DNA of 64,000 bases from Candidatus Omnitrophota bacterium (lineage in GTDB: Bacteria > Omnitrophota > Gorgyraeia > Duberdicusellales > 4484-171): positions 131,774-195,773 of the forward strand of contig JAFGQU010000004.1 of the NCBI GenBank assembly GCA_016935525.1. The letters are read 5' to 3'. How positions within the stretch are numbered: position 1 is the stretch's first letter; each line of letters begins with the position of its first letter. The notes beneath the pieces are model-generated. The model did no database searches and had not been told where the DNA came from. It saw only the letters and a program-made list of their open reading frames with translations. Both the position numbers and the translations under genes were made by a program. Shown here piece after piece: positions 1 through 64,000 of the stretch.

Positions 1-1154
1 GCGCCGTCCAGACGTACCCCTAATTCGGGATGATCACGCAGAAGGCTTTTTATCCGGTAGAGAGCGACCTTACCCGGATACCAGGGAGTATGCCAATAAG
101 TCCAGCCGTACGTATGAGGAAAATGGACCAAAACCGCATAGTACGCTTTAATCGCATGGCGGATCAATCCGCTGCGTTCGAGAATACTGGCAATATAAAA
201 TAATCTTACTCCCTCCGGTTCGGGAGCGATATTCCATTTATAAAAAGCCATACGCATATCCCGGCTATTAAGCACTTCCCAATGGTCCACTTTAAACAGC
301 TCTTTTTTAATCTTGGTGAATTCACTGTCAAATTTAAGTGAAGTAGAATTCGGATATATCCCTTCTCCCACCGCTTTACCTAAACCGATAGGGTCTTTCA
401 ATATATACTCGTATTCTTTGGTGCCTTTTCCGGTAAATTCGCCGTACTTCTTATAGTCAACCGGGAATTCGGCTCCTTCATCATACAGGGTGATAAATAC
501 GTCTTTCTGAAGAGGGTTTTCCTCTATCGGGCATCCGCCGCCTTCGACGATCTGCTGGATGACCTTTTGAGCCTTTTCTTTGACTGACCAGTACCATCCG
601 CGCGGATCAAACGCCTGAGCATAAGGATATTTTTCGACTACTTCTCTAAGTATCGAAACGGCCGCGTCGAATTTTTCCTGAACCGGCCCCTTTTCGGTCT
701 CATTTTTAAGGATCATCCCTTCGTTACGTAACGTTTCTCCTTTGATAAAATAACATACCGCGACATCATTCATCACTTTATACGTATCTTCTTCGCCTTT
801 AGGAGGTACTCCGGAAAGATTACCGGCAAGTTGATCGGCCTCCCCGGAAAACAAGGCGATACAGGCATCGGTCAATCCATACACTTTTTCCCACTGTCCC
901 TGGCCTTGAGCGGCCCAGGCTTTCCGCACATAATCGCTTGAATCCGGCATTTCTTTAGCTTCCGGTCCGGCCGTTCCTTCTTCCTGTACCACGCCGACAT
1001 CAGGGTTATCTTGAGCCCACCCCTGAGCACCAGTGCACCCGAGCATCAGCGCACCGATGATAAGTATTCCCCTCAATACGTGTAACGTGCTTGCCCCGTT
1101 GCGAAGCTCACGGGGTGACTTTGTGACTTTGTGACTTTGTGACTTGTTTCTCAT
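1..1154 (-). CDS. Lipoprotein of unknown function; its 3' end runs past the window edge. Last gene of the sugar ABC transporter operon
   Basis: Manual minus-strand translation from the ATG at 1154-1152 (ATGA overlap with the upstream permease stop) gives MRNKSQSHKVTKSPRELRNGASTLHVLRGILIIGALMLGC. That is a basic n-region, a hydrophobic core and an LGC lipobox. The frame stays open to position 1. Confidence 0.5.
   Translation of the reverse strand, partial: MRNKSQSHKVTKSPRELRNGASTLHVLRGILIIGALMLGCTGAQGWAQDNPDVGVVQEEGTAGPEAKEMPDSSDYVRKAWAAQGQGQWEKVYGLTDACIALFSGEADQLAGNLSGVPPKGEEDTYKVMNDVAVCYFIKGETLRNEGMILKNETEKGPVQEKFDAAVSILREVVEKYPYAQAFDPRGWYWSVKEKAQKVIQQIVEGGGCPIEENPLQKDVFITLYDEGAEFPVDYKKYGEFTGKGTKEYEYILKDPIGLGKAVGEGIYPNSTSLKFDSEFTKIKKELFKVDHWEVLNSRDMRMAFYKWNIAPEPEGVRLFYIASILERSGLIRHAIKAYYAVLVHFPHTYGWTYWHTPWYPGKVALYRIKSLLRDHPELGVRLDG
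1115..1146. repeat. Tandem 8-nt GTGACTTT array, a GTGAC-family repeat, inside the 5' end of the lipoprotein gene
   Basis: gtgactttgtgactttgtgactttgtgacttg. It encodes KSQSHKVTKS in the signal-peptide n-region. Confidence 0.8.
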
Positions 1155-1987
1155 CCTACGACTGCTCCGGCGGTAAGCCCTTTTACGAAATGTTTTTGCA
1201 TTTTTATATACAGCAGGATTATCGGCAAAGCGGCAACGGTCAATGCCGCCATAATGAGCGTGTGTTGAGTAACCATCTTATTGGCAAACTCCATCAACCC
1301 TACCTGAAGCGGCATAAAACTATAATCGGTAAACAGTAAAGACGCCAATACGAATTCATTCCATACGTTCAGGGCATTGAAAATAACGACCACCGCCAAT
1401 GCCGGAGCGACCAGGGGCAGCCCCACGTTCCACCAGATCTGAAGTTTATTGCAGCCATCGATACGGGCAGCATCTTCCAGGTCCCGGGGTAACTGGTCAA
1501 AAAACGTTTTTAAAAGATACATGCTCAACGACAGCCCCATATTACTCATCGCGAATACATATCCGGTACGGTTGACTAAATGGAATTTGTTAAGCAACAC
1601 ATATACCGGCACAAATCCGGCCGGAAGCGGGATCATCATCGCCGCCAGGAACATATAGAAAAGCACATTTTTGCCCCAGAAGTCCAGCCGGGAAAAGGCA
1701 TACGCTGAGAGTGACGATACAAACACGATAAGGATCACCGTGACAAACGTATAAAACACGCTGTTTAAAAAATAAAGCCAGAAGCCTTCCTCAAAAAATA
1801 CCACTTTATAATTATCTACATTAAACGCATGGGCCAGCCCCAAACCGTAATCGCTATCGAATTCGCTTTGCGTCTTGAACGATACGTTTACCATCCATAA
1901 AAAAGGCAATATACAGCTTAACGCGACACTCATCAAAAACGCATGCAGGATCACTAAAATGATTATCTTTTTAGCTCGGTAATACAC
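1151..1987 (-). CDS. Carbohydrate ABC transporter permease (MalG/UgpE-like)
   Basis: Multi-TM protein with an EAA-loop motif DAARIDGCNKLQIWWNVGLP. Confidence 0.85.
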   Translation of the reverse strand: MYYRAKKIIILVILHAFLMSVALSCILPFLWMVNVSFKTQSEFDSDYGLGLAHAFNVDNYKVVFFEEGFWLYFLNSVFYTFVTVILIVFVSSLSAYAFSRLDFWGKNVLFYMFLAAMMIPLPAGFVPVYVLLNKFHLVNRTGYVFAMSNMGLSLSMYLLKTFFDQLPRDLEDAARIDGCNKLQIWWNVGLPLVAPALAVVVIFNALNVWNEFVLASLLFTDYSFMPLQVGLMEFANKMVTQHTLIMAALTVAALPIILLYIKMQKHFVKGLTAGAVVG

Positions 1988-2870
1988 CGTATTTCTCCCT
2001 GATCTTTTTGGAAATAAAAAACATGGTAAACGACACCAAGATCAATACTATACCTAAGATGACCCCTTCGGCACAGGCAAGACCTACTAAAGAGAACCGC
2101 AAGTGATTATAAATACGCATCACCGGCACCTCAGTCAACCCGCCGGCTCCGCCGGTCAACGCCAAAATCATCGCAAACGCCTGCATCGTCCCCAGGATGG
2201 TCAACACGATCACCAGAGTGATCACCGGCATGACTAACGGAACGGTGATCTTAGTAAAACTATGCCAGGCGTTCGCTCCGTCGATACGGGCCGCTTCATA
2301 AAGCTGTTCGGGAATACTCTGAAGTCCCGCTAAAAGAATCACAAATGCCCAACCGAATCCTTTCCAGCAATGGACAAGCGCGGTGATCAATCGTACCCGG
2401 TCAGTCCCCAGCCAATCCTGAACGAGAAACCCCATTCCCAGACGGCCTAAGAACTGGTTGAACACATCCCGGCCGACCGGTTCGGAAATAAGCAGTTGTT
2501 TCATCAATAACCCGATGATGATCTCTGAAAGTACCGGCAGGATAAAAAAGACTACCCGATAAAATTTCTTCAAGCGCAGCACTTTATCTACCGCCAACGC
2601 CAACATAAAGGCAAAAATATTCTGAAAAGTAAGCGCCCAGAAAGTGATGAACGCGCCGTTATACATCGAAGGCCACCACTCTTTATCTCCGAACAATACT
2701 TCCCGGAAATTGGACAGCCCGACAAACTGCGGAGAAGAAATAAAATCATATTCCTGGAAACTTAAAATAAAGGTATAAAAGAAAGGGTAGATATAAAATA
2801 TCGAAAAGATAAGCAACGCCGGCCAGACAAAAGCGAAACTGGTCAGTTTATCGCGTAACTTTCCGTTCAT
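1971..2870 (-). CDS. Carbohydrate ABC transporter permease (MalF/UgpA-like)
   Basis: EAA motif EAARIDGANAWHSFTKITVP in a 6-TM protein. Its end overlaps the next permease. Confidence 0.85.
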   Translation of the reverse strand: MNGKLRDKLTSFAFVWPALLIFSIFYIYPFFYTFILSFQEYDFISSPQFVGLSNFREVLFGDKEWWPSMYNGAFITFWALTFQNIFAFMLALAVDKVLRLKKFYRVVFFILPVLSEIIIGLLMKQLLISEPVGRDVFNQFLGRLGMGFLVQDWLGTDRVRLITALVHCWKGFGWAFVILLAGLQSIPEQLYEAARIDGANAWHSFTKITVPLVMPVITLVIVLTILGTMQAFAMILALTGGAGGLTEVPVMRIYNHLRFSLVGLACAEGVILGIVLILVSFTMFFISKKIREKYGVLPS

Positions 2871-4204
2871 AATTGAGAAACTCTTTCTTTTACGGCTTGA
2901 ATCTCCTGAGCCACCCCCTGGGGAGTCTTAAGCCCCATGATGATCTGCTGCAGACCCCGGTTCATCACTTCAATGACCCGGGCATCTTCGTTTTTCGGCC
3001 ACACGTTGGGATGAGTCAATTTTTCCAGTTCGGGACGGGGGCTGCTACCGGGAAAATCTTCTACGCTCATCTTCAGATCGTTCCCTAACGTCTTCAGGAT
3101 CGAAGGGAACTTTTCCGGGTCCATTTTTACTGCCGGCAGATTGTTAGTCTTGAGGACCAGGAATTCCTGTTGAAGGTTTTGTGTGATCCATTCCAGGAAA
3201 CGCACTGCTTCTTCTTTCTGCGCTGACCGGGCATGGACCATAAATGAGGTGCCCGCGCCGCCCCATATCTTTTCGGGATATTTGTCCGAGACTTCCGGTA
3301 ACGAAAAAAACGCGTAATCCAACCGCGGATTCAACTGTCGATATACATTTACCGCCCAGCTCCCGTTAAAAGAAAAGACGGCTTTCCCTTTGGCGAACGC
3401 GTCTTCGGCTTCTTTATTCGTCATCTTTTCGATATTAGAAGCCAATACCCCTGATTCTTTCAATTTCATGAACAGGCTGAACACTTTTATCCATTGAGGG
3501 TCGGTATAGGAAACGGTCCCGGCGATAGTATTCAAAAATTTTTCTTCACCCATAAGGTTAATCGCCCATTCTGTCGCCAAAGCATTCAGCAACCACCCTT
3601 CGCCCCACCCGCAGACAAATCCGTCGATCCCCAGGTTTTCTTTCACCTGCTTAGCCACCGCAATGAACTCATCAAACGTCCGGGGGCCACGGTTAGGATC
3701 AAGTCCGACCTGTTGAAAAACAGACCGGTTATAGATGAACTGCATCACTGTAGTGTCGATAGGGACCGCATAGGTCCCGGGAGGCACTTTATAGAAATTA
3801 TCTTTTTTGAACTGGGTAACGGCTAACGTCTGAGGATAAAATGAATTTTGCCATTTGTGATTATCTTTCTCCATATAAGAGGTAAGATCGAGAATATGTC
3901 CGGCTTTTATGAACGAACCCAATATCTTTTTTTCACCGAGAATACCGAAGATATCGGGAAGATTGCCGGCACGGGCTGCGGCAATGACTTTTTGGGAATA
4001 GATATCGGCAGGGAAGAACAATTTGAATTCGACGGGGATACCGGTTTTTTCCTGGTATTGAACGGCCAGATCATTGAGAGCATCCTGACGATCGGTCAAC
4101 CAGTGCCAGACGACTAATCCCTGAGTGCGAGGGGCCTGGCTACACCCCCATAATAATAACGTACATAAAGAAAAAAGGAGAACCTTACTTTTCTGACTCA
4201 ACAC
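2867..4204 (-). CDS. Extracellular solute-binding lipoprotein of a sugar ABC transporter
   Basis: N-terminal signal with an LLLWGC lipobox. 445 aa, a size typical of family 1 SBPs. Co-operonic with two MalFG-type permeases. Confidence 0.8.
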   Translation of the reverse strand: MLSQKSKVLLFSLCTLLLWGCSQAPRTQGLVVWHWLTDRQDALNDLAVQYQEKTGIPVEFKLFFPADIYSQKVIAAARAGNLPDIFGILGEKKILGSFIKAGHILDLTSYMEKDNHKWQNSFYPQTLAVTQFKKDNFYKVPPGTYAVPIDTTVMQFIYNRSVFQQVGLDPNRGPRTFDEFIAVAKQVKENLGIDGFVCGWGEGWLLNALATEWAINLMGEEKFLNTIAGTVSYTDPQWIKVFSLFMKLKESGVLASNIEKMTNKEAEDAFAKGKAVFSFNGSWAVNVYRQLNPRLDYAFFSLPEVSDKYPEKIWGGAGTSFMVHARSAQKEEAVRFLEWITQNLQQEFLVLKTNNLPAVKMDPEKFPSILKTLGNDLKMSVEDFPGSSPRPELEKLTHPNVWPKNEDARVIEVMNRGLQQIIMGLKTPQGVAQEIQAVKERVSQL

Positions 4205-4495
4205 ACACCTCTCGTTTTTATTATAAATAAATCTAACTCAATAAAGGCCATTCCGTTAATGGACGCTCTATGTTACAAATCATTACGAGGGATACCGCTT
4301 TTAATAAAACGAAAAGTGGGTCAGATTCCCCTTGAGATATACAATTTATTATATGGAATTTCCTTTTTCTGTCAATTTCTCATTTTTAGCGAGCTTGCAC
4401 TCACCGATTACAGTGATAAAACAAATCATTTTGCTTCATTTACCAAAAACCCCTCATATTCTATTATTTCTATTCCTCTATTCAAATAAGAAGGG

Positions 4496-5698
4496 CTATT
4501 TTTTAAGAATAATACGCAGGAACCGGCGTTTGCCGATCTTTAACACTTTCCCTTCCGGAGGGATTGACAACGACTGCTCGGTGATCACCAGCGTACCGCT
4601 GGTAATACTCTTCTGTTCCAAGAGCCGCCGAGCTTCGCGTTTACTGGAGACTAAACCGCTCTGGGTAATGGCCTCTATGATATCGACGGGATCTGAATCG
4701 GCCCGGTATACCGGAATATCCTGAGGTAACTCTTTTTGAGAAAAGACTTTTTCAAAATTTTCCCGGGCTTTCCGAGCCGAAAGCGCTGAGTGATACGTCT
4801 CTACCAACGTAGATGCTAAAAAGAGTTTTGCCTCTTTAGGATGCATTTTTTTTACTTCATCAAGATCGATATCGGTAAGCAACCGGTAATAGTCATACAT
4901 AAGCTCATCGGAAATACTCATGACCTTGCCGAACATATCCTGAGGATGATCGGTAATTCCGATATAATTCCCCAGTGACTTGGACATTTTATTCTTCCCG
5001 TCAAGACCGACCAGTAACGGCATAGTGACCACGACCTGCGGCGGCAATCCGAATGATTCCTGAAGATGCCTTCCGACAATAAGATTGAATTTCTGGTCGG
5101 TTCCTCCAAATTCGATATCGGCGGCAAGTTTCACTGAATCGTATCCTTGGATCAACGGATACACAAGTTCCAAAAGCGAAAGCGGCTTGCCTTCTTTGAG
5201 CCTGAGGGAAAAATCATCGCGTTCGATCATCCGGGCTACGGTATACCGGCTTAACAGCGGAAAAAAATCATTCAAAGTGAATGCACGGTACCAGATACTA
5301 TTGAAGATCACTCTGGTCTTCTTTTTATCCAGGATCTTAAAGCACTGGGAAGTATAGGTCCTGGCGTGGGCGCGGATCTCGCGATCGCTCAGTGCCGGAC
5401 GCAATTCATTGCGGCCGGAAGGATCGCCGATACGGGCGGTGAAATCTCCGACGATGAAATATACGGTGTGGCCTAATTCCTGAAGTGCACGTAATTTACG
5501 TAATAGAACGGTATGGCCAAGATGGATATCTTTTGCGGTAGGGTCGAATCCGATCTTTATCTTAAGCCCCCCGCGAGTACGAGATACTTTTTGAAGCTTA
5601 TTGGTGAGTTCTTCCTGAGAAATACAGTCGATACTATTGGCTTTTATACATTCAAGAGTCTGTCTGATCTTGTTCATCGATTTTGGTAGAAAGACCAA
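4496..5698 (-). CDS. tyrS: Tyrosine--tRNA ligase
   Basis: HIGH motif (DIHLGHTV), KMSKS motif (KNKMSKSLGN) and a C-terminal S4-like domain. Confidence 0.85.
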   Translation of the reverse strand: MVFLPKSMNKIRQTLECIKANSIDCISQEELTNKLQKVSRTRGGLKIKIGFDPTAKDIHLGHTVLLRKLRALQELGHTVYFIVGDFTARIGDPSGRNELRPALSDREIRAHARTYTSQCFKILDKKKTRVIFNSIWYRAFTLNDFFPLLSRYTVARMIERDDFSLRLKEGKPLSLLELVYPLIQGYDSVKLAADIEFGGTDQKFNLIVGRHLQESFGLPPQVVVTMPLLVGLDGKNKMSKSLGNYIGITDHPQDMFGKVMSISDELMYDYYRLLTDIDLDEVKKMHPKEAKLFLASTLVETYHSALSARKARENFEKVFSQKELPQDIPVYRADSDPVDIIEAITQSGLVSSKREARRLLEQKSITSGTLVITEQSLSIPPEGKVLKIGKRRFLRIILKK

Positions 5699-7217
5699 TT
5701 TTTGCCGAGGCAGGATCGATTTTAATGATCTTGGCTTTGATCGTATCTCTCGGTTTTAAAGAATCCATCGTCGCCTTTTCCATTTCACCGGCAAATACCA
5801 ATCCTTCAAGCTCTTCTTCGATTTTCACGAACACCCCGAAATTGGTGACTTTCACCACTTCTCCGTCGATCACTGTCCCTAACGGATATTTTTCAAGAAT
5901 GTCGTTCCAGGGATCGGCAATAAGCTGTTTTATCCCGACGATCACCCGGCGATTGGTCCGGTCCAATCCCAACACTTTCACTTCATAGGTATGGGAACGT
6001 TTCAGCATCTCCTGAGCCCGCAGGACCCGTTTGGTCCAGGAAATATCTTCGTTATAGATGATCCCTTCCAACCCGTTATCCAGTTCGACATAGGCGCAGC
6101 CTTCGCCGAATCCTACGATCTTACCTTGGATCTGAGAATCAATAGTTACCATGCTTTCGATCTCATCCCACGGGTCTTTTTCTATCTGTTTTATACTCAA
6201 GGAGATCTTGCGGCTTTCCACATCGATACCGATTATTTTCGCCTCGATGATATCCCCGATAGCGAACAGCTCATTAAGATTAAGGAATTTCTTTGACCAG
6301 GAGATCTCACTGATATGGACTAACCCTTCGATCCCTTTTTCTAATTCCAGAAATACGCCGTAATTCTGGATATTTACCACTTTTCCTTTAATCACTGAAT
6401 TCAAGTTATATTTCTTGTCGATATCGAGCCAGGGATCGGGCATCATCTGTTTTAACCCCAGAGAGATCTTCCCTTTTTCCTGGTCGTAACTCAAAATCAT
6501 CACCTGGATCTCATCACCGACCGCGACTACTTCGGAGGGATGCGATACTTTTTTCCAGCTCATATCGGCGATATGCAACAGACCGTCTACTCCCCCTAAA
6601 TCGACAAACGCGCCGAAATTGGTGACACTTTTCACTTTGCCTTTGCGTACCTCACCGATCTTGAGGCTTTCCCAGAGCGTCTTACGCGCCATCTCTTTCT
6701 CCAGACGGATCGCATCTTTACGGGAAACGATAAAATTACTTTTCGTTTTGCTCAATTTAAGGATCTGAAAATAGAATTTTTCCCCTACTACGTTGAACTC
6801 GGACCCTTTAAACGTGGAAAGGCTCTGCGGCAGGAACCCTTCGACTCCAAACACATTTACCATGAACCCGCCTTTTACTTTACGGCTCACGACACCTTCG
6901 ACCAGGTCTCCTTCTTTGAATTCGTTTACGAGCTGGCTCCAGCCCTTTACTTCCTGAGCTTTACGGTAAGAAAGGATTACTTTCCCTTCTTCGTCTTCGA
7001 CATTTTCGACGAACACCTCGATCTTATCGAGTTTTTCCAGGTCTTTTACGCCGACGAACTCTTCACGGAAAATAATACCTTCCGATTTATAGCCGACATC
7101 GACAATGACCTCACGCGGGGTCACCGCGACGATCTGACCTTCGACGATCTCCCCTTCTTTCAATTCTCTGATCGAATCGAAATATGCGTTTTCTAATTCT
7201 GTAGAATTACCTGTCAC
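5652..7217 (-). CDS. rpsA: 30S ribosomal protein S1
   Basis: Repeated S1 domains (GEIVEGQIV..., GDLVEGVV..., VIKGKVVNI...). GTG start preceded by AAAGGAGG. Confidence 0.9.
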   Translation of the reverse strand: MTGNSTELENAYFDSIRELKEGEIVEGQIVAVTPREVIVDVGYKSEGIIFREEFVGVKDLEKLDKIEVFVENVEDEEGKVILSYRKAQEVKGWSQLVNEFKEGDLVEGVVSRKVKGGFMVNVFGVEGFLPQSLSTFKGSEFNVVGEKFYFQILKLSKTKSNFIVSRKDAIRLEKEMARKTLWESLKIGEVRKGKVKSVTNFGAFVDLGGVDGLLHIADMSWKKVSHPSEVVAVGDEIQVMILSYDQEKGKISLGLKQMMPDPWLDIDKKYNLNSVIKGKVVNIQNYGVFLELEKGIEGLVHISEISWSKKFLNLNELFAIGDIIEAKIIGIDVESRKISLSIKQIEKDPWDEIESMVTIDSQIQGKIVGFGEGCAYVELDNGLEGIIYNEDISWTKRVLRAQEMLKRSHTYEVKVLGLDRTNRRVIVGIKQLIADPWNDILEKYPLGTVIDGEVVKVTNFGVFVKIEEELEGLVFAGEMEKATMDSLKPRDTIKAKIIKIDPASAKIGLSTKIDEQDQTDS

Positions 7218-7395
7218 CTTTAATCTCCTCCTTTGTAATGAGCAGCCCTTTGATATCTTTGATATGAAAGGTCAGTCACCGAAGACTTTCTGCGGAGAGA
7301 GCCCTTTTTTCCCGTAAGGGAACAAAGCTCTATCCTCCCGATGATATCGAGATCATTTTAAATGTTTACAATTATCTCTTAATTCAATTTTTTTG

Positions 7396-7971
7396 TCAAT
7401 GATAAACTATTCTTTTTATATGTTCGAGGATCTGAGTTGAGATATCTTGAGGATTTTGAGTTTTATCGATAGATTCGGCCTTCTGGATAATCACCCGGAT
7501 CCGGCCAAAAGAGCACCATTTTTTACCCTTAGGCAGGACCTTATCGGTCCCTTCGACTTTCGCTAAGATCAAAGGAACTCCGGATTTCTTATAAAGAAAT
7601 CCTACCCCGGGCTTGGCTTTTTCTTTTCCGCGGCCACCCTGAGGGAAGATCACCAACGGCCGGCCGTTTTTAAGGCACATAACCGCTGTCTTCATCGCCC
7701 CTAAATCAGCCCGGCCTCTTTTTAAAGGGACCGCGCCGACAAACCGTAAACAGGCGCCCCAAGGCGCGGGAGAAAATAACTCTTCTTTGGCAAGAAAATA
7801 GATCTTACCCCGAGGCAGGATCCCCACTACCAGAGGGTCCAGATTGCTCACATGGTTAGAAGCGAGGATAAACGCCCCCTGGCGGGGAATGTTATGGATT
7901 CCCTGGATCTCAAGTCTAAAAAAGATCCGTAAAAAGCAGAACACACAAAAACGTATAAAATTATAAAGCAT
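7396..7971 (-). CDS. plsC: 1-acyl-sn-glycerol-3-phosphate acyltransferase
   Basis: HxxxxD motif (NHVSNLDP) and an FPQGGR block of the LPLAT family. Confidence 0.75.
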   Translation of the reverse strand: MLYNFIRFCVFCFLRIFFRLEIQGIHNIPRQGAFILASNHVSNLDPLVVGILPRGKIYFLAKEELFSPAPWGACLRFVGAVPLKRGRADLGAMKTAVMCLKNGRPLVIFPQGGRGKEKAKPGVGFLYKKSGVPLILAKVEGTDKVLPKGKKWCSFGRIRVIIQKAESIDKTQNPQDISTQILEHIKRIVYH

Positions 7972-9370
7972 TAATCAACTTCTTACCCAACGTAAGGAGA
8001 GTTTCCGTTTTCTTTGCGGATTGGGCTTCAGCATACACCCGCACGATCGGTTCGGTGCCGGAGGCCCGAAACATGAGCCAGCAGTCGGATGCGATCAATT
8101 TAATGCCATCAAGCCGATTGATCCTTGTAACCGGCTTGCCCAGAAGAGATGAGGGGGGTTTTAATTTATCGAGATTCACTTGAGAACTTCTCAAAGGAAT
8201 AGAAGTGCGTTGGTAGTACCAGCGGCCGTATTTTTTCTGGAGGTCGCGGCAAAGACGTTCAAACGAAACTCCCTCGCTGGCCATCATTTCCAATACCATA
8301 AGAAACGCGGCGGTCCCATCCCTCTCGGGGATATATCCGGCAAAGCCGATACCGCCGGCTTCTTCGCCGCCGATAGAAATAAGTTTTTCTCTGAATAAAT
8401 TCGTAATATATTTGAATCCCACCGGAGTCTCAAAACATTCGGCGCGAAGGCCTAAGGCGACGTTATCGATAAGATTACTGCCGACCACAGTTTTCCCGAT
8501 TCCGGCTTTGGCGCGCCGGTTCTTGATACAATGCACCGCCAGAAGCGGCAGGATGATCTGGGCCCCTATGTAATGACCTTGAGCATCAACCAGAGCAATA
8601 CGATCGGCATCCCCGTCCAGAGCAAATCCCAGATCATACTTCTCTTTTTTCACCCGGCTCATGAGCTCGGCAAGATTTTCCTCGATCGGTTCGGGATGCA
8701 TACCGCCAAAAGACGGATTGTATTCTTTACGAAGGTAATCGATCTTCATATTCTTAAGACCCACGATCTCTTCCACGAAGCTGCCACCGGCCCCGTGCAT
8801 AAGATCGATCAATACTTTCAGTTTGAGTTTACGGATCTTAGCGATATTCACAAACGATCTTAAAAATTTTTTGTATCCGGTGACAAGGTCACCATCAACA
8901 ATCAGTTTTTTCCGCCGGGCACCTCCGGGATCGATTGTGTGAGGAGGAGTCTTATACAACAGCCGTTCCACTTTATCGGTAAGTTGTTTATCGGCAGCTC
9001 CCCCTTCGGGAGTCTTGATCTTGATCCCGTTAAATTTACCGGGATTATGGGACGCGGTGATCATTATTCCCAGATCGTATTTCCCTTGGCGGGTATTAAA
9101 ACTTACCACGGGCGTAGGGACATGCCGGTCGGAAATAACCGTTTTGAGACCGGCAGCGGCGCCTACCATCGCAACTTCCTCGGCGAATTCCCGGGAAAGA
9201 AAACGGGTATCGTACCCGATAACTATCCTCTTTTGTTTTTTCCCTTTAAGATAATCCGCGACCGCTTGAGCGACGATCCTTACGTTTTCAAAGGTAAAAT
9301 CATCGCCGATAACCGCACGCCATCCGTCGGTGCCGAATGTAATCGCATTTTTTCTGGTTTTTGATTTCAT
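7961..9370 (-). CDS. Phosphoglucomutase/phosphomannomutase family protein
   Basis: Active-site TASHNPGKFNG loop and the GFALDGDADR metal-binding loop. Confidence 0.8.
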   Translation of the reverse strand: MKSKTRKNAITFGTDGWRAVIGDDFTFENVRIVAQAVADYLKGKKQKRIVIGYDTRFLSREFAEEVAMVGAAAGLKTVISDRHVPTPVVSFNTRQGKYDLGIMITASHNPGKFNGIKIKTPEGGAADKQLTDKVERLLYKTPPHTIDPGGARRKKLIVDGDLVTGYKKFLRSFVNIAKIRKLKLKVLIDLMHGAGGSFVEEIVGLKNMKIDYLRKEYNPSFGGMHPEPIEENLAELMSRVKKEKYDLGFALDGDADRIALVDAQGHYIGAQIILPLLAVHCIKNRRAKAGIGKTVVGSNLIDNVALGLRAECFETPVGFKYITNLFREKLISIGGEEAGGIGFAGYIPERDGTAAFLMVLEMMASEGVSFERLCRDLQKKYGRWYYQRTSIPLRSSQVNLDKLKPPSSLLGKPVTRINRLDGIKLIASDCWLMFRASGTEPIVRVYAEAQSAKKTETLLTLGKKLINAL

Positions 9371-9437
9371 ATCTTCTTTCTCTGGTTAAAACAAAATTTT
9401 ACCATTTAATCCGATATTCTCAAGGATTTTAATCGAT

Positions 9438-10004
9438 CTAAATAAGATATAATTTATGCGTATGGATATACTCACCGACACCGGGGGCGACCAGGTAACG
9501 TATCGAAAGGTTGTTTTTTCTCATCCGGCGGATGCATGAAGAAGATATGTCGATCTGGAGGATATCGACCGGTAAAAAAGAACTGTTACCGGGAGAGGGA
9601 AACTCCCGGCGCCGGGCAACGACTACCTGCGCTAATTCTTTTATCCGTTGAGGTTGGCGCCAATCTCCAAATTCACAAGCCAAGTCGGATCCGATAATCA
9701 AATAGAACCGATCAAGCGGGTACTGTTTTTTAAGATATTCCAGGGTCTCGACCGTATAGGACACTCCTTCGCGGGCGATCTCATAGTCGATGACCGAAAA
9801 CTGCGGATTATCTTTCACCATCAACTCGACCATCGCGTAACGATGATGAGACGGCACCATCTTTGCTCCTTTCTTGTGCGGAGAGATATTCGTAGGGATG
9901 AAAAAGATCTTGTCTAAACAAAGTGTATCTAACATCTCCTGGGCAAGGATACAATGACCGATATGCGGCGGATTAAATGTCCCTCCTAAAATTCCGATCT
10001 TCAT
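9438..10004 (-). CDS. nadD: Nicotinate-nucleotide adenylyltransferase
   Basis: N-terminus IGILGGTFNPPHIGH, the (H/T)xGH nucleotidyltransferase motif. Confidence 0.85.
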   Translation of the reverse strand: MKIGILGGTFNPPHIGHCILAQEMLDTLCLDKIFFIPTNISPHKKGAKMVPSHHRYAMVELMVKDNPQFSVIDYEIAREGVSYTVETLEYLKKQYPLDRFYLIIGSDLACEFGDWRQPQRIKELAQVVVARRREFPSPGNSSFLPVDILQIDISSSCIRRMRKNNLSIRYLVAPGVGEYIHTHKLYLI

Positions 10005-10146
10005 AAGTCTACGATTTATCCGACGGACGACCGCTCCTTCTCAGTCGCTCGGACGAAGGACGACTTTCTTTGCGTCTCTCGTCCGAATGAGTCCGGTGAT
10101 GCCGGACGAATGATCGTCCGAGCCCCGATGGAATCGGGGCGATCGT

Positions 10147-11448
10147 TTACTCCCGTATTTGTCCTTCGCCGTAGGCGATCCATTTATACGTGGTCAGTTC
10201 TTCCAGGCCCATCGGACCGCGGGCATGAAGCTTATCGGTAGAAATGCCGATTTCGGCGCCTAACCCGAACTCATATCCGTCGCTGAATCGCGTAGAAATA
10301 TTCACGAAACAACAGGCCGAGTCTACTTCCCGGATGAATTTCCGGGCATTCATATCGTTTCTGGTGAGGATACTATCGGTATGCCGCGAGCCGTAGGTAT
10401 TGATATGAAGAACCGCTTCATCGACATCTTTGACGATCTTGATCGCAACGATAAGATCCAGATATTCTTCACTCCAATCGGCCGCACCAGCTTTTTGCGC
10501 GCCGGGAAGGATACGGCATACCTGAGGATCTCCTTTGATAATCACTTTATATTTTTCTAATTCCTTGGCCAGACGCGGCAAAAAAGTAGAAGCGATATCC
10601 CGATGGACCAAAATAGTCTCGACTGCGTTACATACCGACGGCCGCTGGACTTTTGCGTTCACGCACACCTTTAATGCCATCCGTTGCAGGGCACTTTTAT
10701 CGACAAAAATATGACAGATTCCTTTATAGTGTTTGATCACCGGGATACGCGAGTGTTCAACGACCTTACGGATCAATGTTTCGCCGCCCCGGGGAATTAC
10801 CAAGTCAATATATTCTTCCTGTGCAAGCAATCTGTCTACTACATTGCGGTCCGGCCGGTCAACGATGAAAAACACCGGATACGTTATCTTGTTCGCCTCA
10901 AGCGCCTGTTGTAACACTTTCCCTATCGCCCGGTTCGAAGAGAGCGAAGCTCCTCCTCCCCGGAGGATCCCGATATTTGAAGTCTTAAATAATAATCCGA
11001 TACAATCGCTGGTCACATTCGGCCGGGCTTCATATACGATCAACACGACCCCGAGGGGAACTCTTCTTTTCTCCAAGATCATCCCGTTAGGACGCACATT
11101 TCTCCCGATCAACTGGTTTACCGGGTCGGGGAGCCTTGCGACTTCCCGCAAAGAATCACTCATCTGTGTTACCCGTTTGACATCGAGCGCTAACCGGTCA
11201 ATGAAACTCTGTTTCAATTTATTTTCCTGGGCCGCCGCCAGATCACGCTTATTTTCTTTGAGGATATACGCTTTATGCTCGATAAGCGTTTTAGCCATAG
11301 TCCTCAACACACGGTTCTTCTGGGCAGTCGAAAGACTCACCAGAAGGAAACTCGCCTTACGCGCTTTTTGTACCAACTGGGTCACATAGTCGTTCATGAT
11401 ATTTCCGTTGCGGGTTCCCGTAAAATCAATAGTAACAGATCCCTTCAA
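10147..11448 (-). CDS. proA: Gamma-glutamyl phosphate reductase
   Basis: ALDH-fold protein with the ProA signature VCNAVETILVH. Directly downstream of proB. Confidence 0.9.
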   Translation of the reverse strand: MKGSVTIDFTGTRNGNIMNDYVTQLVQKARKASFLLVSLSTAQKNRVLRTMAKTLIEHKAYILKENKRDLAAAQENKLKQSFIDRLALDVKRVTQMSDSLREVARLPDPVNQLIGRNVRPNGMILEKRRVPLGVVLIVYEARPNVTSDCIGLLFKTSNIGILRGGGASLSSNRAIGKVLQQALEANKITYPVFFIVDRPDRNVVDRLLAQEEYIDLVIPRGGETLIRKVVEHSRIPVIKHYKGICHIFVDKSALQRMALKVCVNAKVQRPSVCNAVETILVHRDIASTFLPRLAKELEKYKVIIKGDPQVCRILPGAQKAGAADWSEEYLDLIVAIKIVKDVDEAVLHINTYGSRHTDSILTRNDMNARKFIREVDSACCFVNISTRFSDGYEFGLGAEIGISTDKLHARGPMGLEELTTYKWIAYGEGQIRE

Positions 11449-12502
11449 AACTTTTCAAAAAATTATCGCGATGGATCACCTCGTGTTCGAATTTCCGCTC
11501 TCTTCGTTCCTGCAGATCCTGGGCCGCGTAATTGACCAAACCATGCCCCAGCAAGCACCCTTGGGTATCGACCACATGAACCGTATCCCCTTTCACGAAC
11601 GCCCCTTCAACTTTACAAATACCTACAACCAACAGACTCTTTCCTTTATTAAGCAGGGCGTCGGCCGCTCCTTCATCGATACATAGCTTCCCTTTTACTT
11701 TTTTATTATAGGCAAACCAGCGTTTCCGGGCTTTCGCTTTTTCCTGTGATAACGGTAAAAACACGGTACCGATTTCTTTGCCGGCAACGATCGCAGAAAG
11801 CACATTTTTCCTGCGGCCGCAGGCGATGACCGTCCTTACGCCTAACGATATGGCGATCCCGGCAGCTTTCAGTTTGGTCACCATCCCCCCTACGGTATGT
11901 ACTTTTTTATCCTGTTTGACCAACGTCTTTATTTTTTCGTCAAGCCGGGACACTTCTCTTACGACGACATCGCCGTCCATCAATCCCTCCACATCGGAAA
12001 GTATGATCAATTGTTCGGCTTCGACCAGATTAGCGACCAAGGCCGAGAGATGGTCGTTATCGCCGAACCGGATCTCTTTATAGGAGATCGCGTCATTCTC
12101 ATTGATCACCGGGATCACTTTCATCGCCAGCAGTGTATCGACGGTCTTCCCGATATTAATGAACCGTTCACGTTCATCGAAATCTTCCCAGGTGAGCAGG
12201 ATCTGGGCACAGGCCCGTTTATGTTTTTTACATTTTTCGTTAAATACATCCATAAGCAATATCTGCCCGATCGAGGAAAGGGCCATAAGCGAATGGGTAT
12301 CCGAGGGACGTTTCTTATATCCCATTTTATTCAGGCCGCAGGCGATCGCGCCGGAAGAGACCACGATCACTTGGTATCCTTTTTTTTCAACGTTGACGAT
12401 ATCTTTCACCAGTGACGCGACCAGCGCCGAATCGAGTCTGCCGGCGGGAGCGATGACGCTGCTGCCGATTTTTACCACGATCCGTTTAATTTTTGTCCTC
12501 AT
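11426..12502 (-). CDS. proB: Glutamate 5-kinase with a C-terminal PUA domain
   Basis: Amino-acid kinase N-terminus (IVVKIGSSVI), a PUA-like C-terminus and proB-proA gene order. Confidence 0.9.
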   Translation of the reverse strand: MRTKIKRIVVKIGSSVIAPAGRLDSALVASLVKDIVNVEKKGYQVIVVSSGAIACGLNKMGYKKRPSDTHSLMALSSIGQILLMDVFNEKCKKHKRACAQILLTWEDFDERERFINIGKTVDTLLAMKVIPVINENDAISYKEIRFGDNDHLSALVANLVEAEQLIILSDVEGLMDGDVVVREVSRLDEKIKTLVKQDKKVHTVGGMVTKLKAAGIAISLGVRTVIACGRRKNVLSAIVAGKEIGTVFLPLSQEKAKARKRWFAYNKKVKGKLCIDEGAADALLNKGKSLLVVGICKVEGAFVKGDTVHVVDTQGCLLGHGLVNYAAQDLQERRERKFEHEVIHRDNFLKSFEGICYY

Positions 12503-13400
12503 ACAATTCCTTTAAGATATGAGTAATAAAAGTATCAATGGTTTCCCGGTCGGTTACCGATACCGGTAGCCACTTTTTGACTCTAAAATCTCTCTTTATT
12601 GTATCAATTTTAGAGAACAAGTAAAAAAATTTTTTCTTGAGGTATTCCGGATCGAATCGGGCAAGTTTCTCTTCGATAATACGCCGCTGGGACTGCATAT
12701 CTTCTTTATTATCGCTTACCACAACAATTATCTTACTACGGGAGAGATGTTTTAAGAATACTTCTTCCCGCAGATCATCATGAGCGGTGACCGGCGGCGT
12801 ATCGAGCACGGTAAACCGTTTGAATTTATATTCGCATACCGCCCACCGGCAATGCGATGTAGTAAACGGGTATGCCGCGACTTTATAATTCTGCCCGCTG
12901 AGCGCGTTGACCAAGGAAGTCTTTCCGGTATTGGCAAATCCGACAAAAGCGACATCATTGGGAATACGATAATCCAGGATGACTTCCTTTTCCTCGCCAG
13001 GAGAACCGCATTGGGCCTGACCGTGCTGGCAACTACCTTCTCCGCCGGGGGCGCCGTGTAAGATGAAAAACCGTTCGTCTTCTTTTAAAAGGTCGGCAAG
13101 AAGATCTTCCTGATGATCCCGGATGATCGTCCCGCAGGGGACATGCAGTAACAGAGTCTCGCCGTCTCTTCCGTGTTTACGTTGAGGACCGCCATCGCCG
13201 CCGCCGGACGCTTTATATCTTTTACTTTTACGGAACTTACTTAAATCATACAGGTTACTGTCGACGACAAACACGACATCACCGCCACGGCCTCCGTCAC
13301 CGCCGTCCGGAGTGCGGGTATGCCCGTGACGAAAAAAAGAAGCCGCTCCGTCACCGCCTTTACCGGCTCGAACAAAAACAGAGACACGATCGATAATCAC
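12486..13400 (-). CDS. obg: Obg-family GTPase, divergent
   Basis: Gly-rich Obg fold N-domain (GGDGGRGGDVVF), G1 loop GFANTGKTS and a YPFTT switch. The G3 (DTPP) and G4 (SKID) motifs are atypical. Sits immediately downstream of rplU. Confidence 0.75.
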   Translation of the reverse strand: MIIDRVSVFVRAGKGGDGAASFFRHGHTRTPDGGDGGRGGDVVFVVDSNLYDLSKFRKSKRYKASGGGDGGPQRKHGRDGETLLLHVPCGTIIRDHQEDLLADLLKEDERFFILHGAPGGEGSCQHGQAQCGSPGEEKEVILDYRIPNDVAFVGFANTGKTSLVNALSGQNYKVAAYPFTTSHCRWAVCEYKFKRFTVLDTPPVTAHDDLREEVFLKHLSRSKIIVVVSDNKEDMQSQRRIIEEKLARFDPEYLKKKFFYLFSKIDTIKRDFRVKKWLPVSVTDRETIDTFITHILKELYEDKN

Positions 13401-13402
13401 CG

Positions 13403-13714
13403 TTATTTTTTTACAGTTATTTTAGAAATCTTGAGGTAAGTATGAATCTGACGATGGCCGCGAGTTTTACGGTACTTTTTTCTTCTTTTGAATTTATAGA
13501 CGACTACTTTTTTGGCTTTTTTCTCTTCGACGAGGTCGGCTTTGATCTTTACGTTCTTTAAATACGGCTTACCGATTTGGACTGTACCCTCGGCCCCACA
13601 CAAAAGTACATCCTCAAATACAAAAGGCCCTTCCCCCTTAAGCCTTTCTACGGCAATGGTTTCGCCTTCAGATACAATATACTGTTTTTTTGCTATCTCG
13701 ACTATTGCCCACAT
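13403..13714 (-). CDS. rplU: 50S ribosomal protein L21
   Basis: MWAIVEIAKKQY...VYKFKRRKKYRKTRGHRQ, a typical L21 sequence. Confidence 0.85.
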   Translation of the reverse strand: MWAIVEIAKKQYIVSEGETIAVERLKGEGPFVFEDVLLCGAEGTVQIGKPYLKNVKIKADLVEEKKAKKVVVYKFKRRKKYRKTRGHRQIHTYLKISKITVKK

Positions 13715-13785
13715 AATTAGACAATGGTAGCATAAATCGAAATTAAGTCAAGAAATTCCTTACATAGACCGGTTTCTTCGTTTTT

Positions 13786-14508
13786 TTACCTTAATTTCAG
13801 GAAAAAACTCTTTAAACCCTCGACTTCCCGGCGGGTAAGTTGAGTCCGGGAAAAAATACGCCGGAACGTATTGGTTAAAGATTTCGCCTGAGATTGTTTT
13901 ATCCTGCGGGTAAGAAGACTTTCTTCCATAAAAGCGAACAGCGCCTGACGGTCTTTATGGGACGCGATATCGAACTTACTTAGCGTGACCGTTTTTTCTA
14001 CATACTGGGAAATCGTATAACAGACAATCCCTACGCTTGAAGCAAGATTATAGGAAGGGAATCCGGGATTTGCCGGGATATAAAAAATATCGTCGCATTT
14101 TTCGATTTCTTCCTGCGATAACCCGAAATTCTCTTTACCGAACACTATATGAACTTTACGATGAGAGGCAAGATTTACTATGGTAGGTACCATATCCTGA
14201 AAATTATATACGGTACGATATTGACGCCTGCGGCGGGTAGTCCCATAGACAAAATGGGCCGATGAAAGCGCCTGGTCTAGGGTAGGATATACCGGAGAAT
14301 TTTCCAGTATATCTCTGGCCCGTTTTGCCGTCTCGAACGATTTGGGGGCAAGCATTCCTGTGACGATAGCTAACCGGGCACAATCGATATTTTTCAAGAC
14401 GCGCGCGACCAACCCGATATTCTCGGGGATCTGCGGCGAGGCCAGCACGACAGTAAGATTTTCTTTGATCTTCTCTTTAACGAGATTCGATTTTAACACC
14501 TTTATCAA
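13786..14508 (-). CDS. SpoU/TrmH-family RNA 2'-O-methyltransferase (TrmJ-like)
   Basis: ENIGLVARVLKN SpoU motif 1 region. About 240 aa, with a SPOUT-like C-terminus. Confidence 0.6.
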   Translation of the reverse strand: MIKVLKSNLVKEKIKENLTVVLASPQIPENIGLVARVLKNIDCARLAIVTGMLAPKSFETAKRARDILENSPVYPTLDQALSSAHFVYGTTRRRRQYRTVYNFQDMVPTIVNLASHRKVHIVFGKENFGLSQEEIEKCDDIFYIPANPGFPSYNLASSVGIVCYTISQYVEKTVTLSKFDIASHKDRQALFAFMEESLLTRRIKQSQAKSLTNTFRRIFSRTQLTRREVEGLKSFFLKLR

Positions 14509-14698
14509 TCAAAAAATCAAAAAGCCGGGTAAGCTCTTCCTCCGCGGCTTCGAACCGGACGATCGCCCATCCCATTTCCGTAGAGAACGAAGCTTCCAAA
14601 ATATTCGGGACTACATCAAAATGGGTACTGATGTAATGGAAAAACGGTTCGTCTTTAAACGCGATCGGAATGGTCAATTCTACCTCTTGCGATGCCAT
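14477..14698 (-). CDS. Small hypothetical protein, possibly NIL/ACT-like
   Basis: 73-aa ORF between the radical SAM gene and the methyltransferase. It overlaps the methylase start. Weak similarity to NIL-type domains (VVPNILEA). Confidence 0.3.
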   Translation of the reverse strand: MASQEVELTIPIAFKDEPFFHYISTHFDVVPNILEASFSTEMGWAIVRFEAAEEELTRLFDFLIDKGVKIESR

Positions 14699-14780
14699 AG
14701 TCTACCTCCTCAATGAGCACAGACGATCGTTGTTTTTTTATCTGGTGATCATCAGCCTCATTTCATTCTATCAAAACCTC

Positions 14781-16055
14781 TCAAAAAGTGCGAAATATTT
14801 CTTTGGGAAGGTTGAAATAACCGATCTTTAATGCCGGAAATTTCCGGCGGACCTGGGTGATGAGTTTTTTTATCCCCCGGTAATTTCGTAGCGGCCCACA
14901 GCATGTGAAATAGACCGCCGGGTCGATATTCAGGTTACGAAACTGGACCATATCGACAGCGGTAGCTTTAAGAAAAGAAAACAGACTTTTGGCCTCGTCA
15001 TCCTGGTCGGTAAAACCGGGAAAAGCCAGCAGGTTCACCGCGACAAATTTTCCGTATTTTTTGGCAATACGGATCGAACGGATCACATCGACGAAATCAT
15101 ATCCCCGCGGTCGGAAATAACGCCGGTAATAAAAGGGACGGGTACTGTTGAGGCTTACCCGGAATGAATCAACCCCTGCCCGACAAAGCGTTTCAATAGC
15201 GCCGGGAAGGCTGGCGTTAGTGTTCATATGGAGCGTGCCACGCGAGGTAACGTTGCGTATTTTACGGACGGCTTTTTCGATCACGGAGGCCTGCATCAAA
15301 GGTTCCCCTTCACATCCCTGGCCGAAACTGACCAGAGCTTCCCGGGCAATCTTAAGGTGAGGTACGGCGACCTGAACGATTTCATCCGGCGTGGGCGTAA
15401 ACCCGATACGGTCATGAGAAGAAACACATCCGTCTTTCTGATAAGAAAGGCAGCCTATGCACCGGGCATTACAGCCGGGGGATGTCGGTAACGGCGCTTC
15501 CCAACGTTCAAAAAACAGATTCTTTGCCGCCAGGCAATTATAGTTCAACGCGCAATGGGCAAGATGCTGGATGAGCCGGTTTGAGGGATATTTTTTTAAA
15601 AACCGGCGGACTTGTCTTTTGAGTAAGCGATTATCGTAAAACCGGGGGCTCTGCCGTACACGCCGGTCGACCCGTAGCGCGGTTACATAGGTACGACCTC
15701 CGTAAGATCCGCAGGCAGTATAGGCCCATAACGGCAGTTTTTCAAATCGAGCACGTGTGTCTAAAGAAAAAGCCGGATGATAAAGCCGTAAAAACGCCGG
15801 GATAAGAAAAGCCGAAACCGCATGGACCGGCCGGCCGGCATATTCGGTAAGCACTTCAACCTTTTTTGTACGGGGATCCATCCCGACCGGGAACCTCCGG
15901 GGAAGATAAAAAAGAGTACTGCCTTCGGGTAAGGTGACCAGTTCATCGGGCGCCGGCACGATATAGGTATCACTACACTGAGCCGTCATCCGTAAAAAAG
16001 GATGAGAATAAATCGTCCCCTGATCGTCGGCAAAAAGAAGAAACGGTACGCGCAT
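14781..16055 (-). CDS. Radical SAM protein with a roughly 180-aa N-terminal extension of unknown function
   Basis: CNARCIGC (CX3CX2C) followed by an FGQGCEGEPL glycine-rich SAM motif. Confidence 0.75.
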   Translation of the reverse strand: MRVPFLLFADDQGTIYSHPFLRMTAQCSDTYIVPAPDELVTLPEGSTLFYLPRRFPVGMDPRTKKVEVLTEYAGRPVHAVSAFLIPAFLRLYHPAFSLDTRARFEKLPLWAYTACGSYGGRTYVTALRVDRRVRQSPRFYDNRLLKRQVRRFLKKYPSNRLIQHLAHCALNYNCLAAKNLFFERWEAPLPTSPGCNARCIGCLSYQKDGCVSSHDRIGFTPTPDEIVQVAVPHLKIAREALVSFGQGCEGEPLMQASVIEKAVRKIRNVTSRGTLHMNTNASLPGAIETLCRAGVDSFRVSLNSTRPFYYRRYFRPRGYDFVDVIRSIRIAKKYGKFVAVNLLAFPGFTDQDDEAKSLFSFLKATAVDMVQFRNLNIDPAVYFTCCGPLRNYRGIKKLITQVRRKFPALKIGYFNLPKEIFRTF

Positions 16056-17188
16056 CAGTGTAAAGAGAGGATCGCCGTGCCTAAGGCGAAGAAAAGAAAT
16101 GCCATTAATAATTTGATTATACCAAGATTTTTTTTCAGAAATGAATTGAACCGTACCGAACTCACTCCCAGGAAAGAAAGGATAAAAATCACCGCCAGCG
16201 GCAGGATGAACATCACATTGTAGAAAATAAGATAAAAAAAGGCTCTTACCCTCAGATGAGGCAGTTTAAGGATAAAGAATATCGTCGGCACATACACCTG
16301 CCCGGTACATACCGCCTCCAGGAGAGAGACCATGACCCCGACACTGAAAGAAATAGCCGCAAGCCATAGCATTCCTCCCTGTTTATGACGCAACTTTTCT
16401 CCGATGACCACATTGATCTTTTTCTTGATGAACGACGGCAACTGCAATAGTTGAGTTCCGGCGCTGTTCTTTTTCCGGAAAACGGCATAATCGTATATCG
16501 CCAGGCTCCCCAGCACGAAACAGACGCCGGCGACCGTATAGTAAAATATCTTTACCAGGACATAAAACCCCTGTAATGCGTAAACAAATTTAAACAACCC
16601 TAACCCCATTGCGAAATAGGTAAGAAATACCGCAAGAATGTAAAAAACACTTATAGCGAAGACTTCACGGCGGTCATAGCCGTAGACCGAAAGAAAAGAA
16701 ATAAAAAATACGATCACGGCAAACGCGCACGGATTGATCCCGTCAAGTAATCCGGCACCGATAAGGGCCGCGACCGAAAGGGTTCCGAACACCTCCTCTA
16801 CCGAAATCTCGCTCCGATGAGCGAAGGTACTGCCGCCCTCAAGCAATCCGTTCACGATAGATCCCAGACGCGCTTTTATCTGCTCTTTACCGATAAGCAG
16901 ATTATCGGCAACGACGATCGCCGGAACCATCGGTTTTTTTTCACCCAGTGTCTCGGCAATCGAGAATAACCTTTCCAGATTCTCTTTTTGATAGATGCTT
17001 AATTCGGTGAATACGACATCATTCTTATATTTTTCCTTAAATTCCGGAAGGAATTCCTGTTTAAGCGAAAGGCACACGCCGCAGGTATCGGAATAAAAAT
17101 AAAGTATCTCTACTTTCTGGCCATAAGCCAGGCAGGAAAAAGCCGTAAGAAATAAAAAAATCGCAAAAATAATCCGGCGCATAGACAT
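16055..17188 (-). CDS. Thioredoxin-like domain fused to a CcdA/DsbD-type transmembrane thiol-disulfide transporter
   Basis: Signal peptide and a CGVC thioredoxin-fold motif at the N-terminus. Polytopic C-terminus carrying a GINPC motif typical of CcdA/DsbD. Confidence 0.7.
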   Translation of the reverse strand: MSMRRIIFAIFLFLTAFSCLAYGQKVEILYFYSDTCGVCLSLKQEFLPEFKEKYKNDVVFTELSIYQKENLERLFSIAETLGEKKPMVPAIVVADNLLIGKEQIKARLGSIVNGLLEGGSTFAHRSEISVEEVFGTLSVAALIGAGLLDGINPCAFAVIVFFISFLSVYGYDRREVFAISVFYILAVFLTYFAMGLGLFKFVYALQGFYVLVKIFYYTVAGVCFVLGSLAIYDYAVFRKKNSAGTQLLQLPSFIKKKINVVIGEKLRHKQGGMLWLAAISFSVGVMVSLLEAVCTGQVYVPTIFFILKLPHLRVRAFFYLIFYNVMFILPLAVIFILSFLGVSSVRFNSFLKKNLGIIKLLMAFLFFALGTAILSLH

Positions 17189-17191
17189 CGC

Positions 17192-17572
17192 TCAACGGGC
17201 AGGCGTGACCCCGTTCTGTTTCAAGACCTCAATAATATTTTCTTCCAATGTATCGTAAATCTCTTTTTTTCCCATAAGGAAATGCTCACTGATAAGGATC
17301 GCCGGGATATAGGAGTTTCCCCGGTCAAACCGTTCGGTAAGTCCGCGCAGCCTGGCTAGATTCTCAGCCTGGTCGCTGTCATATTCAGCCAGCACTATAT
17401 ACTCTTTATATTTTTCTAAGAGTGCCGGAAGGAAATCAGCCATCACCTCATGACAGGCATGACAGTGCGGCGAATAGAATAATGTCAATTCGATTGGCGC
17501 GGGCATCTCCTGCCGGCAGCCGGATAACACTACGCTCGCCAGTAAAATAATAAGGTAAAGTGTATATCTCAT
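17192..17572 (-). CDS. Thioredoxin-like lipoprotein
   Basis: Lipobox LSGC and a CHAC redox motif. Paralogous to the N-terminal domain of the next gene. Confidence 0.6.
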   Translation of the reverse strand: MRYTLYLIILLASVVLSGCRQEMPAPIELTLFYSPHCHACHEVMADFLPALLEKYKEYIVLAEYDSDQAENLARLRGLTERFDRGNSYIPAILISEHFLMGKKEIYDTLEENIIEVLKQNGVTPAR

Positions 17573-17638
17573 ATACTATCTTCTATTATAAGAAAAAACA
17601 GGTGAAAAATAAAGAATATGCTATAAAATAGTTCTAGT

Positions 17639-20317
17639 ATGCCGAACCGAAAAAAATCTCAATATTACCGGTTTATCGATTCCGCCGGCACGTTTCAGAT
17701 CGATAATCCCTACCAATACTCGTACTGTTATTTTCCGCTCACCAATCAATACGGCACTATGTTGAGCGCGATCAGCCCGTATCTTTCCGGCGACATAAAA
17801 CAGGATAACGACCATTTTCTCACGTTACCGACATCTATCGAAGATATCCCGCATAACCTGCTCTGCCGGCGGGATTTTTTCATCAAAATGGCCGATACAC
17901 ATAATGAAGTATACCGTCTCAGCGAACCGTTAAGCGATAAAGACTATCTGCAGGCCGGGCTGCTCTACCATACACTTGTCAAACAAAACCGGTCGCTTCG
18001 GGTCGAAATAGTAAATTTTGTACCGCATGAACTTAACGCCGAAGTCATGTCGATAAAAATAAAGAATATAAGTAAAAAGCCGGTGACGCTGGAATGTACT
18101 TCCTGTATCCCCCTCTACGGCCGGGGAGAAAAAAATGTACGGGACCACCGTCACGTATCCAGCTTATTGAACCGTATCGACCTGGCCGCGTACGGAATAA
18201 TCCTTACCCCGACGATGGTCTTTGACGAAGGAGGCCATCAAAAAAATGAGACCTGCTATTATGTGTACGGATTCGGGAACAACAGATCAAAGCCGCAAGG
18301 GTTCTTCCCGACACTTTCCGGTTTCTGCGGCGAAGGGAACTCGCTGATCAAGCCGGATGCGATATTCAAGAAGACCAAACCGTCATTAAAACCTGAGGAC
18401 CGGTTCAACGGAAAAGAAGCCTGCGCCGGCATCCGGTTTTCTCCGGTAACCCTTGCTCCCAAAAAAGAAGCCGAATTCGCCCTGGTGATGGGAATCGCGC
18501 CGGATCGGTACGATATCGCCAAGACCTGGCGGAAACTCGATTCTCCGCGGAAGATCTCCCGCGCGCTGGATGCGACGAAAAAATTCTGGCTTACTCAAGA
18601 TGATTCTCTCACTTTTGATTTCGGCGATCCCGTATATAATAACTGGCTACGCTGGATAAAATTACAGCCGACATTAAGGAAACTTTTCGGCTGTTCTTTC
18701 CTGCCTCATTTCGATTACGGAAAAGGCGGCCGGGGATTTCGTGACCTCTGGCAAGATATCTTAAGTCTTATTCTCAAAGACGAGAGCGGTATCGAAGGCC
18801 TTATTCTGGACAATTTTAAAAGCATACGTATCGACGGTTCCAACGCGACTATCATCACCCAAGACGGCCGGTTCCTTCCCGACCGCAACAAGATCTCCCG
18901 GGTATGGACCGACCACGGAATCTGGCCGATCCTTTCTACCTGTCTTTTCCTAAACCGTAGCGGGAAAATCGAACTTTTACTCAAAAAAACGTCTTATTTC
19001 CGCGACAGTCAGCTGAACCGGTCACGTCAGACCGACTGCGAGTTCGATCAAACAGAACCGGTTTTGATGACCACAGGGAACCGTGTGTATCAAGGGACGG
19101 TTATCGAACATCTGCTTATCGAAAACCTGACCCAATTTTTCAATGTCGGAGCTCATAACATCCTGCGTCTGGAAAACGGCGACTGGAACGACGGCCTGGA
19201 TATGGCGCCCGATAAAGGAGAATGTGTCCCGTTTTATTGTATGTATGCTCATAACTTGCTGTTATTATGCGGGTTCCTGGAGAAACTAAAAGTAAAAACC
19301 GAGAAGATCTCTTTACTCAAAGAGATCGCGCCGCTCTTAGACCGGACATTTCACGGTACACGCGTCGATTATAAAAATGCCGCGGCTAAAAAGAGAATAC
19401 TCGATGACTATATGGAAAAGACAAACCGTCGCGTCAGCGGGGAACAAATACATATTCCGATCGACCGGATATTGGAAGATCTGAACGCAAAAGCAGAGTG
19501 GATCATAAAATCGCTGAGAAAAAAAGAGTGGCTTAAAGACGGTTTTTTTAACGGATACTACGATAACAAAGGGGCCCGGGTCGAAGGTACCGCAAAAAAA
19601 CAGACCCGAATGCTTCTTCAATCGCAGGTATTCCCGATCATGGCCGGCGTGGCGACCGACATGCAGATCGCGACGCTCTGGGATTCGATCAACCGTCACC
19701 TTAAAGACAAAGAGTTCGGCGGATACAGATTGAACACCGATTTTCAGGATATCTATCCAGAGCTTGGCCGCGCCTTCGGATTCTCCTATGGCGATAAAGA
19801 GAACGGCGCATTTTTCAATCATATGGTGGTTTTGTTGAGTTACGCGTTTTATCGAAGGAACTTCATTACTGCCGCCGATAAAGTGTTCTCTTCGCTCTAT
19901 GAAATGGCGAGAAACCCACAGGCGGCTATGTATCCGCAGTTACCCGAATATTTTAACCGTCAGGGCCGCGGACTTTACTGGTATCTTACCGGTTCGGCCA
20001 GCTGGTATATCTACACGCTTTTTGAACAGATACTGGGAATCGGCTATCAGGAGGGGAACCTCGTTATCCGCCCGCAATTGACCGCTCACAACTTTTCTGA
20101 ACACAACGATACCATAAAAATCAAATTCCGGTTACACGGACGCACCATCCATATCGAATATAAAAAAAGCGGGCATCGCACTATTTACGCGTTAGGCCGT
20201 ATCGTATGCGCCGGGAAACCGGTAAAATTAAAAGCGGGGATGTATTCGATTAAAAAAGAGACGATCCTGGCGGTGCCACCCGGTAAAGGACTCGATATTA
20301 CCGTAGAGCTAAAATAA
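17639..20317 (+). CDS. Large (alpha/alpha)6-barrel glycoside hydrolase/phosphorylase, GH94-like
   Basis: 892 aa. Its LENGDWNDGLDMA motif resembles the catalytic GDWND region of GH94 phosphorylases. No signal peptide. Confidence 0.5.
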   Translation: MPNRKKSQYYRFIDSAGTFQIDNPYQYSYCYFPLTNQYGTMLSAISPYLSGDIKQDNDHFLTLPTSIEDIPHNLLCRRDFFIKMADTHNEVYRLSEPLSDKDYLQAGLLYHTLVKQNRSLRVEIVNFVPHELNAEVMSIKIKNISKKPVTLECTSCIPLYGRGEKNVRDHRHVSSLLNRIDLAAYGIILTPTMVFDEGGHQKNETCYYVYGFGNNRSKPQGFFPTLSGFCGEGNSLIKPDAIFKKTKPSLKPEDRFNGKEACAGIRFSPVTLAPKKEAEFALVMGIAPDRYDIAKTWRKLDSPRKISRALDATKKFWLTQDDSLTFDFGDPVYNNWLRWIKLQPTLRKLFGCSFLPHFDYGKGGRGFRDLWQDILSLILKDESGIEGLILDNFKSIRIDGSNATIITQDGRFLPDRNKISRVWTDHGIWPILSTCLFLNRSGKIELLLKKTSYFRDSQLNRSRQTDCEFDQTEPVLMTTGNRVYQGTVIEHLLIENLTQFFNVGAHNILRLENGDWNDGLDMAPDKGECVPFYCMYAHNLLLLCGFLEKLKVKTEKISLLKEIAPLLDRTFHGTRVDYKNAAAKKRILDDYMEKTNRRVSGEQIHIPIDRILEDLNAKAEWIIKSLRKKEWLKDGFFNGYYDNKGARVEGTAKKQTRMLLQSQVFPIMAGVATDMQIATLWDSINRHLKDKEFGGYRLNTDFQDIYPELGRAFGFSYGDKENGAFFNHMVVLLSYAFYRRNFITAADKVFSSLYEMARNPQAAMYPQLPEYFNRQGRGLYWYLTGSASWYIYTLFEQILGIGYQEGNLVIRPQLTAHNFSEHNDTIKIKFRLHGRTIHIEYKKSGHRTIYALGRIVCAGKPVKLKAGMYSIKKETILAVPPGKGLDITVELK

Positions 20318-20319
20318 TC

Positions 20320-20904
20320 TCATTCTTCCTGTCCTATCCTACGCCGGATATGTCTTACCATATACCTGCATTTACCGCTCACCGCATGTAATGCCGAACG
20401 AAAATACCTCTGGCTGAATTTTTCATCGCCGAGCTGTTCATAAGAATCGGCAAGACTGTACAAAGATTCCGGCCGGCCCGGCTCTAATTCCAGCGTTTTT
20501 TTAAAACAAAGTATTGCCGCACGATGCCGGCCCAAAAGGTTCAATAACCACCCTTTATTGTGGTATAACGTAGCGCAATCAGGGTCATGACGGATCCCTT
20601 CATCGAAATACTGTAACGCCCGACGGTACTCACCCTGTTCAGCCCAGCATAACGCTTTATCGTTATAACTACACCCGTCATGAGGATGTATCCGTAACGC
20701 TTTATCCAGAAAATATAACGCCGTCTGAAATTTTCCGGTAAGGATATATTTCTGCGATGTAAAGTATAAGATAAAAAACTTATCTTTCTTTTTCTGAGCG
20801 GTTTTGAGCGCGCGGGCCCTAATCATGTGGGCACGTTTGAAATGGAAAAAAGTTATCTCACGGTCAAGTCTTTTACGTTCGCTCTCTAAATCTATTTGCG
20901 GCAT
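20320..20904 (-). CDS. TPR repeat protein
   Basis: Several 34-aa TPR-like repeats (ALQYFDEGIRHDPDCATLYHNKGWLL...). Confidence 0.7.
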   Translation of the reverse strand: MPQIDLESERKRLDREITFFHFKRAHMIRARALKTAQKKKDKFFILYFTSQKYILTGKFQTALYFLDKALRIHPHDGCSYNDKALCWAEQGEYRRALQYFDEGIRHDPDCATLYHNKGWLLNLLGRHRAAILCFKKTLELEPGRPESLYSLADSYEQLGDEKFSQRYFRSALHAVSGKCRYMVRHIRRRIGQEE

Positions 20905-21707
20905 AAAAGATTGCCTTCCTGCGGTAAAAATCTTATTATTGTGAACCCAGTTTTTTTTAATCTGCCCTTTATTTTCGAAGGAAAATCATACCCCTGCCGG
21001 ATACGGTATAACGGTAAATAATGGTACAATTCACCTTTGGGTTTTAAGACCCGATAAAGTTCTTTATAAAACCTATCTCCGAACAATTCCGGAGCAATGG
21101 TAAATGTCGGTGGGTCATGGATAATACAGTCAAAATGGCCGTGAGGAAACCGGGAAATCTCCTGACTTATGTCTTTTTTCACTATTTTTATCTTCTTATC
21201 GGTAAAAAGCGCGTGCGAATGGGGGTTCCATTTCGCCAGGATTATCACATTAGGGTCTTTTTCAAACGTAATCACCTCAGCACTTGAGCGGGCTGCGCCG
21301 ATCGCCGTATAGCCCAGGCCCATACAGGTATCCAGCACCCTCCCTTGAGGTCTGATCAATGTAAGTTTCCGTTCGGTATCTTCGGCGGGAGAGACCCTGG
21401 TAATACTATGCATCGGAGTCGACCCGATCGCTATACTTGGTAAGTCTTTGGTGGGTATCAACTTATAAAACCGGCAGGTCTCTTCCGAATAAAACGCGCA
21501 AGGTACGAGATCCGTTTTTTCGATCAAATAGCAGAATTTGTCTTTTAATTTCAGCGTAATCGGTATACGGGCGCCAGAAGAAAACAATATTCTGTCTTTT
21601 TCTCTTTTTACCGTAACGGTTTTCATCCCGAAATCGACCGTGACCGGCCCGCTCTCACCGGGAGACCACCGGCAGGCCCGGTCATATTCAGATTTGGCAA
21701 TAATCAT
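20892..21707 (-). CDS. Class I SAM-dependent methyltransferase, probably an RNA methyltransferase
   Basis: Motif I VLDTCMGLGYTAIGAA and an IHDPP (DPPx-type) motif IV. The ORF track extends it to 21905, but the likely start is the MIIAKSEY Met. The longer form would cover the hupB promoter. Confidence 0.55.
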   Translation of the reverse strand: MIIAKSEYDRACRWSPGESGPVTVDFGMKTVTVKREKDRILFSSGARIPITLKLKDKFCYLIEKTDLVPCAFYSEETCRFYKLIPTKDLPSIAIGSTPMHSITRVSPAEDTERKLTLIRPQGRVLDTCMGLGYTAIGAARSSAEVITFEKDPNVIILAKWNPHSHALFTDKKIKIVKKDISQEISRFPHGHFDCIIHDPPTFTIAPELFGDRFYKELYRVLKPKGELYHYLPLYRIRQGYDFPSKIKGRLKKTGFTIIRFLPQEGNLLCRK

Positions 21708-21814
21708 AAAAAAACGTTGTAAAATAAAGAATTTTCTTGACAACTCATGAGCAAAACCTATACAATAGTCTAAAGTATACTTAACAACCTGTAAAGATAA
21801 AAGGAGGTGTGTGA

Positions 21815-22084
21815 ATGAACAAGGCTCAACTGGTAGAAATCGTAGCTCAGAAGACGAACACGAAGAAAGAAGCCGGAGAAACCGTAGAAATGATGCTGAA
21901 CGCAATCAAAAACTCTTTAAAGAAAAAAGAGCCGGTTGCTATTGCTGGATTCGGTACTTTTAAAGTAAAAGACAGAAAAGCCCGCCAGGGAAGAAACCCT
22001 AAAACCGGTGAGACAATCCAGATCCCGGCAAAAAAAAGCGTTGGGTTCAAACCTGCCAAAGAATTAAAAAGTCTCTGGGGTTAA
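21815..22084 (+). CDS. hup: DNA-binding protein HU
   Basis: MNKAQLVEIVA...IAGFGTFKVKDRKARQGRNPKTGE, a canonical HU sequence, with RBS AAAGGAGG. Confidence 0.9.
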   Translation: MNKAQLVEIVAQKTNTKKEAGETVEMMLNAIKNSLKKKEPVAIAGFGTFKVKDRKARQGRNPKTGETIQIPAKKSVGFKPAKELKSLWG

Positions 22085-22117
22085 TAAGAACAACCCCCTT
22101 AAGAAAGCTTAAAAAAT

Positions 22118-22148
22118 ACAGGAACGGTCCCGTTCCTGTATTTTTTTT
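22118..22148. terminator. Bidirectional rho-independent terminator
   Basis: acaggaacgg-tc-ccgttcctgt stem-loop followed by T8. A-run on the other side. Lies between convergent hup and the RNA m5C methylase gene. Confidence 0.7.
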
Positions 22149-22153
22149 GAAGA

Positions 22154-23101
22154 CTATCCGGTTTTTTTAAGTTGAACGATATAGAACGCTTCCATGAATT
22201 CGTGAGGAATGATCCGTACGCTGCCGGAAAGGCTGGCGGAAAATTTCTTGTCTTTCCAGCGGCATAGGCCGGGAATGGCATTGGTTAACGGTAGTGTAAG
22301 CGGGATGATCTCAAGTGTATCTTTAAACTTGTTAAGCACCCAATCGATCACCATTTCATTTTCTTCGGGAGAAAACGTACAGGTAGAATATATAAGCGTA
22401 CCTCCTTCTTTTAAGGCATACACTGCCGCCGCAATGAGTTTTTTCTGTTTATGGCTCATCTCTTTTACTTTTCTTAATTTCCAGTATTTAAAACTATGCG
22501 GATTATGGACGTAAAACAACCCTTCACACGAACAGGGCGCATCCAGCAGTATTTTATCGAAATATTCGGGAAACTTTTTTCTTACCCAAATCCCGTCTAA
22601 CAGGTAGGGTTCGATCCAGTCGATCCCCTGTGCTTTCAGGTTTGCCAACAACTTATAATACCGGGTACGGATCTTCTCAACGACTACAAGTTCTATCTCT
22701 CTATTGCCTAAAGAGACAAGCTGGGTAGTTTTAGCTCCGGGAGCCGCGCAAAGGTCCAGGATCTTTTCTTGAGGCTGAGGGTCCAGGATGACCGGTGGAA
22801 CCATGCTCGATACGTTTTGTACATAAATATATCCTTCTTTATACAGATAACTTTGTTGAAACGTCCTTAACTCCATAGTAAGCAAAAAACTCCCTTTCGG
22901 CCAGGGGAGTTCTTTATATTTAACCCGCTCCTGTTTAAGCATTTTGCGCAGGTTCATCAGATCGGTCTTAAGATAATTGATACGAAACGCCGGGATCTTA
23001 CGGTGAAGAAAGGTCTCGCATACCGCGGGGAACCGGTGCGGATAGATCTTTTTGAGCTTATGGATAAACTCCTGGGGTAATCTGTAGATCGTGTCTTTCA
23101 T
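22154..23101 (-). CDS. NOL1/NOP2/Sun-family RNA cytosine-C5 methyltransferase (RsmB/RsmF-like)
   Basis: LDLCAAPGAKTT motif and the DAPCSCEG catalytic Cys motif. Confidence 0.75.
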   Translation of the reverse strand: MKDTIYRLPQEFIHKLKKIYPHRFPAVCETFLHRKIPAFRINYLKTDLMNLRKMLKQERVKYKELPWPKGSFLLTMELRTFQQSYLYKEGYIYVQNVSSMVPPVILDPQPQEKILDLCAAPGAKTTQLVSLGNREIELVVVEKIRTRYYKLLANLKAQGIDWIEPYLLDGIWVRKKFPEYFDKILLDAPCSCEGLFYVHNPHSFKYWKLRKVKEMSHKQKKLIAAAVYALKEGGTLIYSTCTFSPEENEMVIDWVLNKFKDTLEIIPLTLPLTNAIPGLCRWKDKKFSASLSGSVRIIPHEFMEAFYIVQLKKTG

Positions 23102-23171
23102 ATAACCGATGGTTTTTTAAAGAGATACTGTTCTATTATACACACCGAAGGGGTTTCTCCTACTGGTTTAT

Positions 23172-24080
23172 TCAAACGTTAAATCCCCGATGTAACCCGA
23201 TCTTTTGGGCACGGATGATTACCCGGCGATATTCTTGGTGAGTAATCCGCCGGGATAACCGGGGATATTGCCCGGCGAGATAGCAGGGATAATATTGGTC
23301 CATGATATTGACATACGTATCTTGAGAGATCTCGTCCTTAATAAAATCAAGGATCTTATATGAATCTTCGACGTATCCCGGTAACACCAGATGCCGGATA
23401 AGGAGACCGCGGCGAGCCCGACCGTCTTCGATAACCAGATCCTCTACCTGAGCATACATCTCTTTTACTGCACAAGCCGCTTTTTCCCAATAATCCGAAA
23501 CTCCGGAATATTCAAACCCGGCCTGATCGTCAAAATATTTTATATCCGGCATATACAGATCAAACACGCCCGCGATCGTTTTTAACGTTGCGATACTCTC
23601 ATACCCGCCGCAATTATATACCAGCGGTATCCGTAATCCCGCCTCGATCGCCTGCGGTAACGCCTGGATGATCTGGGCGATCACATGGGTAGGGCTCACA
23701 AAATTAATGTTTTGAGCTCCCTGGTGCTGTAAATCGATCATCATCTGCGCCAGTCGTGAGGGCGATACCGCTTCGCCTTCGCCGGCATGAGACAAACGGT
23801 AGTTCTGACAATAGACACATCCTAGATTACAGTAAGAAAAAAACAGCGTACCGCTGCCACCGGCGGCGACTAATTCCGGCTCTTCGCCAAAATGAAGATA
23901 GGCACTGGATATCTTGGCATCGTGAGCAGTATGACAGAACCCGGTCTCCCCGGCAATACGGTCGATACGGCACTCCCGTGGACAAAGGATGCAGGACCTT
24001 AATATTTCGGTCAACTGCTCTTTGATCGCGTTCAGTTTACCGGTTTGATAAAGGTCTATGTAGGAAGGATACATAACCAA
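23172..24080 (-). CDS. Radical SAM enzyme, PFL-activating-enzyme-like (AmrS-type)
   Basis: N-terminal C-x2-C-x3-C-x11-C (CILCPRECRIDRIAGETGFC) and CNLGCVYC (CX3CX2C). Confidence 0.7.
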   Translation of the reverse strand: MVMYPSYIDLYQTGKLNAIKEQLTEILRSCILCPRECRIDRIAGETGFCHTAHDAKISSAYLHFGEEPELVAAGGSGTLFFSYCNLGCVYCQNYRLSHAGEGEAVSPSRLAQMMIDLQHQGAQNINFVSPTHVIAQIIQALPQAIEAGLRIPLVYNCGGYESIATLKTIAGVFDLYMPDIKYFDDQAGFEYSGVSDYWEKAACAVKEMYAQVEDLVIEDGRARRGLLIRHLVLPGYVEDSYKILDFIKDEISQDTYVNIMDQYYPCYLAGQYPRLSRRITHQEYRRVIIRAQKIGLHRGFNV

Positions 24081-24082
24081 AA

Positions 24083-24178
24083 GTCACAAGTCACATGGTC
24101 ACATAGTCACACGTCAAAAAACAATGAGATCATTTCTCCATCCCCTGCGTGTGTCGTGTATCATGTGACGTGTGACCT
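24083..24178. repeat. REP-like intergenic palindrome built from inverted GTCACAN/NTGTGAC heptamer arrays
   Basis: gtcacaagtcacatggtcacatagtcacacgtca ... AT-rich core ... gcgtgtgtcgtgtatcatgtgacgtgtgacc. Confidence 0.8.
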
Positions 24179-25200
24179 GTATTAAATTCCGCCTTCAATT
24201 GTCCGCAGGCGGCCTGGATATCCTGGCCGCGCGGAGTACGGAGCGTACAGACGATACCGTGATCTTTAAGAATACTCTGAAACTGCCGGATTTTGCCGGG
24301 ATCCGGAGGCCGGTAGGCAAAATAGGCTGATTGATTATAAGGGATAACGTTGATTTTACAGGATAGTTTTCTGGCTATAGCGACCAACTTGAAGGCGTCT
24401 TCTTTCTCACAATTGATCCCGTCGATTAAAATATATTCCAAGGTAACCGGCATATCTTTCTTCTGTGCAAATAATCTTAATTGCGGTAATAACTCCCCCA
24501 GCGGGTACTTCTTTGTTGCCGGCATAAGCCAATCCCGTTTTTTCTGATCGGCACAATGAAGGGAGACCGAAAGTCTAAACCGTATCGCCAGACGATTGAG
24601 TTCGGCAAGCCGGGAAGTGATCCCGATAGTCGATACGCATATCTTACGCGGTGTTAATCCTATCCCTTGAGTATCCTGTAGAATCGTAATTGTCTCAATC
24701 AGATTACCTAGGTTATCCAGAGGTTCCCCGATCCCCATACATACGACGTTATTTACTTTAGCCGGTACAAGCAAATCCGATACCGCAAGATATTGGTTGA
24801 CGATTTCACCCGGTAAGAGGTTCCGCTTCAATCCCAATGTACCGCTCACACAGAACCGACAACCGCGGCTACAACCTACCTGTGTAGAAACACAAAGAGT
24901 ATTCCGCTGTCCTTCGGGGATGAGTACGGTCTCGATCGTCGTATCCCGGGAAAGTTCAAACAGGAATTTCCGGGTACCGTCGCCGGACTGTTGTGAGGCG
25001 AGTAATACCGGATGAGAACAAAAAAAATCCTTTTTCAACCGCACTCTCATCGGTTGAGCGATATTGGTCATACGTTCGAAATCTTCACACCGGTTTTTAT
25101 ATACCCATTGAAAAACCTGCTGAGAGGTATAGGCTGGATACCCTCTTTCAAGCAATAACGCTTTTAATTTTTCCCGGGAAAGGTTTTTTATGTCGATCAT
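24130..25200 (-). CDS. rlmN: 23S rRNA/tRNA adenine-C2 methyltransferase RlmN
   Basis: CSRGCRFC radical SAM motif, the MGIGEPLDN RlmN/Cfr signature and C-terminal AACGQL. The last roughly 15 codons are read from the GTGAC repeat. Confidence 0.85.
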   Translation of the reverse strand: MIDIKNLSREKLKALLLERGYPAYTSQQVFQWVYKNRCEDFERMTNIAQPMRVRLKKDFFCSHPVLLASQQSGDGTRKFLFELSRDTTIETVLIPEGQRNTLCVSTQVGCSRGCRFCVSGTLGLKRNLLPGEIVNQYLAVSDLLVPAKVNNVVCMGIGEPLDNLGNLIETITILQDTQGIGLTPRKICVSTIGITSRLAELNRLAIRFRLSVSLHCADQKKRDWLMPATKKYPLGELLPQLRLFAQKKDMPVTLEYILIDGINCEKEDAFKLVAIARKLSCKINVIPYNQSAYFAYRPPDPGKIRQFQSILKDHGIVCTLRTPRGQDIQAACGQLKAEFNTGHTSHDTRHTQGMEK

Positions 25201-25256
25201 TTCTTTTTCATTGCTCTGGTCGGTACCGCGAGAAATCCCGACATACTTTTTCGGAA

Positions 25257-25628
25257 TCAGGATAAAAAGAATATACCCTCAGCACCGGCGACAAGATTAC
25301 CGTGTTCATCGTAAATCTCAACTGTCCCGTAGAATGACTTATCCCGTTTCCGGAGGATACGTGCCGATGCGAACAAAGACTCCGTACGGACCGGCCGCTT
25401 AAACTCTACCGTGAGCTTAAGCGTAGAAAATTTTCTTTGCGGGAAAACCACGGAAGCGCATACTGCCAGAGCGGTATCCGCCAACGAACAGATTACGCCT
25501 CCGTGCATAAAGCCTCGGGGATTAAGTAAATCCTCCCGGAAAGGAAGCTTCAGGAGTGTCTTTTCTTTTTCCCGGCAAACTACCTCAATTCCTACTATCC
25601 GTTCAAAATTCCCTTTTATCTCTTCCAT
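25257..25628 (-). CDS. PaaI-family hotdog-fold thioesterase
   Basis: HGGVICSLADTA motif of PaaI/4HBT-II thioesterases. 123 aa. Confidence 0.7.
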   Translation of the reverse strand: MEEIKGNFERIVGIEVVCREKEKTLLKLPFREDLLNPRGFMHGGVICSLADTALAVCASVVFPQRKFSTLKLTVEFKRPVRTESLFASARILRKRDKSFYGTVEIYDEHGNLVAGAEGIFFLS

Positions 25629-25631
25629 CTA

Positions 25632-27113
25632 CTAGTAGGTATACTTCGCTTCAAATACGATCTGGTCATTGTTACGGAATTGTCCGTTCGATCCCCATAC
25701 ACTGCCCCAGAAATGGTGGTATCCCAAAGTCAACCATAGGTTATCACGCAATTCGTATTTGGTCTTAAACGATATCCGCCCATCATTATCGTCACCGTAG
25801 ATGACCAGCACTTCCGGCTGAAGCCGTTCATGAAGGAAATCGGTCGCGATCTTCAACGTAAGAGTGTTCTCTATCTTCTCCATAGTACCGTACGTATACG
25901 CGTTCAATATCTGAAGATTCCCCGGCCGGTCGGCATCTTCATGGATAAACTGAGCGAACTGGACAGAGAACAGCCAGTTGGTAAAGAAATTCTTATCGAA
26001 TCCGAGCACATAGGCATATTTATCGCTGGGCTCGGTAGACTGGCGGCTTCCTTCCGTACCGTAATACGTCGGTTCATCTTTCAGGTAAGCGAATTCTCCG
26101 CGAATGGTCAGACCTTCCAGCGGTCCCCGTTCGACAAAACTACGATTGAACGAAAATCCCATCATCTGCATCAGTTTATGCCGGCGGGAGAACTGGTAAT
26201 CCCCGATGAACGGCGGATCAAAAGGGTTTGGCGTGGGGAAAAAAGAATCGGTGTAGGTATAGGCGTTGGTGGAATATCCATAAAGCCAGTTGAACGTATA
26301 TTCGAGGTTTCCGACCATAGACCTCCATCTTACGCCGACCCGGGAATTTTTAAACTGCTTGGCGGGTTGATATAACCGTAGATCGGTCGTCCCTCCGATG
26401 GCCGCATTAAAATTCCGGAACGAATCGAAATCATTAAACGATTTGAACGCAAAAGGAGCGTGCGGAGGAGCCGAACGCGACGCTTCGAAATCAGGAATCA
26501 CTAAGAGCTGTAGCGTCGAATCGACTTTCGGCGAATATTCCATCTTCATCATCCATAGCGGTATCCGGATATCGGCGAAATCGGGAAGCCAGTAGTAAGA
26601 AAGGTCAAAGGGCATAACCCGATCAAGTAAAGGTATCCCGTCGGCCATTCCCCACACCACCTGCTGTTTCCCCAGTCGGAGGTCCAGTTGCGGAGACGTA
26701 TAATCAAAATAACAGTCCCGCAACCATTCGGTACGTTGAGTATTTCCCATACTCTCTTGATTCTTATCATAGTAGGAATTGTAATCCGTACGGAGACTAT
26801 AGGCAGCGTCATAGAAGTACCGCGGATGGAAAAAGAAAGTCCATTTATCGGACATAGTATATTGGAGAGCGACATCGACGGTATTTTTCCATGATGAGAG
26901 AGAGAGATGCTCCTGGTCGTTATAGTTTTTTATCCAGGTTTCGGTTTTTACATACCCCGAATATTCGATTTTATCCGCACTATCCGCCGCATAAAGAGGC
27001 AACGGGATCAAGAGCACGTAGAACAACCACCTTTTCATATCATTCCCCCTTTTTCGAAAACTGAATTTCATATTACTCATTTTTATGAACAATGCCGGAT
27101 GAAGATCTACCAT
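25632..27113 (-). CDS. Outer-membrane beta-barrel protein (DUF1302-like)
   Basis: Signal peptide (LLIPLPLYAAD). Alternating amphipathic strands and an aromatic C-terminal residue (AKYTY). Adjacent to a LolA-like gene and the RND exporter. Confidence 0.5.
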   Translation of the reverse strand: MVDLHPALFIKMSNMKFSFRKRGNDMKRWLFYVLLIPLPLYAADSADKIEYSGYVKTETWIKNYNDQEHLSLSSWKNTVDVALQYTMSDKWTFFFHPRYFYDAAYSLRTDYNSYYDKNQESMGNTQRTEWLRDCYFDYTSPQLDLRLGKQQVVWGMADGIPLLDRVMPFDLSYYWLPDFADIRIPLWMMKMEYSPKVDSTLQLLVIPDFEASRSAPPHAPFAFKSFNDFDSFRNFNAAIGGTTDLRLYQPAKQFKNSRVGVRWRSMVGNLEYTFNWLYGYSTNAYTYTDSFFPTPNPFDPPFIGDYQFSRRHKLMQMMGFSFNRSFVERGPLEGLTIRGEFAYLKDEPTYYGTEGSRQSTEPSDKYAYVLGFDKNFFTNWLFSVQFAQFIHEDADRPGNLQILNAYTYGTMEKIENTLTLKIATDFLHERLQPEVLVIYGDDNDGRISFKTKYELRDNLWLTLGYHHFWGSVWGSNGQFRNNDQIVFEAKYTY

Positions 27114-28054
27114 CGCGAACGCATTAATGCTTTTACGGTAAAATTCTGTTCGTCTATACCTTGATCATACCGGGTATTACTCATAAGGATCGTCGTGCGA
27201 TGGTTCGTACGCAGGTCCTTGCATTCCAGGGAAATCTGGGTAGGATATCGCTGACCATTCACGTCAATCAAATCCCACTCCCGGGAAACCGTTTTAAACT
27301 TCCTTCCGGTTTTATCGTAATATTCCTCAAAAATGATTCCGCCGTGGCTCTTATCAACCCATACTACACGTTTGTCATAATACCAATGGCTTTTCTTAGG
27401 ACGGCATTCGATTATAAAACAGGGAGCTCCCTGAGCTTTCATCTCTCCGGTCTCCTCTAAAGTATACCCTTTGAACGCATCCTCTCCTTTCAATTCATAT
27501 GTTTCATCCTCGAACCGCCGGGTAGAGACTTCCTCTACCGTCAAATCCGACCCCATGAACGCGTCGTCATCTTCCGAAGCGGATATTTTACGGGCTTTTT
27601 TCAGAGAAGGGATCCATAACCATACTTCCTGGTCCTTCTGGTAATCTTTATAGGTCCAGGTCAATACCGCAAGACCCTTCACCTCGGTAGGATAGGTAAT
27701 CGCAATAAGGTCTTTATAAGAAATATCTCCTTTATCCCCTTCGACGATACGTAACCGTTCCCAGATACGTTTACGCGTGAAGCCCGAAGGATCGACGTAA
27801 AATACGTTCCCCTCCTGCTGGAAATCCTTCGCAAACAAAGAATATTTGTTATGATAAGCGATTTCCATAATTTCTCCAGCACTCATACCCGAGGCAGGAA
27901 CATAGAGACGATGATACTCCAATGGTAATGCCTCGACAGCAAAAATGCAGAGAATGAACACGACTATGAGCGTCCCCCACTTCATAGCGACCTCCTTTCT
28001 TGTTTTCTCTACCGGATCTGACTTACCCTTTTGAGACTTTTTTCCCTCTATCAC
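27107..28054 (-). CDS. Periplasmic LolA-like lipoprotein-carrier-fold protein (DUF1329-like)
   Basis: Signal peptide and the composition and size of outer-membrane lipoprotein-sorting-like proteins. Translationally coupled with the flanking genes. Confidence 0.5.
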   Translation of the reverse strand: MIEGKKSQKGKSDPVEKTRKEVAMKWGTLIVVFILCIFAVEALPLEYHRLYVPASGMSAGEIMEIAYHNKYSLFAKDFQQEGNVFYVDPSGFTRKRIWERLRIVEGDKGDISYKDLIAITYPTEVKGLAVLTWTYKDYQKDQEVWLWIPSLKKARKISASEDDDAFMGSDLTVEEVSTRRFEDETYELKGEDAFKGYTLEETGEMKAQGAPCFIIECRPKKSHWYYDKRVVWVDKSHGGIIFEEYYDKTGRKFKTVSREWDLIDVNGQRYPTQISLECKDLRTNHRTTILMSNTRYDQGIDEQNFTVKALMRSRW

Positions 28055-30428
28055 TATCCCGGTACTTCAAACGGCTGCGCACTTTTCCGAAAAGAAAATA
28101 AGGCTTGACCCACCATACCAATACCGGGATCATGACTAACGAGGTAACCATGTTAAGAATAAGCGCTACGCATAAATTTAATCCCAACCTCACCTGCAGG
28201 AGGATTGAAGAAAATACCCAGGCAAAAATACCCAGCGATACGATAAATCCGCTGAAGAACACCGCCTTTCCGGAAGTGATCAGAGTATGATAAAGAATAT
28301 TTTTATAAGTCCTCTTCTTTTCCCTCATCTCCTGATGGAACCGAGCCATCATATAGATCCCGTAGTTGATCCCTAATCCTTCACTTAAAGAAGCAAGCGG
28401 CAGGGTCTCGACGGTAATCGGCGTTCCCAGAAAACCATAGAGCGCAAAGACGATCAAATTGCTGAACGCCAGCGGTAATAGTAATAATCCCGCGGCCGTA
28501 AAAGAACGGTACATAAAACTTACGTATATAAAAATCAACACGGAGATAAAAAGAACATTGGGAACGATCGTACGTTTAATAATATCATTTACCGCATAGA
28601 GGATACCGATATCGCCCCCCCCGTAACGTATACGGACAGTGCCTTGCGGACGTCCGGACACATAGTTTCTGGTCGTTTTAATGATTTTAGCAACGGTACG
28701 CGACGTATGATTTTTGACGTTAAATTTGATATTCGCGGTTTTTTCATCGCGGCTGATAAGATGGTCGAAATCCGAGGGAAATCCGGAAAGAGTATAGAGG
28801 AACCAGTATTCGGCGATCGTCTTGTCGTTTTCAGGAATAGCAAAATATTCTCTTTTCCCCTCTTTCATGAACATATTAAGCCCTTTAATCGCGTTTGCAA
28901 TCGAAACGGCACTGCCTACTTCCGGGATATTATCGACAAGATAGGTCTGGAAATCGTCGATGGTGCTTAACACTTCACGAGAGAAAAGAGGACGGTCGGA
29001 TTCGACCAGCACATAATACGAATTCGTGCCGCCGAAATGGGTATTGATAAATTTTTCGGCCTGATTGTAGGGACTCTCCGGATAGAGGTAAGAAGAGCCC
29101 TGCGAATTATCGCCGATCACAATCCTGCTGATCCCCAATAACGCAACCAGTCCGCCCAGAATAAAGATCACGACGACGATAGTCCCGGCACGTTTACTCA
29201 GAGAAAATACGCTTAATCTCAAAAGCATCGCATCAACCCAGCGGTGTTCTTCTTCCTTTTCTATTTCCAGGATCTTCGGACGGTGCATAAAAGAAAGTAC
29301 CGCGGGAGTGAACATAAACGAAGTAAAAAAATTCGCCAGGATCCCCAGTCCGCTGGCAAACGCCATACTTTTAATCGTCGGCAACGGAACGAACATCAAA
29401 GAGAGAAACCCGAACCCATCGGTAAGCACACAGGCCAATCCGGGAATAAAAAGGTGAGCCATTGTACTGACAATAGCATGTTTACTTTTCATCCGCGGGT
29501 TGCGCATCTCTTCATAATAGCGTTTCAAAGTATGGACGGAATGGCTTATCCCTAACGACAACACGATAAAAGGGACAAGGATGGTCGAAGGGTCAAGACG
29601 TAATCCCATCAACTTCATCGTTCCCATCCCCCATAACGTAGCCATTGAAGAATCAAGTAAAGGGAGAATGATCCCGCGTTTAGAGCGAAACGTAAGATAG
29701 AGCACCGCGGAAATAATGAGAAAACTGATTATAAGGATCCGCAGCATCTTCGGCAGATAAGCATTAAGCCATCCTTCCAGTATCGGCCGGCCAGCAATAT
29801 AAAAATATGTATGCTCATCCTCATATTTGGTTTTCAATTCCTGAAGAGAACGGAAGATAGACGAAGTACGCACCTTTGAGGTAAAATCGACGTAAATGAG
29901 CGTACTGGTCATATCTTCAGAAACCATCCGGCGGTACACATTGGGGTCAGAAAGTACGTTTCTGCGGAATGCTTCCATCTCTTCCTGGTTCTCGGGAGGG
30001 TCCCGGAGCAATCGTTCCACGAAAAACCCTTCTTCATCGGCCCGGACATGCTTTACGTGCCGGCTGGCAATGGACTGCACACGGGAAATATTTACCCCTT
30101 CCAGAAGATATACATCTTCGGTAAGAGATATTACTTTTTCCAGAAAATCGTGGGTGAAAATATTTCCATCGGTCGACTTTAACGCAATTGATACCTGGTT
30201 TAACCCGCCAAACACGTCGGTAAGGATATTCTGAACCTGAATGAACGGGTGCTGTTGAGGAAGAAAATCTTCCAGGCGGGTCTCGATTTCAATATCTTTC
30301 AGTACACTGATAAAGAAAACCGAAATGATTATACAGGCAAGAATGATATAGATACGCAGATGGATGATTTGACGAGCTAAACGATAGCGAGAATCGAAAT
30401 GGAGCGAACTATCTTTGGTTTTTTTCAT
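28023..30428 (-). CDS. RND-superfamily exporter of the MMPL/HpnN type
   Basis: 801 aa. Two 6-TM bundles each preceded by a large periplasmic loop, as in MMPL/SSD transporters. Confidence 0.7.
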   Translation of the reverse strand: MKKTKDSSLHFDSRYRLARQIIHLRIYIILACIIISVFFISVLKDIEIETRLEDFLPQQHPFIQVQNILTDVFGGLNQVSIALKSTDGNIFTHDFLEKVISLTEDVYLLEGVNISRVQSIASRHVKHVRADEEGFFVERLLRDPPENQEEMEAFRRNVLSDPNVYRRMVSEDMTSTLIYVDFTSKVRTSSIFRSLQELKTKYEDEHTYFYIAGRPILEGWLNAYLPKMLRILIISFLIISAVLYLTFRSKRGIILPLLDSSMATLWGMGTMKLMGLRLDPSTILVPFIVLSLGISHSVHTLKRYYEEMRNPRMKSKHAIVSTMAHLFIPGLACVLTDGFGFLSLMFVPLPTIKSMAFASGLGILANFFTSFMFTPAVLSFMHRPKILEIEKEEEHRWVDAMLLRLSVFSLSKRAGTIVVVIFILGGLVALLGISRIVIGDNSQGSSYLYPESPYNQAEKFINTHFGGTNSYYVLVESDRPLFSREVLSTIDDFQTYLVDNIPEVGSAVSIANAIKGLNMFMKEGKREYFAIPENDKTIAEYWFLYTLSGFPSDFDHLISRDEKTANIKFNVKNHTSRTVAKIIKTTRNYVSGRPQGTVRIRYGGGDIGILYAVNDIIKRTIVPNVLFISVLIFIYVSFMYRSFTAAGLLLLPLAFSNLIVFALYGFLGTPITVETLPLASLSEGLGINYGIYMMARFHQEMREKKRTYKNILYHTLITSGKAVFFSGFIVSLGIFAWVFSSILLQVRLGLNLCVALILNMVTSLVMIPVLVWWVKPYFLFGKVRSRLKYRDSDRGKKVSKG

Positions 30429-30481
30429 GCCTCGGCGATAGACGGTACATCTTCATGAGGATACGTCATTTCCCCTTCCCC

Positions 30482-31921
30482 TCAGGGAATGCCGAACCAC
30501 CCCGATACCGGAGATTTGTCAAACCCGATCCCGAGATGCCGGCACTGGACATATTCGAAAAACCCGGATTTACCCAGATTCCTGCCCCATCCGCTCTGTT
30601 TCGTCCCGCCGAAAGGAGTGGCCGAGTTCATCCGGGCAAACGTATTGAGCCATATCGTACCGCAGGAAACAGTTTTAGCTATTTTCTCGAGGTTTACTAT
30701 ATCTTTTGACCATAGCTGTGCTACTAATCCGGTAGGATTGTTCCGGAGGATCTTTTTGATCTCCTCGTTATTTTTCACTTTTTTCACTAACAGTACCGGC
30801 GCGAAAAACTCTTCATAAAGGATCTCGTCTATTTCGATAATCGTCGGCGGATAAAAATATCCTTTTAAGGAAGGGATCTCCCCGCCGGTAAGCAAGCGGT
30901 TGCCTTTATTTACCAATTCCTGTACCCGGGCATGCACCTCGTCACGGTGCCCTTTTGTCGGTAACGCGCCCATTGTGCAGGTAGCGCTGAAAGGGTCGCC
31001 TAACGTTATGGTTTTTACCCCTTCAAGTAACCGGGCAACACACCGATCATACACTTTCTCTTCGATAAGTACGATACTCGTCCCGATACAGATCTGTCCC
31101 TGTTTCATAAACGCCGAACCAAGGACGTTCTGGACGGCTTCCTCACAATCGGCATCGTTATAGATAACGGTACAATTCGCTCCGCCCAGTTCACAGAGGA
31201 TTTTTTTAGGGTACACGCTTGATTCACTCACTATTTTTTTGAGCGTCCCCCGTGACCCGGTAAAAGAGATAAGGTCTACCGGACTCCGAGCAAGGTGCGC
31301 TCCGACCGTTACGCCGGGACCGGAGACGATATTGATCAACCCTTTGGGTATATCGAGCCGGTCGATCACTTTCGCCAATTCCAATAATGAAAGCGATCCG
31401 TATTCCGAAGGTTTTACGATCAGACTGTTACCGCCGGCAAGCGCCGCCGCACAACTAAACCCGAAGATCATCAGTGGTACGTTATAAGGCAGATAGACCC
31501 CGCAGGTCCCAAACGGCACATAGTCGATATAATCGGTCCCGTCGGATGTGTGATGCAGCTCTTCGGTGAACGTCTCCAGAAATGAAGCGTAATACCCAAA
31601 ACAATCCGCCGCCAAAGGTATATCCACAAACAGAGATTCTTTATGCGGTTTACCTATCTCTCTGGTCTCAAGTTCAGCCAGGATGCTGAGATGTTCCAAG
31701 ATCGCTCTTTGGATCTCCCGTAACGTGTTCGCCCGGTCAAGCTTAGAAATTTCCCGCCACAGCAACGAAGCTTCCCTCGCCGCGTCGACCGCGGACTTAA
31801 GATCTTCCGACGTAGTCTCGTATATCTGAGCGATAGGTTCAGCCGTTACCGGATTTTCTATCGCGATCACATTGTTACTCTTTTTAAACTCTCCGGCAAT
31901 GTAATAAGGATATTCCTTCAT
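30482..31921 (-). CDS. NAD(P)-dependent aldehyde dehydrogenase
   Basis: ELGGANC Glu motif, GQICIGTS catalytic Cys motif and a GSxxTG cofactor motif. The ORF-track extension to 31969 starts at GTG inside the repeat and is unlikely. The MKEYPYY start fits better. Confidence 0.8.
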   Translation of the reverse strand: MKEYPYYIAGEFKKSNNVIAIENPVTAEPIAQIYETTSEDLKSAVDAAREASLLWREISKLDRANTLREIQRAILEHLSILAELETREIGKPHKESLFVDIPLAADCFGYYASFLETFTEELHHTSDGTDYIDYVPFGTCGVYLPYNVPLMIFGFSCAAALAGGNSLIVKPSEYGSLSLLELAKVIDRLDIPKGLINIVSGPGVTVGAHLARSPVDLISFTGSRGTLKKIVSESSVYPKKILCELGGANCTVIYNDADCEEAVQNVLGSAFMKQGQICIGTSIVLIEEKVYDRCVARLLEGVKTITLGDPFSATCTMGALPTKGHRDEVHARVQELVNKGNRLLTGGEIPSLKGYFYPPTIIEIDEILYEEFFAPVLLVKKVKNNEEIKKILRNNPTGLVAQLWSKDIVNLEKIAKTVSCGTIWLNTFARMNSATPFGGTKQSGWGRNLGKSGFFEYVQCRHLGIGFDKSPVSGWFGIP

Positions 31922-31939
31922 AATTTTAGTTTTATAATG

Positions 31940-32022
31940 GTCACACGACACATAGTCACATAGACACACGTAAAAAAATATGGATCTTATACGTGTGACG
32001 TGTGACGTGTGACTTTGTGACC
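31940..32022. repeat. REP-like GTGAC-heptamer palindromic element
   Basis: ggtcacacgacacatagtcacatagacacacg - taaaaaaatatggatcttat - acgtgtgacgtgtgacgtgtgactttgtgacc. Lies between the aldolase stop and the ALDH start. Confidence 0.8.
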
Positions 32023-32023
32023 T

Positions 32024-33046
32024 TCATTCTACCGGCGCTTCTTCCCATAATTTGAAGGTGCGTACCATCACCGGGTACCACCGGCTCATCTTCGCAAAAT
32101 CACCTTTGGTCTTCACCTTCCCCTGAGTCGATGCGACAAAAGGATCGATCTCTTTATTGAACACTTTTTTAAGGACTTCCGGTTTACCGATGATCACAAA
32201 TTCCGCATCATCACAGTCGTCATCACGGACTATCCGGCCCTGTTCATAACAGAACCGCATGACTTCATCCGTATCCTGATTTTTTACCGCAAGCGTACAG
32301 GTCAATCCGTATTGTTTCCCTAAAGCTTGAGCTTGTTCGTCATTATTGACCAGTTCAGTAAGCCGCCCGCGGTGCGCCGCCGATAACATCTTATAGGTCT
32401 TCGACACACGCTGAGCATGTAATATCGGCTGTGTTTCCTGAACATGCAATCCGGCGGAAACCGCCTGGCTTTTAGTAATCAGATTTACTTTTGTCTGTTC
32501 TTCAATCAATTCCAAAAGGCTCACCGCTTCTTTGAATTCTTTCCCTATCGCCACGACCCCATGATACCGCAGTACCGTAATATTATTAGCCTCAAGCGCC
32601 GCCACGACCGGTTGTATATCGGTGACCGTAGGCGTATTCTGGGGTATGACCCGGACATTACCCAGATAGAATTTCGCTTCAAACGAAAATATATCCAGCG
32701 TATCGAAATAATGAAAAAACGCGGTCGTACACGGAGAATGGCTGTGGACTACGGTCTGGATATCGGGAAGCGACCGATACACCGCGAGGTGCAGATCTTT
32801 TTCACTGGACGGGGCCGATTCATTTCCCGCGATGAGATTGCCGTCGATATCGACACTCACGATATCGTCATAAGTCAAATGCCCCAAATAACAATCATGC
32901 CGGGTGATAAGGATGTGATTGGGGCCGATACGGCACGACAGGTTGCCGCTGCGGGCAGTGATCAACCCTTTTTGATAAAGGATATTCGCCCAATAAATGA
33001 TCTCTTTTTTTTCTCGTTCACACTTCACTGCCAGGCACCTCCTCAC
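32024..33046 (-). CDS. Class II aldolase/adducin-family protein fused to a C-terminal SCP2-like domain
   Basis: N-terminal half with GNLSCRIGPNHILIT...HSHSP, as in MtnB/FucA-type aldolases. C-terminus ...QGKVKTKGDFAKMSRW resembles the SCP2 sterol-carrier signature. Confidence 0.65.
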   Translation of the reverse strand: MRRCLAVKCEREKKEIIYWANILYQKGLITARSGNLSCRIGPNHILITRHDCYLGHLTYDDIVSVDIDGNLIAGNESAPSSEKDLHLAVYRSLPDIQTVVHSHSPCTTAFFHYFDTLDIFSFEAKFYLGNVRVIPQNTPTVTDIQPVVAALEANNITVLRYHGVVAIGKEFKEAVSLLELIEEQTKVNLITKSQAVSAGLHVQETQPILHAQRVSKTYKMLSAAHRGRLTELVNNDEQAQALGKQYGLTCTLAVKNQDTDEVMRFCYEQGRIVRDDDCDDAEFVIIGKPEVLKKVFNKEIDPFVASTQGKVKTKGDFAKMSRWYPVMVRTFKLWEEAPVE

Positions 33047-33500
33047 CGATTGTTTCGCGTTCAGAATGTATTATATACTTCTTTGACCGTTCATCTACAA
33101 CAAAATTATGTCCCGCCAGGGTCGAAGCATCCCGGTCAAAACCGGAAAGATCGTATTCCCCTTCAGCAAGGATACATACCGGCACCCGGTGGATTTCACT
33201 TAACAGCGCCGCGTATGAAGCCCCGGTCATCCCTTCCGGCCGCAAGGAACCTTTACGGCAGAAAAGAAACGTCTTTTTTATCTTTTTCGTATAGAAAAGA
33301 ATACCGATCATATTGTCGGTACAATATACCGCCGGGATGTAGTGTGAGGAAAGAAGCGGTAGATTATGGTGGATCCCGACACAATACGGCCGCTGTTCCG
33401 GGACGATCACCAGAGCGTCTTCATCCTTTAAGCAGGCAATATGTTCGTGTGAGATGATTCCCCATACCAACACCGCATTTTTAATCGTTTCAAGTTTCAT
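33018..33500 (-). CDS. Hypothetical protein
   Basis: 160-aa ORF in operon position, overlapping its neighbours. No recognised motif. Confidence 0.3.
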   Translation of the reverse strand: MKLETIKNAVLVWGIISHEHIACLKDEDALVIVPEQRPYCVGIHHNLPLLSSHYIPAVYCTDNMIGILFYTKKIKKTFLFCRKGSLRPEGMTGASYAALLSEIHRVPVCILAEGEYDLSGFDRDASTLAGHNFVVDERSKKYIIHSERETIGEEVPGSEV

Positions 33501-34402
33501 TGTTTCATCGGTAATTCTAAAGATTTTGTGATCAATCGGCCGGGCACCACATCAAATGCTGGATATACCGCGTCCTGGCCGTTACTCCACTTCTCAATAT
33601 AAGAAAACACCTCGCGCGGCGGCCGTTCTTCGATCTCGATACTGTTCACATCGATATCGCGGGGATATTGAGTAAGCGCGTAAAACGGGATATTGAAATG
33701 ACGGGCAAGGCACCCGAGGGCATACGTCCCGGTTTTATTGATAATATCTCCGGTCTTCGTCGCCCGGTCGGCACCGACCACGACACAATTCACTTTTTGT
33801 TTTTTCATAAGTAAAGCCGCCTGATTATCGCAGAGGAGATAACAAGACAGGTTGTTTTTCCGTAACTCCCAAAAGGTGATCCGGCTGCCCTGCAGGTAAG
33901 GCCGGGTTTCACATACGTAATAAGAAACGTGTTTACCCGAAGATTCCAATGCTTCAGCAAGATATAACAATTCTCCGTTGACGTTACATATCGTAAGGAT
34001 ATGCGCCTCTTGCGGCAGGAGTCCGGCAAGAGTAGTTGCCCTTAATTTACGGGCCCGGTCGAAATTCGTGATGAATCCGGAAACGATCTTATCCAGCGGC
34101 GCGCCGGATGCGCGGTAACGTTTTATTAATCCGTTTAAAAACAAAAAATCGAATGTAGGACGGGTCTTTTGGAATTTCCCGGCGATCTCATCGCTCGCAC
34201 ACGAATTTTCAAAAAGCACGCAACAATAGAAAAATAAAAGCACCTGGCCTAATGAACGGGTCTTCATCTGGCCTAACACACCCAAGGCGTCATCAAGAGT
34301 TTTTACCGTGATATACTCACACGTATAAGGGATCTTAGTCTCATCCAGGACTTGTATAGTATTTTCCGTTAAGCTGACCGGAAAAAGCAAAGGGCTATCC
34401 AT
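33497..34402 (-). CDS. eIF-2B-family sugar-phosphate isomerase (MtnA / ribose-1,5-bisphosphate isomerase-like)
   Basis: GADRATKTGDIINKTGTYALG and a C-terminal PAFDVVPGRLIT, characteristic of MtnA-type isomerases. Confidence 0.7.
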   Translation of the reverse strand: MDSPLLFPVSLTENTIQVLDETKIPYTCEYITVKTLDDALGVLGQMKTRSLGQVLLFFYCCVLFENSCASDEIAGKFQKTRPTFDFLFLNGLIKRYRASGAPLDKIVSGFITNFDRARKLRATTLAGLLPQEAHILTICNVNGELLYLAEALESSGKHVSYYVCETRPYLQGSRITFWELRKNNLSCYLLCDNQAALLMKKQKVNCVVVGADRATKTGDIINKTGTYALGCLARHFNIPFYALTQYPRDIDVNSIEIEERPPREVFSYIEKWSNGQDAVYPAFDVVPGRLITKSLELPMKQ

Positions 34403-35210
34403 ATATATTCTCCCTATAGTTCTTCAATATCTGCCGGGACAGTTCGCCCGGGCGCCCGGAAGATATGGGTCTTCCTTCCCACTCGACCAGCGGCATTACA
34501 TATAGTAACGAACTGGTCAAGAACGCTTCGTCACAGCGTGCGATATCATCCTGACCTATTTTTTTCTCTTTAACCGGCACCCCCAACGTCTTGATTATCG
34601 TACATATTTCTTGAGCGGTAATGCCGGTAAAGACACTTGCGTCTTCCCCGGGAATATATACCGTACCGTCTCTGATAAGAAACAGATTACTGCGCGCTCC
34701 TCCGACAATATCTCCCCGGACGCTGACGACCAACGCTTCGTCTTTTTTATGTTGCTGGGCATATAACCAGCTTAACCGGTTATATCCGTAACTTAACGAT
34801 TTTACTGCCCGTAACCCGCTGTGCTCATAACGGCGGTAAGGCGATATCACGGCTTTAAATCCCGTATCATACACTTCCGGAGGATAATAGCCGAAGGTAT
34901 CGGTATACATGATCACTCCGGTACTTTTACGTTTTTTATATACGGTAATCCGGATATAGGCATCTCCCCGAGCCAGACCGTTTTCATCCAGAAGGCGGGT
35001 TATTTCTTTTTCCCATTCAAGAACGACCGCATCCAAGCCCAGTACTCTGAGGGCTTCTTCCAATCTTGCCAGGTGCGATTTAAGATGCGGTATTTTTCCG
35101 TCCCAAGCCCGCATCGTCTCAAATGCGCCCCAACCGAAAAGATATCCCGGCTCAAGGATCTCGTTGATATCCTCTTTCTCGTAAAGCTGGTTATTCAAAA
35201 ATACTTTCAT
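34395..35210 (-). CDS. Class IV PLP aminotransferase-fold protein (BCAT or aminodeoxychorismate-lyase-like)
   Basis: EAFLTSS motif near the C-terminus and the overall class IV fold pattern. 271 aa, PabC-like in size. Confidence 0.65.
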   Translation of the reverse strand: MKVFLNNQLYEKEDINEILEPGYLFGWGAFETMRAWDGKIPHLKSHLARLEEALRVLGLDAVVLEWEKEITRLLDENGLARGDAYIRITVYKKRKSTGVIMYTDTFGYYPPEVYDTGFKAVISPYRRYEHSGLRAVKSLSYGYNRLSWLYAQQHKKDEALVVSVRGDIVGGARSNLFLIRDGTVYIPGEDASVFTGITAQEICTIIKTLGVPVKEKKIGQDDIARCDEAFLTSSLLYVMPLVEWEGRPISSGRPGELSRQILKNYRENIYG

Positions 35211-36115
35211 CGCGTATCAGAAGGAAACAGGGAAAGGAAATTCCTTCCGGTAATATCTCCCTTTACCTGAGGCCCTAATTCTTCAAGCATAGAAAGGTCC
35301 TTATCCAGATCGCCGCACACCGGATAATCTGAACCCCATAATATTTTATCGGCACCGAAAAGGTCGATAGCCATGAGGATGTTCGAAAAGGAATTCCCGG
35401 AAGTATCGACATAGACGTTACGTAATATCTGCGAAGGAAAGCTCCCTAGGTCTTTTACGATACCACGGCCGCGTAACATCGTATATATCCGGTCAAACCG
35501 GTCTTTTAAGAAAGGCACGACCCCCCCCAGACTTGAAAAGATGAATTTTGCCTCATATTTCTGTAACACCCCTTCGGTCATCAAGAGGCCCAAAAACATC
35601 GAACTGTCAAAGCTATATTCCAGAACCGGCATCAATAACGGGTCATTGACCCGGTCAAACCCGATAGGATTAATCGTCTGAGGATGCACGAAAATAGGAA
35701 GTCCTATGTCGGCAGCAGCGTGGAAAAGGAGTTCGAGTTCTTTCACCATAAACTTCCCCTGGTAACTCGAGGAAAGGTTAATTGCGCCAAACCCGCGTTC
35801 TTTTAACCGGCGGGCTTGTTCGGCGAGCGTCGAAGGATCGTCCACATTCACCAATCCGGTCCCGACAATACGCTGATTGCAAGAAACAATTTCTGAGACC
35901 GCATCGTTGTACAAGCGACAAAGGTAATCGTTATCTTTTATGTTCGCGGCGGCATCGGTGGAAGGATACACCAGTAACGCTTTTGCGATACGGTAACGTT
36001 CCAGAAAGGCGAAGAGCTTTTCTTTATCAGTCCACGCTCCTTTATAGAAAGAGGTATGGCGTGATAACTCTTCGGGAATGAAATGGATATGGGCATCACA
36101 CAACATAGGCATCAA
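35207..36115 (-). CDS. Amidohydrolase_2-family metal-dependent hydrolase/decarboxylase
   Basis: N-terminal CDAHIH metal-binding motif of TIM-barrel amidohydrolases. The ATG at 36112 is a better start than the TTG at 36115. Confidence 0.6.
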   Translation of the reverse strand: MMPMLCDAHIHFIPEELSRHTSFYKGAWTDKEKLFAFLERYRIAKALLVYPSTDAAANIKDNDYLCRLYNDAVSEIVSCNQRIVGTGLVNVDDPSTLAEQARRLKERGFGAINLSSSYQGKFMVKELELLFHAAADIGLPIFVHPQTINPIGFDRVNDPLLMPVLEYSFDSSMFLGLLMTEGVLQKYEAKFIFSSLGGVVPFLKDRFDRIYTMLRGRGIVKDLGSFPSQILRNVYVDTSGNSFSNILMAIDLFGADKILWGSDYPVCGDLDKDLSMLEELGPQVKGDITGRNFLSLFPSDTR

Positions 36116-36117
36116 TA

Positions 36118-36191
36118 GTCACACGACACACGTCACACGTCACACGTGAAACCGAATACGTGTGACTATGTGACCTTGTGACTTTGTGACC
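36118..36191. repeat. REP-like GTGAC-heptamer palindromic element
   Basis: gtcacacgacacacgtcacacgtcacacgtg-aaaccgaata-cgtgtgactatgtgaccttgtgactttgtgac. It fills the gap between the B12-rSAM stop and the amidohydrolase start. Confidence 0.8.
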
Positions 36192-36192
36192 C

Positions 36193-37653
36193 TTATATAT
36201 GTTTTTCTCCCTTCACCGCGCCTTCTTCCCATTGGGAGACCCCGCGCATCACGTCCTGAAAACACAGTTTGGCTAATTGATCGAACTGGCTGTACATGAT
36301 CCGTTGGACCCGTCCAGGTTTTGAGAAAAATTCGCGCATACACCATGCACCCAATCTTCCCAGATCTTCTATGGAAAGATGATCGGTCGGCATCACCGGG
36401 TGCAAAAAATCCCATTTAAGAAAATCGATCTTTTTCGGATCGATGATCCCTTTCGCCATCCCCCGTTTCCATATCGGTGAGTTCGGCGCCGGAGTCACAT
36501 ATCCGATCCATAAGATATCGGGATCGACTTCGTCGGTAAACTCAAACCGCTGTTTCACGATCGCTTCGGTATCATAATCAAACCCCATCATGATATCGGC
36601 GACTACCGCGACATTGTTCCGGCGTAATATCTCGATGGTCTTTCTGATCTGTTCGATGGTAATCCCTTTGGCGATCTTCTTAAGTTCTTCCGGTGTGGTC
36701 ACCTCTATTCCAAATACTCCGATAAACAGACCGGTCTCTTTCATCAGCGGCAGGATCTCTTCACAGTTTACCCAATCGATCGCCCGGCCTAAAGAGACCC
36801 ATTTGATCGGATTGCCTTTTTCTTTTTTCAGGTCACAGAACTTTTTAACTCTTTCGGGATTCACGTTAAAATTATCGTCCTGGATGACCACGACTTTCGT
36901 GCCGAACTTATGATGAAGTAATTCGAGTTCTTCGATCACCCGTTCGGGAGATTTTGCCCGCCACTTCAAAAAATCTTCCGGGTGCCGCGGATCATACTGG
37001 TCCCATTCGTAACAGAACGTACAGGCCGAAGGGCACCCGCGGGAGGTCACCATTTCCACAAACGGTTTCCAGTGAGTATGGCCCACATACTTATCCATCG
37101 GGAAAAGGTCGTACGCCGGGAGCGGAAGGCTGTCCAGGCATACATTAAGCGGCCGGTGAGGGCCCATGACCGGTTTACCGTCGACGCGGGAAGAGACCCC
37201 GGCAAGGTCTTTGACCGGTTTTTTCTCGTCGATCGTCGTGATCAGATCATGGAACGCTTCTTCTTCAGCCATCACCACATAATCGATCGCCGGGTTCTGT
37301 TCCAGAGTAAATATCGGCATAGAAGAATACCATAATCCTCCGACAATGATCTTGGTATCAGGCAATGCCTGTTTTATCCGGGAAGCCGCTTCATTGAAAT
37401 ACCAGAGGATCGCGAACCCTCCGTAAGAATGGAGCATATCACCCAGCATTACCACATCCGGATTTTTCTCTTTTACCATGTGGACCATCTGGTCCATAGG
37501 TATTTCCAGGACGCGGCAATCGAGCACTTCCAGATCGTCATACCCTTTTTCCCGGACATAGGCACCCCACTGAGCATACAGCTGGTTAGGCGCGCGATGG
37601 ATACCATGAGTCGCCCATGCTCCCAACTTCGGCATCACAAACAATATTTTCAT
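36193..37653 (-). CDS. B12-binding-domain radical SAM enzyme (class B)
   Basis: N-terminal Rossmann-like B12-binding region, then SRGCPSACTFC (CX3CX2C). 486 aa. Confidence 0.75.
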   Translation of the reverse strand: MKILFVMPKLGAWATHGIHRAPNQLYAQWGAYVREKGYDDLEVLDCRVLEIPMDQMVHMVKEKNPDVVMLGDMLHSYGGFAILWYFNEAASRIKQALPDTKIIVGGLWYSSMPIFTLEQNPAIDYVVMAEEEAFHDLITTIDEKKPVKDLAGVSSRVDGKPVMGPHRPLNVCLDSLPLPAYDLFPMDKYVGHTHWKPFVEMVTSRGCPSACTFCYEWDQYDPRHPEDFLKWRAKSPERVIEELELLHHKFGTKVVVIQDDNFNVNPERVKKFCDLKKEKGNPIKWVSLGRAIDWVNCEEILPLMKETGLFIGVFGIEVTTPEELKKIAKGITIEQIRKTIEILRRNNVAVVADIMMGFDYDTEAIVKQRFEFTDEVDPDILWIGYVTPAPNSPIWKRGMAKGIIDPKKIDFLKWDFLHPVMPTDHLSIEDLGRLGAWCMREFFSKPGRVQRIMYSQFDQLAKLCFQDVMRGVSQWEEGAVKGEKHI

Positions 37654-37676
37654 ATCTTTCTCCTTTCTTTTTATAA

Positions 37677-37764
37677 GTCACACATCACATTATATAGAGG
37701 CGGAACCACGCGGATATTTATCTTTCCCTTACGTGTGACCTTGTGACTATGTGACTTTGTGACC
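37677..37764. repeat. REP-like GTGAC-heptamer palindromic element
   Basis: gtcacacatcacat - AT-rich core with tataga - acgtgtgaccttgtgactatgtgactttgtgacc. Lies between the SDR stop and the B12-rSAM start. Confidence 0.75.
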
Positions 37765-37765
37765 T

Positions 37766-38539
37766 TCATTTATTTGGATGTTCCTGTGTAAACGGAATCA
37801 CCGGTTTGGTCCAGGGAGTCTGTTGATTGATTACGGCAAGTTCCAGAGGATTCACGTTTGCTTCCTGGGTAAGCGCGAACATGACCGTATCGGCAACCGA
37901 TTCCACCGAACACAATCTATCGTTATCTGACGTCACTTCATTGAGTTTTCCGGTAAGCGGGGTCTTGGTCACTCCCGGAAAGATGGAAGTCACCTTAATC
38001 CCGAAATCACGCATTTCCCAGAAAAGGCCTTTGGCAAACGCGCGTAACGCTACTTTCAGCGAGGTATATACAATGAAATTGCGCGGCGGCGGATCGACCA
38101 TCACCGAACCGCTGGTGATATTCACGATATGGCCGGATTCCTGTTCTTTCATCTGGTTGACTACCAGCCGGGAAAGCATCACGTAACTATAATAATTGGT
38201 ATACATCACTTTTTCAATATCCTCAATGGGTTGTTGCCAGAACGGATACTGACTGGAAACACCCGCACCATTGATCAATACGTCTATCTTTTTAAACCGA
38301 GTGAGCGCAGTCTCAACCAGATTTTCAAGATCCTCGCGCTTGGTCACATCGCAACGGACACAGATCACTTTGTCTTTATTGGGTAAAGAGGCTTTCAACT
38401 CATCCAATACTTCAATCCTGCGGGCGGCAAGGACTAACGTCGCGTTACTTCGGGCTAATTTCTCAACGATGGCCTTTCCGATCCCGCCGGATGCACCGGT
38501 CACAATACATACCTTATTTTCTAACTGCACATGGTTCAT
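37766..38539 (-). CDS. Short-chain dehydrogenase/reductase, candidate ketoreductase
   Basis: TGASGGIGKAI Rossmann motif. YxxxK region present. 257 aa. Confidence 0.8.
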   Translation of the reverse strand: MNHVQLENKVCIVTGASGGIGKAIVEKLARSNATLVLAARRIEVLDELKASLPNKDKVICVRCDVTKREDLENLVETALTRFKKIDVLINGAGVSSQYPFWQQPIEDIEKVMYTNYYSYVMLSRLVVNQMKEQESGHIVNITSGSVMVDPPPRNFIVYTSLKVALRAFAKGLFWEMRDFGIKVTSIFPGVTKTPLTGKLNEVTSDNDRLCSVESVADTVMFALTQEANVNPLELAVINQQTPWTKPVIPFTQEHPNK

Positions 38540-38565
38540 ATGTCTTCCTCCGATCTTTTCTGTCG

Positions 38566-39690
38566 TTACGAATGAGCCAAGGATTTAGGCAATAAAAATC
38601 CCATTACTAAAAGCGCTGCCCCGACAATAAGAAAATGGGTTTGAAACCCTAAGTGAGAGATAGAGATCCCTCCGGCGGCGGCACCGATCCCGCCGGCAAA
38701 AAAACGTAACGCGCTGTTAAGGCTTGAGGAATCTCTTAATATCTTATCGGGAAAATGGGTAAGATGCGATGATAACCCCACGTGCGTCAACGCCCAGCCG
38801 CCACCCCAAAAAAGCATTACCATAAAAAGCGCCGAATAGAGCCGCAAAAAGAACAGGATACCGCAAAAAAGAGCCATCACCATAAACCCTATCCGGGCAA
38901 GATGGATATTGCCGATACGGGCGGCAAGTATCCCGCCTAAGAATTCGGCGCCGGTCGCACTTACCGTAGATACAGTAAGGATAGAACTGATCAACACCTG
39001 GGTCAAACCGTACTGGATCTTGAAATACACGCCTAACCATTGCTGAACACTGTGATAAAAAAAACTGACCAGGATGATAACGATAAAAAAGTTAAGCGCC
39101 CCCCTATCGCGAAACGTATCTACATAACTGACTTTAAAACTCTCCCGGCGAAAATCGAATTCATCAAGGGCTATCGGTATAATCAAAAGCATCAGAAAAC
39201 TCATCCCGGCCGGAATAAGATAAAGCCCGCGCCACGGGATAAACCCGCTCAAGAATACGCTCACACAGGTCGACACATACGAAATCGCGAATAAAGTGCC
39301 GATATATTTGGATTTCTCGTTTTGGGGGACGCTTTTACCTATGGTAATCAGGATCAACGGCACAAAACTACAACCAAAACATCCCATAAGGAACCGGAAT
39401 ATATACGCCTGCGGCAAGGTGCTTGAGAAGGCAAATCCGAACGTGGAAAGGCTATATCCGGCCATGGTAAAAAGCAATATTTTTTTCACGGCCATGATCC
39501 GGGTAAGCGGAGACCAAAGGAGAGCGCACACGCCGTAAGGAAGCATATAAAGCCAGATAAGCCTTGCCGCCTGAACCGGAGGCACTGCGAAATAGAGAGC
39601 AAACTGGGGGACTAACGCCGCCATTGCCGCCACTCCGAAAGAAAGCGTAAAGAAACTGACACAGAAAAGCGAAAAACTATTTTTAGACAT
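38566..39690 (-). CDS. MFS transporter
   Basis: 12 predicted TM segments with MFS-like loop motifs. Confidence 0.75.
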   Translation of the reverse strand: MSKNSFSLFCVSFFTLSFGVAAMAALVPQFALYFAVPPVQAARLIWLYMLPYGVCALLWSPLTRIMAVKKILLFTMAGYSLSTFGFAFSSTLPQAYIFRFLMGCFGCSFVPLILITIGKSVPQNEKSKYIGTLFAISYVSTCVSVFLSGFIPWRGLYLIPAGMSFLMLLIIPIALDEFDFRRESFKVSYVDTFRDRGALNFFIVIILVSFFYHSVQQWLGVYFKIQYGLTQVLISSILTVSTVSATGAEFLGGILAARIGNIHLARIGFMVMALFCGILFFLRLYSALFMVMLFWGGGWALTHVGLSSHLTHFPDKILRDSSSLNSALRFFAGGIGAAAGGISISHLGFQTHFLIVGAALLVMGFLLPKSLAHS

Positions 39691-40120
39691 GCACTTCTTG
39701 TTCGATCAACTCTTTAAATCGTTTCAGATTTTCCTGAGAATGGTTGTTAATTATCTCTTCGACCTGCGCGTCGTTGAATTTCGCTTTTTTATCCATAGAA
39801 AAATCCTGGATCCATTTCATCTCGATCCCGCCGGAGGTTTCGCGGTAAAGCCAGATGATCTTCATATATTCGAAAGGGAACATCGGTTCAAGACGGCAGG
39901 CATAGGCATATTTATCTTCTTTACCCAACAGGCGATAAGAAATCCAGGAATTCCCGTTCTGATGCGTGAGCTGGAACGTGATCTTATTGCCTTCCTGACG
40001 GATCACTTCCGAGGCGGTATATTCGCTAAAAAACTCTTTCCAACGGGAGATGTCATTACTCATATCAAATACTTTTTCGTAAGGAGCGTTAATTACGATT
40101 GAATTTACGGTATGCGCCAT
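39683..40120 (-). CDS. SRPBCC (Bet v1/START-like) polyketide cyclase/aromatase-like protein
   Basis: 145 aa with an SRPBCC-like pattern (NAPYEKVFDMSNDISRWKEFF...). Start codon ATG at 40120. Confidence 0.5.
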   Translation of the reverse strand: MAHTVNSIVINAPYEKVFDMSNDISRWKEFFSEYTASEVIRQEGNKITFQLTHQNGNSWISYRLLGKEDKYAYACRLEPMFPFEYMKIIWLYRETSGGIEMKWIQDFSMDKKAKFNDAQVEEIINNHSQENLKRFKELIEQEVHV

Positions 40121-40137
40121 TTTTCCTCCTTCTTTTT

Positions 40138-40237
40138 CGTAACGCGTAACGCGGCACGCGACACGCGCATAAAGAAAAATATTAAAATCGATTTCCTCTC
40201 CCCAAGACGCGTTACGCAGGACGCATGACGCGTTACG
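40138..40237. repeat. Variant palindromic element built from ACGCGTTAC/GTAACGCG heptamers
   Basis: cgtaacgcgtaacgcggcacgcgacacgcgc - ataaagaaaaatattaaaatcgatttcc - gacgcgttacgcaggacgcatgacgcgttacg. Same architecture as the GTGAC family, with a different unit. Confidence 0.75.
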
Positions 40238-41039
40238 GGAGCATCGCGACCACTCTCGCCCAGGCCGCGCCGGTTTGCCGGATACGTACCGGCAGACAAC
40301 TGACGGTAAACCCGTGATCAGGCAATGCCCCTAAATTAGCCAGCCGTTCGATATGGATAAACTCCCGAGTGCGCCCGTAAAAATGAGCCGGCCATAAATA
40401 GCGGGCTTCTCTTTTTTCTAAAAAGTCTTTCATCATGTATTTATAAGGACGGTCTATCCCCATGGTATCCACACCGAATATTTTTATCTGGTGATCAAGG
40501 AGATAATCGATCGCCGAATTGTCCAGCCCCGGATAATCGGAAAAATAACGGGGAGTGCCGTATAACGTATCCGAACCGGTATAGATAAGTACGATATCCA
40601 ACGGTTTTAAAGTATACCCTATCTTTTCAAGCGCTCGCCGGATATCTTCGGCGCCGATCGTCTCAAAAGGCTGCTTATAACAAAGGTCGAGGCGTACTCC
40701 GTTCTGCACGCACCATTCTAAGGGTATTTCTTCGGCGGTTTTCGACGGACGGCCTTCGGATCGGCTTCCGTAATGGAACGAATAATCAAGATGAGTCCCT
40801 ACGTGCACCGGGGAATGGACTATTTCCAAAGAAAGAAACTCTTCGTCGGGAAGATCGTCTTTAGTGATCATCCGCCGGCCGAACAGATAGGCGAGCTTCC
40901 CCTTGAGGGTCCTGGACATCAATACTTTATTTAGTTTTTTTATACCGTCACGGTGAGAAATCCGTTCGATATCGACATCATGGACTTCAAAAGCTTTTTC
41001 ATCAATGGGAAGGCTCAGGTCTATTATTCTCATGGTCAC
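40233..41039 (-). CDS. Putative-cyclase-family protein (kynurenine formamidase fold)
   Basis: HSPVHVGTHLDYSFHY metal-binding motif of the cyclase family. The probable true start is the ATG at 41033. The 3' end overlaps the ACGCGTTAC repeat. Confidence 0.65.
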   Translation of the reverse strand: MTMRIIDLSLPIDEKAFEVHDVDIERISHRDGIKKLNKVLMSRTLKGKLAYLFGRRMITKDDLPDEEFLSLEIVHSPVHVGTHLDYSFHYGSRSEGRPSKTAEEIPLEWCVQNGVRLDLCYKQPFETIGAEDIRRALEKIGYTLKPLDIVLIYTGSDTLYGTPRYFSDYPGLDNSAIDYLLDHQIKIFGVDTMGIDRPYKYMMKDFLEKREARYLWPAHFYGRTREFIHIERLANLGALPDHGFTVSCLPVRIRQTGAAWARVVAMLP

Positions 41040-41070
41040 AAAGTCACATAGTCACACGTCACATGTGACG
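41034..41070. repeat. Short GTGAC-family palindromic element
   Basis: ggtcacaaagtcacatagtcacacgtcacatgtgacg. Lies between the ACP stop and the cyclase start. Confidence 0.75.
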
Positions 41071-41081
41071 ATTTTAAATAA

Positions 41082-41318
41082 TTACGACTGTTTTTTATTT
41101 TCAATAATCCCCACGATCTCCAGCGGAGTCGAGCTTTTTCCTATCTCGTCCGTTTCTATCTTTACCGCGAACTGTTTACCCAGCGCGACCGTCAATTCGA
41201 CCATTTCAGTTGAATCTACTCCGATAGAATCATAGAGCGTTTTATCTTCAATAAGTTCATCCTCACCCACATCCAATGTCTTGGCAATAGCCGAGATCAC
41301 TTCTTCTTTAAGTCCCAT
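41082..41318 (-). CDS. Acyl carrier protein
   Basis: IGVDSTEMVEL phosphopantetheine-attachment motif. Strong RBS AAAGGAGGG before the MGLKEE start. Confidence 0.75.
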   Translation of the reverse strand: MGLKEEVISAIAKTLDVGEDELIEDKTLYDSIGVDSTEMVELTVALGKQFAVKIETDEIGKSSTPLEIVGIIENKKQS

Positions 41319-41425
41319 GGTCCCTCCTTTTTGAAACACAGATAGTCACGGATTAAGATCCACAAGATGGTCACAGACGCAAAAATCTGCGATCATCAGT
41401 TCAAAATCAGCGATTATCTGCGCAA

Positions 41426-42661
41426 TCATGCCTTTTCAATAGCCAACACCACATTAATCCCGCCCCGGCCGCGCGCCAAAATAAGCGCTTTTTTTATTTT
41501 TCTCGACCGGGAAACGTTGGGAGTATAATCGAGATCACAGTAAGGGTCAGCCATCTCATAATTGATCGTAGGCAATATAGTCTCGTGCTCCATAGAAAGC
41601 AATGTCGAGATCAGATCAAGTGAAGTTTGAGCACCCAGGAGGTTTCCGTACATACTCTTGGGAGCGCTCAATGCGATACCACCGATCTTTTTACCGAACA
41701 CATTCTTTAGGGCCATTGTCTCATTACTGTCTCCGATTGTGGTCGCATCACCGTCGAGACAGATATAATCGATATCCTCCTTTTTCCATCCGGCATCATT
41801 GATACATTCTTCGATGGCATACTGGAAACTTTCCGGATCCAACCGGTACCGGGCATAATGGTACCCGTCACAACTTACTCCTATCCCGCGCAGGTATCCG
41901 TAGACCGGCGCGCTCCGATTACGGGCGTGGGCTTCTTTTTCGAACGTCACGATTCCGGCCCCTTCGCCCAACACAAACCCGTCACGGTTTAAATCATAGG
42001 GACGATACGCTTTTTGAGGATTAAGGTTATTTTTAGAAAGCTGACCGCAACTTGACGCCGAAAGGAGCGCATAAGGCGTAATCGGAGCTTCCATCCCGCC
42101 GGCAAGCACATAATCGTTTTTCCCCTCGGCGATCACTTTTGCTCCGTACCAAAGGGCAAGGGCCGATGAAGCTTTATCGGCGACGATGGTCTTACTATAC
42201 CCTTTAAACCCGTAATAAATAGTCACCTGCCCCTGAGGAGCCGCCGGAAACCAGGCACTGGCCATATAGGGCGAAATACCTTCACGGCCTTCCAAATACA
42301 TATCCCGCAGTTCAGTTTCGGCAAAAAGCCATCCTCCCAGAGCGTTTCCCATGAATACTCCGACTCTATTCTTATCCACCTGGGTATGATCTATCCGGGC
42401 ATCCTGTAACGCTTGTTCAGACGCTACCAGCGCCATATGAGAAAACACATCGATCTTTTTGATCAGCCGGCTCGATAAATGCGTGTAATAATCGAGTTCA
42501 TGTACCTGGCCGGCAATACGGGAAGGATAGAGTTTTGCGTCGAAGCGGGTGATCTCATCGACAAACGAACGGGCCTGTTTTAAATTCGCCCAAAACGTTT
42601 CTTTCTTCATCCCGCAGGGAGACACTACTCCTAATCCGGTAATAGCAACTGATTCTTTCAT
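41426..42661 (-). CDS. Ketosynthase-beta / chain-length-factor-like KS paralog, catalytically inactive
   Basis: Thiolase-fold KS in which the catalytic Cys position reads ADKASS (Lys). The two catalytic His positions read DGDATT and GNLLGAQ (Asp, Asn). Confidence 0.8.
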   Translation of the reverse strand: MKESVAITGLGVVSPCGMKKETFWANLKQARSFVDEITRFDAKLYPSRIAGQVHELDYYTHLSSRLIKKIDVFSHMALVASEQALQDARIDHTQVDKNRVGVFMGNALGGWLFAETELRDMYLEGREGISPYMASAWFPAAPQGQVTIYYGFKGYSKTIVADKASSALALWYGAKVIAEGKNDYVLAGGMEAPITPYALLSASSCGQLSKNNLNPQKAYRPYDLNRDGFVLGEGAGIVTFEKEAHARNRSAPVYGYLRGIGVSCDGYHYARYRLDPESFQYAIEECINDAGWKKEDIDYICLDGDATTIGDSNETMALKNVFGKKIGGIALSAPKSMYGNLLGAQTSLDLISTLLSMEHETILPTINYEMADPYCDLDYTPNVSRSRKIKKALILARGRGGINVVLAIEKA

Positions 42662-43932
42662 AAAGAAACTCCGTTTTCTTTGGTGTTAAAGCGTTTGAAA
42701 ATGATTGATGAGTGGATTCCTGAGAAACCACTACTTGTCTTTAAAATATAGTTCGGCATCAATTCCCGTTTGACATTGGGAATATAATCCAGGTCGCATT
42801 GCGGATCCGGTTCTTCCTGGTTGATCGTAGGAGGCAAATACCCGTTTTGAAAGATCATTCCGCACAGCACACTCTCCACCGCATTAGCCGCAGCTAAAGG
42901 ATGGCCGATCATCGATTTTATCGAACTGATCGGGACTTTATAGGCGTACTCTCCGAACACTCCTTTATACGCGTTGGTCTCAAACACATCGTTCTGGCGG
43001 GTTGAAGAACCGTGAGCGTTGATATAATCTATATCCTCGTTCTTTATTCCGGCATCGGCTATGGCTTCCCGGATACACCGTTCCATCGCTTCGCCGCTTT
43101 CGGGAAGATCAGTCATATGGTACGCATTACAGCTGGTACCGTATCCGACGACTTCTCCGTAAATAGGCACCCCTCTTTTTTTTGCGTGTTCTAACTCTTC
43201 TAAAATAAGGACGCCGGCGCCTTCGGAAATCACAAATCCGTTCCGTTTGTTATCAAACGGACGACTCGCTTTATGTGGTTCATCGTTATTTTTCGCAAGT
43301 ACGTTCACGACATCAAATGCTCCAAAAGTAATCGGGCAGACCGGGGCTTCACTTGCTCCGGCAATGACCAGGTCCTGCCGGCCGTCACGGATAAGTTCAT
43401 AGCTAAATCCTAACGAATCGGTCCCGGCGGTACATCCGGTAGAAACCGTACAATTGAACCCCTGAGTGCCGTACAGAGCGCTGATCTCACTGGAGGGGGT
43501 ATTGAACATCGCCGCATCGTAAAGATACGGCCTCCCTTTTCGGGGATCGATCGGATTTTTACCCCATCCGGTTACCCGTAAAAATTCTTCTTCCATAAAC
43601 CGGGTCCCACAGATGGCATTGGCAAGGATTACCCCGCATTTTTTCCGATCAAGTCCATTAAAATCTATTTTTCCGTCGGTCACCGCCTGGACCGCCGCAG
43701 CCAGGGCGAACTGGACGTACCTATCCATACGGAAATGGTCTTTAATCCCGAATTCTTCCGGATCAAAATCAAGATATTGCGAAGCGATCTTCGAGACAAA
43801 AAGACTTACGTCAAAATTTTCTACCAGTTCGACACAGGGTTTCCCGGAGATCAGATTATCGTAAAACGTATTTTTATCCGCACCGGCACCGCAGACAACG
43901 CCTAATCCCGTTATCACTACTCTTCTTTTCAT
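42658..43932 (-). CDS. Beta-ketoacyl synthase (KS-alpha)
   Basis: Catalytic Cys VSTGCTAGTDS, HGSST and GHPLAAA His motifs. Translationally coupled to the CLF gene. Confidence 0.85.
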   Translation of the reverse strand: MKRRVVITGLGVVCGAGADKNTFYDNLISGKPCVELVENFDVSLFVSKIASQYLDFDPEEFGIKDHFRMDRYVQFALAAAVQAVTDGKIDFNGLDRKKCGVILANAICGTRFMEEEFLRVTGWGKNPIDPRKGRPYLYDAAMFNTPSSEISALYGTQGFNCTVSTGCTAGTDSLGFSYELIRDGRQDLVIAGASEAPVCPITFGAFDVVNVLAKNNDEPHKASRPFDNKRNGFVISEGAGVLILEELEHAKKRGVPIYGEVVGYGTSCNAYHMTDLPESGEAMERCIREAIADAGIKNEDIDYINAHGSSTRQNDVFETNAYKGVFGEYAYKVPISSIKSMIGHPLAAANAVESVLCGMIFQNGYLPPTINQEEPDPQCDLDYIPNVKRELMPNYILKTSSGFSGIHSSIIFKRFNTKENGVSL

Positions 43933-44531
43933 TCTATTCTCCTTACCTTAAATTTCATATGCCCTCCGTCAGGACAGGCCGTACCGGTCTTACAGTGTTC
44001 GTTTTCTTCAAAAGTGAACTTCGCGCCGAAATTCAACGCAAACAGGACCGGAAACAGGACGCTGTAAGCCGCGCCACAAAACTCCGGAGGTGTTTTTAAC
44101 CCTTTTACCTGCCATTTGTCGCCCGGCTTGTAACCGAACGTACAATGTCCGCACGTCTCCTGCACCTCGATTTCCAGCTGTTTAGGATTGGGGCCTTTCG
44201 GTTTTTCAGCCCTGGGTTCGACAATTACATTACCGGCATCATCTAATATTTCGACTTTAAACGTAAGTTTGGCGTTATCGGGACAGGTCACATTGATCGA
44301 TCTGGTATTCTCCATGAACGGGAATTTCGCGCCGAAGGTAAGCGCGTAGAGACAGGGAAACGCCGATTGCGACAATCCCAGGCAGAAATCTTCGGGCGGA
44401 TGCGTAAAATCTTTCAAGATGAGCTCATCCCCTATCTTATAATTATGATAACAATACCCTCTTATCTCAAGAACAGTCAACTTCAGCTTGGGAAACGTTA
44501 CTTTTTGAGAGACTTCTTTTTTTTCATCCAT
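43929..44531 (-). CDS. Hypothetical protein made of two tandem roughly 95-aa Cys-rich domains
   Basis: Internal duplication. Both halves share C-x-H...K-x-GD...PE-x-FC...P-x-L-x-AL-x-FGAKF-x-F-x-EN...CPD...FKV. Confidence 0.5.
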   Translation of the reverse strand: MDEKKEVSQKVTFPKLKLTVLEIRGYCYHNYKIGDELILKDFTHPPEDFCLGLSQSAFPCLYALTFGAKFPFMENTRSINVTCPDNAKLTFKVEILDDAGNVIVEPRAEKPKGPNPKQLEIEVQETCGHCTFGYKPGDKWQVKGLKTPPEFCGAAYSVLFPVLFALNFGAKFTFEENEHCKTGTACPDGGHMKFKVRRIE

Positions 44532-45537
44532 ACGATTTCTCCTCTACCTTCGTCAATTCTTTCATGAATTCCTCAACAGATAAAAATGTATTTGTTTTTT
44601 CGACCCGGTGGACGAGTTCTACCATCTTTTTATTCAACGGCGCCTGGCTCATCGATTTTTCAGCCAAACCGACTATCTCTCCGTTAATATAATCTATTTC
44701 TGAAGGTTTTCCCCTCCGAATACTCTGTAATATAGATCCATAAAGCGGTTCTTCGCTTAAAGAAGCCATCACTTTCGAAAAAAGCACTGCCGCCTCTTTA
44801 GGAGGCATAGTGACTAACCCCTGGATACGTTCTTTAGGATATCCCGGAAGGCTGACCAGTTCGATGCCGGCATCTTCTATGACCGAATATGCCTCCCGGT
44901 TTACATAAATCGCGCATTCCGCAATTTCAAGATTACTGAACGCATCCTGCAGGGAAACTCCCAACACCGCCGGTATACAATTATTAAGGTTCACGAATAT
45001 TTTAAGATACTTCGCGCCCCGGATGTTTTTCTCATTCACCACGCGGGTAACCGGGCTAAGAATGCGTTCTATCTGGTCGAACTGCCAGCGGGGATTTTTA
45101 AAAAGGGACCCCACCACAAGGCTTCCTTCGAAATTGTGTACTACGCGGTCCGGCGGATAAAATGTCGCGCCGAACATCACGATCCCGGTGATGATCCGGG
45201 AAGCATGAGAATAATTCTCTACAATATAATCGGCGGCAATCCCGTTTTGAGTCGTGAGGATGAACGAATCTTTAAGATACGGCCCATTTTCTTTAAGAAC
45301 CGCCTCAAGATCGGCGATCTTGGTGGCAATTACCGCTACATCGACCGGCTCAGTCAACACGGTCTGCACATTGACTTTGACATTATGGGTCCCGCGTACG
45401 CCTTCGATCTTCAACCCTTCACGGGTCAACGGTTCTTTTTGATACTCCTTGACGATACCTATTACTTCACTGCGGCCGGAAAGATATCCTAAAAAAGCCC
45501 CGCCGATCGCTCCACATCCAAGTATCGCTACTCTCAT
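44524..45537 (-). CDS. 2-dehydropantoate 2-reductase-family (ApbA/PanE) oxidoreductase
   Basis: N-terminal MRVAILGCGAIGGAF Rossmann motif. KPR-like C-terminal domain. Confidence 0.7.
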   Translation of the reverse strand: MRVAILGCGAIGGAFLGYLSGRSEVIGIVKEYQKEPLTREGLKIEGVRGTHNVKVNVQTVLTEPVDVAVIATKIADLEAVLKENGPYLKDSFILTTQNGIAADYIVENYSHASRIITGIVMFGATFYPPDRVVHNFEGSLVVGSLFKNPRWQFDQIERILSPVTRVVNEKNIRGAKYLKIFVNLNNCIPAVLGVSLQDAFSNLEIAECAIYVNREAYSVIEDAGIELVSLPGYPKERIQGLVTMPPKEAAVLFSKVMASLSEEPLYGSILQSIRRGKPSEIDYINGEIVGLAEKSMSQAPLNKKMVELVHRVEKTNTFLSVEEFMKELTKVEEKSYG

Positions 45538-45986
45538 TGCCCCGCCTCACAATATTTTCTGAATGCCCCAAGCACTCGCTCAATATTCATACAATGCAGA
45601 CGTTTATATACCATGTTCCAAAGCATACGGGAACATCTCCCTTTCAATTCGCAACAAAAACGGTAGACGACTTCTATCTGGGCCCGGTCCTGGTGGACAA
45701 AAAATTCTTCATACCCGCCTTTAAACATCCCGTCAAGAAACGTACGGCGTAGATATTTTTTCTCTCGGTCGACGACTTCATTACGTTTATGCCATGCGGG
45801 CCCTAACGGGAACCGCGCCTTTTGCCAATACAGCGTGCCTTCTTTGATGTCACCGGAAAGGTTAATAAACCTCATCATCATTTTTTCAGGCCACCACTCT
45901 GACTGTGGACCCAGAAGCAATTCTTCAAAGACATCGATCCCGTTTCTTTGCAGTGAAAAAACGATATTTTGTTTAATCGTCTCCAT
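45534..45986 (-). CDS. Hypothetical protein
   Basis: 150-aa ORF, translationally coupled within the cluster. No confident motif. Confidence 0.35.
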   Translation of the reverse strand: METIKQNIVFSLQRNGIDVFEELLLGPQSEWWPEKMMMRFINLSGDIKEGTLYWQKARFPLGPAWHKRNEVVDREKKYLRRTFLDGMFKGGYEEFFVHQDRAQIEVVYRFCCELKGRCSRMLWNMVYKRLHCMNIERVLGAFRKYCEAGQ

Positions 45987-46245
45987 CTTCTATATATTGT
46001 TTGTAGGGAACCTCCAGCTGCTGAAACAGACGGCGCATCATGTCACGAAATGCCGGGGGCACCTCACAGAAAAAGGCTTTAATAAGATCTTCTTCCTCTA
46101 CGGTGCGGGAATCCCGCGCGCCGGCGATCGCTTCGGCAGATTCTTTCACCAGGTGTTCGGCGATCGAACGGTGAAATTGAGGAAGATTCCCGATCACTTT
46201 ATCAAAGATATCCTGGGCATTTTTAGCCCATGCAACTGATGCCAT
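45973..46245 (-). CDS. Hypothetical small protein
   Basis: 90-aa ORF in operon position. Confidence 0.3.
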   Translation of the reverse strand: MASVAWAKNAQDIFDKVIGNLPQFHRSIAEHLVKESAEAIAGARDSRTVEEEDLIKAFFCEVPPAFRDMMRRLFQQLEVPYKQYIEDGDD

Positions 46246-46246
46246 G

Positions 46247-46984
46247 TCATACTCCTTTCTCGATCAGACTGAACGCCCCGTTAATCATCTTCATCTCGGC
46301 TTCAAAATAACGATAATCGGTAAACCCCATCTGTCCGGTAATAAGGTTATCGGAAACCGCAAGGACCACCGCGACTTTCTTTTTATAGATATTCGCCAAG
46401 GTCACGAAAGGGCTGGTAACCATATCAACGGCGATAGCGCCTTTATCGATATAAGAATTTACTATATCTTTCGTTTCGCGAAATATCGCATCGGTTGTCC
46501 ATACCCCGCCGCGATGGGTACCGCTGATCTCCTTAAATGTATCGACCAACGACGAAGTCAACTGTCCATCTACCAGAGGCATATATTCATCGTCCACGTA
46601 ATACCGGGTAACCCCGTCACCCCTGATCACTTTATCGGCAACAATAAAATCACCGATCTCGATATCATCGCGCAGGGCTCCGCAGGAACCGATACGGATA
46701 AGCGTCTCTACTCCGGCGGCACAGACCAATTCGGTAATAAACGCCGAATCGGGAGCGTAAAACCCTCCGTTGCCGACGGTGACCCGTTTCCCTTTATACG
46801 TACCGGTCCAGAAAGTGTAGCCCAGAAAAGTAAAATTTTTTACGGGATCTTCAAGTTTATCGACACACATTTTAGCCCGTTGCGGTTGTCCGCTGATGAT
46901 CGCAGTGTGAGCAAAATCGCCGGGACGAAACTGCAAAGAGTCTAACAGGCCTTTCGGTTCCATATGGATCTCTCTGGTCATCAT
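46247..46984 (-). CDS. PNP/UDP-family nucleoside phosphorylase or nucleosidase
   Basis: PNP_UDP_1 fold pattern (GNGGFYAPDSAF, IRIGSCGAL, a VDMVTSP-like region). Confidence 0.7.
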   Translation of the reverse strand: MMTREIHMEPKGLLDSLQFRPGDFAHTAIISGQPQRAKMCVDKLEDPVKNFTFLGYTFWTGTYKGKRVTVGNGGFYAPDSAFITELVCAAGVETLIRIGSCGALRDDIEIGDFIVADKVIRGDGVTRYYVDDEYMPLVDGQLTSSLVDTFKEISGTHRGGVWTTDAIFRETKDIVNSYIDKGAIAVDMVTSPFVTLANIYKKKVAVVLAVSDNLITGQMGFTDYRYFEAEMKMINGAFSLIEKGV

Positions 46985-47002
46985 AATGATACTCCTTTAA
47001 TT

Positions 47003-47107
47003 AGTCACAAGGTCACATAGTCACAGGTCACACGCAATAGTTACTTTGAGGTATTTTCTTGACGTGTGTCGTGTGACGTGTGTCGTGTGACGTGTGTCGT
47101 GTGACGT
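47003..47107. repeat. REP-like GTGAC element with a 14-nt GTGTGACGTGTGTC x3 right arm
   Basis: tagtcacaaggtcacatagtcacaggtcacacgc - aatagttactttgaggtattttctt - gacgtgtgtcgtgtgacgtgtgtcgtgtgacgtgtgtcgtgtgacgttg. The right arm lies inside the ligase 3' coding end. Confidence 0.8.
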
Positions 47108-48603
47108 TGCAATGCTTGTTTATCGATCTTTCCCGTACGGTTTTTCGGTAACGACGCTACAAATTCAAAATGGTGAGGCACCTTAAAATGGGCAAGAAAT
47201 TTTCTCAAAAATTCGCGCAGGTCCTGAAGCGATAACTGCTCGTTTTCCTTAAGGACGATGAACGCTTTGGGGACTTCACCGCGTAACGCATCGGGCATAC
47301 CGATAACCGCGACTTCTTTTATTTTAGGATGCCGCTGGATCTTTTCTTCGACTTCAGCCGAAAAAACTATCTCGCCGGCCACTTTGATCATATCTTTCTT
47401 ACGTCCTACGATATAAAACAAGCCGTCTTTATCGCAATACGCGATATCTCCGGTCTTTAACCACCCGTCTTCGGTAAGTACTTCTTTGGTCAATTCCTCT
47501 TCCTGATAGTACCCACGCATCACTCCTTTACCTTTTACCCATAATTCTCCCTGTGCATTCACGGCACACCGGTTACCTTCGGCATCAACGATCTTTGCCT
47601 GTAAATAAGGCGAAAATCCGCCGATACTATGGATCTTATGTATATCGTTGGGAGAATAAGTGTTGGGTGCGGATGTCTCAGTCATCCCCCATCCGTTTAA
47701 AAGCGCGGATTCAGGGCACATTTTCTTGAATCGTTCAAGAAGTACCGGCGAAGAGGGAGCCCCGAATACCACGGCCCAACGCAACGAGGAAAGATCGAAC
47801 TTCTCCTGCCCTTTTAAAGAAAGGATAGCGACAAACATCGCCGGCACAATACAGAATATAGTCCCCCGGTAACGTTCAATAGTATGCAAGAATTCTAAAG
47901 GTTGAAATCTCTCCATCAATACCAGCGGTGAAGCAAAACAAAGCATGAGCAGGATATAATCTACACCGGCAATATGAGAGAACGGCACCCCGGCACAGAC
48001 AAAAATATCCTTATCGGTTATCTTAAGAAAATAATCCATGGTTTCCATGGGACTATCCAGATGAGCATAGTTAAGCATCACTCCTTTAGGATGGCCGGTA
48101 GAACCGGAAGTATAGAAAATAGCGGCAAGATGTCCGGGATCGATCGGGGAAGAAGGTTCCCGGGTATCTTTCTGTAACACTATCCGGTCCCAAGAAATCG
48201 CCTCAGCAGTCTCCTCTCCTAAGGTTATGATATGGCTTAATGTCGGACAGGCTTTTTTGATCTGATCGATATCGATCCCTTTTTTAGGCTGGAGGATCAG
48301 AGCCCGGGTGCGGCTATGGGTTACAAACTGAATGATCTCGTCCTGCGTCAACATGAAATCAAAAGGGATCACCGTCGCTCCCAGGCTGAATACACCGAGA
48401 AAACTCATCAGCGTTTCGGGGATATTCGGCAGGTAGAGAGCTATGTTATCATCCGGTGAGATACCGTGTTTGAGAAGATGATTCGCCAGGCCAAACGCGG
48501 TATCCCTGATCTGGGGAAACGTTATCTGCCGGTCTTTATACATGAGCATCGGCCTCGTTTGATAACGTTCACTTTGCTGAATAAGGAGTTTTTTTACATC
48601 CAT
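47041..48603 (-). CDS. AMP-dependent acyl-CoA/acyl-ACP ligase
   Basis: IFYTSGSTGHPKGVML AMP-binding motif and a C-terminal GKIDKQAL. The last roughly 20 codons (HVTRHTSHDTR...) are read from the repeat array. Confidence 0.8.
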   Translation of the reverse strand: MDVKKLLIQQSERYQTRPMLMYKDRQITFPQIRDTAFGLANHLLKHGISPDDNIALYLPNIPETLMSFLGVFSLGATVIPFDFMLTQDEIIQFVTHSRTRALILQPKKGIDIDQIKKACPTLSHIITLGEETAEAISWDRIVLQKDTREPSSPIDPGHLAAIFYTSGSTGHPKGVMLNYAHLDSPMETMDYFLKITDKDIFVCAGVPFSHIAGVDYILLMLCFASPLVLMERFQPLEFLHTIERYRGTIFCIVPAMFVAILSLKGQEKFDLSSLRWAVVFGAPSSPVLLERFKKMCPESALLNGWGMTETSAPNTYSPNDIHKIHSIGGFSPYLQAKIVDAEGNRCAVNAQGELWVKGKGVMRGYYQEEELTKEVLTEDGWLKTGDIAYCDKDGLFYIVGRKKDMIKVAGEIVFSAEVEEKIQRHPKIKEVAVIGMPDALRGEVPKAFIVLKENEQLSLQDLREFLRKFLAHFKVPHHFEFVASLPKNRTGKIDKQALQRHTTHVTRHTSHDTRQENTSK

Positions 48604-48625
48604 TTATTATTACCTAGCCTCATTA

Positions 48626-48655
48626 TAGTAAAATTTTATTAGTTAAATTTTACTA
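48626..48655. promoter_or_regulatory. AT-rich imperfect palindrome, a candidate PadR operator or promoter element for the cluster
   Basis: TAGTAAAATTTTA-ttag-TTAAATTTTACTA in the 96-nt gap between the padR stop and the first cluster gene. Confidence 0.35.
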
Positions 48656-48699
48656 TTCTCTTTTAAAAAGTCAACTTATAAATAAAAATTAATGTGTAT

Positions 48700-49242
48700 C
48701 TATGCTTTTTCCGGGGGGGGATCAAATTTTTGCTGCTTTACCGTATCAAACATCTCTTTAAGAAACGTCCTTTCGGTAGCCACTAAGCCTAAATGATGCC
48801 CAATAAGAAGCTGAATGTTCCGCGGTGAAGATTTTAATTCCTGCCGCTTGGTGAGAAGCCAATTTTCGGCTTCTCTTAAAAACCGCATCCGCAGCCGCAG
48901 AAGCGGGAGGACCTCCTCTTTATTGAGAAAAGAAAGAAAATAAAGCGGGATGTCTATTTCGATAAAAGGCCGCCGTTCAGAAAGTAGAGCTTCTTTTGCC
49001 AGACGGGAAAATTCTCTCTCACCGCGGGAAGTAATACAATAGGTATATTTACGCAGGCGGGCCTGCGGCACCTCTTTTCTTTCGACAAACCCTTCTTTTT
49101 CCATCTTCTGAAGCGGGTAATAGATCGACCTGGTCTCTAACTGAGAAAACAATCCCAACTCTTTGGTGATGAATTTTTTGATATCGTATCCGGTAGCGGG
49201 GTGTTTCTTCAAAATACCCAGAATAATAAATCGCTGTATCAT
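48700..49242 (-). CDS. PadR-family transcriptional regulator
   Basis: N-terminal winged-helix GILKKHPATGYDIKKFI...YYPLQKMEKEGFV. 180 aa. Confidence 0.8.
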   Translation of the reverse strand: MIQRFIILGILKKHPATGYDIKKFITKELGLFSQLETRSIYYPLQKMEKEGFVERKEVPQARLRKYTYCITSRGEREFSRLAKEALLSERRPFIEIDIPLYFLSFLNKEEVLPLLRLRMRFLREAENWLLTKRQELKSSPRNIQLLIGHHLGLVATERTFLKEMFDTVKQQKFDPPPEKA

Positions 49243-50189
49243 TCTTTAAACATTCCCAGACTTCTGAATTTTTGATAGCGGTTCGCGAGTAAAGAATCGA
49301 TATCGGTCTTTTTAAGTTCGGCAAGATGATGGATAAGCATATCTTTCAGGTTAAGCCCGGCCTGATGAGGGTCACGATGGGCGCCGCCTTCGGGTTCGGA
49401 AATGATCCCGTCAACTACCCCTAATTCGATAAGTTCGGGAGCGGTCAGTTTAAGAGTTTTGGCGGCATCGGGAGCGCGCCGGGAATCTTTCCAGAGGATC
49501 GCGGCACATCCTTCCGGAGATATTACCGAATAATAGGAATACTCCATAATAAATACTTTATCGCCGACCCCGATACCTAACGCTCCCCCGGAACCGCCTT
49601 CCCCGATCACTACCACTATAATCGGAGTACGTATCGTAAACATATCGCGGATGTTTTCGGCAATCGCTAAAGCCTGGCCCCGTTCCTCCGCCCCGATTCC
49701 CGGATAGGCACCCGGCGTATCCACCAAACAGACGATCGGTAAAGAAAACCTTTCGGCAAGACGCATCGCTCGCATTGCTTTACGGTATCCTTCAGGATGG
49801 GCGCAGCCAAAATTCCTTTCGATATTTTCTTTGGTATCTTTCCCTTTTTGATGCCCGATCAGGACGATCTTTTCCTGCTCGATCCGGGCAAGGCCGGTGA
49901 TCAAAGCTTTATCGTCTCCGAACAGCCGGTCGCCATGTAGCTGAATAAAATTATTCATCATCGAATTGACATAATCGAGCGTCGTAGGCCGCTGGGAATG
50001 GCGGGAAATCTGCACTTTCTGCCAGGGCGTCAGTTGAGAATATATCTCCCGTTTCAGACTTTTCAATTTCTCCTGGAGTTTCTCAAGCTCTGAGGAAAGA
50101 TTTACTTCTTTATCGCGTGAGAATTCATTCAATTCTCTGATTTTATTTTCTAATTCTTCAATAGGTTTTTCAAAATCCCAGTATTGCAT
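49239..50189 (-). CDS. accA: Acetyl-CoA carboxylase carboxyltransferase alpha subunit
   Basis: MQYWDFEKPIEELENKI...GAYPGIGAEERGQ, canonical AccA blocks. Confidence 0.9.
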   Translation of the reverse strand: MQYWDFEKPIEELENKIRELNEFSRDKEVNLSSELEKLQEKLKSLKREIYSQLTPWQKVQISRHSQRPTTLDYVNSMMNNFIQLHGDRLFGDDKALITGLARIEQEKIVLIGHQKGKDTKENIERNFGCAHPEGYRKAMRAMRLAERFSLPIVCLVDTPGAYPGIGAEERGQALAIAENIRDMFTIRTPIIVVVIGEGGSGGALGIGVGDKVFIMEYSYYSVISPEGCAAILWKDSRRAPDAAKTLKLTAPELIELGVVDGIISEPEGGAHRDPHQAGLNLKDMLIHHLAELKKTDIDSLLANRYQKFRSLGMFKE

Positions 50190-50265
50190 AGGCAGCGTTT
50201 AGCGGCTAGCGGACCCGCCTGCTCCCGAACTTACGCGAGGGCGGGCAGGTAAGCGGTTAGTAAGA

Positions 50266-51072
50266 TTATTCCACTATTACTACTTCGGTCCCTACCGGTA
50301 CAACGTCGTAAAGTTCTTCTACATCGTGGTTAAACATACGTACGCACCCTAACGTCACCTGTTCCCCTATTTTATCCGGCGCTTTAGTCCCATGAATACC
50401 ATACCCTTTCTCATCAAACCCCATCCAACGGGACCCTAGAATATTCTCCGGACTATCAGGGGGAATCACAGCCCCGGTACGAAACCAGGTAGGATTTTTC
50501 AGTTTATTGATAATCTTAAAAGTACCGACCGGGGTCGATCCATTCGTGCCGGTACTGATCGGATACGTCTTGAAGATCTCTCCGTTCCGTTTCAAGAAAA
50601 GCACGTTCTGGGATTTATCAACGGCGATAGAAAAAGGACAGGTATTGACTTTCAGTTTCTGTTGAGGCCGGATAATGTGTGAACTTAACGTGTTGGCTCG
50701 CTGGATCAGCGCGACGGTAGTGCCGTATTGTTTGGCTATCTTGATCAACATATCGTTAGGTTTTACCACGTACTCGGTGCTGCACTCATCCATCACCGGG
50801 GAAAATAATAATTTCATATTTGCCCCTTCAAGAAAACCACGGGCTTCCTCCATCACCTGCGGATCTTGAGTGCTTTCCAAGACTTGTTTATACGCATTCC
50901 GCGCATCCAGAAATTCTCCCTGCGCAAAAGACTGCGCACCCTTTTCCATCACTGATGAGATCTCTCCTTTAGGTATACTCTTCTTTGAACCCTGTTTATT
51001 GAGAATAAAGACCGAGCTTATCAAAAACATCACGCATATCGCTCCGATAATAAAAATGATTGGTTTACGCAC
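50266..51072 (-). CDS. L,D-transpeptidase with a LysM domain
   Basis: LysM (YVVKPNDMLIKIAKQYG) followed by a YkuD catalytic region (HGT...LGCVRM). Confidence 0.8.
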   Translation of the reverse strand: MRKPIIFIIGAICVMFLISSVFILNKQGSKKSIPKGEISSVMEKGAQSFAQGEFLDARNAYKQVLESTQDPQVMEEARGFLEGANMKLLFSPVMDECSTEYVVKPNDMLIKIAKQYGTTVALIQRANTLSSHIIRPQQKLKVNTCPFSIAVDKSQNVLFLKRNGEIFKTYPISTGTNGSTPVGTFKIINKLKNPTWFRTGAVIPPDSPENILGSRWMGFDEKGYGIHGTKAPDKIGEQVTLGCVRMFNHDVEELYDVVPVGTEVVIVE

Positions 51073-51111
51073 TTTGTGCCTCCTTTATTGACTCATTACC
51101 TTTATCGTTAT

Positions 51112-51567
51112 TTATAAATACGCGACAAATGCGACTAAAAACCCTATCGCTGCCCCGACCAGCACTTCTATAGGGCTGTGGCCGACAAGTTCTCTTAACT
51201 TGTCCTCACTCACTTTCTGCCCTCGATGGATATCATCCATCATCCGGTTCAGGATCTTCGCCTGGACTCCGATAGACCTGCGCCAGGTCTGGGCATCAAA
51301 CATGGTGATTAAAGCAAACATAACGGCCAGAGCAAACATCGGCGAAAAAAACCCCAGCTCTCTGCCGACAGAAAATGCGAGGGCGCTTACCGCGGCACTA
51401 TGAGCCGAAGGCATACCTCCGGTACGCAAAATCCATACAAAATTGAATTTTCGCTCTTTAATGAGCCCTCCACAGATCTTGATCCCTTGAGCAATCCCCC
51501 AGCTGAATATGGTCAGCCAGAGAGGCTTGTTATAGAACAACTCTTGAATCCAATTTTCCATACTCAT
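51112..51567 (-). CDS. Divergent PAP2 (DUF212) membrane protein
   Basis: GGMPSAHSA motif. Start chosen at the MSMENW Met. The longer ORF-track form would overlap the divergent promoter. Confidence 0.6.
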   Translation of the reverse strand: MSMENWIQELFYNKPLWLTIFSWGIAQGIKICGGLIKERKFNFVWILRTGGMPSAHSAAVSALAFSVGRELGFFSPMFALAVMFALITMFDAQTWRRSIGVQAKILNRMMDDIHRGQKVSEDKLRELVGHSPIEVLVGAAIGFLVAFVAYL

Positions 51568-51687
51568 TATTATAAGATGAAAAAATATCCTATCAAGCTT
51601 TAATTCGCATAACCTTAAGGTTATTTTCCCGCCGGATTCTCCGGGAAAATGATAAAAATATTGACAGAATAACGATTTAATGATAAT

Positions 51688-52098
51688 TTGCCCATGATGT
51701 CGCAGAGTTCTCCCAAAAAAATACTCGTGGTAGATGACGAAAAAGAGGTCGTAGAATACCTCTCTTCTATCCTCCAGAGGGCCAACTATGAAGTCATCTC
51801 TACTACCCAGGGAAAACAAGCGCTTGATCTGGCTTTTGAACATAAGCCTGATTTGATCATTCTTGACGTACTTATCCCCGATCTACGCGGAGAAGAGATC
51901 TACCGGCTGCTCTCAGAAAACGCCGAAACTGCCGATATTCCCATCATCTTCCTTACCGGGATCATTACCGAAGAGGACGAAAGTTTTATCCAGAATCTTA
52001 CCGGCAGGTCAAGGCTTCTGGCAAAACCCACGACTAAAGAGAAGATCCTCGATGCAATCCATAAAACCCTGGAAGATCACGACCTTTCGCTTTCGTAA
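51688..52098 (+). CDS. Stand-alone response regulator receiver protein
   Basis: KKILVVDDEKEV...DLIILDVLIPD..., CheY-like acid pocket and phospho-Asp. No output domain. Confidence 0.8.
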   Translation: MPMMSQSSPKKILVVDDEKEVVEYLSSILQRANYEVISTTQGKQALDLAFEHKPDLIILDVLIPDLRGEEIYRLLSENAETADIPIIFLTGIITEEDESFIQNLTGRSRLLAKPTTKEKILDAIHKTLEDHDLSLS

Positions 52099-52266
52099 TC
52101 CCGTATAAATAAATATCCGCAACCCCTTGATTTTGAATGAGAAATGTTATATATATGAGGTTGTTGCCACAAACAAAACTCGGCATACCCCCACCTGTAG
52201 GGGTTGCCATGACAAGATTCCTCAATATATCGATACTGAGGCAACGAGACAAAAAAGGAGGAGAAA

Positions 52267-52614
52267 ATGAAGACATCTTTAGTGAGGATTTTCCTGATTG
52301 CGATATTCCTGGTGAGCGGAATCGGGCTTTCTTTTGCTACCGTTGAGCAAGAACTTTCGGCAATGGAACGTTACGAATATACCTCACAGGAATTTCAGGA
52401 TGTCCTGAATATCATCCACTATTACCATCCCCAGTATTCCCGCGATAAGATCGGCCGGCTGATCGTCATGGCTTATTACGAACTTCAGGGACATTTTCGT
52501 GATGTATCGCTTTATGAAGTCGCCCTGGGAATTAAAAGCCACGCGCGCGACCGGCTGGGTATCGATCTTGAACATCATGTAGTGACCTATCTCAATGCCA
52601 AAATAAAGAAATAA
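52267..52614 (+). CDS. Small secreted hypothetical protein
   Basis: Signal peptide MKTSLVRIFLIAIFLVSG. RBS AAAGGAGGAG. Followed by a terminator. Confidence 0.45.
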   Translation: MKTSLVRIFLIAIFLVSGIGLSFATVEQELSAMERYEYTSQEFQDVLNIIHYYHPQYSRDKIGRLIVMAYYELQGHFRDVSLYEVALGIKSHARDRLGIDLEHHVVTYLNAKIKK

Positions 52615-52640
52615 CTTCTCCTTGCTTTCCGATGATTACA

Positions 52641-52676
52641 AGCCTTGTTGAACGCACGTTCAACAAGGCTTTTTAT
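52641..52676 (+). terminator. Rho-independent terminator
   Basis: agccttgttgaacg-cac-cgttcaacaaggct stem followed by TTTTT. Confidence 0.6.
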
Positions 52677-52693
52677 CTGCGATCATCCGCGTA

Positions 52694-54229
52694 TCATATC
52701 CACAAATTCTTATCCAGACTCCGGTACTGGACCGCTTCACAGATATGTTCGGTCTTGATGATCTCGCTCTCGCTCAGATCGGCGATAGTCCGGGCGATTT
52801 TCAGGATCTTATCATAGACCCGCACGCTGAACCGGAACTCGCGGACTGCCGCCTGGAAAAATTGTGTGGCATCAGGAGTGAGCAGACAATATTTTCGGAT
52901 AAGGCGGTGATTCATCTGGGCGTTAAAAAAAAGTTTATTATGTTTCAGGCGGTCCCGCTGGATATACATCGCGAGGTTTACCCGTTCTTTTATGGTCGCC
53001 GAACTCTCCGCGGCCATCGATTCGGCCATCAACATCTCGATTTTCACGTTCTGCAGTTCGATATGGATATCGATCCGGTCTAAGAGCGGGCCGGATATTT
53101 TACTGCGATACCGCTGGATCTGAAAACTCGAACAGTGACAGGGTTTATCCGGTGAGGTGAAATACCCGCAGGGACAGGGGTTCATCGCCGCAGCCAATAA
53201 GAACCGTGCCGGGAACCGGACATGGTCCGTTGCCCGGGCGATCTGGACGACTCCTTCTTCAAGCGGTTGGCGTAACGCTTCTAACGAATGGCGGGAAAAT
53301 TCCGGTAATTCGTCAAGGAAAAGCACACCATAATGGGCTAAACTGATCTCTCCCGGCCGGATATGGCTTCCGCCGCCGACCAGAGCGACATAGGAGGCGG
53401 TATGATGAGGGTTGCGAAACGGCCGGGTCTTGATCAACGGTTTTTTTTCATGAAGCAGTCCGGCGATACTATAGATCTTAGTCACCTCTAATATCTCTTC
53501 ATAGGACATATCCGGCAGAATAGTCGGGATCCGTTTAGCCAGCATGGTTTTTCCTACTCCCGGCGGTCCGATAAGAAGCATATTATGCATCCCGCTTACC
53601 CCGACTTCTAACGCTCGTTTGGCAAAAAGCTGGCCTTTCACATCGGCAAAATCGATATCGTGCTCCAACAGTGCACTATACGCATTGTGTTGTAAAGATT
53701 GAAGAGGCTTTTTTTCCACAAGCCCCGAAAGGAAACCTACCGCTTCGGTAAGATGGGAAACCGGATAAAGATGAACGTTATCGATAAGTCCGGCTTCGGG
53801 AATATTATCTTTAGGAATAATCAATTTTTTTTTAAATTCTTTCGCTTTGAGCACCATAGGGAATATTCCGCTCACTTTTCTTATGTTACCTTCTAAAGAA
53901 AGTTCCCCTAAGATAAGATATTCGGAAAGATCGGCATGCAACTGGCCGGTCGCCTGCAAAATCCCCAGCGCGATCGCAAGGTCAAAATGAGACCCTTCCT
54001 TTTTTATATTTGCCGGGGCAAGATTCACGGTGATCCGTTGCGGTATGAATTCATAACCGCTGTTTTTTATCCCGGAACGGACCCGGTCTTTACTTTCTTT
54101 AGCCGAACTATCAAGCAGTCCGACTAAGGAGACCGCCGGTAATCCCCGTTGTACGTCGACTTCTACATCGACCGGGTAAACTTCTAATCCCGAATACGCA
54201 AATGAAAATATCTTGGAAACCATGGCCAT
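52694..54229 (-). CDS. YifB/ComM-family Mg-chelatase-like AAA+ ATPase
   Basis: N-terminal Lon-like region (AYSGLEVYPVDVEV), Walker A GPPGVGKT and a C-terminal MgChl domain. Confidence 0.85.
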   Translation of the reverse strand: MAMVSKIFSFAYSGLEVYPVDVEVDVQRGLPAVSLVGLLDSSAKESKDRVRSGIKNSGYEFIPQRITVNLAPANIKKEGSHFDLAIALGILQATGQLHADLSEYLILGELSLEGNIRKVSGIFPMVLKAKEFKKKLIIPKDNIPEAGLIDNVHLYPVSHLTEAVGFLSGLVEKKPLQSLQHNAYSALLEHDIDFADVKGQLFAKRALEVGVSGMHNMLLIGPPGVGKTMLAKRIPTILPDMSYEEILEVTKIYSIAGLLHEKKPLIKTRPFRNPHHTASYVALVGGGSHIRPGEISLAHYGVLFLDELPEFSRHSLEALRQPLEEGVVQIARATDHVRFPARFLLAAAMNPCPCGYFTSPDKPCHCSSFQIQRYRSKISGPLLDRIDIHIELQNVKIEMLMAESMAAESSATIKERVNLAMYIQRDRLKHNKLFFNAQMNHRLIRKYCLLTPDATQFFQAAVREFRFSVRVYDKILKIARTIADLSESEIIKTEHICEAVQYRSLDKNLWI

Positions 54230-54525
54230 GTATTAGATAAAACGAGTGGGTACCTGTTATTATTTTACGTTACCCGGTACCGGGTGAGCAATATTAAACT
54301 ACTGTCCTGTTTCCACTTTATCCTGTCCTGTTTCCACCCGGGAATAGCCCGATTATGTGAGAAATACTTTAAAATATTGGACAATATGATAAAATACCCC
54401 ATTATTGATACCGTCGAGAATAAAGGTTCCCGCGTTTTCCCTATGCTCTGAGTTATCCCGTTCAGAAGAACGGGTAAACGGACAAACGGGCGAACGGGCT
54501 CACCTGACTATAACTGTCAAAAATT

Positions 54526-56490
54526 ATGAAAAAGTATCCGTTAGAAGGGTTTACCACACCCCATATTGTCACTTTTGAGAATAACTTAAACCCTCAACAG
54601 TTAAAAGTAGTCCTGGAAGGCGACGGGCCGGCGTTAGTCCTTGCCGGAGCAGGCAGCGGTAAGACCAGGGTACTCATCTACCGGTTAGCCTATCTTTTAG
54701 AAAAAGGGATCTCACCCCGTGAGATCCTTCTGGTCACCTTTACCAATAAAGCGGCAAGCGAAATGCTCCATCGTGCCGAAAGCCTGCTCAAACGTACCCT
54801 GGGCGACCTCTGGTCGGGAACATTCCATCATGTCGGAAATGTCATCTTACGTAAAGAAGCGAACGCGTTAGGATATTCGGCTAATTTCACGATCCTTGAC
54901 CGCGAAGACTCGCTTGATTTTTTTGATGACTGTATTGAAGAGCTCGGGTTTGACCGGAAAGAAAAATTGTTTCCTAAAAAAAATGTGATCAGTAATATCT
55001 GGACTCTTTCGGTAAACTCGCTTAAAGATATAGAAAAAGTGATCGGCGAATTTTATCCGCACCTGGAAGAATTCATCCCGCCGATAAAAAAGGTGATCCA
55101 CACCTACCGTAAGAAGAAAAAGGAAGCAAACGTCATGGATTTCTCGGACCTCCTCTACGGATGGCTTACCCTTATGCAGGAAGATACCCTGGCGAAAAAA
55201 TACAGCGGATTATTTCGTTATATCCTGGTCGACGAATATCAGGATACCAACCGCATCCAGTTCGAACTGCTCAAAAAAATATCTTCTTTCCACAAGAACA
55301 TCCTGGTAGTCGGCGATGACGCTCAATCGATCTATTCATTCCGGGCCGCCGACATCAACAATCTCCTGGAATTTCCCAAAACGTTCGCGAACGCGAACGT
55401 GTTTAAACTTGAGACCAATTACCGGTCTACTCCGCAGATCTTACAGCTTGCCAACCAGATCATCAAACAGAATATGAACCAATTTCCCAAGGAACTTAAA
55501 GCGGTAAAAAAAGACGGCGCCCTACCGGCAATCGTAAAGACTAAAGACGTCTATGCCCAGGCTCATTTTGTTGCCCAGCGCATCCTGGAACTCGCCCGAG
55601 AAGGGCTCATGTTAGAAAAGATCGCCGTTCTGTTTCGTTCCCGGTTTCAGGCACTGGAACTGGAAATGGAACTCCTTAAACGTAACATCCCTTATGTAGT
55701 ACGGGGCGGTATGCGGTTTTTTGAACAAGCCCATATCAAAGATGTCATTTCCTACCTCAAATATGAGATGAATCCCCGTGACGAACTCTCGTTTAAACGG
55801 GCAATATGCCTGCACCGGGCTATCGGCAGGGGCTACGCGTCAAAAATATATTACAAACACAGCCAGGAAAATAAAAATTTTGAGGTGATCTTGAACGAAT
55901 TACCGAAAAAACAGAAAGAGAGCATGAAAGAATTCACCGATATCCTGAAAGAGATCCGCAAAAGCTCTTCGGCCGAAGAAGCGATCCGGACAATCATTAA
56001 GTCTTACCACGACTATTGTTACCTTTCTTTCGACAACCCCGAAGACCGCATCCAGGATCTGGAAGAACTGGCTAAAATGGCCCACAGTTATTCTTCGATA
56101 AAAGATTTCCTTTTGGACCTCGGTTCTTATGAAGAATTCAAAGGCGAAACCGTACTAAACGCCCGGAACGATAACGGGTTACTTGTCCTCTCGACGATCC
56201 ATCAGGCAAAAGGGTTGGAATGGAACGTGGTATTTTTTATCGGGTTCTGCGATTACGAATTCCCTCACCCCAAATCCCTCGGCACCCCTCAAGCGTTAGA
56301 AGAAGAACGCCGTCTGTTTTACGTGACCGCGACCCGGGCAAAAGACGAGTTATATATCGTCTACCCGGAAACCAAATATACCTACCGTAACGGTTTAATC
56401 CTTACCCGGGCTTCCCAATTCTACTGGGAACTTCCGCCGGCTTGTTTTGAAGAATGGGAAACGACCGAAAATCCTCAGGATTTATTCTAA
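54526..56490 (+). CDS. UvrD/PcrA/Rep-family ATP-dependent DNA helicase
   Basis: LNPQQLKVV, GAGSGKT Walker A, DEYQDT (motif II) and VGDDAQSIYSFR. Confidence 0.85.
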   Translation: MKKYPLEGFTTPHIVTFENNLNPQQLKVVLEGDGPALVLAGAGSGKTRVLIYRLAYLLEKGISPREILLVTFTNKAASEMLHRAESLLKRTLGDLWSGTFHHVGNVILRKEANALGYSANFTILDREDSLDFFDDCIEELGFDRKEKLFPKKNVISNIWTLSVNSLKDIEKVIGEFYPHLEEFIPPIKKVIHTYRKKKKEANVMDFSDLLYGWLTLMQEDTLAKKYSGLFRYILVDEYQDTNRIQFELLKKISSFHKNILVVGDDAQSIYSFRAADINNLLEFPKTFANANVFKLETNYRSTPQILQLANQIIKQNMNQFPKELKAVKKDGALPAIVKTKDVYAQAHFVAQRILELAREGLMLEKIAVLFRSRFQALELEMELLKRNIPYVVRGGMRFFEQAHIKDVISYLKYEMNPRDELSFKRAICLHRAIGRGYASKIYYKHSQENKNFEVILNELPKKQKESMKEFTDILKEIRKSSSAEEAIRTIIKSYHDYCYLSFDNPEDRIQDLEELAKMAHSYSSIKDFLLDLGSYEEFKGETVLNARNDNGLLVLSTIHQAKGLEWNVVFFIGFCDYEFPHPKSLGTPQALEEERRLFYVTATRAKDELYIVYPETKYTYRNGLILTRASQFYWELPPACFEEWETTENPQDLF

Positions 56491-58043
56491 CGATCCTCTA
56501 TGTTTCCTGAAGTTATAAAAGGAGGGATATCTATATGGAAATATTCTCTTAAAATAGATTGAGCGACATTTGCCGCTAAGATATGATTGCCGGTGCCGGT
56601 GCAATGTCCAAAATCTCCGGCAAAAGTATCAGCAAATATGTAATAATACGGCATCTGGATTAAGGCTTCTTTAAATGTTTTTTCATTATCGACAAAAGTG
56701 ATTCCTGTGTGATCAATAAATATCCTTTTGAGCGGGCCGATATCGCGTAAAGGATATTGGACACAGACAAGATGAATCCCCCGCGATGCTACCATATCGT
56801 ATAGTGCAAGAAAGTTGGCCCGGGTATTCGCATTATAATATTTGTCTTCCCACTCCTTTACTTTACGATAATACTTTTCTGATTGAGCGGTATCTCCCAA
56901 TAGATACCATACATACCCCAATCCTCCCCAAATATTTTTATTCTCAACTCCGGATTCTACAGCGTGGCGATATACCGCAAGAGCCTGCTGATATTTATGT
57001 TGAAATATGTAGCAATTGGCTAATTCCTGATACACAATATGGGTATCGGGATAACGAGAAAGCAATTGTGTTAATATCGCCTCGGTTTTACTAAAAACCT
57101 GTTCGGCTTCATCTTTCAACCATTCGCTGTTTAATGTTTTCGCCCAATAAGCATACATATGGGCCGCCTTGACATACGTATCGGTATATTCACTGATATC
57201 AGGATCCCCTTTAAGCGCTTTATCAATCTCATCTACCGCAGTCATCCCGGAGCCCTGTATATGCAAAACCCAGGCTAACAATGTATGCGCGCGGATATGG
57301 CCAGGTTCATGTTTCAGGATAAGATTGAGCTGGTCCTCAGCCTTTTCATATTCCCCCTTTTCAACCAATAGTTCCGCCTCTTTTTCCCAATGACGCATTT
57401 GTTCGATATTGATGAAGGGCCCGGGAGGATCAGATTCGTTTATATTTTCAGCGGTCACCTGTGAGAAAAAATGTCCTCCGATCCTTTTGGCGATCTTAGA
57501 AGAAAAATCTAACAGCAACTCGGTTAATTTATATATACGTAAGGAACGGATAGCCCGTCCTGTTTTTTTTAGAAAACCAGTCGGGTATTTTCTCAGTTCT
57601 TCCCGATCATTCACTCCCATCATTGCCACCACAATATGGGGTTCATAACGATTTAACTGATCTTCTAATCTATCGATTACCTGTGTAGTAGTAATCCCCG
57701 GTATCCCTTTATTGATCACCGAAACCCGTTTAAACAGCACTCTATGTGTCCCGACGACCTTATACTCCCCCCCTTCCCGATAATCGTTAAGGATGGTTTC
57801 CAACTGCGCCGGATACGATTTCTCCTCTCCCAAAGCCGTCGTTGATTCTCCCACACAAAGGATACGCAGGTCCCCGCCTTGAGCGATGGACTTTCGATTT
57901 CTCATCTCCTGTATTGAGAGAAAAGTAAATCCGCCTATCCGCATCAGGCATTCGATAGAACACAAAATAAAAAAGAAAAGAAATATCCAAAAGAAAAATA
58001 TCTTATACCGAGAATAATTTTTTTGATGACATTTTCCCATCAT
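56487..58043 (-). CDS. Membrane-anchored SGNH/GDSL-like hydrolase with an inserted TPR region
   Basis: N-terminal TM segment, block I CVGESTT, block III MMGVND, TPR repeats, then block V DFGHCT. Confidence 0.55.
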   Translation of the reverse strand: MMGKCHQKNYSRYKIFFFWIFLFFFILCSIECLMRIGGFTFLSIQEMRNRKSIAQGGDLRILCVGESTTALGEEKSYPAQLETILNDYREGGEYKVVGTHRVLFKRVSVINKGIPGITTTQVIDRLEDQLNRYEPHIVVAMMGVNDREELRKYPTGFLKKTGRAIRSLRIYKLTELLLDFSSKIAKRIGGHFFSQVTAENINESDPPGPFINIEQMRHWEKEAELLVEKGEYEKAEDQLNLILKHEPGHIRAHTLLAWVLHIQGSGMTAVDEIDKALKGDPDISEYTDTYVKAAHMYAYWAKTLNSEWLKDEAEQVFSKTEAILTQLLSRYPDTHIVYQELANCYIFQHKYQQALAVYRHAVESGVENKNIWGGLGYVWYLLGDTAQSEKYYRKVKEWEDKYYNANTRANFLALYDMVASRGIHLVCVQYPLRDIGPLKRIFIDHTGITFVDNEKTFKEALIQMPYYYIFADTFAGDFGHCTGTGNHILAANVAQSILREYFHIDIPPFITSGNIEDR

Positions 58044-58160
58044 TCTCTATGTTCACTCAAACCCCACAGCACAATACGCCAGATCGTTCCCGGGAAAGAA
58101 GCCTTGCCCCTCTCGGGGAATATTCCCGATCGGATCCGATGAAGGATAAGAAACACCGGA

Positions 58161-59702
58161 TTATTCCTCAGGATTAAAAGCGCGGCCGAGATCAGCAGGT
58201 ACTTTTATATGTACATATTCTTCAAAAATAGCCCGGGCAACGTTACTGGCCAGCACATAATTGCCCTTTTTGGTACAATGGCCGAATCCCCCGGCAAACG
58301 CGTCACTAAACAGACTCGCATACCCCTGTTCTTTGATGGCATCGAGGAATATTTTTTCATTATCAACGAAAATGATTTCTGGTTTCCCCTGAAATATTCT
58401 TCTGATCACTTCGATACTACGGGTAGGATATTGGACACATACCAATTGTATATCTTTCGAACGGACGATATCGTATATCTTCAGAAAATTATCCCGGGTA
58501 ACCGGGTCATATCTCTGCCGGCTCCATCTTTGGGCTTTCCGGTAAAACTGCAAAGCTCCTTCGGTATCATGTAAGGACCGTTTCGCCATCGCCATGCCTC
58601 CCAGGATCCTTTCATTGATCGCCCCGTTATGTAACGCTTCGGCATACACCTGATGAGCCTTTCGGAACTGCTTTCGTCTCATGTAAAAATCGGCCATTTT
58701 CACATACCCCATGCTTTCGGTAGGATATTCAGCGATCGCTCTTTGGCAGACTTCTTCTACCTTTTTTAAAAGCATCGTGACGGTATCAAATTCACGAAAA
58801 TACCGGCGTTTAAGCGCCTGGAAATAATAAATATGCGACGCGTACAAATACGTGCGGATATCCGGGTCAAGACTCAGCGCTGTATCTATTACTTTTACCG
58901 CATCATCATAATTAAGCGCTAGGTGTAAAGCCCAGGCTAAAAATGTATACCCTTTTGCCTCCTGAGGATTGAGTTCGATCGCTTTTTGAAAAAATTCCTG
59001 AGCTTCTTTATAGTTCCGCTCCTCTAATAACTCTTCTCCTTTCCGGATATAGCGCTCGTATGTTCCCTCACCCTCTTCAAAAACCCTATCGATTTGTTTG
59101 GATATGGTCTCGTTTTCGACACCATTATGGTCAACTTCTGCTTTTTGAACATGTTCAAAACCAAGGTGTTCCCGTAAAAAATTCAGGAATAACCCGGCAA
59201 GCTTATATATCCTCAACGAAGTAACCATATGATTTTTCTTCTGAGAACCCGCCGGAGAATATCGCTGTAATGGATTATAATCATTGATCCCCATCATCAC
59301 CACTACGATATCAGGCCGGTATTGTCTGATATGGTTTTCTAACTGGTCTACTAAATACGTGGTCTTTACTCCGGGGACTCCTTTATTCATCACACTGAAC
59401 CGTATATCCCGGCTATAGGTGTTGAGTATTTCTTCCAACTGCCGGGGATAAGAATACTTCCCGCCTAAGGCGGTAGTCGACTCGCCGATACACAGGATAC
59501 GACAATCTCCCTGTTTCATCAGCGACCTTCGATTCTCTCTTTCCTGGACAGAAAGGAACACGACTCCGCCTAACCGCAGAAGACATTCAAGCGAAAGGAG
59601 AATAAGCAGAAAAAGGAGAAACCAAAAAAAGAGCGGTTTGCCTATAGCAAATACCTGTTTACTTCTTACTCTAGGGGTCATAGAACCATCATATTTGTTC
59701 AA
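58161..59702 (-). CDS. Membrane-anchored SGNH/GDSL-like hydrolase with an inserted TPR region (tandem paralog)
   Basis: Same architecture as the neighbouring gene (CIGESTT, MMGIND, GGFGHCT). Confidence 0.55.
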   Translation of the reverse strand: MNKYDGSMTPRVRSKQVFAIGKPLFFWFLLFLLILLSLECLLRLGGVVFLSVQERENRRSLMKQGDCRILCIGESTTALGGKYSYPRQLEEILNTYSRDIRFSVMNKGVPGVKTTYLVDQLENHIRQYRPDIVVVMMGINDYNPLQRYSPAGSQKKNHMVTSLRIYKLAGLFLNFLREHLGFEHVQKAEVDHNGVENETISKQIDRVFEEGEGTYERYIRKGEELLEERNYKEAQEFFQKAIELNPQEAKGYTFLAWALHLALNYDDAVKVIDTALSLDPDIRTYLYASHIYYFQALKRRYFREFDTVTMLLKKVEEVCQRAIAEYPTESMGYVKMADFYMRRKQFRKAHQVYAEALHNGAINERILGGMAMAKRSLHDTEGALQFYRKAQRWSRQRYDPVTRDNFLKIYDIVRSKDIQLVCVQYPTRSIEVIRRIFQGKPEIIFVDNEKIFLDAIKEQGYASLFSDAFAGGFGHCTKKGNYVLASNVARAIFEEYVHIKVPADLGRAFNPEE

Positions 59703-59717
59703 TCCTTCCGTACCGGT

Positions 59718-60275
59718 TTATCGGGACGATATAAGGCTTAACGTTTCTTCCCGCGTTTTCCGGTTTGAACGAAACACTCCCCGTACCACGCTGGTCACGG
59801 TGGTCGCGCCCGGTTTTTTCACTCCCCGCATGGTCATACAGAGATGTTCGGCTTCAATGACGACCATCACCCCTTTGGGTTTAAGCCTCTTCATGATCAC
59901 ATCGGCAATATCGGTAGTGAGCCTCTCCTGCACCTGCAGTCGCCGGGCTAACATATCGACTACCCGGGCGATTTTACTTAATCCGGTGATCTGTTTATCG
60001 GGAATATAAGCGACGTGAGCTCGGCCGACAAAGGGAAGCAGGTGATGTTCGCAAAGCGAATAAAGTGGGATATCTTTGATTAAAATGATCTCATCGTGTT
60101 TCTGTTCTAAAAAGATATCCAATTCTTTCGAAGGATCCCGATGTTCTCCAGCCAGGATCTCTTCATACATATCGGCGACCCGCTGGGGAGTATTTACCAT
60201 ATCTTTACGTTTCACATCGGTCCCGATGCCTTCCAGGATGAGTTTTGCCCCTTTGGCTATTTTTTCTTTATCCAT
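59718..60275 (-). CDS. folE: GTP cyclohydrolase I
   Basis: [19 protein letters not shown] zinc-site motif. RBS AAAGGAG. Confidence 0.9.
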
Positions 60276-60426
60276 CGATTAACTCCTTTCAATGAGCGCG
60301 CTTTTGACATCTATGATGCCAAAAGTCTGCGCGAATTGACCCTTGACAATTTTGTGCATAATTGTCAAGGGTAGAATTCGACTACGGATTTTTATTCGCT
60401 TGCGCTATAAAAATCCAAGTCTCATC

Positions 60427-61875
60427 CTACTTTCCAATACAAAATTGAGTAAACAATTTATTCATTACCTCGTCGTTCAACGATTGTCCGGTACACACCC
60501 CGATTTTCCTAAAAACTTCCTGTAAAGAGAAATGGATATGATCCAAAGGATACCCGTTACGATGAAACTCAAGCGCTTTTGCGATTTCTTCTTCTATCTG
60601 GGTAAGCAGAGTTCTTTGCCATTGGGCAAGGAATAAAAGGTCTTCATCTTTGGTCAAGCCTTTTCTTTTCACCCAACCGGCGATCGTATCTTCTAATGTA
60701 GACAAGCCCTGGTCTTTCAATGCGCTCATCTTTACCATCGATATGTGTAACTTTTTCAATATGTTCATATCGATCTTCTGCGGTAAATCGGCTTTATTCA
60801 GCACTACGATCGCGTTTTTCCCTTTCATCATATCCAAAAGAAACCGGTCATCTTTCCCTATTTTTTGCGATTGGTCGATGACGAGCAGGATAAGATCGGC
60901 ATCTTTGATCTTATCTTTGGATTTCTCAATAGCTTTTTTATCGATCAGATCTTTCGGTTCTAAAATACCCGCGGTATCGTACATCTTAAGCGCTACCCCC
61001 CGGATATAAATATCTTCCTGGATCACGTCACGGGTAGTACCGGGGATACGGGTCACGATAACCCGTTCCTGGCGTAACAGGCGGTTAAACAGCGTAGATT
61101 TTCCGACATTAGCCCGGCCGCAGATCACGCAATGGATATCCCCGCGTACGCGTTCGGCCCGTTCAGCATCCTTACGTAATCCGGTGACGGTCTCTTTTAT
61201 CATGTTCAAATCACGGGTTATCTGTGAGGAGTCGACCGGAATATGTTCTTCGGGAAACTCAAGGATTGCTTCGACTTTCACGAGAAAATCCTCTATATGA
61301 GTTTTAAGTTTCTCTATCTTCCGGGAATTTGCCCCTTTCAACTGAGCGACGGCCGCCGCCAGGCCGAAATCGGTTTTTGCTTCAACGATATCGACGATAC
61401 TCTGGGCCTGTAATAGATCTATTCTTCCGTGTATAAACGCCCGATAGGTAAATTCTCCGGGTAAGGCGGCCCGGCCGCCGGATGAGACCAGAAGGTCAAG
61501 GATCTTATTCAACACCAGCCCCCCCCCGTGCGATGATATCTCTACCACATCTTCCCGGGTATAACTGAACGGTTTCCTCATCACGCTTACCAATACCTCA
61601 TCCACCACTCTTGTTTCTTGTCCTTTTATTTTTAATTTTTTATTTTTAATTTTTGATTTTTCAACGATCCATCCGTAATGAAGCGAAAAATTCCGGGCAC
61701 GGCGGATATTTTTTTTTACTTTAGGCCGGAAGATCTTGGCGACGATACCGAGGGCGTTCTTACCCGAAACTTTTATCACTCCTAAGGCGGCTTTCGCGGG
61801 AAACGTCGCTATCGCGCAGATCGTATCGTGACGGTTATATTCTTGGACAAGCAAGTTCGGCTCGTTCATCGGCAC
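60427..61875 (-). CDS. mnmE: tRNA modification GTPase MnmE
   Basis: G1 GRANVGKST, G3 DTAG, G4 NKAD and the C-terminal CIGK motif. Lys-rich insertion in the N-domain. Confidence 0.85.
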   Translation of the reverse strand: MPMNEPNLLVQEYNRHDTICAIATFPAKAALGVIKVSGKNALGIVAKIFRPKVKKNIRRARNFSLHYGWIVEKSKIKNKKLKIKGQETRVVDEVLVSVMRKPFSYTREDVVEISSHGGGLVLNKILDLLVSSGGRAALPGEFTYRAFIHGRIDLLQAQSIVDIVEAKTDFGLAAAVAQLKGANSRKIEKLKTHIEDFLVKVEAILEFPEEHIPVDSSQITRDLNMIKETVTGLRKDAERAERVRGDIHCVICGRANVGKSTLFNRLLRQERVIVTRIPGTTRDVIQEDIYIRGVALKMYDTAGILEPKDLIDKKAIEKSKDKIKDADLILLVIDQSQKIGKDDRFLLDMMKGKNAIVVLNKADLPQKIDMNILKKLHISMVKMSALKDQGLSTLEDTIAGWVKRKGLTKDEDLLFLAQWQRTLLTQIEEEIAKALEFHRNGYPLDHIHFSLQEVFRKIGVCTGQSLNDEVMNKLFTQFCIGK

Positions 61876-63238
61876 ATGCCTCTTTTAATACTTTTTTGAC
61901 ATCGGCAACTAAAAACAATGATCCGGAAACCACAATGACCGTATTCTTATCGGATTCGGCAAAAGAGAGCGCAGTGTTAAGGGCTTCCCGCGGATTTTCC
62001 GCATGCCAGGCGTCGTGTAATCCCACTTTTTTTGCGATCTCCGAAGAGCTGATACTGCGCGGATTACTGAAAGGAGTAAGCACGACCCGCCAGTAAGGGA
62101 TGTGGCAAACCATATTTTTTATATCCTTATCCCTGGCCGCGCCGAACACAAAGATGATCTTCTTTTGAGGATAATACTCCGCAAGGCTCTTTCCTAATAC
62201 TTTAAACGCCGCGGGATTATGGGCGACATCGACAATGACCGGCGGGTCACCCCGGAGGGTTTCAAATCGTCCTTCAATAAAACTGTTCTTTAAACCTTCT
62301 TTAAAATTAAGCACCGCATCGATCAAGCCCTGTTTTTTTAAGATCGTCAATGCCGCTAACGCCAGGGCGGCATTGGGTATCTGATACGCCCCTCTCATAG
62401 ATACCTTTAATCCTTTCCATTCTTCTTCCCCTATAAAAAAATCAAATTGGGAAAAATCATCCCTTAATTTCACGTTCTTAAACCCGAAATCTTTATCCTG
62501 AAGAAACACCCTCGAGCGGTGAATCTTTGCAGTCTTACGGATCTCAGCAAGCGCGCGTTTTCTCTGTACGACACTCACCACGCTCACCCCGTCTTTGATG
62601 ATACCGGCTTTCTCCCGGGCAATAGCAGAAATACTCCTGCCCAACACGTGAGTATGATCGTAATCTATAGTATTCAAAACCGAGACGAGCGGCATCACCA
62701 CATTAGTCGCATCAAGCCGTCCGCCCAACCCGGTCTCAAGAACCGCAAAATCGACTTTCTTTTCGGAAAAATAGCGCAGAGCCATTGCCGTATATATTTC
62801 GAAAAAAGTAGGAATATCCCGCGGATCCTTTCGTCTTAATGCTTCCAGGTACGGACGGAACTCAGAGATAATCCTTATCACATCCGGTTTGGCGATAAGC
62901 GATTCCCGTATCACCGAACCATTTTTTTCATAAGGGTCCTTTTTCCTTACCGGACGGAATATCTTGATACGTTCTCTTAGATCAAAAAAATGCGGAGAAG
63001 TGTATAATCCTACGGTATATCCCGAATGAGCGAGGATCGTCGCGCAAAACGTCGCGGTAGACCCTTTCCCTTTGGTCCCGGCGACATGGATCGCTTTCAA
63101 GCCGTCACACTCTATCGCAAGCCCCTGAAGCAACCGGCGCATCCGGTCTAGTTTAAGGGTACGGTCATAGACGAAATCGGTCTTTTTCTCGTAATTAATG
63201 AACGAATCCAGATATGCGACTGTTTCTCTATACATCAT
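61835..63238 (-). CDS. folC: Folylpolyglutamate synthase / dihydrofolate synthase
   Basis: Mur-ligase P-loop HVAGTKGKGST and a FolC-like C-terminal domain. Confidence 0.85.
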   Translation of the reverse strand: MMYRETVAYLDSFINYEKKTDFVYDRTLKLDRMRRLLQGLAIECDGLKAIHVAGTKGKGSTATFCATILAHSGYTVGLYTSPHFFDLRERIKIFRPVRKKDPYEKNGSVIRESLIAKPDVIRIISEFRPYLEALRRKDPRDIPTFFEIYTAMALRYFSEKKVDFAVLETGLGGRLDATNVVMPLVSVLNTIDYDHTHVLGRSISAIAREKAGIIKDGVSVVSVVQRKRALAEIRKTAKIHRSRVFLQDKDFGFKNVKLRDDFSQFDFFIGEEEWKGLKVSMRGAYQIPNAALALAALTILKKQGLIDAVLNFKEGLKNSFIEGRFETLRGDPPVIVDVAHNPAAFKVLGKSLAEYYPQKKIIFVFGAARDKDIKNMVCHIPYWRVVLTPFSNPRSISSSEIAKKVGLHDAWHAENPREALNTALSFAESDKNTVIVVSGSLFLVADVKKVLKEACADERAELACPRI

Positions 63239-63327
63239 ATGTTCCTTTTATGGCGGACATCAGACGCAGCAGATGTCGCCGCCTGCGATCATCTGCGGAT
63301 TTCAGTCTGCGATCATCTGTGTATGGA

Positions 63328-64000
63328 TCAGTGGCGGAAGTGGCGTAATCCCGTGAACACCATTGCCAGATTAGATTTATTGCATAATTCGATAATATCC
63401 GGGTCTTTTATCGATCCTCCTGGTTGAATAATCGCTTTGATCCCGTATTTTTTCATCAATTTGATCGAATCCGGTTTTGGGAAAAATCCGTCGGAAGCCA
63501 ACACCCCGCCGTGCACTGATCTGGCGGCATTACCGATAGCGATCTTCACCGAACCGACACGGGAAGGCTGGCCGGCACCGATCCCCAGCGTGGTCCCGTT
63601 TTTGGCGACCACGATCGCGTTGGATTTTACAAATTTCACCACTCGCCAGGCAAACAATAGATCCGCTATCTCTCTTTGGGTAGGTTTGCGTTTACTTACG
63701 ACTTTCATCTGATGTTTTTCCAGGATCGCGTTATTATTATCCTGGATAAGGTAACCGAACACCGTTCGTTTAATATCTTTATTATTTATCGTTTTCGATA
63801 AATTGATCTCCAGCACCCTTATATTCTTTTTTGCCGAGAAAAGTTTAAGCGCTTCTTTTGAATAAGACGGAGCGATAATACATTCCTTGAAATCGGTTTT
63901 AAGGATCTTCTGAGCGGTTTTACCGTCGACTTTCCGGTTAAACCCGACTACCCCGCCGAAACTCGAAACCGGATCGCATTTATACGCATCTTCATATGCG
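63328..64000 (-). CDS. purH: Bifunctional AICAR transformylase/IMP cyclohydrolase PurH; C-terminal part only, the 5' end lies outside the window
   Basis: C-terminus ...AIIQPGGSIKDPDIIELCNKSNLAMVFTGLRHFRH, the PurH terminal signature. The frame stays open beyond 64000. Confidence 0.8.
   Translation of the reverse strand, partial: AYEDAYKCDPVSSFGGVVGFNRKVDGKTAQKILKTDFKECIIAPSYSKEALKLFSAKKNIRVLEINLSKTINNKDIKRTVFGYLIQDNNNAILEKHQMKVVSKRKPTQREIADLLFAWRVVKFVKSNAIVVAKNGTTLGIGAGQPSRVGSVKIAIGNAARSVHGGVLASDGFFPKPDSIKLMKKYGIKAIIQPGGSIKDPDIIELCNKSNLAMVFTGLRHFRH

Follow-up and report, generated by a model that had tools for sequence, protein, structure and literature searches.

The hairpin-forming insert at positions 40138-40237 of the DNA analysed here (the window, 64,000 nt from a Candidatus Omnitrophica MAG) is probably one fairly old copy of an intergenic hairpin element that is dispersed, resembles REPs and MITEs and is of a type common in Omnitrophota; it is probably transcribed, and would be tolerated because it folds. 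We put the probability of this reading at roughly 60%. The insert fills the gap between the stop codon of a cyclase-family gene and the Shine-Dalgarno (SD) sequence of an SRPBCC gene. Both genes are co-directional members of a long type-II-PKS-like operon on the minus strand, and the synteny of this cluster is kept in relatives of the source MAG.

A repeat search and TRF agreed with the coordinates and the inverted tandem-heptamer layout that an earlier note, made from the sequence alone, had assigned to this region. The insert is about 100 nt long, and its two 30-nt arms are 77% complementary, lie 40 nt apart and each contain period-7 arrays. The left arm (40138-40167) reads CGTAACG CGTAACG CGGCACG CGACACG CG on the forward strand and forms the 3' arm on the transcribed minus strand, CGCGUGU CGCGUGC CGCGUUA CGCGUUA CG, with TRF matches of period 7 at 40138-40153 and 40149-40167. 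The right arm (40208-40237; forward-strand reading CGCGTTACGCAGGACGCATGACGCGTTACG) is the 5' arm on the transcribed strand, CGUAACG CGUCAUG CGUCCUG CGUAACG CG, with a TRF match of period 7 at 40214-40231, and its four heptamers, of the form YGCGUNN, pair with 40138-40167 in the predicted RNA fold. The spacer between the arms (40168-40207, minus strand) is 40 nt long with a G+C content of 30% (12/40), and corresponds to the AT-rich core described previously.

The CGTAACG/GCGTTAC units from which the element was said to be built are present, but an exact CGTAACG/CGTTACG is found in only four of the roughly eight units, namely the outer ones. The inner units are CGGCACG, CGACACG, CGTCATG and CGTCCTG, and the constant part is ACGCG/CGCGT. 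ACGCGT is palindromic, and the arms therefore also match each other as direct repeats, with 77% identity; each single arm is predicted to be able to pair with itself only via its ACGCGT copies. In the 64 kb, CGTAACGCG occurs five times against 0.5 expected, with four of the five copies inside the element and no shuffle reaching five, and eight of the nine window matches to ACGCGNNACGCG with at most one mismatch also fall inside it. The head-to-tail 7-nt units form a tract longer than expected by chance, as in heptanucleotide long SSRs. STRR heptamers of heterocystous cyanobacteria are CCCCAGT, TTGGTCA and CAACAGT; the element, with its YGCGTNN / CGTAACG units and its source in Omnitrophota, is not one of these. 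CRISPR was rejected, as there are two inverted arms only.

The right arm overlaps the 3' end of the cyclase-family gene (ORF 40233-41033, minus strand), as the earlier note had it, by 5 nt; the TAA stop codon (40233-40235) lies within the CGTAACG unit that ends this arm and is the first heptamer of the element in sense order. The C-terminus of the cyclase (...AAWARVVAMLP*) aligns with those of relatives, so the element displaces no protein sequence. At the other end, the start of the SRPBCC/Polyketide_cyc2 gene (40118-40131, minus strand) comprises the SD AAGGAGG (40125-40131), which begins 6 nt past the 3' arm, and the ATG (40118-40120). Scans of the element detected no terminator-like site, the 3' arm being followed by AAAAAGAAGGAGG and not by the U tract of an intrinsic terminator, and no promoter-like site, and the element is therefore probably transcribed within the polycistronic mRNA. 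A small ORF inside the element was considered and rejected, as about 25 nt separate the SD-like GGAGAGGA from the sole ATG in the loop.

The closest relative, L130, was recovered from a different metagenome, and its cyclase gene is 78.6% identical at the nt level. Following an identical ...CTCCCGTAA, this relative carries an orthologous 5' arm, likewise of four units (CGCGTAT TGCGTAG TACGTAT TGCGAG), and the comparison covers this arm only, as the contig ends there. Identity between the two arms is 17/20 at the core positions and 1/7 at the free spacer positions (Fisher p 0.0017). In the next relative, L121, an element-free gap of 26 nt separates the cyclase stop from the SRPBCC start region; this junction reads TAA-tctgttat-aaaaaaggagg..ATG, and its counterpart in the window reads TAA, the element and then aaaaagaaggaggaaaaATG. 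Comparison of the ends of the element with this empty site gave no evident direct duplication. Most relatives are also without the element here (gaps of 10-30 nt), and in some the site holds other hairpin elements. As the site is empty in L121 and most relatives, the element is dispensable for the operon, and this one locus, an insert that a conserved biosynthetic operon can do without, is of small consequence.

A second ACGCG/CGTAACG period-7 array was not found in the 64-kb window or in approximately 530 kb of related Omnitrophota DNA. The earlier note had called the insert a second repeat family, which these results do not support, and had named a lack of other copies and a lack of conservation in relatives as what would speak against it; other copies were absent from this DNA, and the arrangement is conserved in one relative, L130. 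Judged on the L130 ortholog, and on the loop and GTNAC core described below, the insert is better described as one old, diverged element than as a second family.

The layout itself, in which tandem 7-8-mers build two arms of about 30 nt that flank a spacer, between a stop codon and the next start, is the same as in the GTGAC-type elements of the window, as had been observed. These are all annotated on the minus strand, at 1079-1145 (E1; GTGACTTT x4 and a degenerate partner), 24081-24180 (E2; GTCACAnn / CGTGTGA, with the 5' arm inside the 3' end of an RlmN-like ORF and the stop of that ORF in the loop), 31940-32023 (E3; GTNAC units), 36116-36192 (E4; GTCACAC x4 / TGTGACnn x4, arranged as in 40138-40237 and located between B12-radical-SAM and amidohydrolase genes), 37677-37766 (E5; TGTGACnn x4 and a short partner arm), 41033-41064 (E7, a half element of GTCACAnn x3 and GTCACATGTGAC that abuts the ATG of the cyclase gene) and 47002-47107 (E8; GTCACAnn x4 / TGACGTG x7, the 5' arm of which encodes the C-terminal tail of an AMP-ligase ORF). 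They are found in both orientations relative to transcription and vary in loop sequence and arm period, and their loops are mostly not conserved, unlike those of typical MITE/REPIN copies. The distinction that was drawn between the two unit types holds in that neither GTGAC nor GTCAC is present in 40138-40237, but it is not complete. GTNAC is common to both (GTAAC/GTTAC in this element, GTCAC/GTGAC in the others), and the inner unit GACACGC is one base off the GACACAC units of the GTGAC elements. The spacer loop of the element also resembles the loop of E2 (p ~0.01, uncorrected).

The sense RNA of the element is predicted to fold into one long imperfect hairpin (MFE -48.6 kcal/mol, z -3.8), and none of 200 shuffles was as stable. 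The purine-rich 5' half of the sense-strand spacer, GGGGAGAGG, is predicted to pair mostly by G-U with the U-rich 3' half and thereby to extend the stem, and at the base of the predicted hairpin the GGAG of the SRPBCC SD pairs with CUCC in the last cyclase codons. A weaker fold was predicted for the antisense RNA (-37.2 kcal/mol), and in six of eight window elements the sense RNA is predicted to be the more stable; the stop codon lies at the hairpin base or in the loop in all of them. A comparison of folding energies across loci, as suggested in the earlier note, gave -38.5 kcal/mol with z -5.2 for E4, and elements from relatives are predicted to fold with z of -2 to -8. Across the class, z-scores were alike on both strands and the strand asymmetry was not significant (163 G-U vs 135 A-C opposite positions, p 0.12), and, with no clear asymmetry favouring the sense RNA, any RNA-level role is putative. 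No Rfam family matched at its gathering threshold; the sole weak match was to a microRNA precursor model (20.9 bits, against a threshold of 86).

A census of 564 kb of non-redundant Omnitrophota DNA, in which arrays of at least 24 nt were counted by period, returned 56 arrays of period 7, 15 of period 8, 14 of period 9 and at most four of any other period. Of the 56 period-7 arrays, 41 fell in the 9.5% of the sequence that an ORF mask does not cover (p 5e-30). The lengths of the period-7 arrays have their mode at 30-31 nt, the two arms are usually equal in length, and an inverted partner was detected nearby for 47 of 106 arrays of at least 21 nt in an ungapped test, which misses pairs of a period-7 with a period-8 arm. 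The class can be defined by two inverted arms of about 30 nt, each a tandem run of about four 7-9-mers in which a core is constant and 2-3 positions are free, that occupy the gap separating two co-directional genes and begin at the stop codon or immediately past it; 40138-40237 belongs to it. A single 20-kb stretch of a relative from the same phylum has at least six unit cores in its gaps (nnnTCAG, CACGTnn, GTTACGnn, CACGAAT, ATCACAA and ATCCGCG), and among the relatives at least ten unrelated cores occur in the same layout, several per genome. The short operon gaps of Omnitrophota are thus a habitat for several kinds of hairpin element. Covariation analysis of the nnnTCAG elements was uninformative because the repeated units let the aligner shift register. 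A pattern scan of genome contigs with ACRCGNN x4 gave at least 119 loci from many phyla, with ACGCGTN and ACACGNN heptamer arrays widespread; among the matches listed, most are single arrays and not inverted pairs.

Evidence for copying comes from the GTTACG period-9 element, which is present at two sites in L149 and one in L124. The copies are homologous over their full length, including the order of the variable positions and the loop, and each begins 4-5 nt past a TAA. This shows that at least one sister family was copied as complete elements to different sites and genomes, in every case just past a TAA. The TA/TAA at the ends of this family is only suggestive as a target-site duplication, and none was recognised for the element at 40138-40237. 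We infer the dispersal of the latter from its sister families, because no second copy of its unit type was found.

One alternative is that the element is an adaptive cis-regulatory RNA, that is, an intercistronic hairpin selected for setting the ratio of cyclase to SRPBCC expression, whether as an RNase III/RNase E processing site, as a barrier to 3' exonucleases, or as a translational-coupling device that masks the SD until translation of the cyclase ends. The more stable sense RNA, the CUCC/GGAG pairing, the core positions kept in the L130 ortholog and the placement of the stop codons would suit such a role. We nevertheless consider it unlikely, as the site is empty in L121 and most relatives, elements occur in both orientations, the class-wide G-U excess is not significant, and the SD masking amounts to 4 bp only and was not seen in the other elements. 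A further possibility, which also appears improbable to us, is that a 7-nt seed slipped in place beside the stop codon and was then duplicated in inverted orientation, with no transposition, leaving neutral junk. Heptanucleotide repeats are the most abundant class of long prokaryotic SSR and polymerase slippage has been proposed for them (Mrazek 2007, via PMC4679880 and PMC4692102); in addition, the ACGCG/CGTAACG unit type is single-copy in the available sequence and arrays of ACGCGTN heptamers are found in many phyla. Array length, however, does not appear to be free, given its peak at 30-31 nt and the usually length-matched arms, and variation is confined mostly to 2-3 positions per unit and is not random. 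Furthermore, the GTTACG sister family keeps one order of variant units and one loop at unrelated sites and in different genomes, which arrays growing independently in place could not have produced.

It is very improbable that the arms are an operator- or iteron-like array of protein-binding DNA sites for a regulator that recognises GTNAC or ACGCGT. Such an array would account for the GTNAC in both window unit types, the perfect palindrome ACGCGT and the similarity of the arms as direct repeats, but the element lies within an operon between a stop codon and an SD and not at a promoter, its 7-8 bp period would turn successive sites to different faces of the helix, and the many unrelated cores share one layout, several of them within one genome. 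No regulator gene is adjacent, and the PadR gene (48700-49242) comes with a conserved palindromic site of its own (48604-48699). The earlier note had also thought a single DNA-binding specificity less likely, with which the cores from the 20-kb stretch agree, and the results fit both of the roles that it favoured, that of a structural hairpin and that of a miniature mobile element whose subfamilies have diverged. Chance low-complexity sequence or an assembly artefact is hardly credible. Assemblers do break at the neighbouring GTGAC arrays, but an independent Logan assembly (run SRR13394437) reproduces 37734-47032 of the window at 100% identity, element included; the motif is about ten-fold over shuffles, the z-score of the fold is that given above, and the ortholog comes from a different metagenome.

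Among the nearest known systems are REP sequences and REPINs, the latter being REP doublets that form hairpins. These sequences are extragenic, lie mostly between unidirectional genes and near the 3' end of the upstream ORF, and can be present as several families per genome (PMC3733652, PMC3116915). The element is likewise extragenic and at the 3' end of the upstream ORF, with the stop codon inside its first unit, and REPs can supply a stop codon or run into the end of an ORF; two inverted units of about 30 nt and a spacer give a long hairpin in mRNA or ssDNA, and presence or absence varies between relatives (PMC3733652, PMC3116915). A REP monomer is a 20-40-bp palindrome of conserved sequence with an 8-9-bp stem, a 4-5-nt loop and a GTAG or CGTC tag (PMC3733652), whereas the arms here are four tandem heptamers with free positions and have no tag-stem-loop-tail layout. 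REPs also have many conserved copies per genome, in contrast to a unit type that is single-copy in the window and the approximately 530 kb of related DNA, and no RAYT or transposase gene was found among the ORFs of the 64-kb window scanned against Pfam.

Long heptanucleotide SSRs (Mrazek 2007), as covered in PMC4679880 and PMC4692102, include TAACTGA in Beggiatoaceae and cyanobacteria, GGGAATC in Xanthomonas, and GGGGAYT and the STRR heptamers in Nostoc and Calothrix. They are described as imperfect tandem 7-nt units, strongly intergenic, often near start or stop codons and occasionally in inverted pairs, which is similar to the present element (PMC4679880, PMC4692102). They are, however, mainly direct arrays with one dominant unit per genome and a widely varying copy number (2-43), and the Omnitrophota arrays are inverted pairs with about four units preferred and a large variety of units within a genome. 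Bacterial MITEs (Correia/NEMIS, ERIC/IRU, RUP, BOX) share with the element a length of about 100 nt, terminal inverted repeats (here the 30-nt arms), an intergenic position, a co-transcription with neighbouring genes that is probable here, and folding into a long hairpin. Multiple copies at unrelated sites, in either orientation, are a likeness of the GTGAC family in the window and the GTTACG family in relatives, and were not found for the ACGCG/CGTAACG type in the sequence searched. Differences from MITEs are that no target-site duplication has been recognised, that no parent IS or transposase is known for the element, and that its terminal inverted repeats are themselves tandem repeats. Mycobacterial MIRUs are direct tandem units of 40-100 bp with small ORFs overlapping the stop and start codons on either side, and both MIRUs and intercistronic stem-loops sit in the gaps of polycistronic operons with expression of the downstream gene preserved. 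The element resembles MIRUs in this placement, but MIRUs are not hairpins built of heptamers. Heptamer periodicity together with arms that tend to be about 30 nt long and a free unit sequence fits no usual description of an SSR, REP or MITE, and hints at a shared generating or selecting mechanism.

If 40138-40237 is a dispersed hairpin element, the general form would be two inverted arms of about 30 nt, each with about four tandem 7-9-mers that have a constant core of 4-6 nt and 2-3 free positions, separated by a short A/T-rich spacer. The hairpin would loop out the extra 95 nt, so that only a few nt separate the stop codon from the ribosome-binding site that follows. Translational coupling may thereby be kept and a long untranslated stretch without structure avoided, which would account for the persistence of hairpin-forming inserts alone in gaps as short as these. 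If expression is affected at all, through mRNA stability or through partial masking of the SD by the CUCC/GGAG pairing, the effect would probably be modulatory. The heptamer periodicity may reflect an origin of the arms by replication slippage that favours 7-nt units and not a sequence-specific reader; slippage leaves the fixed arm length of about 30 nt unexplained. At the ACP-cyclase junction, the stop codon and ATG are adjacent and there is no SD in most relatives, and an SD is likewise lacking in lineages whose junction holds a hairpin element, with 0-14 nt between the end of its 3' arm and the ATG. These junctions were read by eye, as were those of the window and L121, because an automated measurement of the distances from stop to hairpin and from hairpin to start was unreliable for start codons. 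If the loop-out is right, such sites are a natural test of the amount of folded intercistronic RNA that a translationally coupled operon can tolerate.

More tentatively, these elements could form an apparently undescribed Omnitrophota class of dispersed intercistronic hairpins, with arms of about 30 nt made of four tandem 7-9-mers, in which many families share the architecture only and lie right after stop codons in either orientation. No description of such Omnitrophota elements was found in the literature, incomplete coverage of which makes this weak evidence of novelty. Were this the case, the class would have spread in a structure-guided and not a sequence-specific manner, for example by a hairpin-recognising, single-strand HUH/RAYT-like enzyme or by template switching, and its members would be retained because folding holds the stop and start codons close to each other, as a natural "loop-out" device that maintains translational coupling in very compact operons.

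The elements may also serve as fine-scale markers for typing strains and lineages in this uncultured phylum. They affect gene calling, as both C-terminal tails encoded by arrays and false extensions at N-termini were encountered, and they affect assembly, as contigs break at the arrays. Logan contigs end within the GTGAC arrays at 1079-1145 (contig L125), 37677-37766 and 47002-47107, and the same assembly crosses 40138-40237 intact.

The element at window positions 40138-40237 has a left arm (40138-40167) which reads CGTAACG CGTAACG CGGCACG CGACACG CG and, after a 40-nt spacer of 30% G+C (cataaagaaaaatattaaaatcgatttcctctccccaaga), a right arm which reads CGCGTTACGCAGGACGCATGACGCGTTACG. In the repeat search the arms are 30 nt each, 77% complementary and 40 nt apart, and TRF reports both as period-7 arrays, confirming the hairpin layout with inverted tandem-heptamer arms described in an earlier note. 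A 26-nt direct repeat (77% identity) was also found between the arms, because ACGCGT is its own reverse complement. Exact CGTAACG is confined to the outer units; the inner ones differ, and the invariant part is ACGCG/CGCGT, so the units given previously (CGTAACG/GCGTTAC) are accurate for the outer positions only. There are five occurrences of the motif CGTAACGCG across the 64 kb of the window, compared to 0.5 expected from shuffles; four of the five are inside the element, as are eight of the nine window matches to ACGCGNNACGCG when one mismatch is allowed. The complementarity of the arms, their periodicity and this enrichment therefore show that the observation is correct and not due to chance.

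Nearly all genes in the window are encoded on the minus strand, including the two that flank the element; the upstream ORF (40233-41033) matches Pfam Cyclase PF04199 and the downstream ORF (39683-40120) matches Polyketide_cyc2/SRPBCC. The transcribed strand reads ...CUC CCG UAA CGCGUCAUGCGUCCUGCGUAACGCGUC-[spacer]-CGCGUGUCGCGUGCCGCGUUACGCGUUACG AAAAAG AAGGAGG AAAA AUG. The TAA stop of the cyclase therefore lies inside the first heptamer, in agreement with the claimed overlap of the right arm with the 3' end of this gene, and the Shine-Dalgarno (SD) sequence of the SRPBCC gene begins 6 nt past the last heptamer. The cyclase protein is 100% identical to one Candidatus Omnitrophica MAG protein and has hundreds of homologues at 70-83%; those with a named source are all labelled Omnitrophica/Omnitrophota, and the gene cluster is syntenic in the relatives that carry them. 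The gene order of this cluster (~30400-48600, and 24100-30400) is kept across many Omnitrophota, and runs AMP-ligase, MTAP-like phosphorylase, ApbA-type reductase, KS/CLF pair, ACP, cyclase, SRPBCC, MFS transporter, SDR, B12-radical-SAM enzyme, amidohydrolase, class IV aminotransferase, MtnA-like and MtnB-like enzymes and aldehyde dehydrogenase, followed in the window by MMPL, LolA-like, DUF1302 and thioesterase genes. Upstream of the AMP-ligase gene, beside a PadR gene (48700-49242), is a TAGTAAAATTTTACTA-like palindrome pair (48604-48699) which is kept in relatives (L124 2174-2411, L126 1892-1942 and L128 2505-2711) and probably serves the whole cluster as promoter/operator.

The element had been proposed to represent a second repeat family; however, no further period-7 ACGCR array was found either within the window or in the ~530 kb of Omnitrophota sequence surrounding homologous clusters, which leaves the proposal unsupported. 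An orthologous heptamer arm is present in the closest relative (locus L130; cyclase 82% aa and 78.6% nt identity), whose contig stops 30 nt past the stop codon. After an identical ...CTCCCGTAA, L130 continues CGCGTAT TGCGTAG TACGTAT TGCGAG and the window CGCGTCA TGCGTCC TGCGTAA CGCGTC, with identity at 17 of 20 sites in unit positions 1-5 and at one of seven in positions 6-7 (Fisher p 0.0017). The cyclase-SRPBCC gap of L121 (83% aa, 75.4% nt) is 26 nt and has no element, and in most of 80 metagenomic relatives it is 10-30 nt with an SD. Other relatives carry different inserts at this site: a TGTTTAA/CATTAAA heptamer hairpin (L148), an AGTTCGG/CTACGAA heptamer hairpin (L163), TAAGCTR x10 (L209), ACTGTNN arrays (L176), a double-hairpin element of about 140 nt (L126, L128, L131, L133 and L154) and several further hairpin repeats. 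Based on the L130 ortholog and the state of the gap in relatives, the focal element thus predates the divergence of the L130 lineage, is dispensable to the operon, and is constrained in the unit cores and not in the spacer positions. The ~140-nt element consists of ATCCCGCCTC...GGCGGGAT, then CAATTCGACTA...AGTCTCATTGAGGAGGT, with copies at L126 10802-10943 and 13325-13485, at L128 9589-9740, 10799-10946 and 13371-13547, and also in L131, L133 and L154; it ends in the SD of the downstream gene, which it seemingly supplies.

Hairpin elements with GTCAC/GTGAC units and the focal layout are located at about 1079-1145, 24081-24180 (E2), 31940-32023, 36116-36192 (E4), 37677-37766 (E5), 41033-41064 and 47002-47107 (E8). 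Each occupies the gap between two co-directional genes, the upstream of which has its stop codon at the hairpin base or in the loop; most have a fold z between -3 and -5. They are asymmetric, with period 7 in one arm and period 8 in the other. In an independent Logan assembly of run SRR13394437, window 37734-47032 is reproduced at 100% with both ends inside GTGAC arrays, and a second Logan contig ends inside another array at 1116. Such breaks fit arrays that are multi-copy or polymorphic. The assembly of SRR13394437 passes unbroken through the CGTAACG element. The focal and GTGAC unit types are not unrelated. Both contain GTNAC, and the inner focal units GACACGC and GGCACGC differ by one to two bases from the GACACAC/GTCACAC units in the period-7 GTGAC arms. 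The focal loop also resembles that of E2, in a common pattern GGGGA-GRGGAAAT-GAT followed by a T-rich stretch (alignment score 24 versus 12.9 +/- 2.7 for shuffled sequences; p about 0.01, uncorrected for the 15 comparisons made). Arrays 47060-47107 and 24148-24180 sit in the 3' ends of ORFs with the stop codon in the element loop, so that the AMP-ligase ORF (47041-48603) closes with ~22 residues encoded by heptamer repeats, as is the tail of the RlmN-like radical-SAM ORF (24130-25200). The converse is seen in L121, where the annotation reads an array as 21 extra N-terminal residues of the cyclase.

TRF analysis of 81 non-redundant Omnitrophota loci (564 kb; minimum array length 24 nt, minimum copy number 2.8) found 56 period-7, 15 period-8 and 14 period-9 arrays, with at most four of any other period. 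Under a generous ORF mask which left 9.5% of the sequence uncovered, 41 of the 56 period-7 arrays were outside ORFs (p 5e-30). The length of period-7 arrays has a mode of 30-31 nt (22 of 81 such arrays), arrays are often arranged as adjacent inverted pairs whose arms match in length, and the fold z of the relatives' elements is between -2 and -8. Six distinct unit cores occur within the gaps of one 20-kb stretch of L124, and the argument made previously against a single DNA-binding specificity holds. At the ACP-cyclase junction the stop and ATG are adjacent in most relatives, without an SD. An SD is likewise absent where a hairpin element is present at this junction, and 0-14 nt separate the end of the 3' arm from the ATG; the units are GGGTnnn/nnnACCC in L121 and L130, nnnTCAG/CTGAnnn in L124, L133, L149 and L166, CACGTnn in L131 and L144, and GTCACA in the window, L186 and L195. 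It is mainly these junctions that suggest that only inserts that fold, and so would hold the stop and start near each other, may be tolerated.

As sense RNA, the 128 nt around the focal element is predicted to form one long imperfect hairpin (MFE -48.6 kcal/mol, z -3.8), and none of 200 shuffles folded as well. The predicted helix segments are 10, 5, 1, 4, 6 and 9 bp, with small internal loops between them; the final helix joins the purine-rich and U-rich halves of the spacer, and at the base the GGAG of the downstream SD is paired with a CUCC contributed by the final codons of the cyclase. The opposite strand is predicted to form only two local hairpins (-37.2 kcal/mol). No terminator-like or promoter-like sites were detected at the element by the site scan, and no Rfam family matched at the gathering threshold; a sub-threshold match to a microRNA-precursor model in a permissive search was judged meaningless. 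This fold could reflect a selected RNA function, or the elements could have a DNA-level origin and merely be tolerated as RNA. In a test for selection at the RNA level, G-U opposite positions in the arms outnumber A-C (163 versus 135), but not significantly (p 0.12), and the GTGAC elements are found in either orientation with respect to transcription, E2 and E8 one way and E4 and E5 the other. On these grounds the DNA-level reading is as good as that of a selected RNA function.

Heptanucleotide repeats are the most abundant long-SSR class in prokaryotes, with slippage proposed as the cause (Mrazek 2007, as summarised in PMC4679880 and PMC4692102), and intergenic heptamer arrays near start or stop codons, occasionally as inverted pairs, are described from Beggiatoaceae, cyanobacteria, Bacteroidetes and Xanthomonas (PMC4679880, PMC4692102). 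Among the matches listed in a multi-genome scan, ACGCGTN arrays, including exact CGTAACGCGTAACGCG, occur in many phyla, mostly singly. ACGCGTN, ACACGCA, ACACGGG and ACGCGAG arrays were listed for Vulcanimicrobiota, Synergistia, Porphyromonadaceae, Chloroflexota, Aminicenantes, Verrucomicrobiota, Planctomycetota and Streptomyces, and several listed MAGs have many heptamer arrays, e.g. Vulcanimicrobiota ER2 and Synergistia SRP239243_co1_332. Independent local slippage cannot produce the GTTACG period-9 element, which is homologous over its whole length (arms, variant-unit order and loop) at unrelated gaps in two genomes (L149 3565-3690 and 7425-7575; L124 1115-1210), each copy beginning 4-5 nt past a TAA stop. 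At least some element families are thus copied as whole units, with this element the clearest sign. No transposase or RAYT gene was found among the window ORFs, and no target duplications were recognised. The focal element is like REPs/REPINs in adjoining the 3' end of the upstream ORF and supplying its stop codon, in inverted doublets that fold into long hairpins, and in the presence of several families per genome (PMC3733652, PMC3116915), but it does not fit the REP monomer definition (a stem-loop plus GTAG/CGTC tag) and is apparently not repeated across the window and ~530 kb of related DNA. Its TIR and size are those of a MITE, but neither a duplication nor a parent element was recognised. 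Given this partial fit, it is placed as a REP/MITE-like dispersed hairpin whose arms are heptamer SSRs, outside any named family.

Overall, with a probability of roughly 0.6, the focal element belongs to a phylum-wide class of dispersed hairpins as a diverged, apparently single-copy representative, transcribed within the operon, tolerated because it loops out (the best explanation) and at most modulatory on its two flanking genes. The earlier interpretation as a structural hairpin or mobile miniature element is upheld as to the hairpin and the architecture common to the GTGAC elements, and not as to a second family. The locus itself is ordinary; its class is an unusual and apparently undescribed combination of features, and an incomplete literature search found no paper describing such elements in Omnitrophota.

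Other intergenic repeats were observed in the window. The 142-nt gap at 10005-10146 is GGACGA/TCGTCC-rich with a G+C-rich hairpin at its end, and is another kind of structured spacer, with a predicted fold of very high stability (-65 kcal/mol, z -4.4). A direct period-8 array without an inverted partner, AACGGGCA x3.9, is located at 54469-54499, in the divergent region between Mg-chelatase-like and UvrD-like helicase genes. The motif CTGCGATCATCTG and its variants recur intergenically, sometimes as a tandem pair, at 41395-41425, 52670-52693 and 63265-63327, and at L128 5299-5431.

Follow-up and report, generated by a model that had tools for sequence, protein, structure and literature searches.

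An open reading frame (ORF) on the minus strand of an Omnitrophota contig encodes a pseudo-ketosynthase of the chain length factor (CLF) type, and its pairing with an active ketosynthase (KS) is well supported. The ORF lies in a 64-kb stretch of DNA, referred to here as the window (coordinates of all features are listed in Table 1). It is very probably the KS-β subunit of a type II PKS of the aromatic type, i.e., an inert partner in which a vestigial active site has been plugged. [quoted passage not shown] The gene is real, but it belongs to a class of enzyme already known and is not much out of the ordinary within it. What the analysis changes is the view of the residue that occupies the position of the catalytic cysteine.

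Table 1. Positions in the window of the CLF gene, its substituted active-site codons and the surrounding gene cluster
Feature	Position	Strand	Basis
KS-β/chain length factor (CLF) subunit, 411 aa	41426..42661	(-)	Pfam, FabF alignment, AF2, CLF clade
KS-α, active ketosynthase partner, Cys/His/His and gating Phe kept	42658..43932	(-)	motifs; 157/200 bootstraps
Acyl carrier protein, DS motif in GVDSTEM	41082..41339	(-)	PF00550, E = 2.5e-08
PF04199 "putative cyclase" (OxyN/DpsY-type polyketide cyclase family)	40233..41039	(-)	PF04199, E = 1e-27
TcmN-type SRPBCC aromatase/cyclase	39683..40120	(-)	phmmer, E = 8e-33 to TcmN ARO/CYC 2REZ; PF10604, PF03364
Tandem-duplicated TIGR04076-family Cys-rich protein, directly upstream of KS	43929..44531	(-)	NCBIfam TIGR04076, E = 2.9e-28, two stretches
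Whole conserved cluster, ~23 kb	25632..48603	(-)	Pfam/NCBIfam matches; synteny
Asp162-Lys163 codons; Lys163 at catalytic Cys position	42173..42178 (K163 = 42173-42175)	(-)	translation VADKAS
Asp303 codon, first catalytic His position	41753..41755	(-)	translation CLDGDA; aligns to AHGTST
Asn340 codon, second catalytic His position	41642..41644	(-)	translation KSMYGNLL
Arg399 codon, replaces gating Phe of GFGG	41465..41467	(-)	translation RGRGG; GFGG/GFSG in FabF, KS-α

Fold and active-site residues

In the HMMER comparison suggested in the initial annotation, both KS families were matched, and together they spanned the full length of the ORF (PF00109, E = 2.6e-45; PF02801, E = 4.7e-26). When the protein was compared with Bacillus subtilis FabF (PDB 4LS5) using phmmer, the alignment was ungapped, with an E value of 4e-81. 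In this alignment TACATG of FabF corresponds to ADKASS, placing Lys163 at the position of the catalytic Cys; AHGTSTY corresponds to LDGDATT, placing Asp303 at the position of the first His; and TGHLLGA corresponds to YGNLLGA, placing Asn340 at the position of the second His.

An AF2 model built from a 53-sequence alignment was of high confidence (pLDDT 91.9, pTM 0.93) and superposed on 4LS5 with a TM score of 0.96 and an rmsd of 1.5 Å over 411 columns, so that the structural register is the same as the sequence register. Lys163 lies at the N-terminus of helix 162-178 of the model, right after strand 156-160, which is the canonical position of the nucleophile. This model replaced an earlier one, built from 27 sequences of at least 70% identity, which had a pLDDT of 65 and a Foldseek rmsd of ~12 Å. 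The replacements of Cys by Lys, His by Asp and His by Asn, which had been read by eye, are thus borne out both by the FabF alignment and by the superposition, and neither a Cys nor a pair of His residues appeared at the catalytic positions once the protein was properly aligned. The low-confidence segment of the model, residues 111-140, coincides with the region aligned to the gatekeeper residues of the actinorhodin (act) CLF, an observation that is only suggestive.

A substitution additional to these three was found at the gating Phe, where the sequence is GRGG (Arg399), whereas Lys335 of the KSM motif is kept. Within the Omnitrophota subfamily, Asp162 and Lys335 were found in all 121 homologues, while Asp303, Asn340 and Arg399 were each found in 120 of the 121. 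Because these positions are invariant or nearly so, the substitutions in the triad are neither chance events nor artefacts of alignment.

A Foldseek-type structure search returned FabF structures at the top; chain 1TQY_A ranked 43rd and was the sole actinorhodin KS/CLF chain among the 50 matches listed. Structure searching is unable to separate a CLF from a FabF, and membership of the CLF class was therefore settled by phylogeny and genomic context.

The partner ketosynthase, phylogeny and the conserved cluster

The adjoining KS keeps the Cys and both His residues, as the initial annotation had stated, its translation containing the motifs STGCTAG, AHGSS and GHPLAA, together with GFSG. Its stop codon overlaps the start codon of the CLF gene in the sequence ATGA, with a ribosome-binding site (GGAG) upstream. 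Beyond these two KS genes and the single ACP gene, no further KS or ACP genes were found in the 64-kb window.

In a neighbor-joining tree of 39 sequences (a distance method, using Kimura distances and 200 bootstrap replicates, with the 9S5H chains left out), the 20 Cys-less sequences were split from the Cys-containing KS and FabF sequences in 200/200 replicates. The Cys-less clade contained the ORF and a Streptomyces CLF that matches the actinorhodin CLF (1TQY_B) at E = 1e-155. The partner KS clustered with type II PKS KS-α subunits of Streptomyces, Bacillus and Clostridium in 157/200 replicates. The motifs GGW/FxF and AWFPAAPQGQ are also held in common with CLFs.

The gene pair is part of a cluster of ~23 kb, read along the minus strand. 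It starts with an acyl-AMP ligase, a PNP_UDP_1 phosphorylase, two small ORFs, an ApbA-like reductase and the TIGR04076 protein, homologues of which also adjoin the KS-CLF pair in a Clostridium locus. Next come the KS, the CLF, the ACP, the two cyclases, an MFS transporter, an SDR, a B12 radical SAM protein and an Amidohydro_2 protein. These are followed by a class IV aminotransferase, an IF-2B/MtnA-like isomerase, a class II aldolase-SCP2 protein and an ALDH, and the cluster ends with RND/MMPL, LolA-like/DUF1329 and DUF1302 genes. The SRPBCC protein also matched 3TL1 (phmmer, E = 7e-28), and the PF04199 protein shares 45% identity with the cyclase encoded at the C. beijerinckii type II PKS locus. 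A TcmN-type ARO/CYC and an OxyN-type cyclase thus adjoin the minimal PKS, as in aromatic type II systems, for which the ancestral architecture has been described as KS-CLF-ACP-TcmN-OxyN (PMC7693217); compared with that architecture, the two cyclases of the present cluster are in swapped order.

Several features would also suit a heterodimer of the fatty acid type, like the anammox pair amxFabF2/amxFabFmut (PDB 9S5H), whose product would be not an aromatic polyketide but an unusual aliphatic lipid (a "ladderane-like" cluster by antiSMASH naming). The E values of the CLF against 9S5H_B (1.9e-65) and the act CLF (2.7e-64) are similar, and the KS exceeds the NCBIfam cut-off for a FabF subfamily (424.6 versus 387 bits). 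The B12 radical SAM protein weakly matches TIGR04072 ("lipid biosynthesis B12-binding/radical SAM") and a TIGR04076 protein is present; the MMPL/RND, LolA-like and DUF1302 genes form an export set, and there is an SCP2 domain; and Omnitrophota MAGs have been reported to give BGC calls of the ladderane type (PMC9902471). However, the TcmN-type and PF04199 cyclases directly follow the ACP, as in the aromatic systems cited above, the cluster showed no genes of the FabZ or FabI type, and the CLF groups with the Streptomyces CLF in every bootstrap replicate. Moreover, the gene for amxFabFmut precedes that of its KS and the Cys is replaced by Val or Thr, whereas the protein studied here has Lys, is encoded downstream of the KS, and is accompanied by cyclases. 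We regard a fatty-acid-type heterodimer as very improbable, and a ladderane-type FAS pair was judged unlikely, given the TcmN-type cyclase.

Synteny of the whole cluster extends over at least 45 genomes of Omnitrophota species, and was also found at loci L050 and L052. Across the 45 genomes, identity was 68-90% for the CLF and 70-90% for the KS, a degree of conservation that, with the synteny, is unusual for a cluster of "secondary" metabolism. At two loci with the housekeeping gene accA in their flanks, the CLF was at least as conserved as accA. Loss of every catalytic residue might suggest that the ORF is a decaying, functionless duplicate of the KS. Set against this, the frame is full-length and intact, the predicted fold is of high confidence, and the substituted positions are themselves invariant; the conservation data effectively refute a pseudogene, and we give that idea next to no probability. 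Although Omnitrophota are listed among the KS-CLF-bearing phyla in one catalogue (PMC10132072), we found no analysis of this ~23 kb KS-CLF cluster in the literature searched.

Residue 163 and a putative buried ion pair

The initial annotation had described Lys at the Cys position as unusual, on the grounds that type II CLFs carry Gln there, and had asked for a survey of the residue in related CLFs. Measured against actinobacterial CLFs, this is correct: the act CLF has AEQAGG and Streptomyces Mut1 has SDQAGG, and the hallmark Gln is replaced by Lys163 in the present ORF. The description fails, however, outside the actinobacteria. A basic residue was found at position 163 in ~95% of 245 Cys-less relatives, and Arg, Lys or Ser in 243 of them. 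Arg occupied the position in 98/111 more distant homologues, including the CLFs of Clostridium beijerinckii and C. puniceum, Ktedonobacter racemifer, Archangium and a Bacillus plasmid. Lys was limited, in this survey of 245 sequences, to the Omnitrophota subfamily, whose 121 members had Lys (80) or Arg (41) and no non-basic residue, with at least 20 switches between the two, CGN Arg codons included. An Asp before the basic residue is the norm in the non-actinobacterial CLF clade. (An exhaustive search of representative proteins was dominated by multi-KS megasynthases, whose scores are summed; its useful part was 33 single-domain hits of ~400 aa.) As judged from these sequences, Lys is a conservative, lineage-specific alternative to Arg at position 163, and Gln appears to be a marker of the actinobacterial subgroup rather than of the whole CLF family. 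The change of His to Asp at position 303 is also present in the act CLF (FADGAG), and is therefore a CLF trait and not a peculiarity of this ORF.

In the literature searched, which included few subscription-journal papers, we found no paper that explicitly describes Arg or Lys in place of the Cys in CLFs from outside the actinobacteria; the only relevant cases were an Asp in AntE and the Val/Thr of the anammox protein.

The charges at positions 163 and 303 varied together. A basic residue at 163 was combined with an acidic residue at 303 in 223 of the 245 distinct Cys-less sequences (raw counts, with kinship ignored). In a clade of 12 members with Ser at 163, residue 303 was Asn, so that both charges were lost together, probably in a single evolutionary event. 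Two sequences with Gln or Ala at 163 kept Asp303 and had Arg at 340, as in the act CLF; the actinobacterial type was represented in this set by only three sequences. An acidic residue at 303 was never found without a basic residue at either 163 or 340 (0/245). There were seven sequences with a basic residue at 163 and no acidic residue at 303, and the pair is therefore not obligatory. Because of this co-variation, we infer that Lys163 and Asp303 are joined in a buried ion pair, by which the vestigial active site is plugged.

The mechanism that we propose is as follows. The KS fold has been kept, but the residues used in condensation have all been lost (Cys163 to Lys, His303 to Asp, His340 to Asn, and the gating Phe to Arg399), and the CLF is predicted to be catalytically inert. 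It is made by translational coupling with the upstream KS-α and, by analogy with KS-CLF pairs of known structure, would form with it an obligate heterodimer in which KS-α alone condenses malonyl-ACP units, the CLF providing one wall of the product tunnel and stabilizing KS-α. An ion pair of Lys163 (Arg in most relatives) with Asp303 would take the place of the Cys-His dyad, and with the help of Asn340 and Arg399 it would leave the vestigial site filled and shut. In actinobacterial CLFs, the same result appears to be achieved by Gln at 163 and Arg at 340. Decarboxylative priming by the CLF is unlikely in this cluster; the starter would more probably be delivered by the acyl-AMP ligase of the cluster, and the nascent chain would then be folded by the adjoining TcmN-type and PF04199 cyclases.

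The strict conservation of Asp162, Lys/Arg163, Asp303, Asn340, Lys335 and Arg399 is also what one would expect if a binding or catalytic function had been retained. The residues Asp162-Lys/Arg163, Asp303, Asn340 and Arg399 might then form a working site that binds malonyl-ACP or the starter through its carboxylate and promotes priming by decarboxylation, as a basic counterpart of the Gln-type "chain initiation factor", or that steers a first cyclization as proposed for AmcG. The positive charge at 163 has been strictly kept through all of the Lys/Arg switches, with five near-invariant residues around it. There are also precedents: a link has been drawn between the Gln of the act CLF and decarboxylase activity (Bisang et al., 1999, cited by PMC3691225), the "cyclization factor" AmcG is a partner subunit with a role other than chain-length control (PMC10698177), and malonyl-ACP is decarboxylated by the two anammox subunits only when they are combined (bioRxiv 10.64898/2026.05.19.726425). 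Against this, the CLF lacks both of the His residues responsible for decarboxylation in KS and KSQ enzymes as well as the gating Phe, the dedicated acyl-AMP ligase makes priming by the CLF unnecessary, and the NCBIfam model for the cispentacin protein AmcF gave the CLF only 133 bits, for a cut-off of 325. Co-variation of charge at 163 with that at 303 and 340 is, in addition, what a structural ion pair predicts. A working site of this type seems to us distinctly unlikely.

A broader proposal, also unlikely, is that the basic residue with Asp162, Asp303, Asn340, Lys335 and Arg399 is a functional KS-β site at the core of a conserved pathway of Omnitrophota (and Desulfobacterota-type MAGs) that joins an aromatic PKS to chemistry resembling 5'-deoxyadenosine/MTA salvage and yields an exported envelope product. 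The salvage-like set would be the phosphorylase, a ribose-1-P isomerase, the class II aldolase, the ALDH, the acyl-AMP ligase and the B12 radical SAM protein. If this were true, the site would bind a carboxylate or starter, or would prime or cyclize, and the pathway would yield a hydrophobic aromatic polyketide with a core physiological role rather than an antibiotic.

With an inert, plugged CLF as the preferred reading, the main implication concerns how CLFs are recognized. The Gln hallmark would apply to actinobacterial CLFs only, the non-actinobacterial clade having Arg, or Lys in the Omnitrophota subfamily, and across this broader clade the basic residue is paired with an acidic one in place of the first His. 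This is relevant to annotation rules, since NCBI names such CLFs as generic beta-ketoacyl-ACP synthases. It also touches on a long-standing question, namely whether chain initiation requires the Gln of CLFs: there are natural type II PKSs with Arg instead, including those of clostrubin-producing Clostridium species, and the Lys/Arg163-Asp303 pair offers a clean mutational test case.

Comparison with known systems

The actinorhodin KS-CLF (ActI-ORF1/ORF2, PDB 1TQY) resembles the present pair in its KS fold and in its gene order, i.e., KS and CLF with a stop/start overlap, then ACP. As in the ORF studied here, the Cys/His/His triad has been lost from actinobacterial CLFs, and the act CLF falls into one clade with proteins of the present type (200/200 bootstraps), although its identity to the ORF is only ~35%. 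The Cys position is preceded by an acidic residue in all cases (Glu-Gln in act, Asp-Gln in Streptomyces Mut1, Asp-Lys here), and the first His position is Asp in both the act CLF (FADGAG) and the ORF (LDGDAT). The two differ at the Cys position (Gln161 in act, Lys163 here) and at the second His position (Arg in act, Asn here). They also differ in the host, here an uncultured Omnitrophota bacterium, and in the many non-canonical genes of its cluster.

Some other partner subunits are more distant. KSQ loading domains of modular PKSs, and the C163Q mutant of FabF, have a replaced nucleophile in an otherwise intact KS fold, as here. They are malonyl decarboxylases in which both His residues persist, whereas both His are lost from the ORF; in place of the Gln and retained His-His of a "chain initiation factor" it has Lys163, Asp303 and Asn340. 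AmcG-type "cyclization factors" are shortened partners of AmcF without KS motifs, unlike the present protein, which has a full-length KS fold; the CLF and the KS matched only the AmcF model, with 133 and 156 bits against the cut-off of 325. In the anammox pair, a FabF-like active subunit and a triad-less subunit act like a KS/CLF, and the closest structural neighbour of both amxFabFmut and the ORF is B. subtilis FabF 4LS5. However, amxFabFmut carries Val/Thr in place of the Cys, is encoded ahead of the KS, and belongs to a lipid pathway without aromatic cyclases (bioRxiv 10.64898/2026.05.19.726425).

An "ancestral" group of non-actinobacterial type II PKSs has been defined that comprises the den, ant, pcy and wex clusters (PMC7693217). 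AntE, the CLF of the Photorhabdus anthraquinone PKS (PDB 6SMO/6SMP), is non-actinobacterial and lacks the hallmark Gln, as here, an Asp being reported at that position in the legend to S2 Fig of PMC6638757. It is much more divergent, with a C-terminal third unlike that of other CLFs, and AntE was absent from the sequence matches of the ORF. The CLF of Ktedonobacter racemifer, also non-actinobacterial, has SDRASG at the Cys position and belongs to the same clade as the ORF but, unlike it, keeps both His residues and the Phe of GFGG. In E. coli, KS-CLFs from outside the actinobacteria are often soluble. The K. racemifer KS-CLF has been expressed in E. coli, in a study that did not discuss active-site residues (bioRxiv 10.1101/2020.05.18.102780).

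A further counterpart is the CLF of C. beijerinckii and C. puniceum (P0131), which is 40% identical to the ORF, has the motif of Asp followed by a basic residue (ADRASG), and has Glu at position 303. Both species are producers of clostrubin (bioRxiv 10.1101/2020.08.10.245514); for this reason we infer that the locus is the clostrubin cluster, and the protein is most likely the clostrubin CLF, ClrB. It has Arg rather than Lys and has kept the second His, and its locus is without the phosphorylase/isomerase/aldolase/ALDH set, the B12 radical SAM gene and the RND export genes of the Omnitrophota cluster. The two loci nevertheless have in common a cassette of TIGR04076-like protein, KS, CLF, PF04199 cyclase, TcmN-type SRPBCC protein and Amidohydro_2 protein, at identities of 29-45%.

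Fold and active site of the chain length factor

The product of the candidate chain length factor (CLF) gene, in a window of about 46% G+C, was a 100% match to an annotated Candidatus Omnitrophica MAG protein (P0001). Both Pfam ketoacyl-synthase domains together covered its whole length (PF00109, E = 2.6e-45; PF02801, E = 4.7e-26), and the nearest NCBIfam model was FabF, at 367 bits, below the equivalog cut-off of 494. The initial annotation had proposed that the catalytic Cys and both His are replaced by Lys, Asp and Asn, and this was borne out. In a full-length, almost gap-free phmmer alignment with B. subtilis FabF (4LS5; E = 4e-81), ADKASS lay opposite TACATG, LDGDATT opposite AHGTSTY and YGNLLGA opposite TGHLLGA, placing Lys163, Asp303 and Asn340 at the positions of Cys, first His and second His, respectively; translation confirmed their codon positions. 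A shallow alignment gave a poor AlphaFold2 model (pLDDT 65), which was replaced by one built on 53 more diverse homologues (pLDDT 91.9, pTM 0.93). The latter superposed on 4LS5 with a TM score of 0.96 and an rmsd of 1.5 Å over 411 columns, with K, D and N at the catalytic positions, so that the sequence register is also the structural register. In this model Lys163 lies at the N-terminus of helix 162-178, right behind strand 156-160, i.e., at the location of the nucleophile in KS enzymes. A further substitution, absent from the initial list, replaces the gating Phe of GFGG with Arg399 (GRGG), while Lys335 of the KSM motif is kept. Because both His and the gating Phe are lost, the site is predicted to be unable to condense, and decarboxylation appears unlikely.

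The adjacent KS, as had also been proposed, retains Cys and both His, together with the gating Phe. The two subunits are 35% identical and are the sole KS genes within the 64-kb window. The KS stop and CLF start share ATGA, with a GGAG site upstream, and the CLF is followed by the ACP, a PF04199 cyclase and then an SRPBCC protein matching TcmN aromatase/cyclase (E = 8e-33). As a reference we used a protein of a Streptomyces plasmid locus annotated as 'ketosynthase chain-length factor', which matched the actinorhodin (act) CLF (PDB 1TQY_B) with E = 1e-155. In a tree of 39 sequences (the window KS and CLF; the Streptomyces, Bacillus plasmid and Clostridium beijerinckii pairs; and 50%-identity cluster representatives from an exhaustive search), all 20 Cys-less subunits, including the Streptomyces CLF, separated from every Cys-containing KS/FabF in 200/200 neighbor-joining (NJ) bootstraps, and the window KS clustered with KS-alpha subunits in 157/200. 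The window protein also has the CLF-specific motifs GGW/FxF and AWFPAAPQGQ, and the act CLF likewise has Asp at position 303 (FADGAG). Its assignment as a chain length factor is thus well supported by the tree, the shared motifs and the shared Asp303, and the ATGA overlap and neighboring ACP and cyclase genes agree with it.

Residue 163 and the charge pattern

Lys at the Cys position had been thought unusual, CLFs normally carrying Gln. That holds for actinobacterial CLFs (AEQAGG in act, SDQAGG in Streptomyces Mut1), but elsewhere Arg or Lys is the norm. Of the 121 nearest homologues (≥70% identity, nearly all Omnitrophota MAGs), 80 carry Lys at position 163 and 41 carry Arg, with nothing else there; Asp162 was invariant (121/121), and Asp303, Asn340 and Arg399 were each present in 120/121. 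Parsimony on an NJ tree of this set required at least 20 K/R switches, and in the 45 fetched genome loci 7 of 12 Arg163 codons were CGN, two steps from AAR; selection maintains a positive charge here. The D-R/K motif also occurred in distant CLF families recovered by the exhaustive 50%-cluster search, namely those of C. beijerinckii and C. puniceum (ADRASG), Ktedonobacter racemifer (SDRASG), Archangium and a Deltaproteobacteria MAG, as well as in a Bacillus bombysepticus plasmid CLF. When 12 non-Omnitrophota CLFs were used to seed a profile search, 111 new homologues were recovered, 35-59% identical to the window CLF; at position 163, 98 of them have Arg, 12 Ser and one Cys, and none has Lys. 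On these counts Arg163 is the norm for non-actinobacterial CLFs, and Lys a conservative, lineage-specific variant.

Pooling gave 245 distinct Cys-less sequences, for which we report raw counts that ignore kinship. A basic residue at 163 accompanied Asp or Glu at 303 in 223/245. In a Ser163 clade of 12 members, residue 303 was Asn, both charges being gone together; source-named members were labelled Nitrospirota MAG. Gln or Ala at 163 occurred in 2/245, both with Asp303 retained and Arg at 340. The act CLF, aligned separately, likewise combines Gln at 163 with Asp303 and Arg at 340. Seven of the 245 departed from the 163-303 pairing, and none had an acidic 303 without a basic 163 or 340. In KS structures the side chains of Cys and the first His touch. 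Given this contact and the charge pattern, the simplest reading is that residues 163 and 303 would form a buried ion pair in the CLF; in actinobacterial CLFs the positive charge would come from 340 instead.

Other residues are known at this position: AntE is reported to have Asp (PMC6638757), and anammox amxFabFmut has Val or Thr (bioRxiv 10.64898/2026.05.19.726425). A role in starting chains by decarboxylation has been linked to Gln161 of the act CLF (Bisang 1999, cited in PMC3691225). We found no description of an Arg/Lys motif in the literature searched, whose coverage was incomplete; a basic residue at 163 is widespread in non-actinobacterial CLFs and has been little remarked so far. The clean K/R163-D303(-R340) pattern makes the role of this 'active-site' residue testable.

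The surrounding cluster and its conservation

Features of the KS-CLF cluster and its upstream neighbors
Feature	Coordinates	Strand	Remarks
Cluster with KS-CLF core	25632-48603	-	about 22 genes, 23 kb
Export module	25632-30428		downstream cluster end; RND/HAE3-MMPL transporter, LolA-like/DUF1329, DUF1302
ALDH	30482-31969
Class II aldolase-SCP2 fusion	32024-33046
Small IF-2B fragment ORF	33018-33500
IF-2B/MtnA-like isomerase	33497-34402		MtnA-like ribose-1-P isomerase
BchE/HpnJ-like B12 radical SAM enzyme	36193-37653
ACP	41082-41339	-
CLF	41426-42661	-	411 aa
KS	42658-43932	-
TIGR04076-family protein	43929-44531	-	Cys-rich, tandem-duplicated; directly 5' of KS
90-aa ORF	45973-46245		weak DUF2621 match
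PNP_UDP_1 phosphorylase	46247-46984		weak HpnG, MTAP, futalosine-hydrolase matches
Acyl-AMP ligase	47041-48603
PadR-family regulator and accA	48700-50189		immediately upstream of acyl-AMP ligase

Interest in the CLF also rests on its setting, an Omnitrophota cluster that is widely conserved. The CLF led to 45 species-representative genomes, and tblastn searches of these with the proteins of the window cluster showed the same order of about 18 genes across at least these 45. Identities were 68-90% for the CLF, 70-90% for the KS and 75-83% for the B12 radical SAM enzyme. Proteins of the loci titled Planctomycetia or Methanosarcinales (L001, L012-L016, L020, L025 and others) were 75-90% identical to Omnitrophota ones. 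The accA gene, whose product is the carboxyltransferase alpha subunit of acetyl-CoA carboxylase and provides malonyl-CoA, was 62-81% identical in the two loci containing it; the accA/PadR-ligase adjacency also occurs in L001 and L042. Because gene order and identity are unusually strongly conserved for a polyketide cluster, a core function is suggested. Most genomes were titled Candidatus Omnitrophota; the titles 'uncultured Planctomycetia' (some) and 'Methanosarcinales archaeon' (one) probably reflect taxonomic mis-assignment or binning error. Candidatus Omnitrophica is among 14 phyla with KS-CLF pairs in a 2023 catalogue (PMC10132072), and no study of the Omnitrophota cluster was found in the literature searched.

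A nucleoside-salvage-like gene set (phosphorylase, isomerase, aldolase-SCP2, ALDH, ligase and B12 radical SAM enzyme) sits inside the cluster, which also encodes an Amidohydro_2 protein, a class IV aminotransferase and an ApbA-like reductase. The starter could plausibly come from the acyl-AMP ligase. We speculate that a 5'-deoxyadenosine- or MTA-derived fragment might furnish it; an equally speculative alternative is that an adenosyl radical adduct undergoes processing like that of the hopanoid or futalosine pathways. The RND/HAE3-MMPL transporter has a weak HpnN match. The export module, partly found also in L050, suggests a hydrophobic product bound for the outer membrane.

Comparison with related loci

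In L050, a locus from a Deltaproteobacteria-type MAG (CLF 56% identical), the gene set is the same, aldehyde:ferredoxin oxidoreductases (AFORs) replace ALDH, and the RND/HAE3-MMPL transporter and LolA-like/DUF1329 protein adjoin the cluster. A more divergent Omnitrophica MAG (GCA_001804395.1; CLF ~58% identical) also has the same gene set, with two small ORFs between KS and CLF (9381-9984; one of 67 aa, the other of 152 aa and faintly matching DUF6036) and a 479-aa ORF (11281-12720) lacking a Pfam match between CLF and ACP. Thus not every member of this family has translationally coupled KS and CLF genes. In a locus of the Ser163/Asn303 clade (JBFOMO010000850.1, GCA_040960315.1; 3151-12785), the KS-CLF-ACP-cyclase-SRPBCC core adjoins DUF2621-like small proteins, an AFOR, an FMN reductase and a Peptidase_U32 protein, from the family of the O2-independent ring hydroxylases UbiU/UbiV.

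The window has the gene set KS-CLF-ACP-TcmN-OxyN of 'ancestral' non-actinomycete aromatic type II PKSs (PMC7693217), of which the TIGR04076-family protein may be a so far overlooked accessory part. Only six genes of the window cluster have counterparts in the C. beijerinckii locus, at 29-45% identity (TIGR04076-like, KS, CLF, cyclase, SRPBCC and Amidohydro_2). There, single-copy TIGR04076-family homologues (9260-9787 and 13656-13946) flank KS-CLF, whereas the window copy is tandem.
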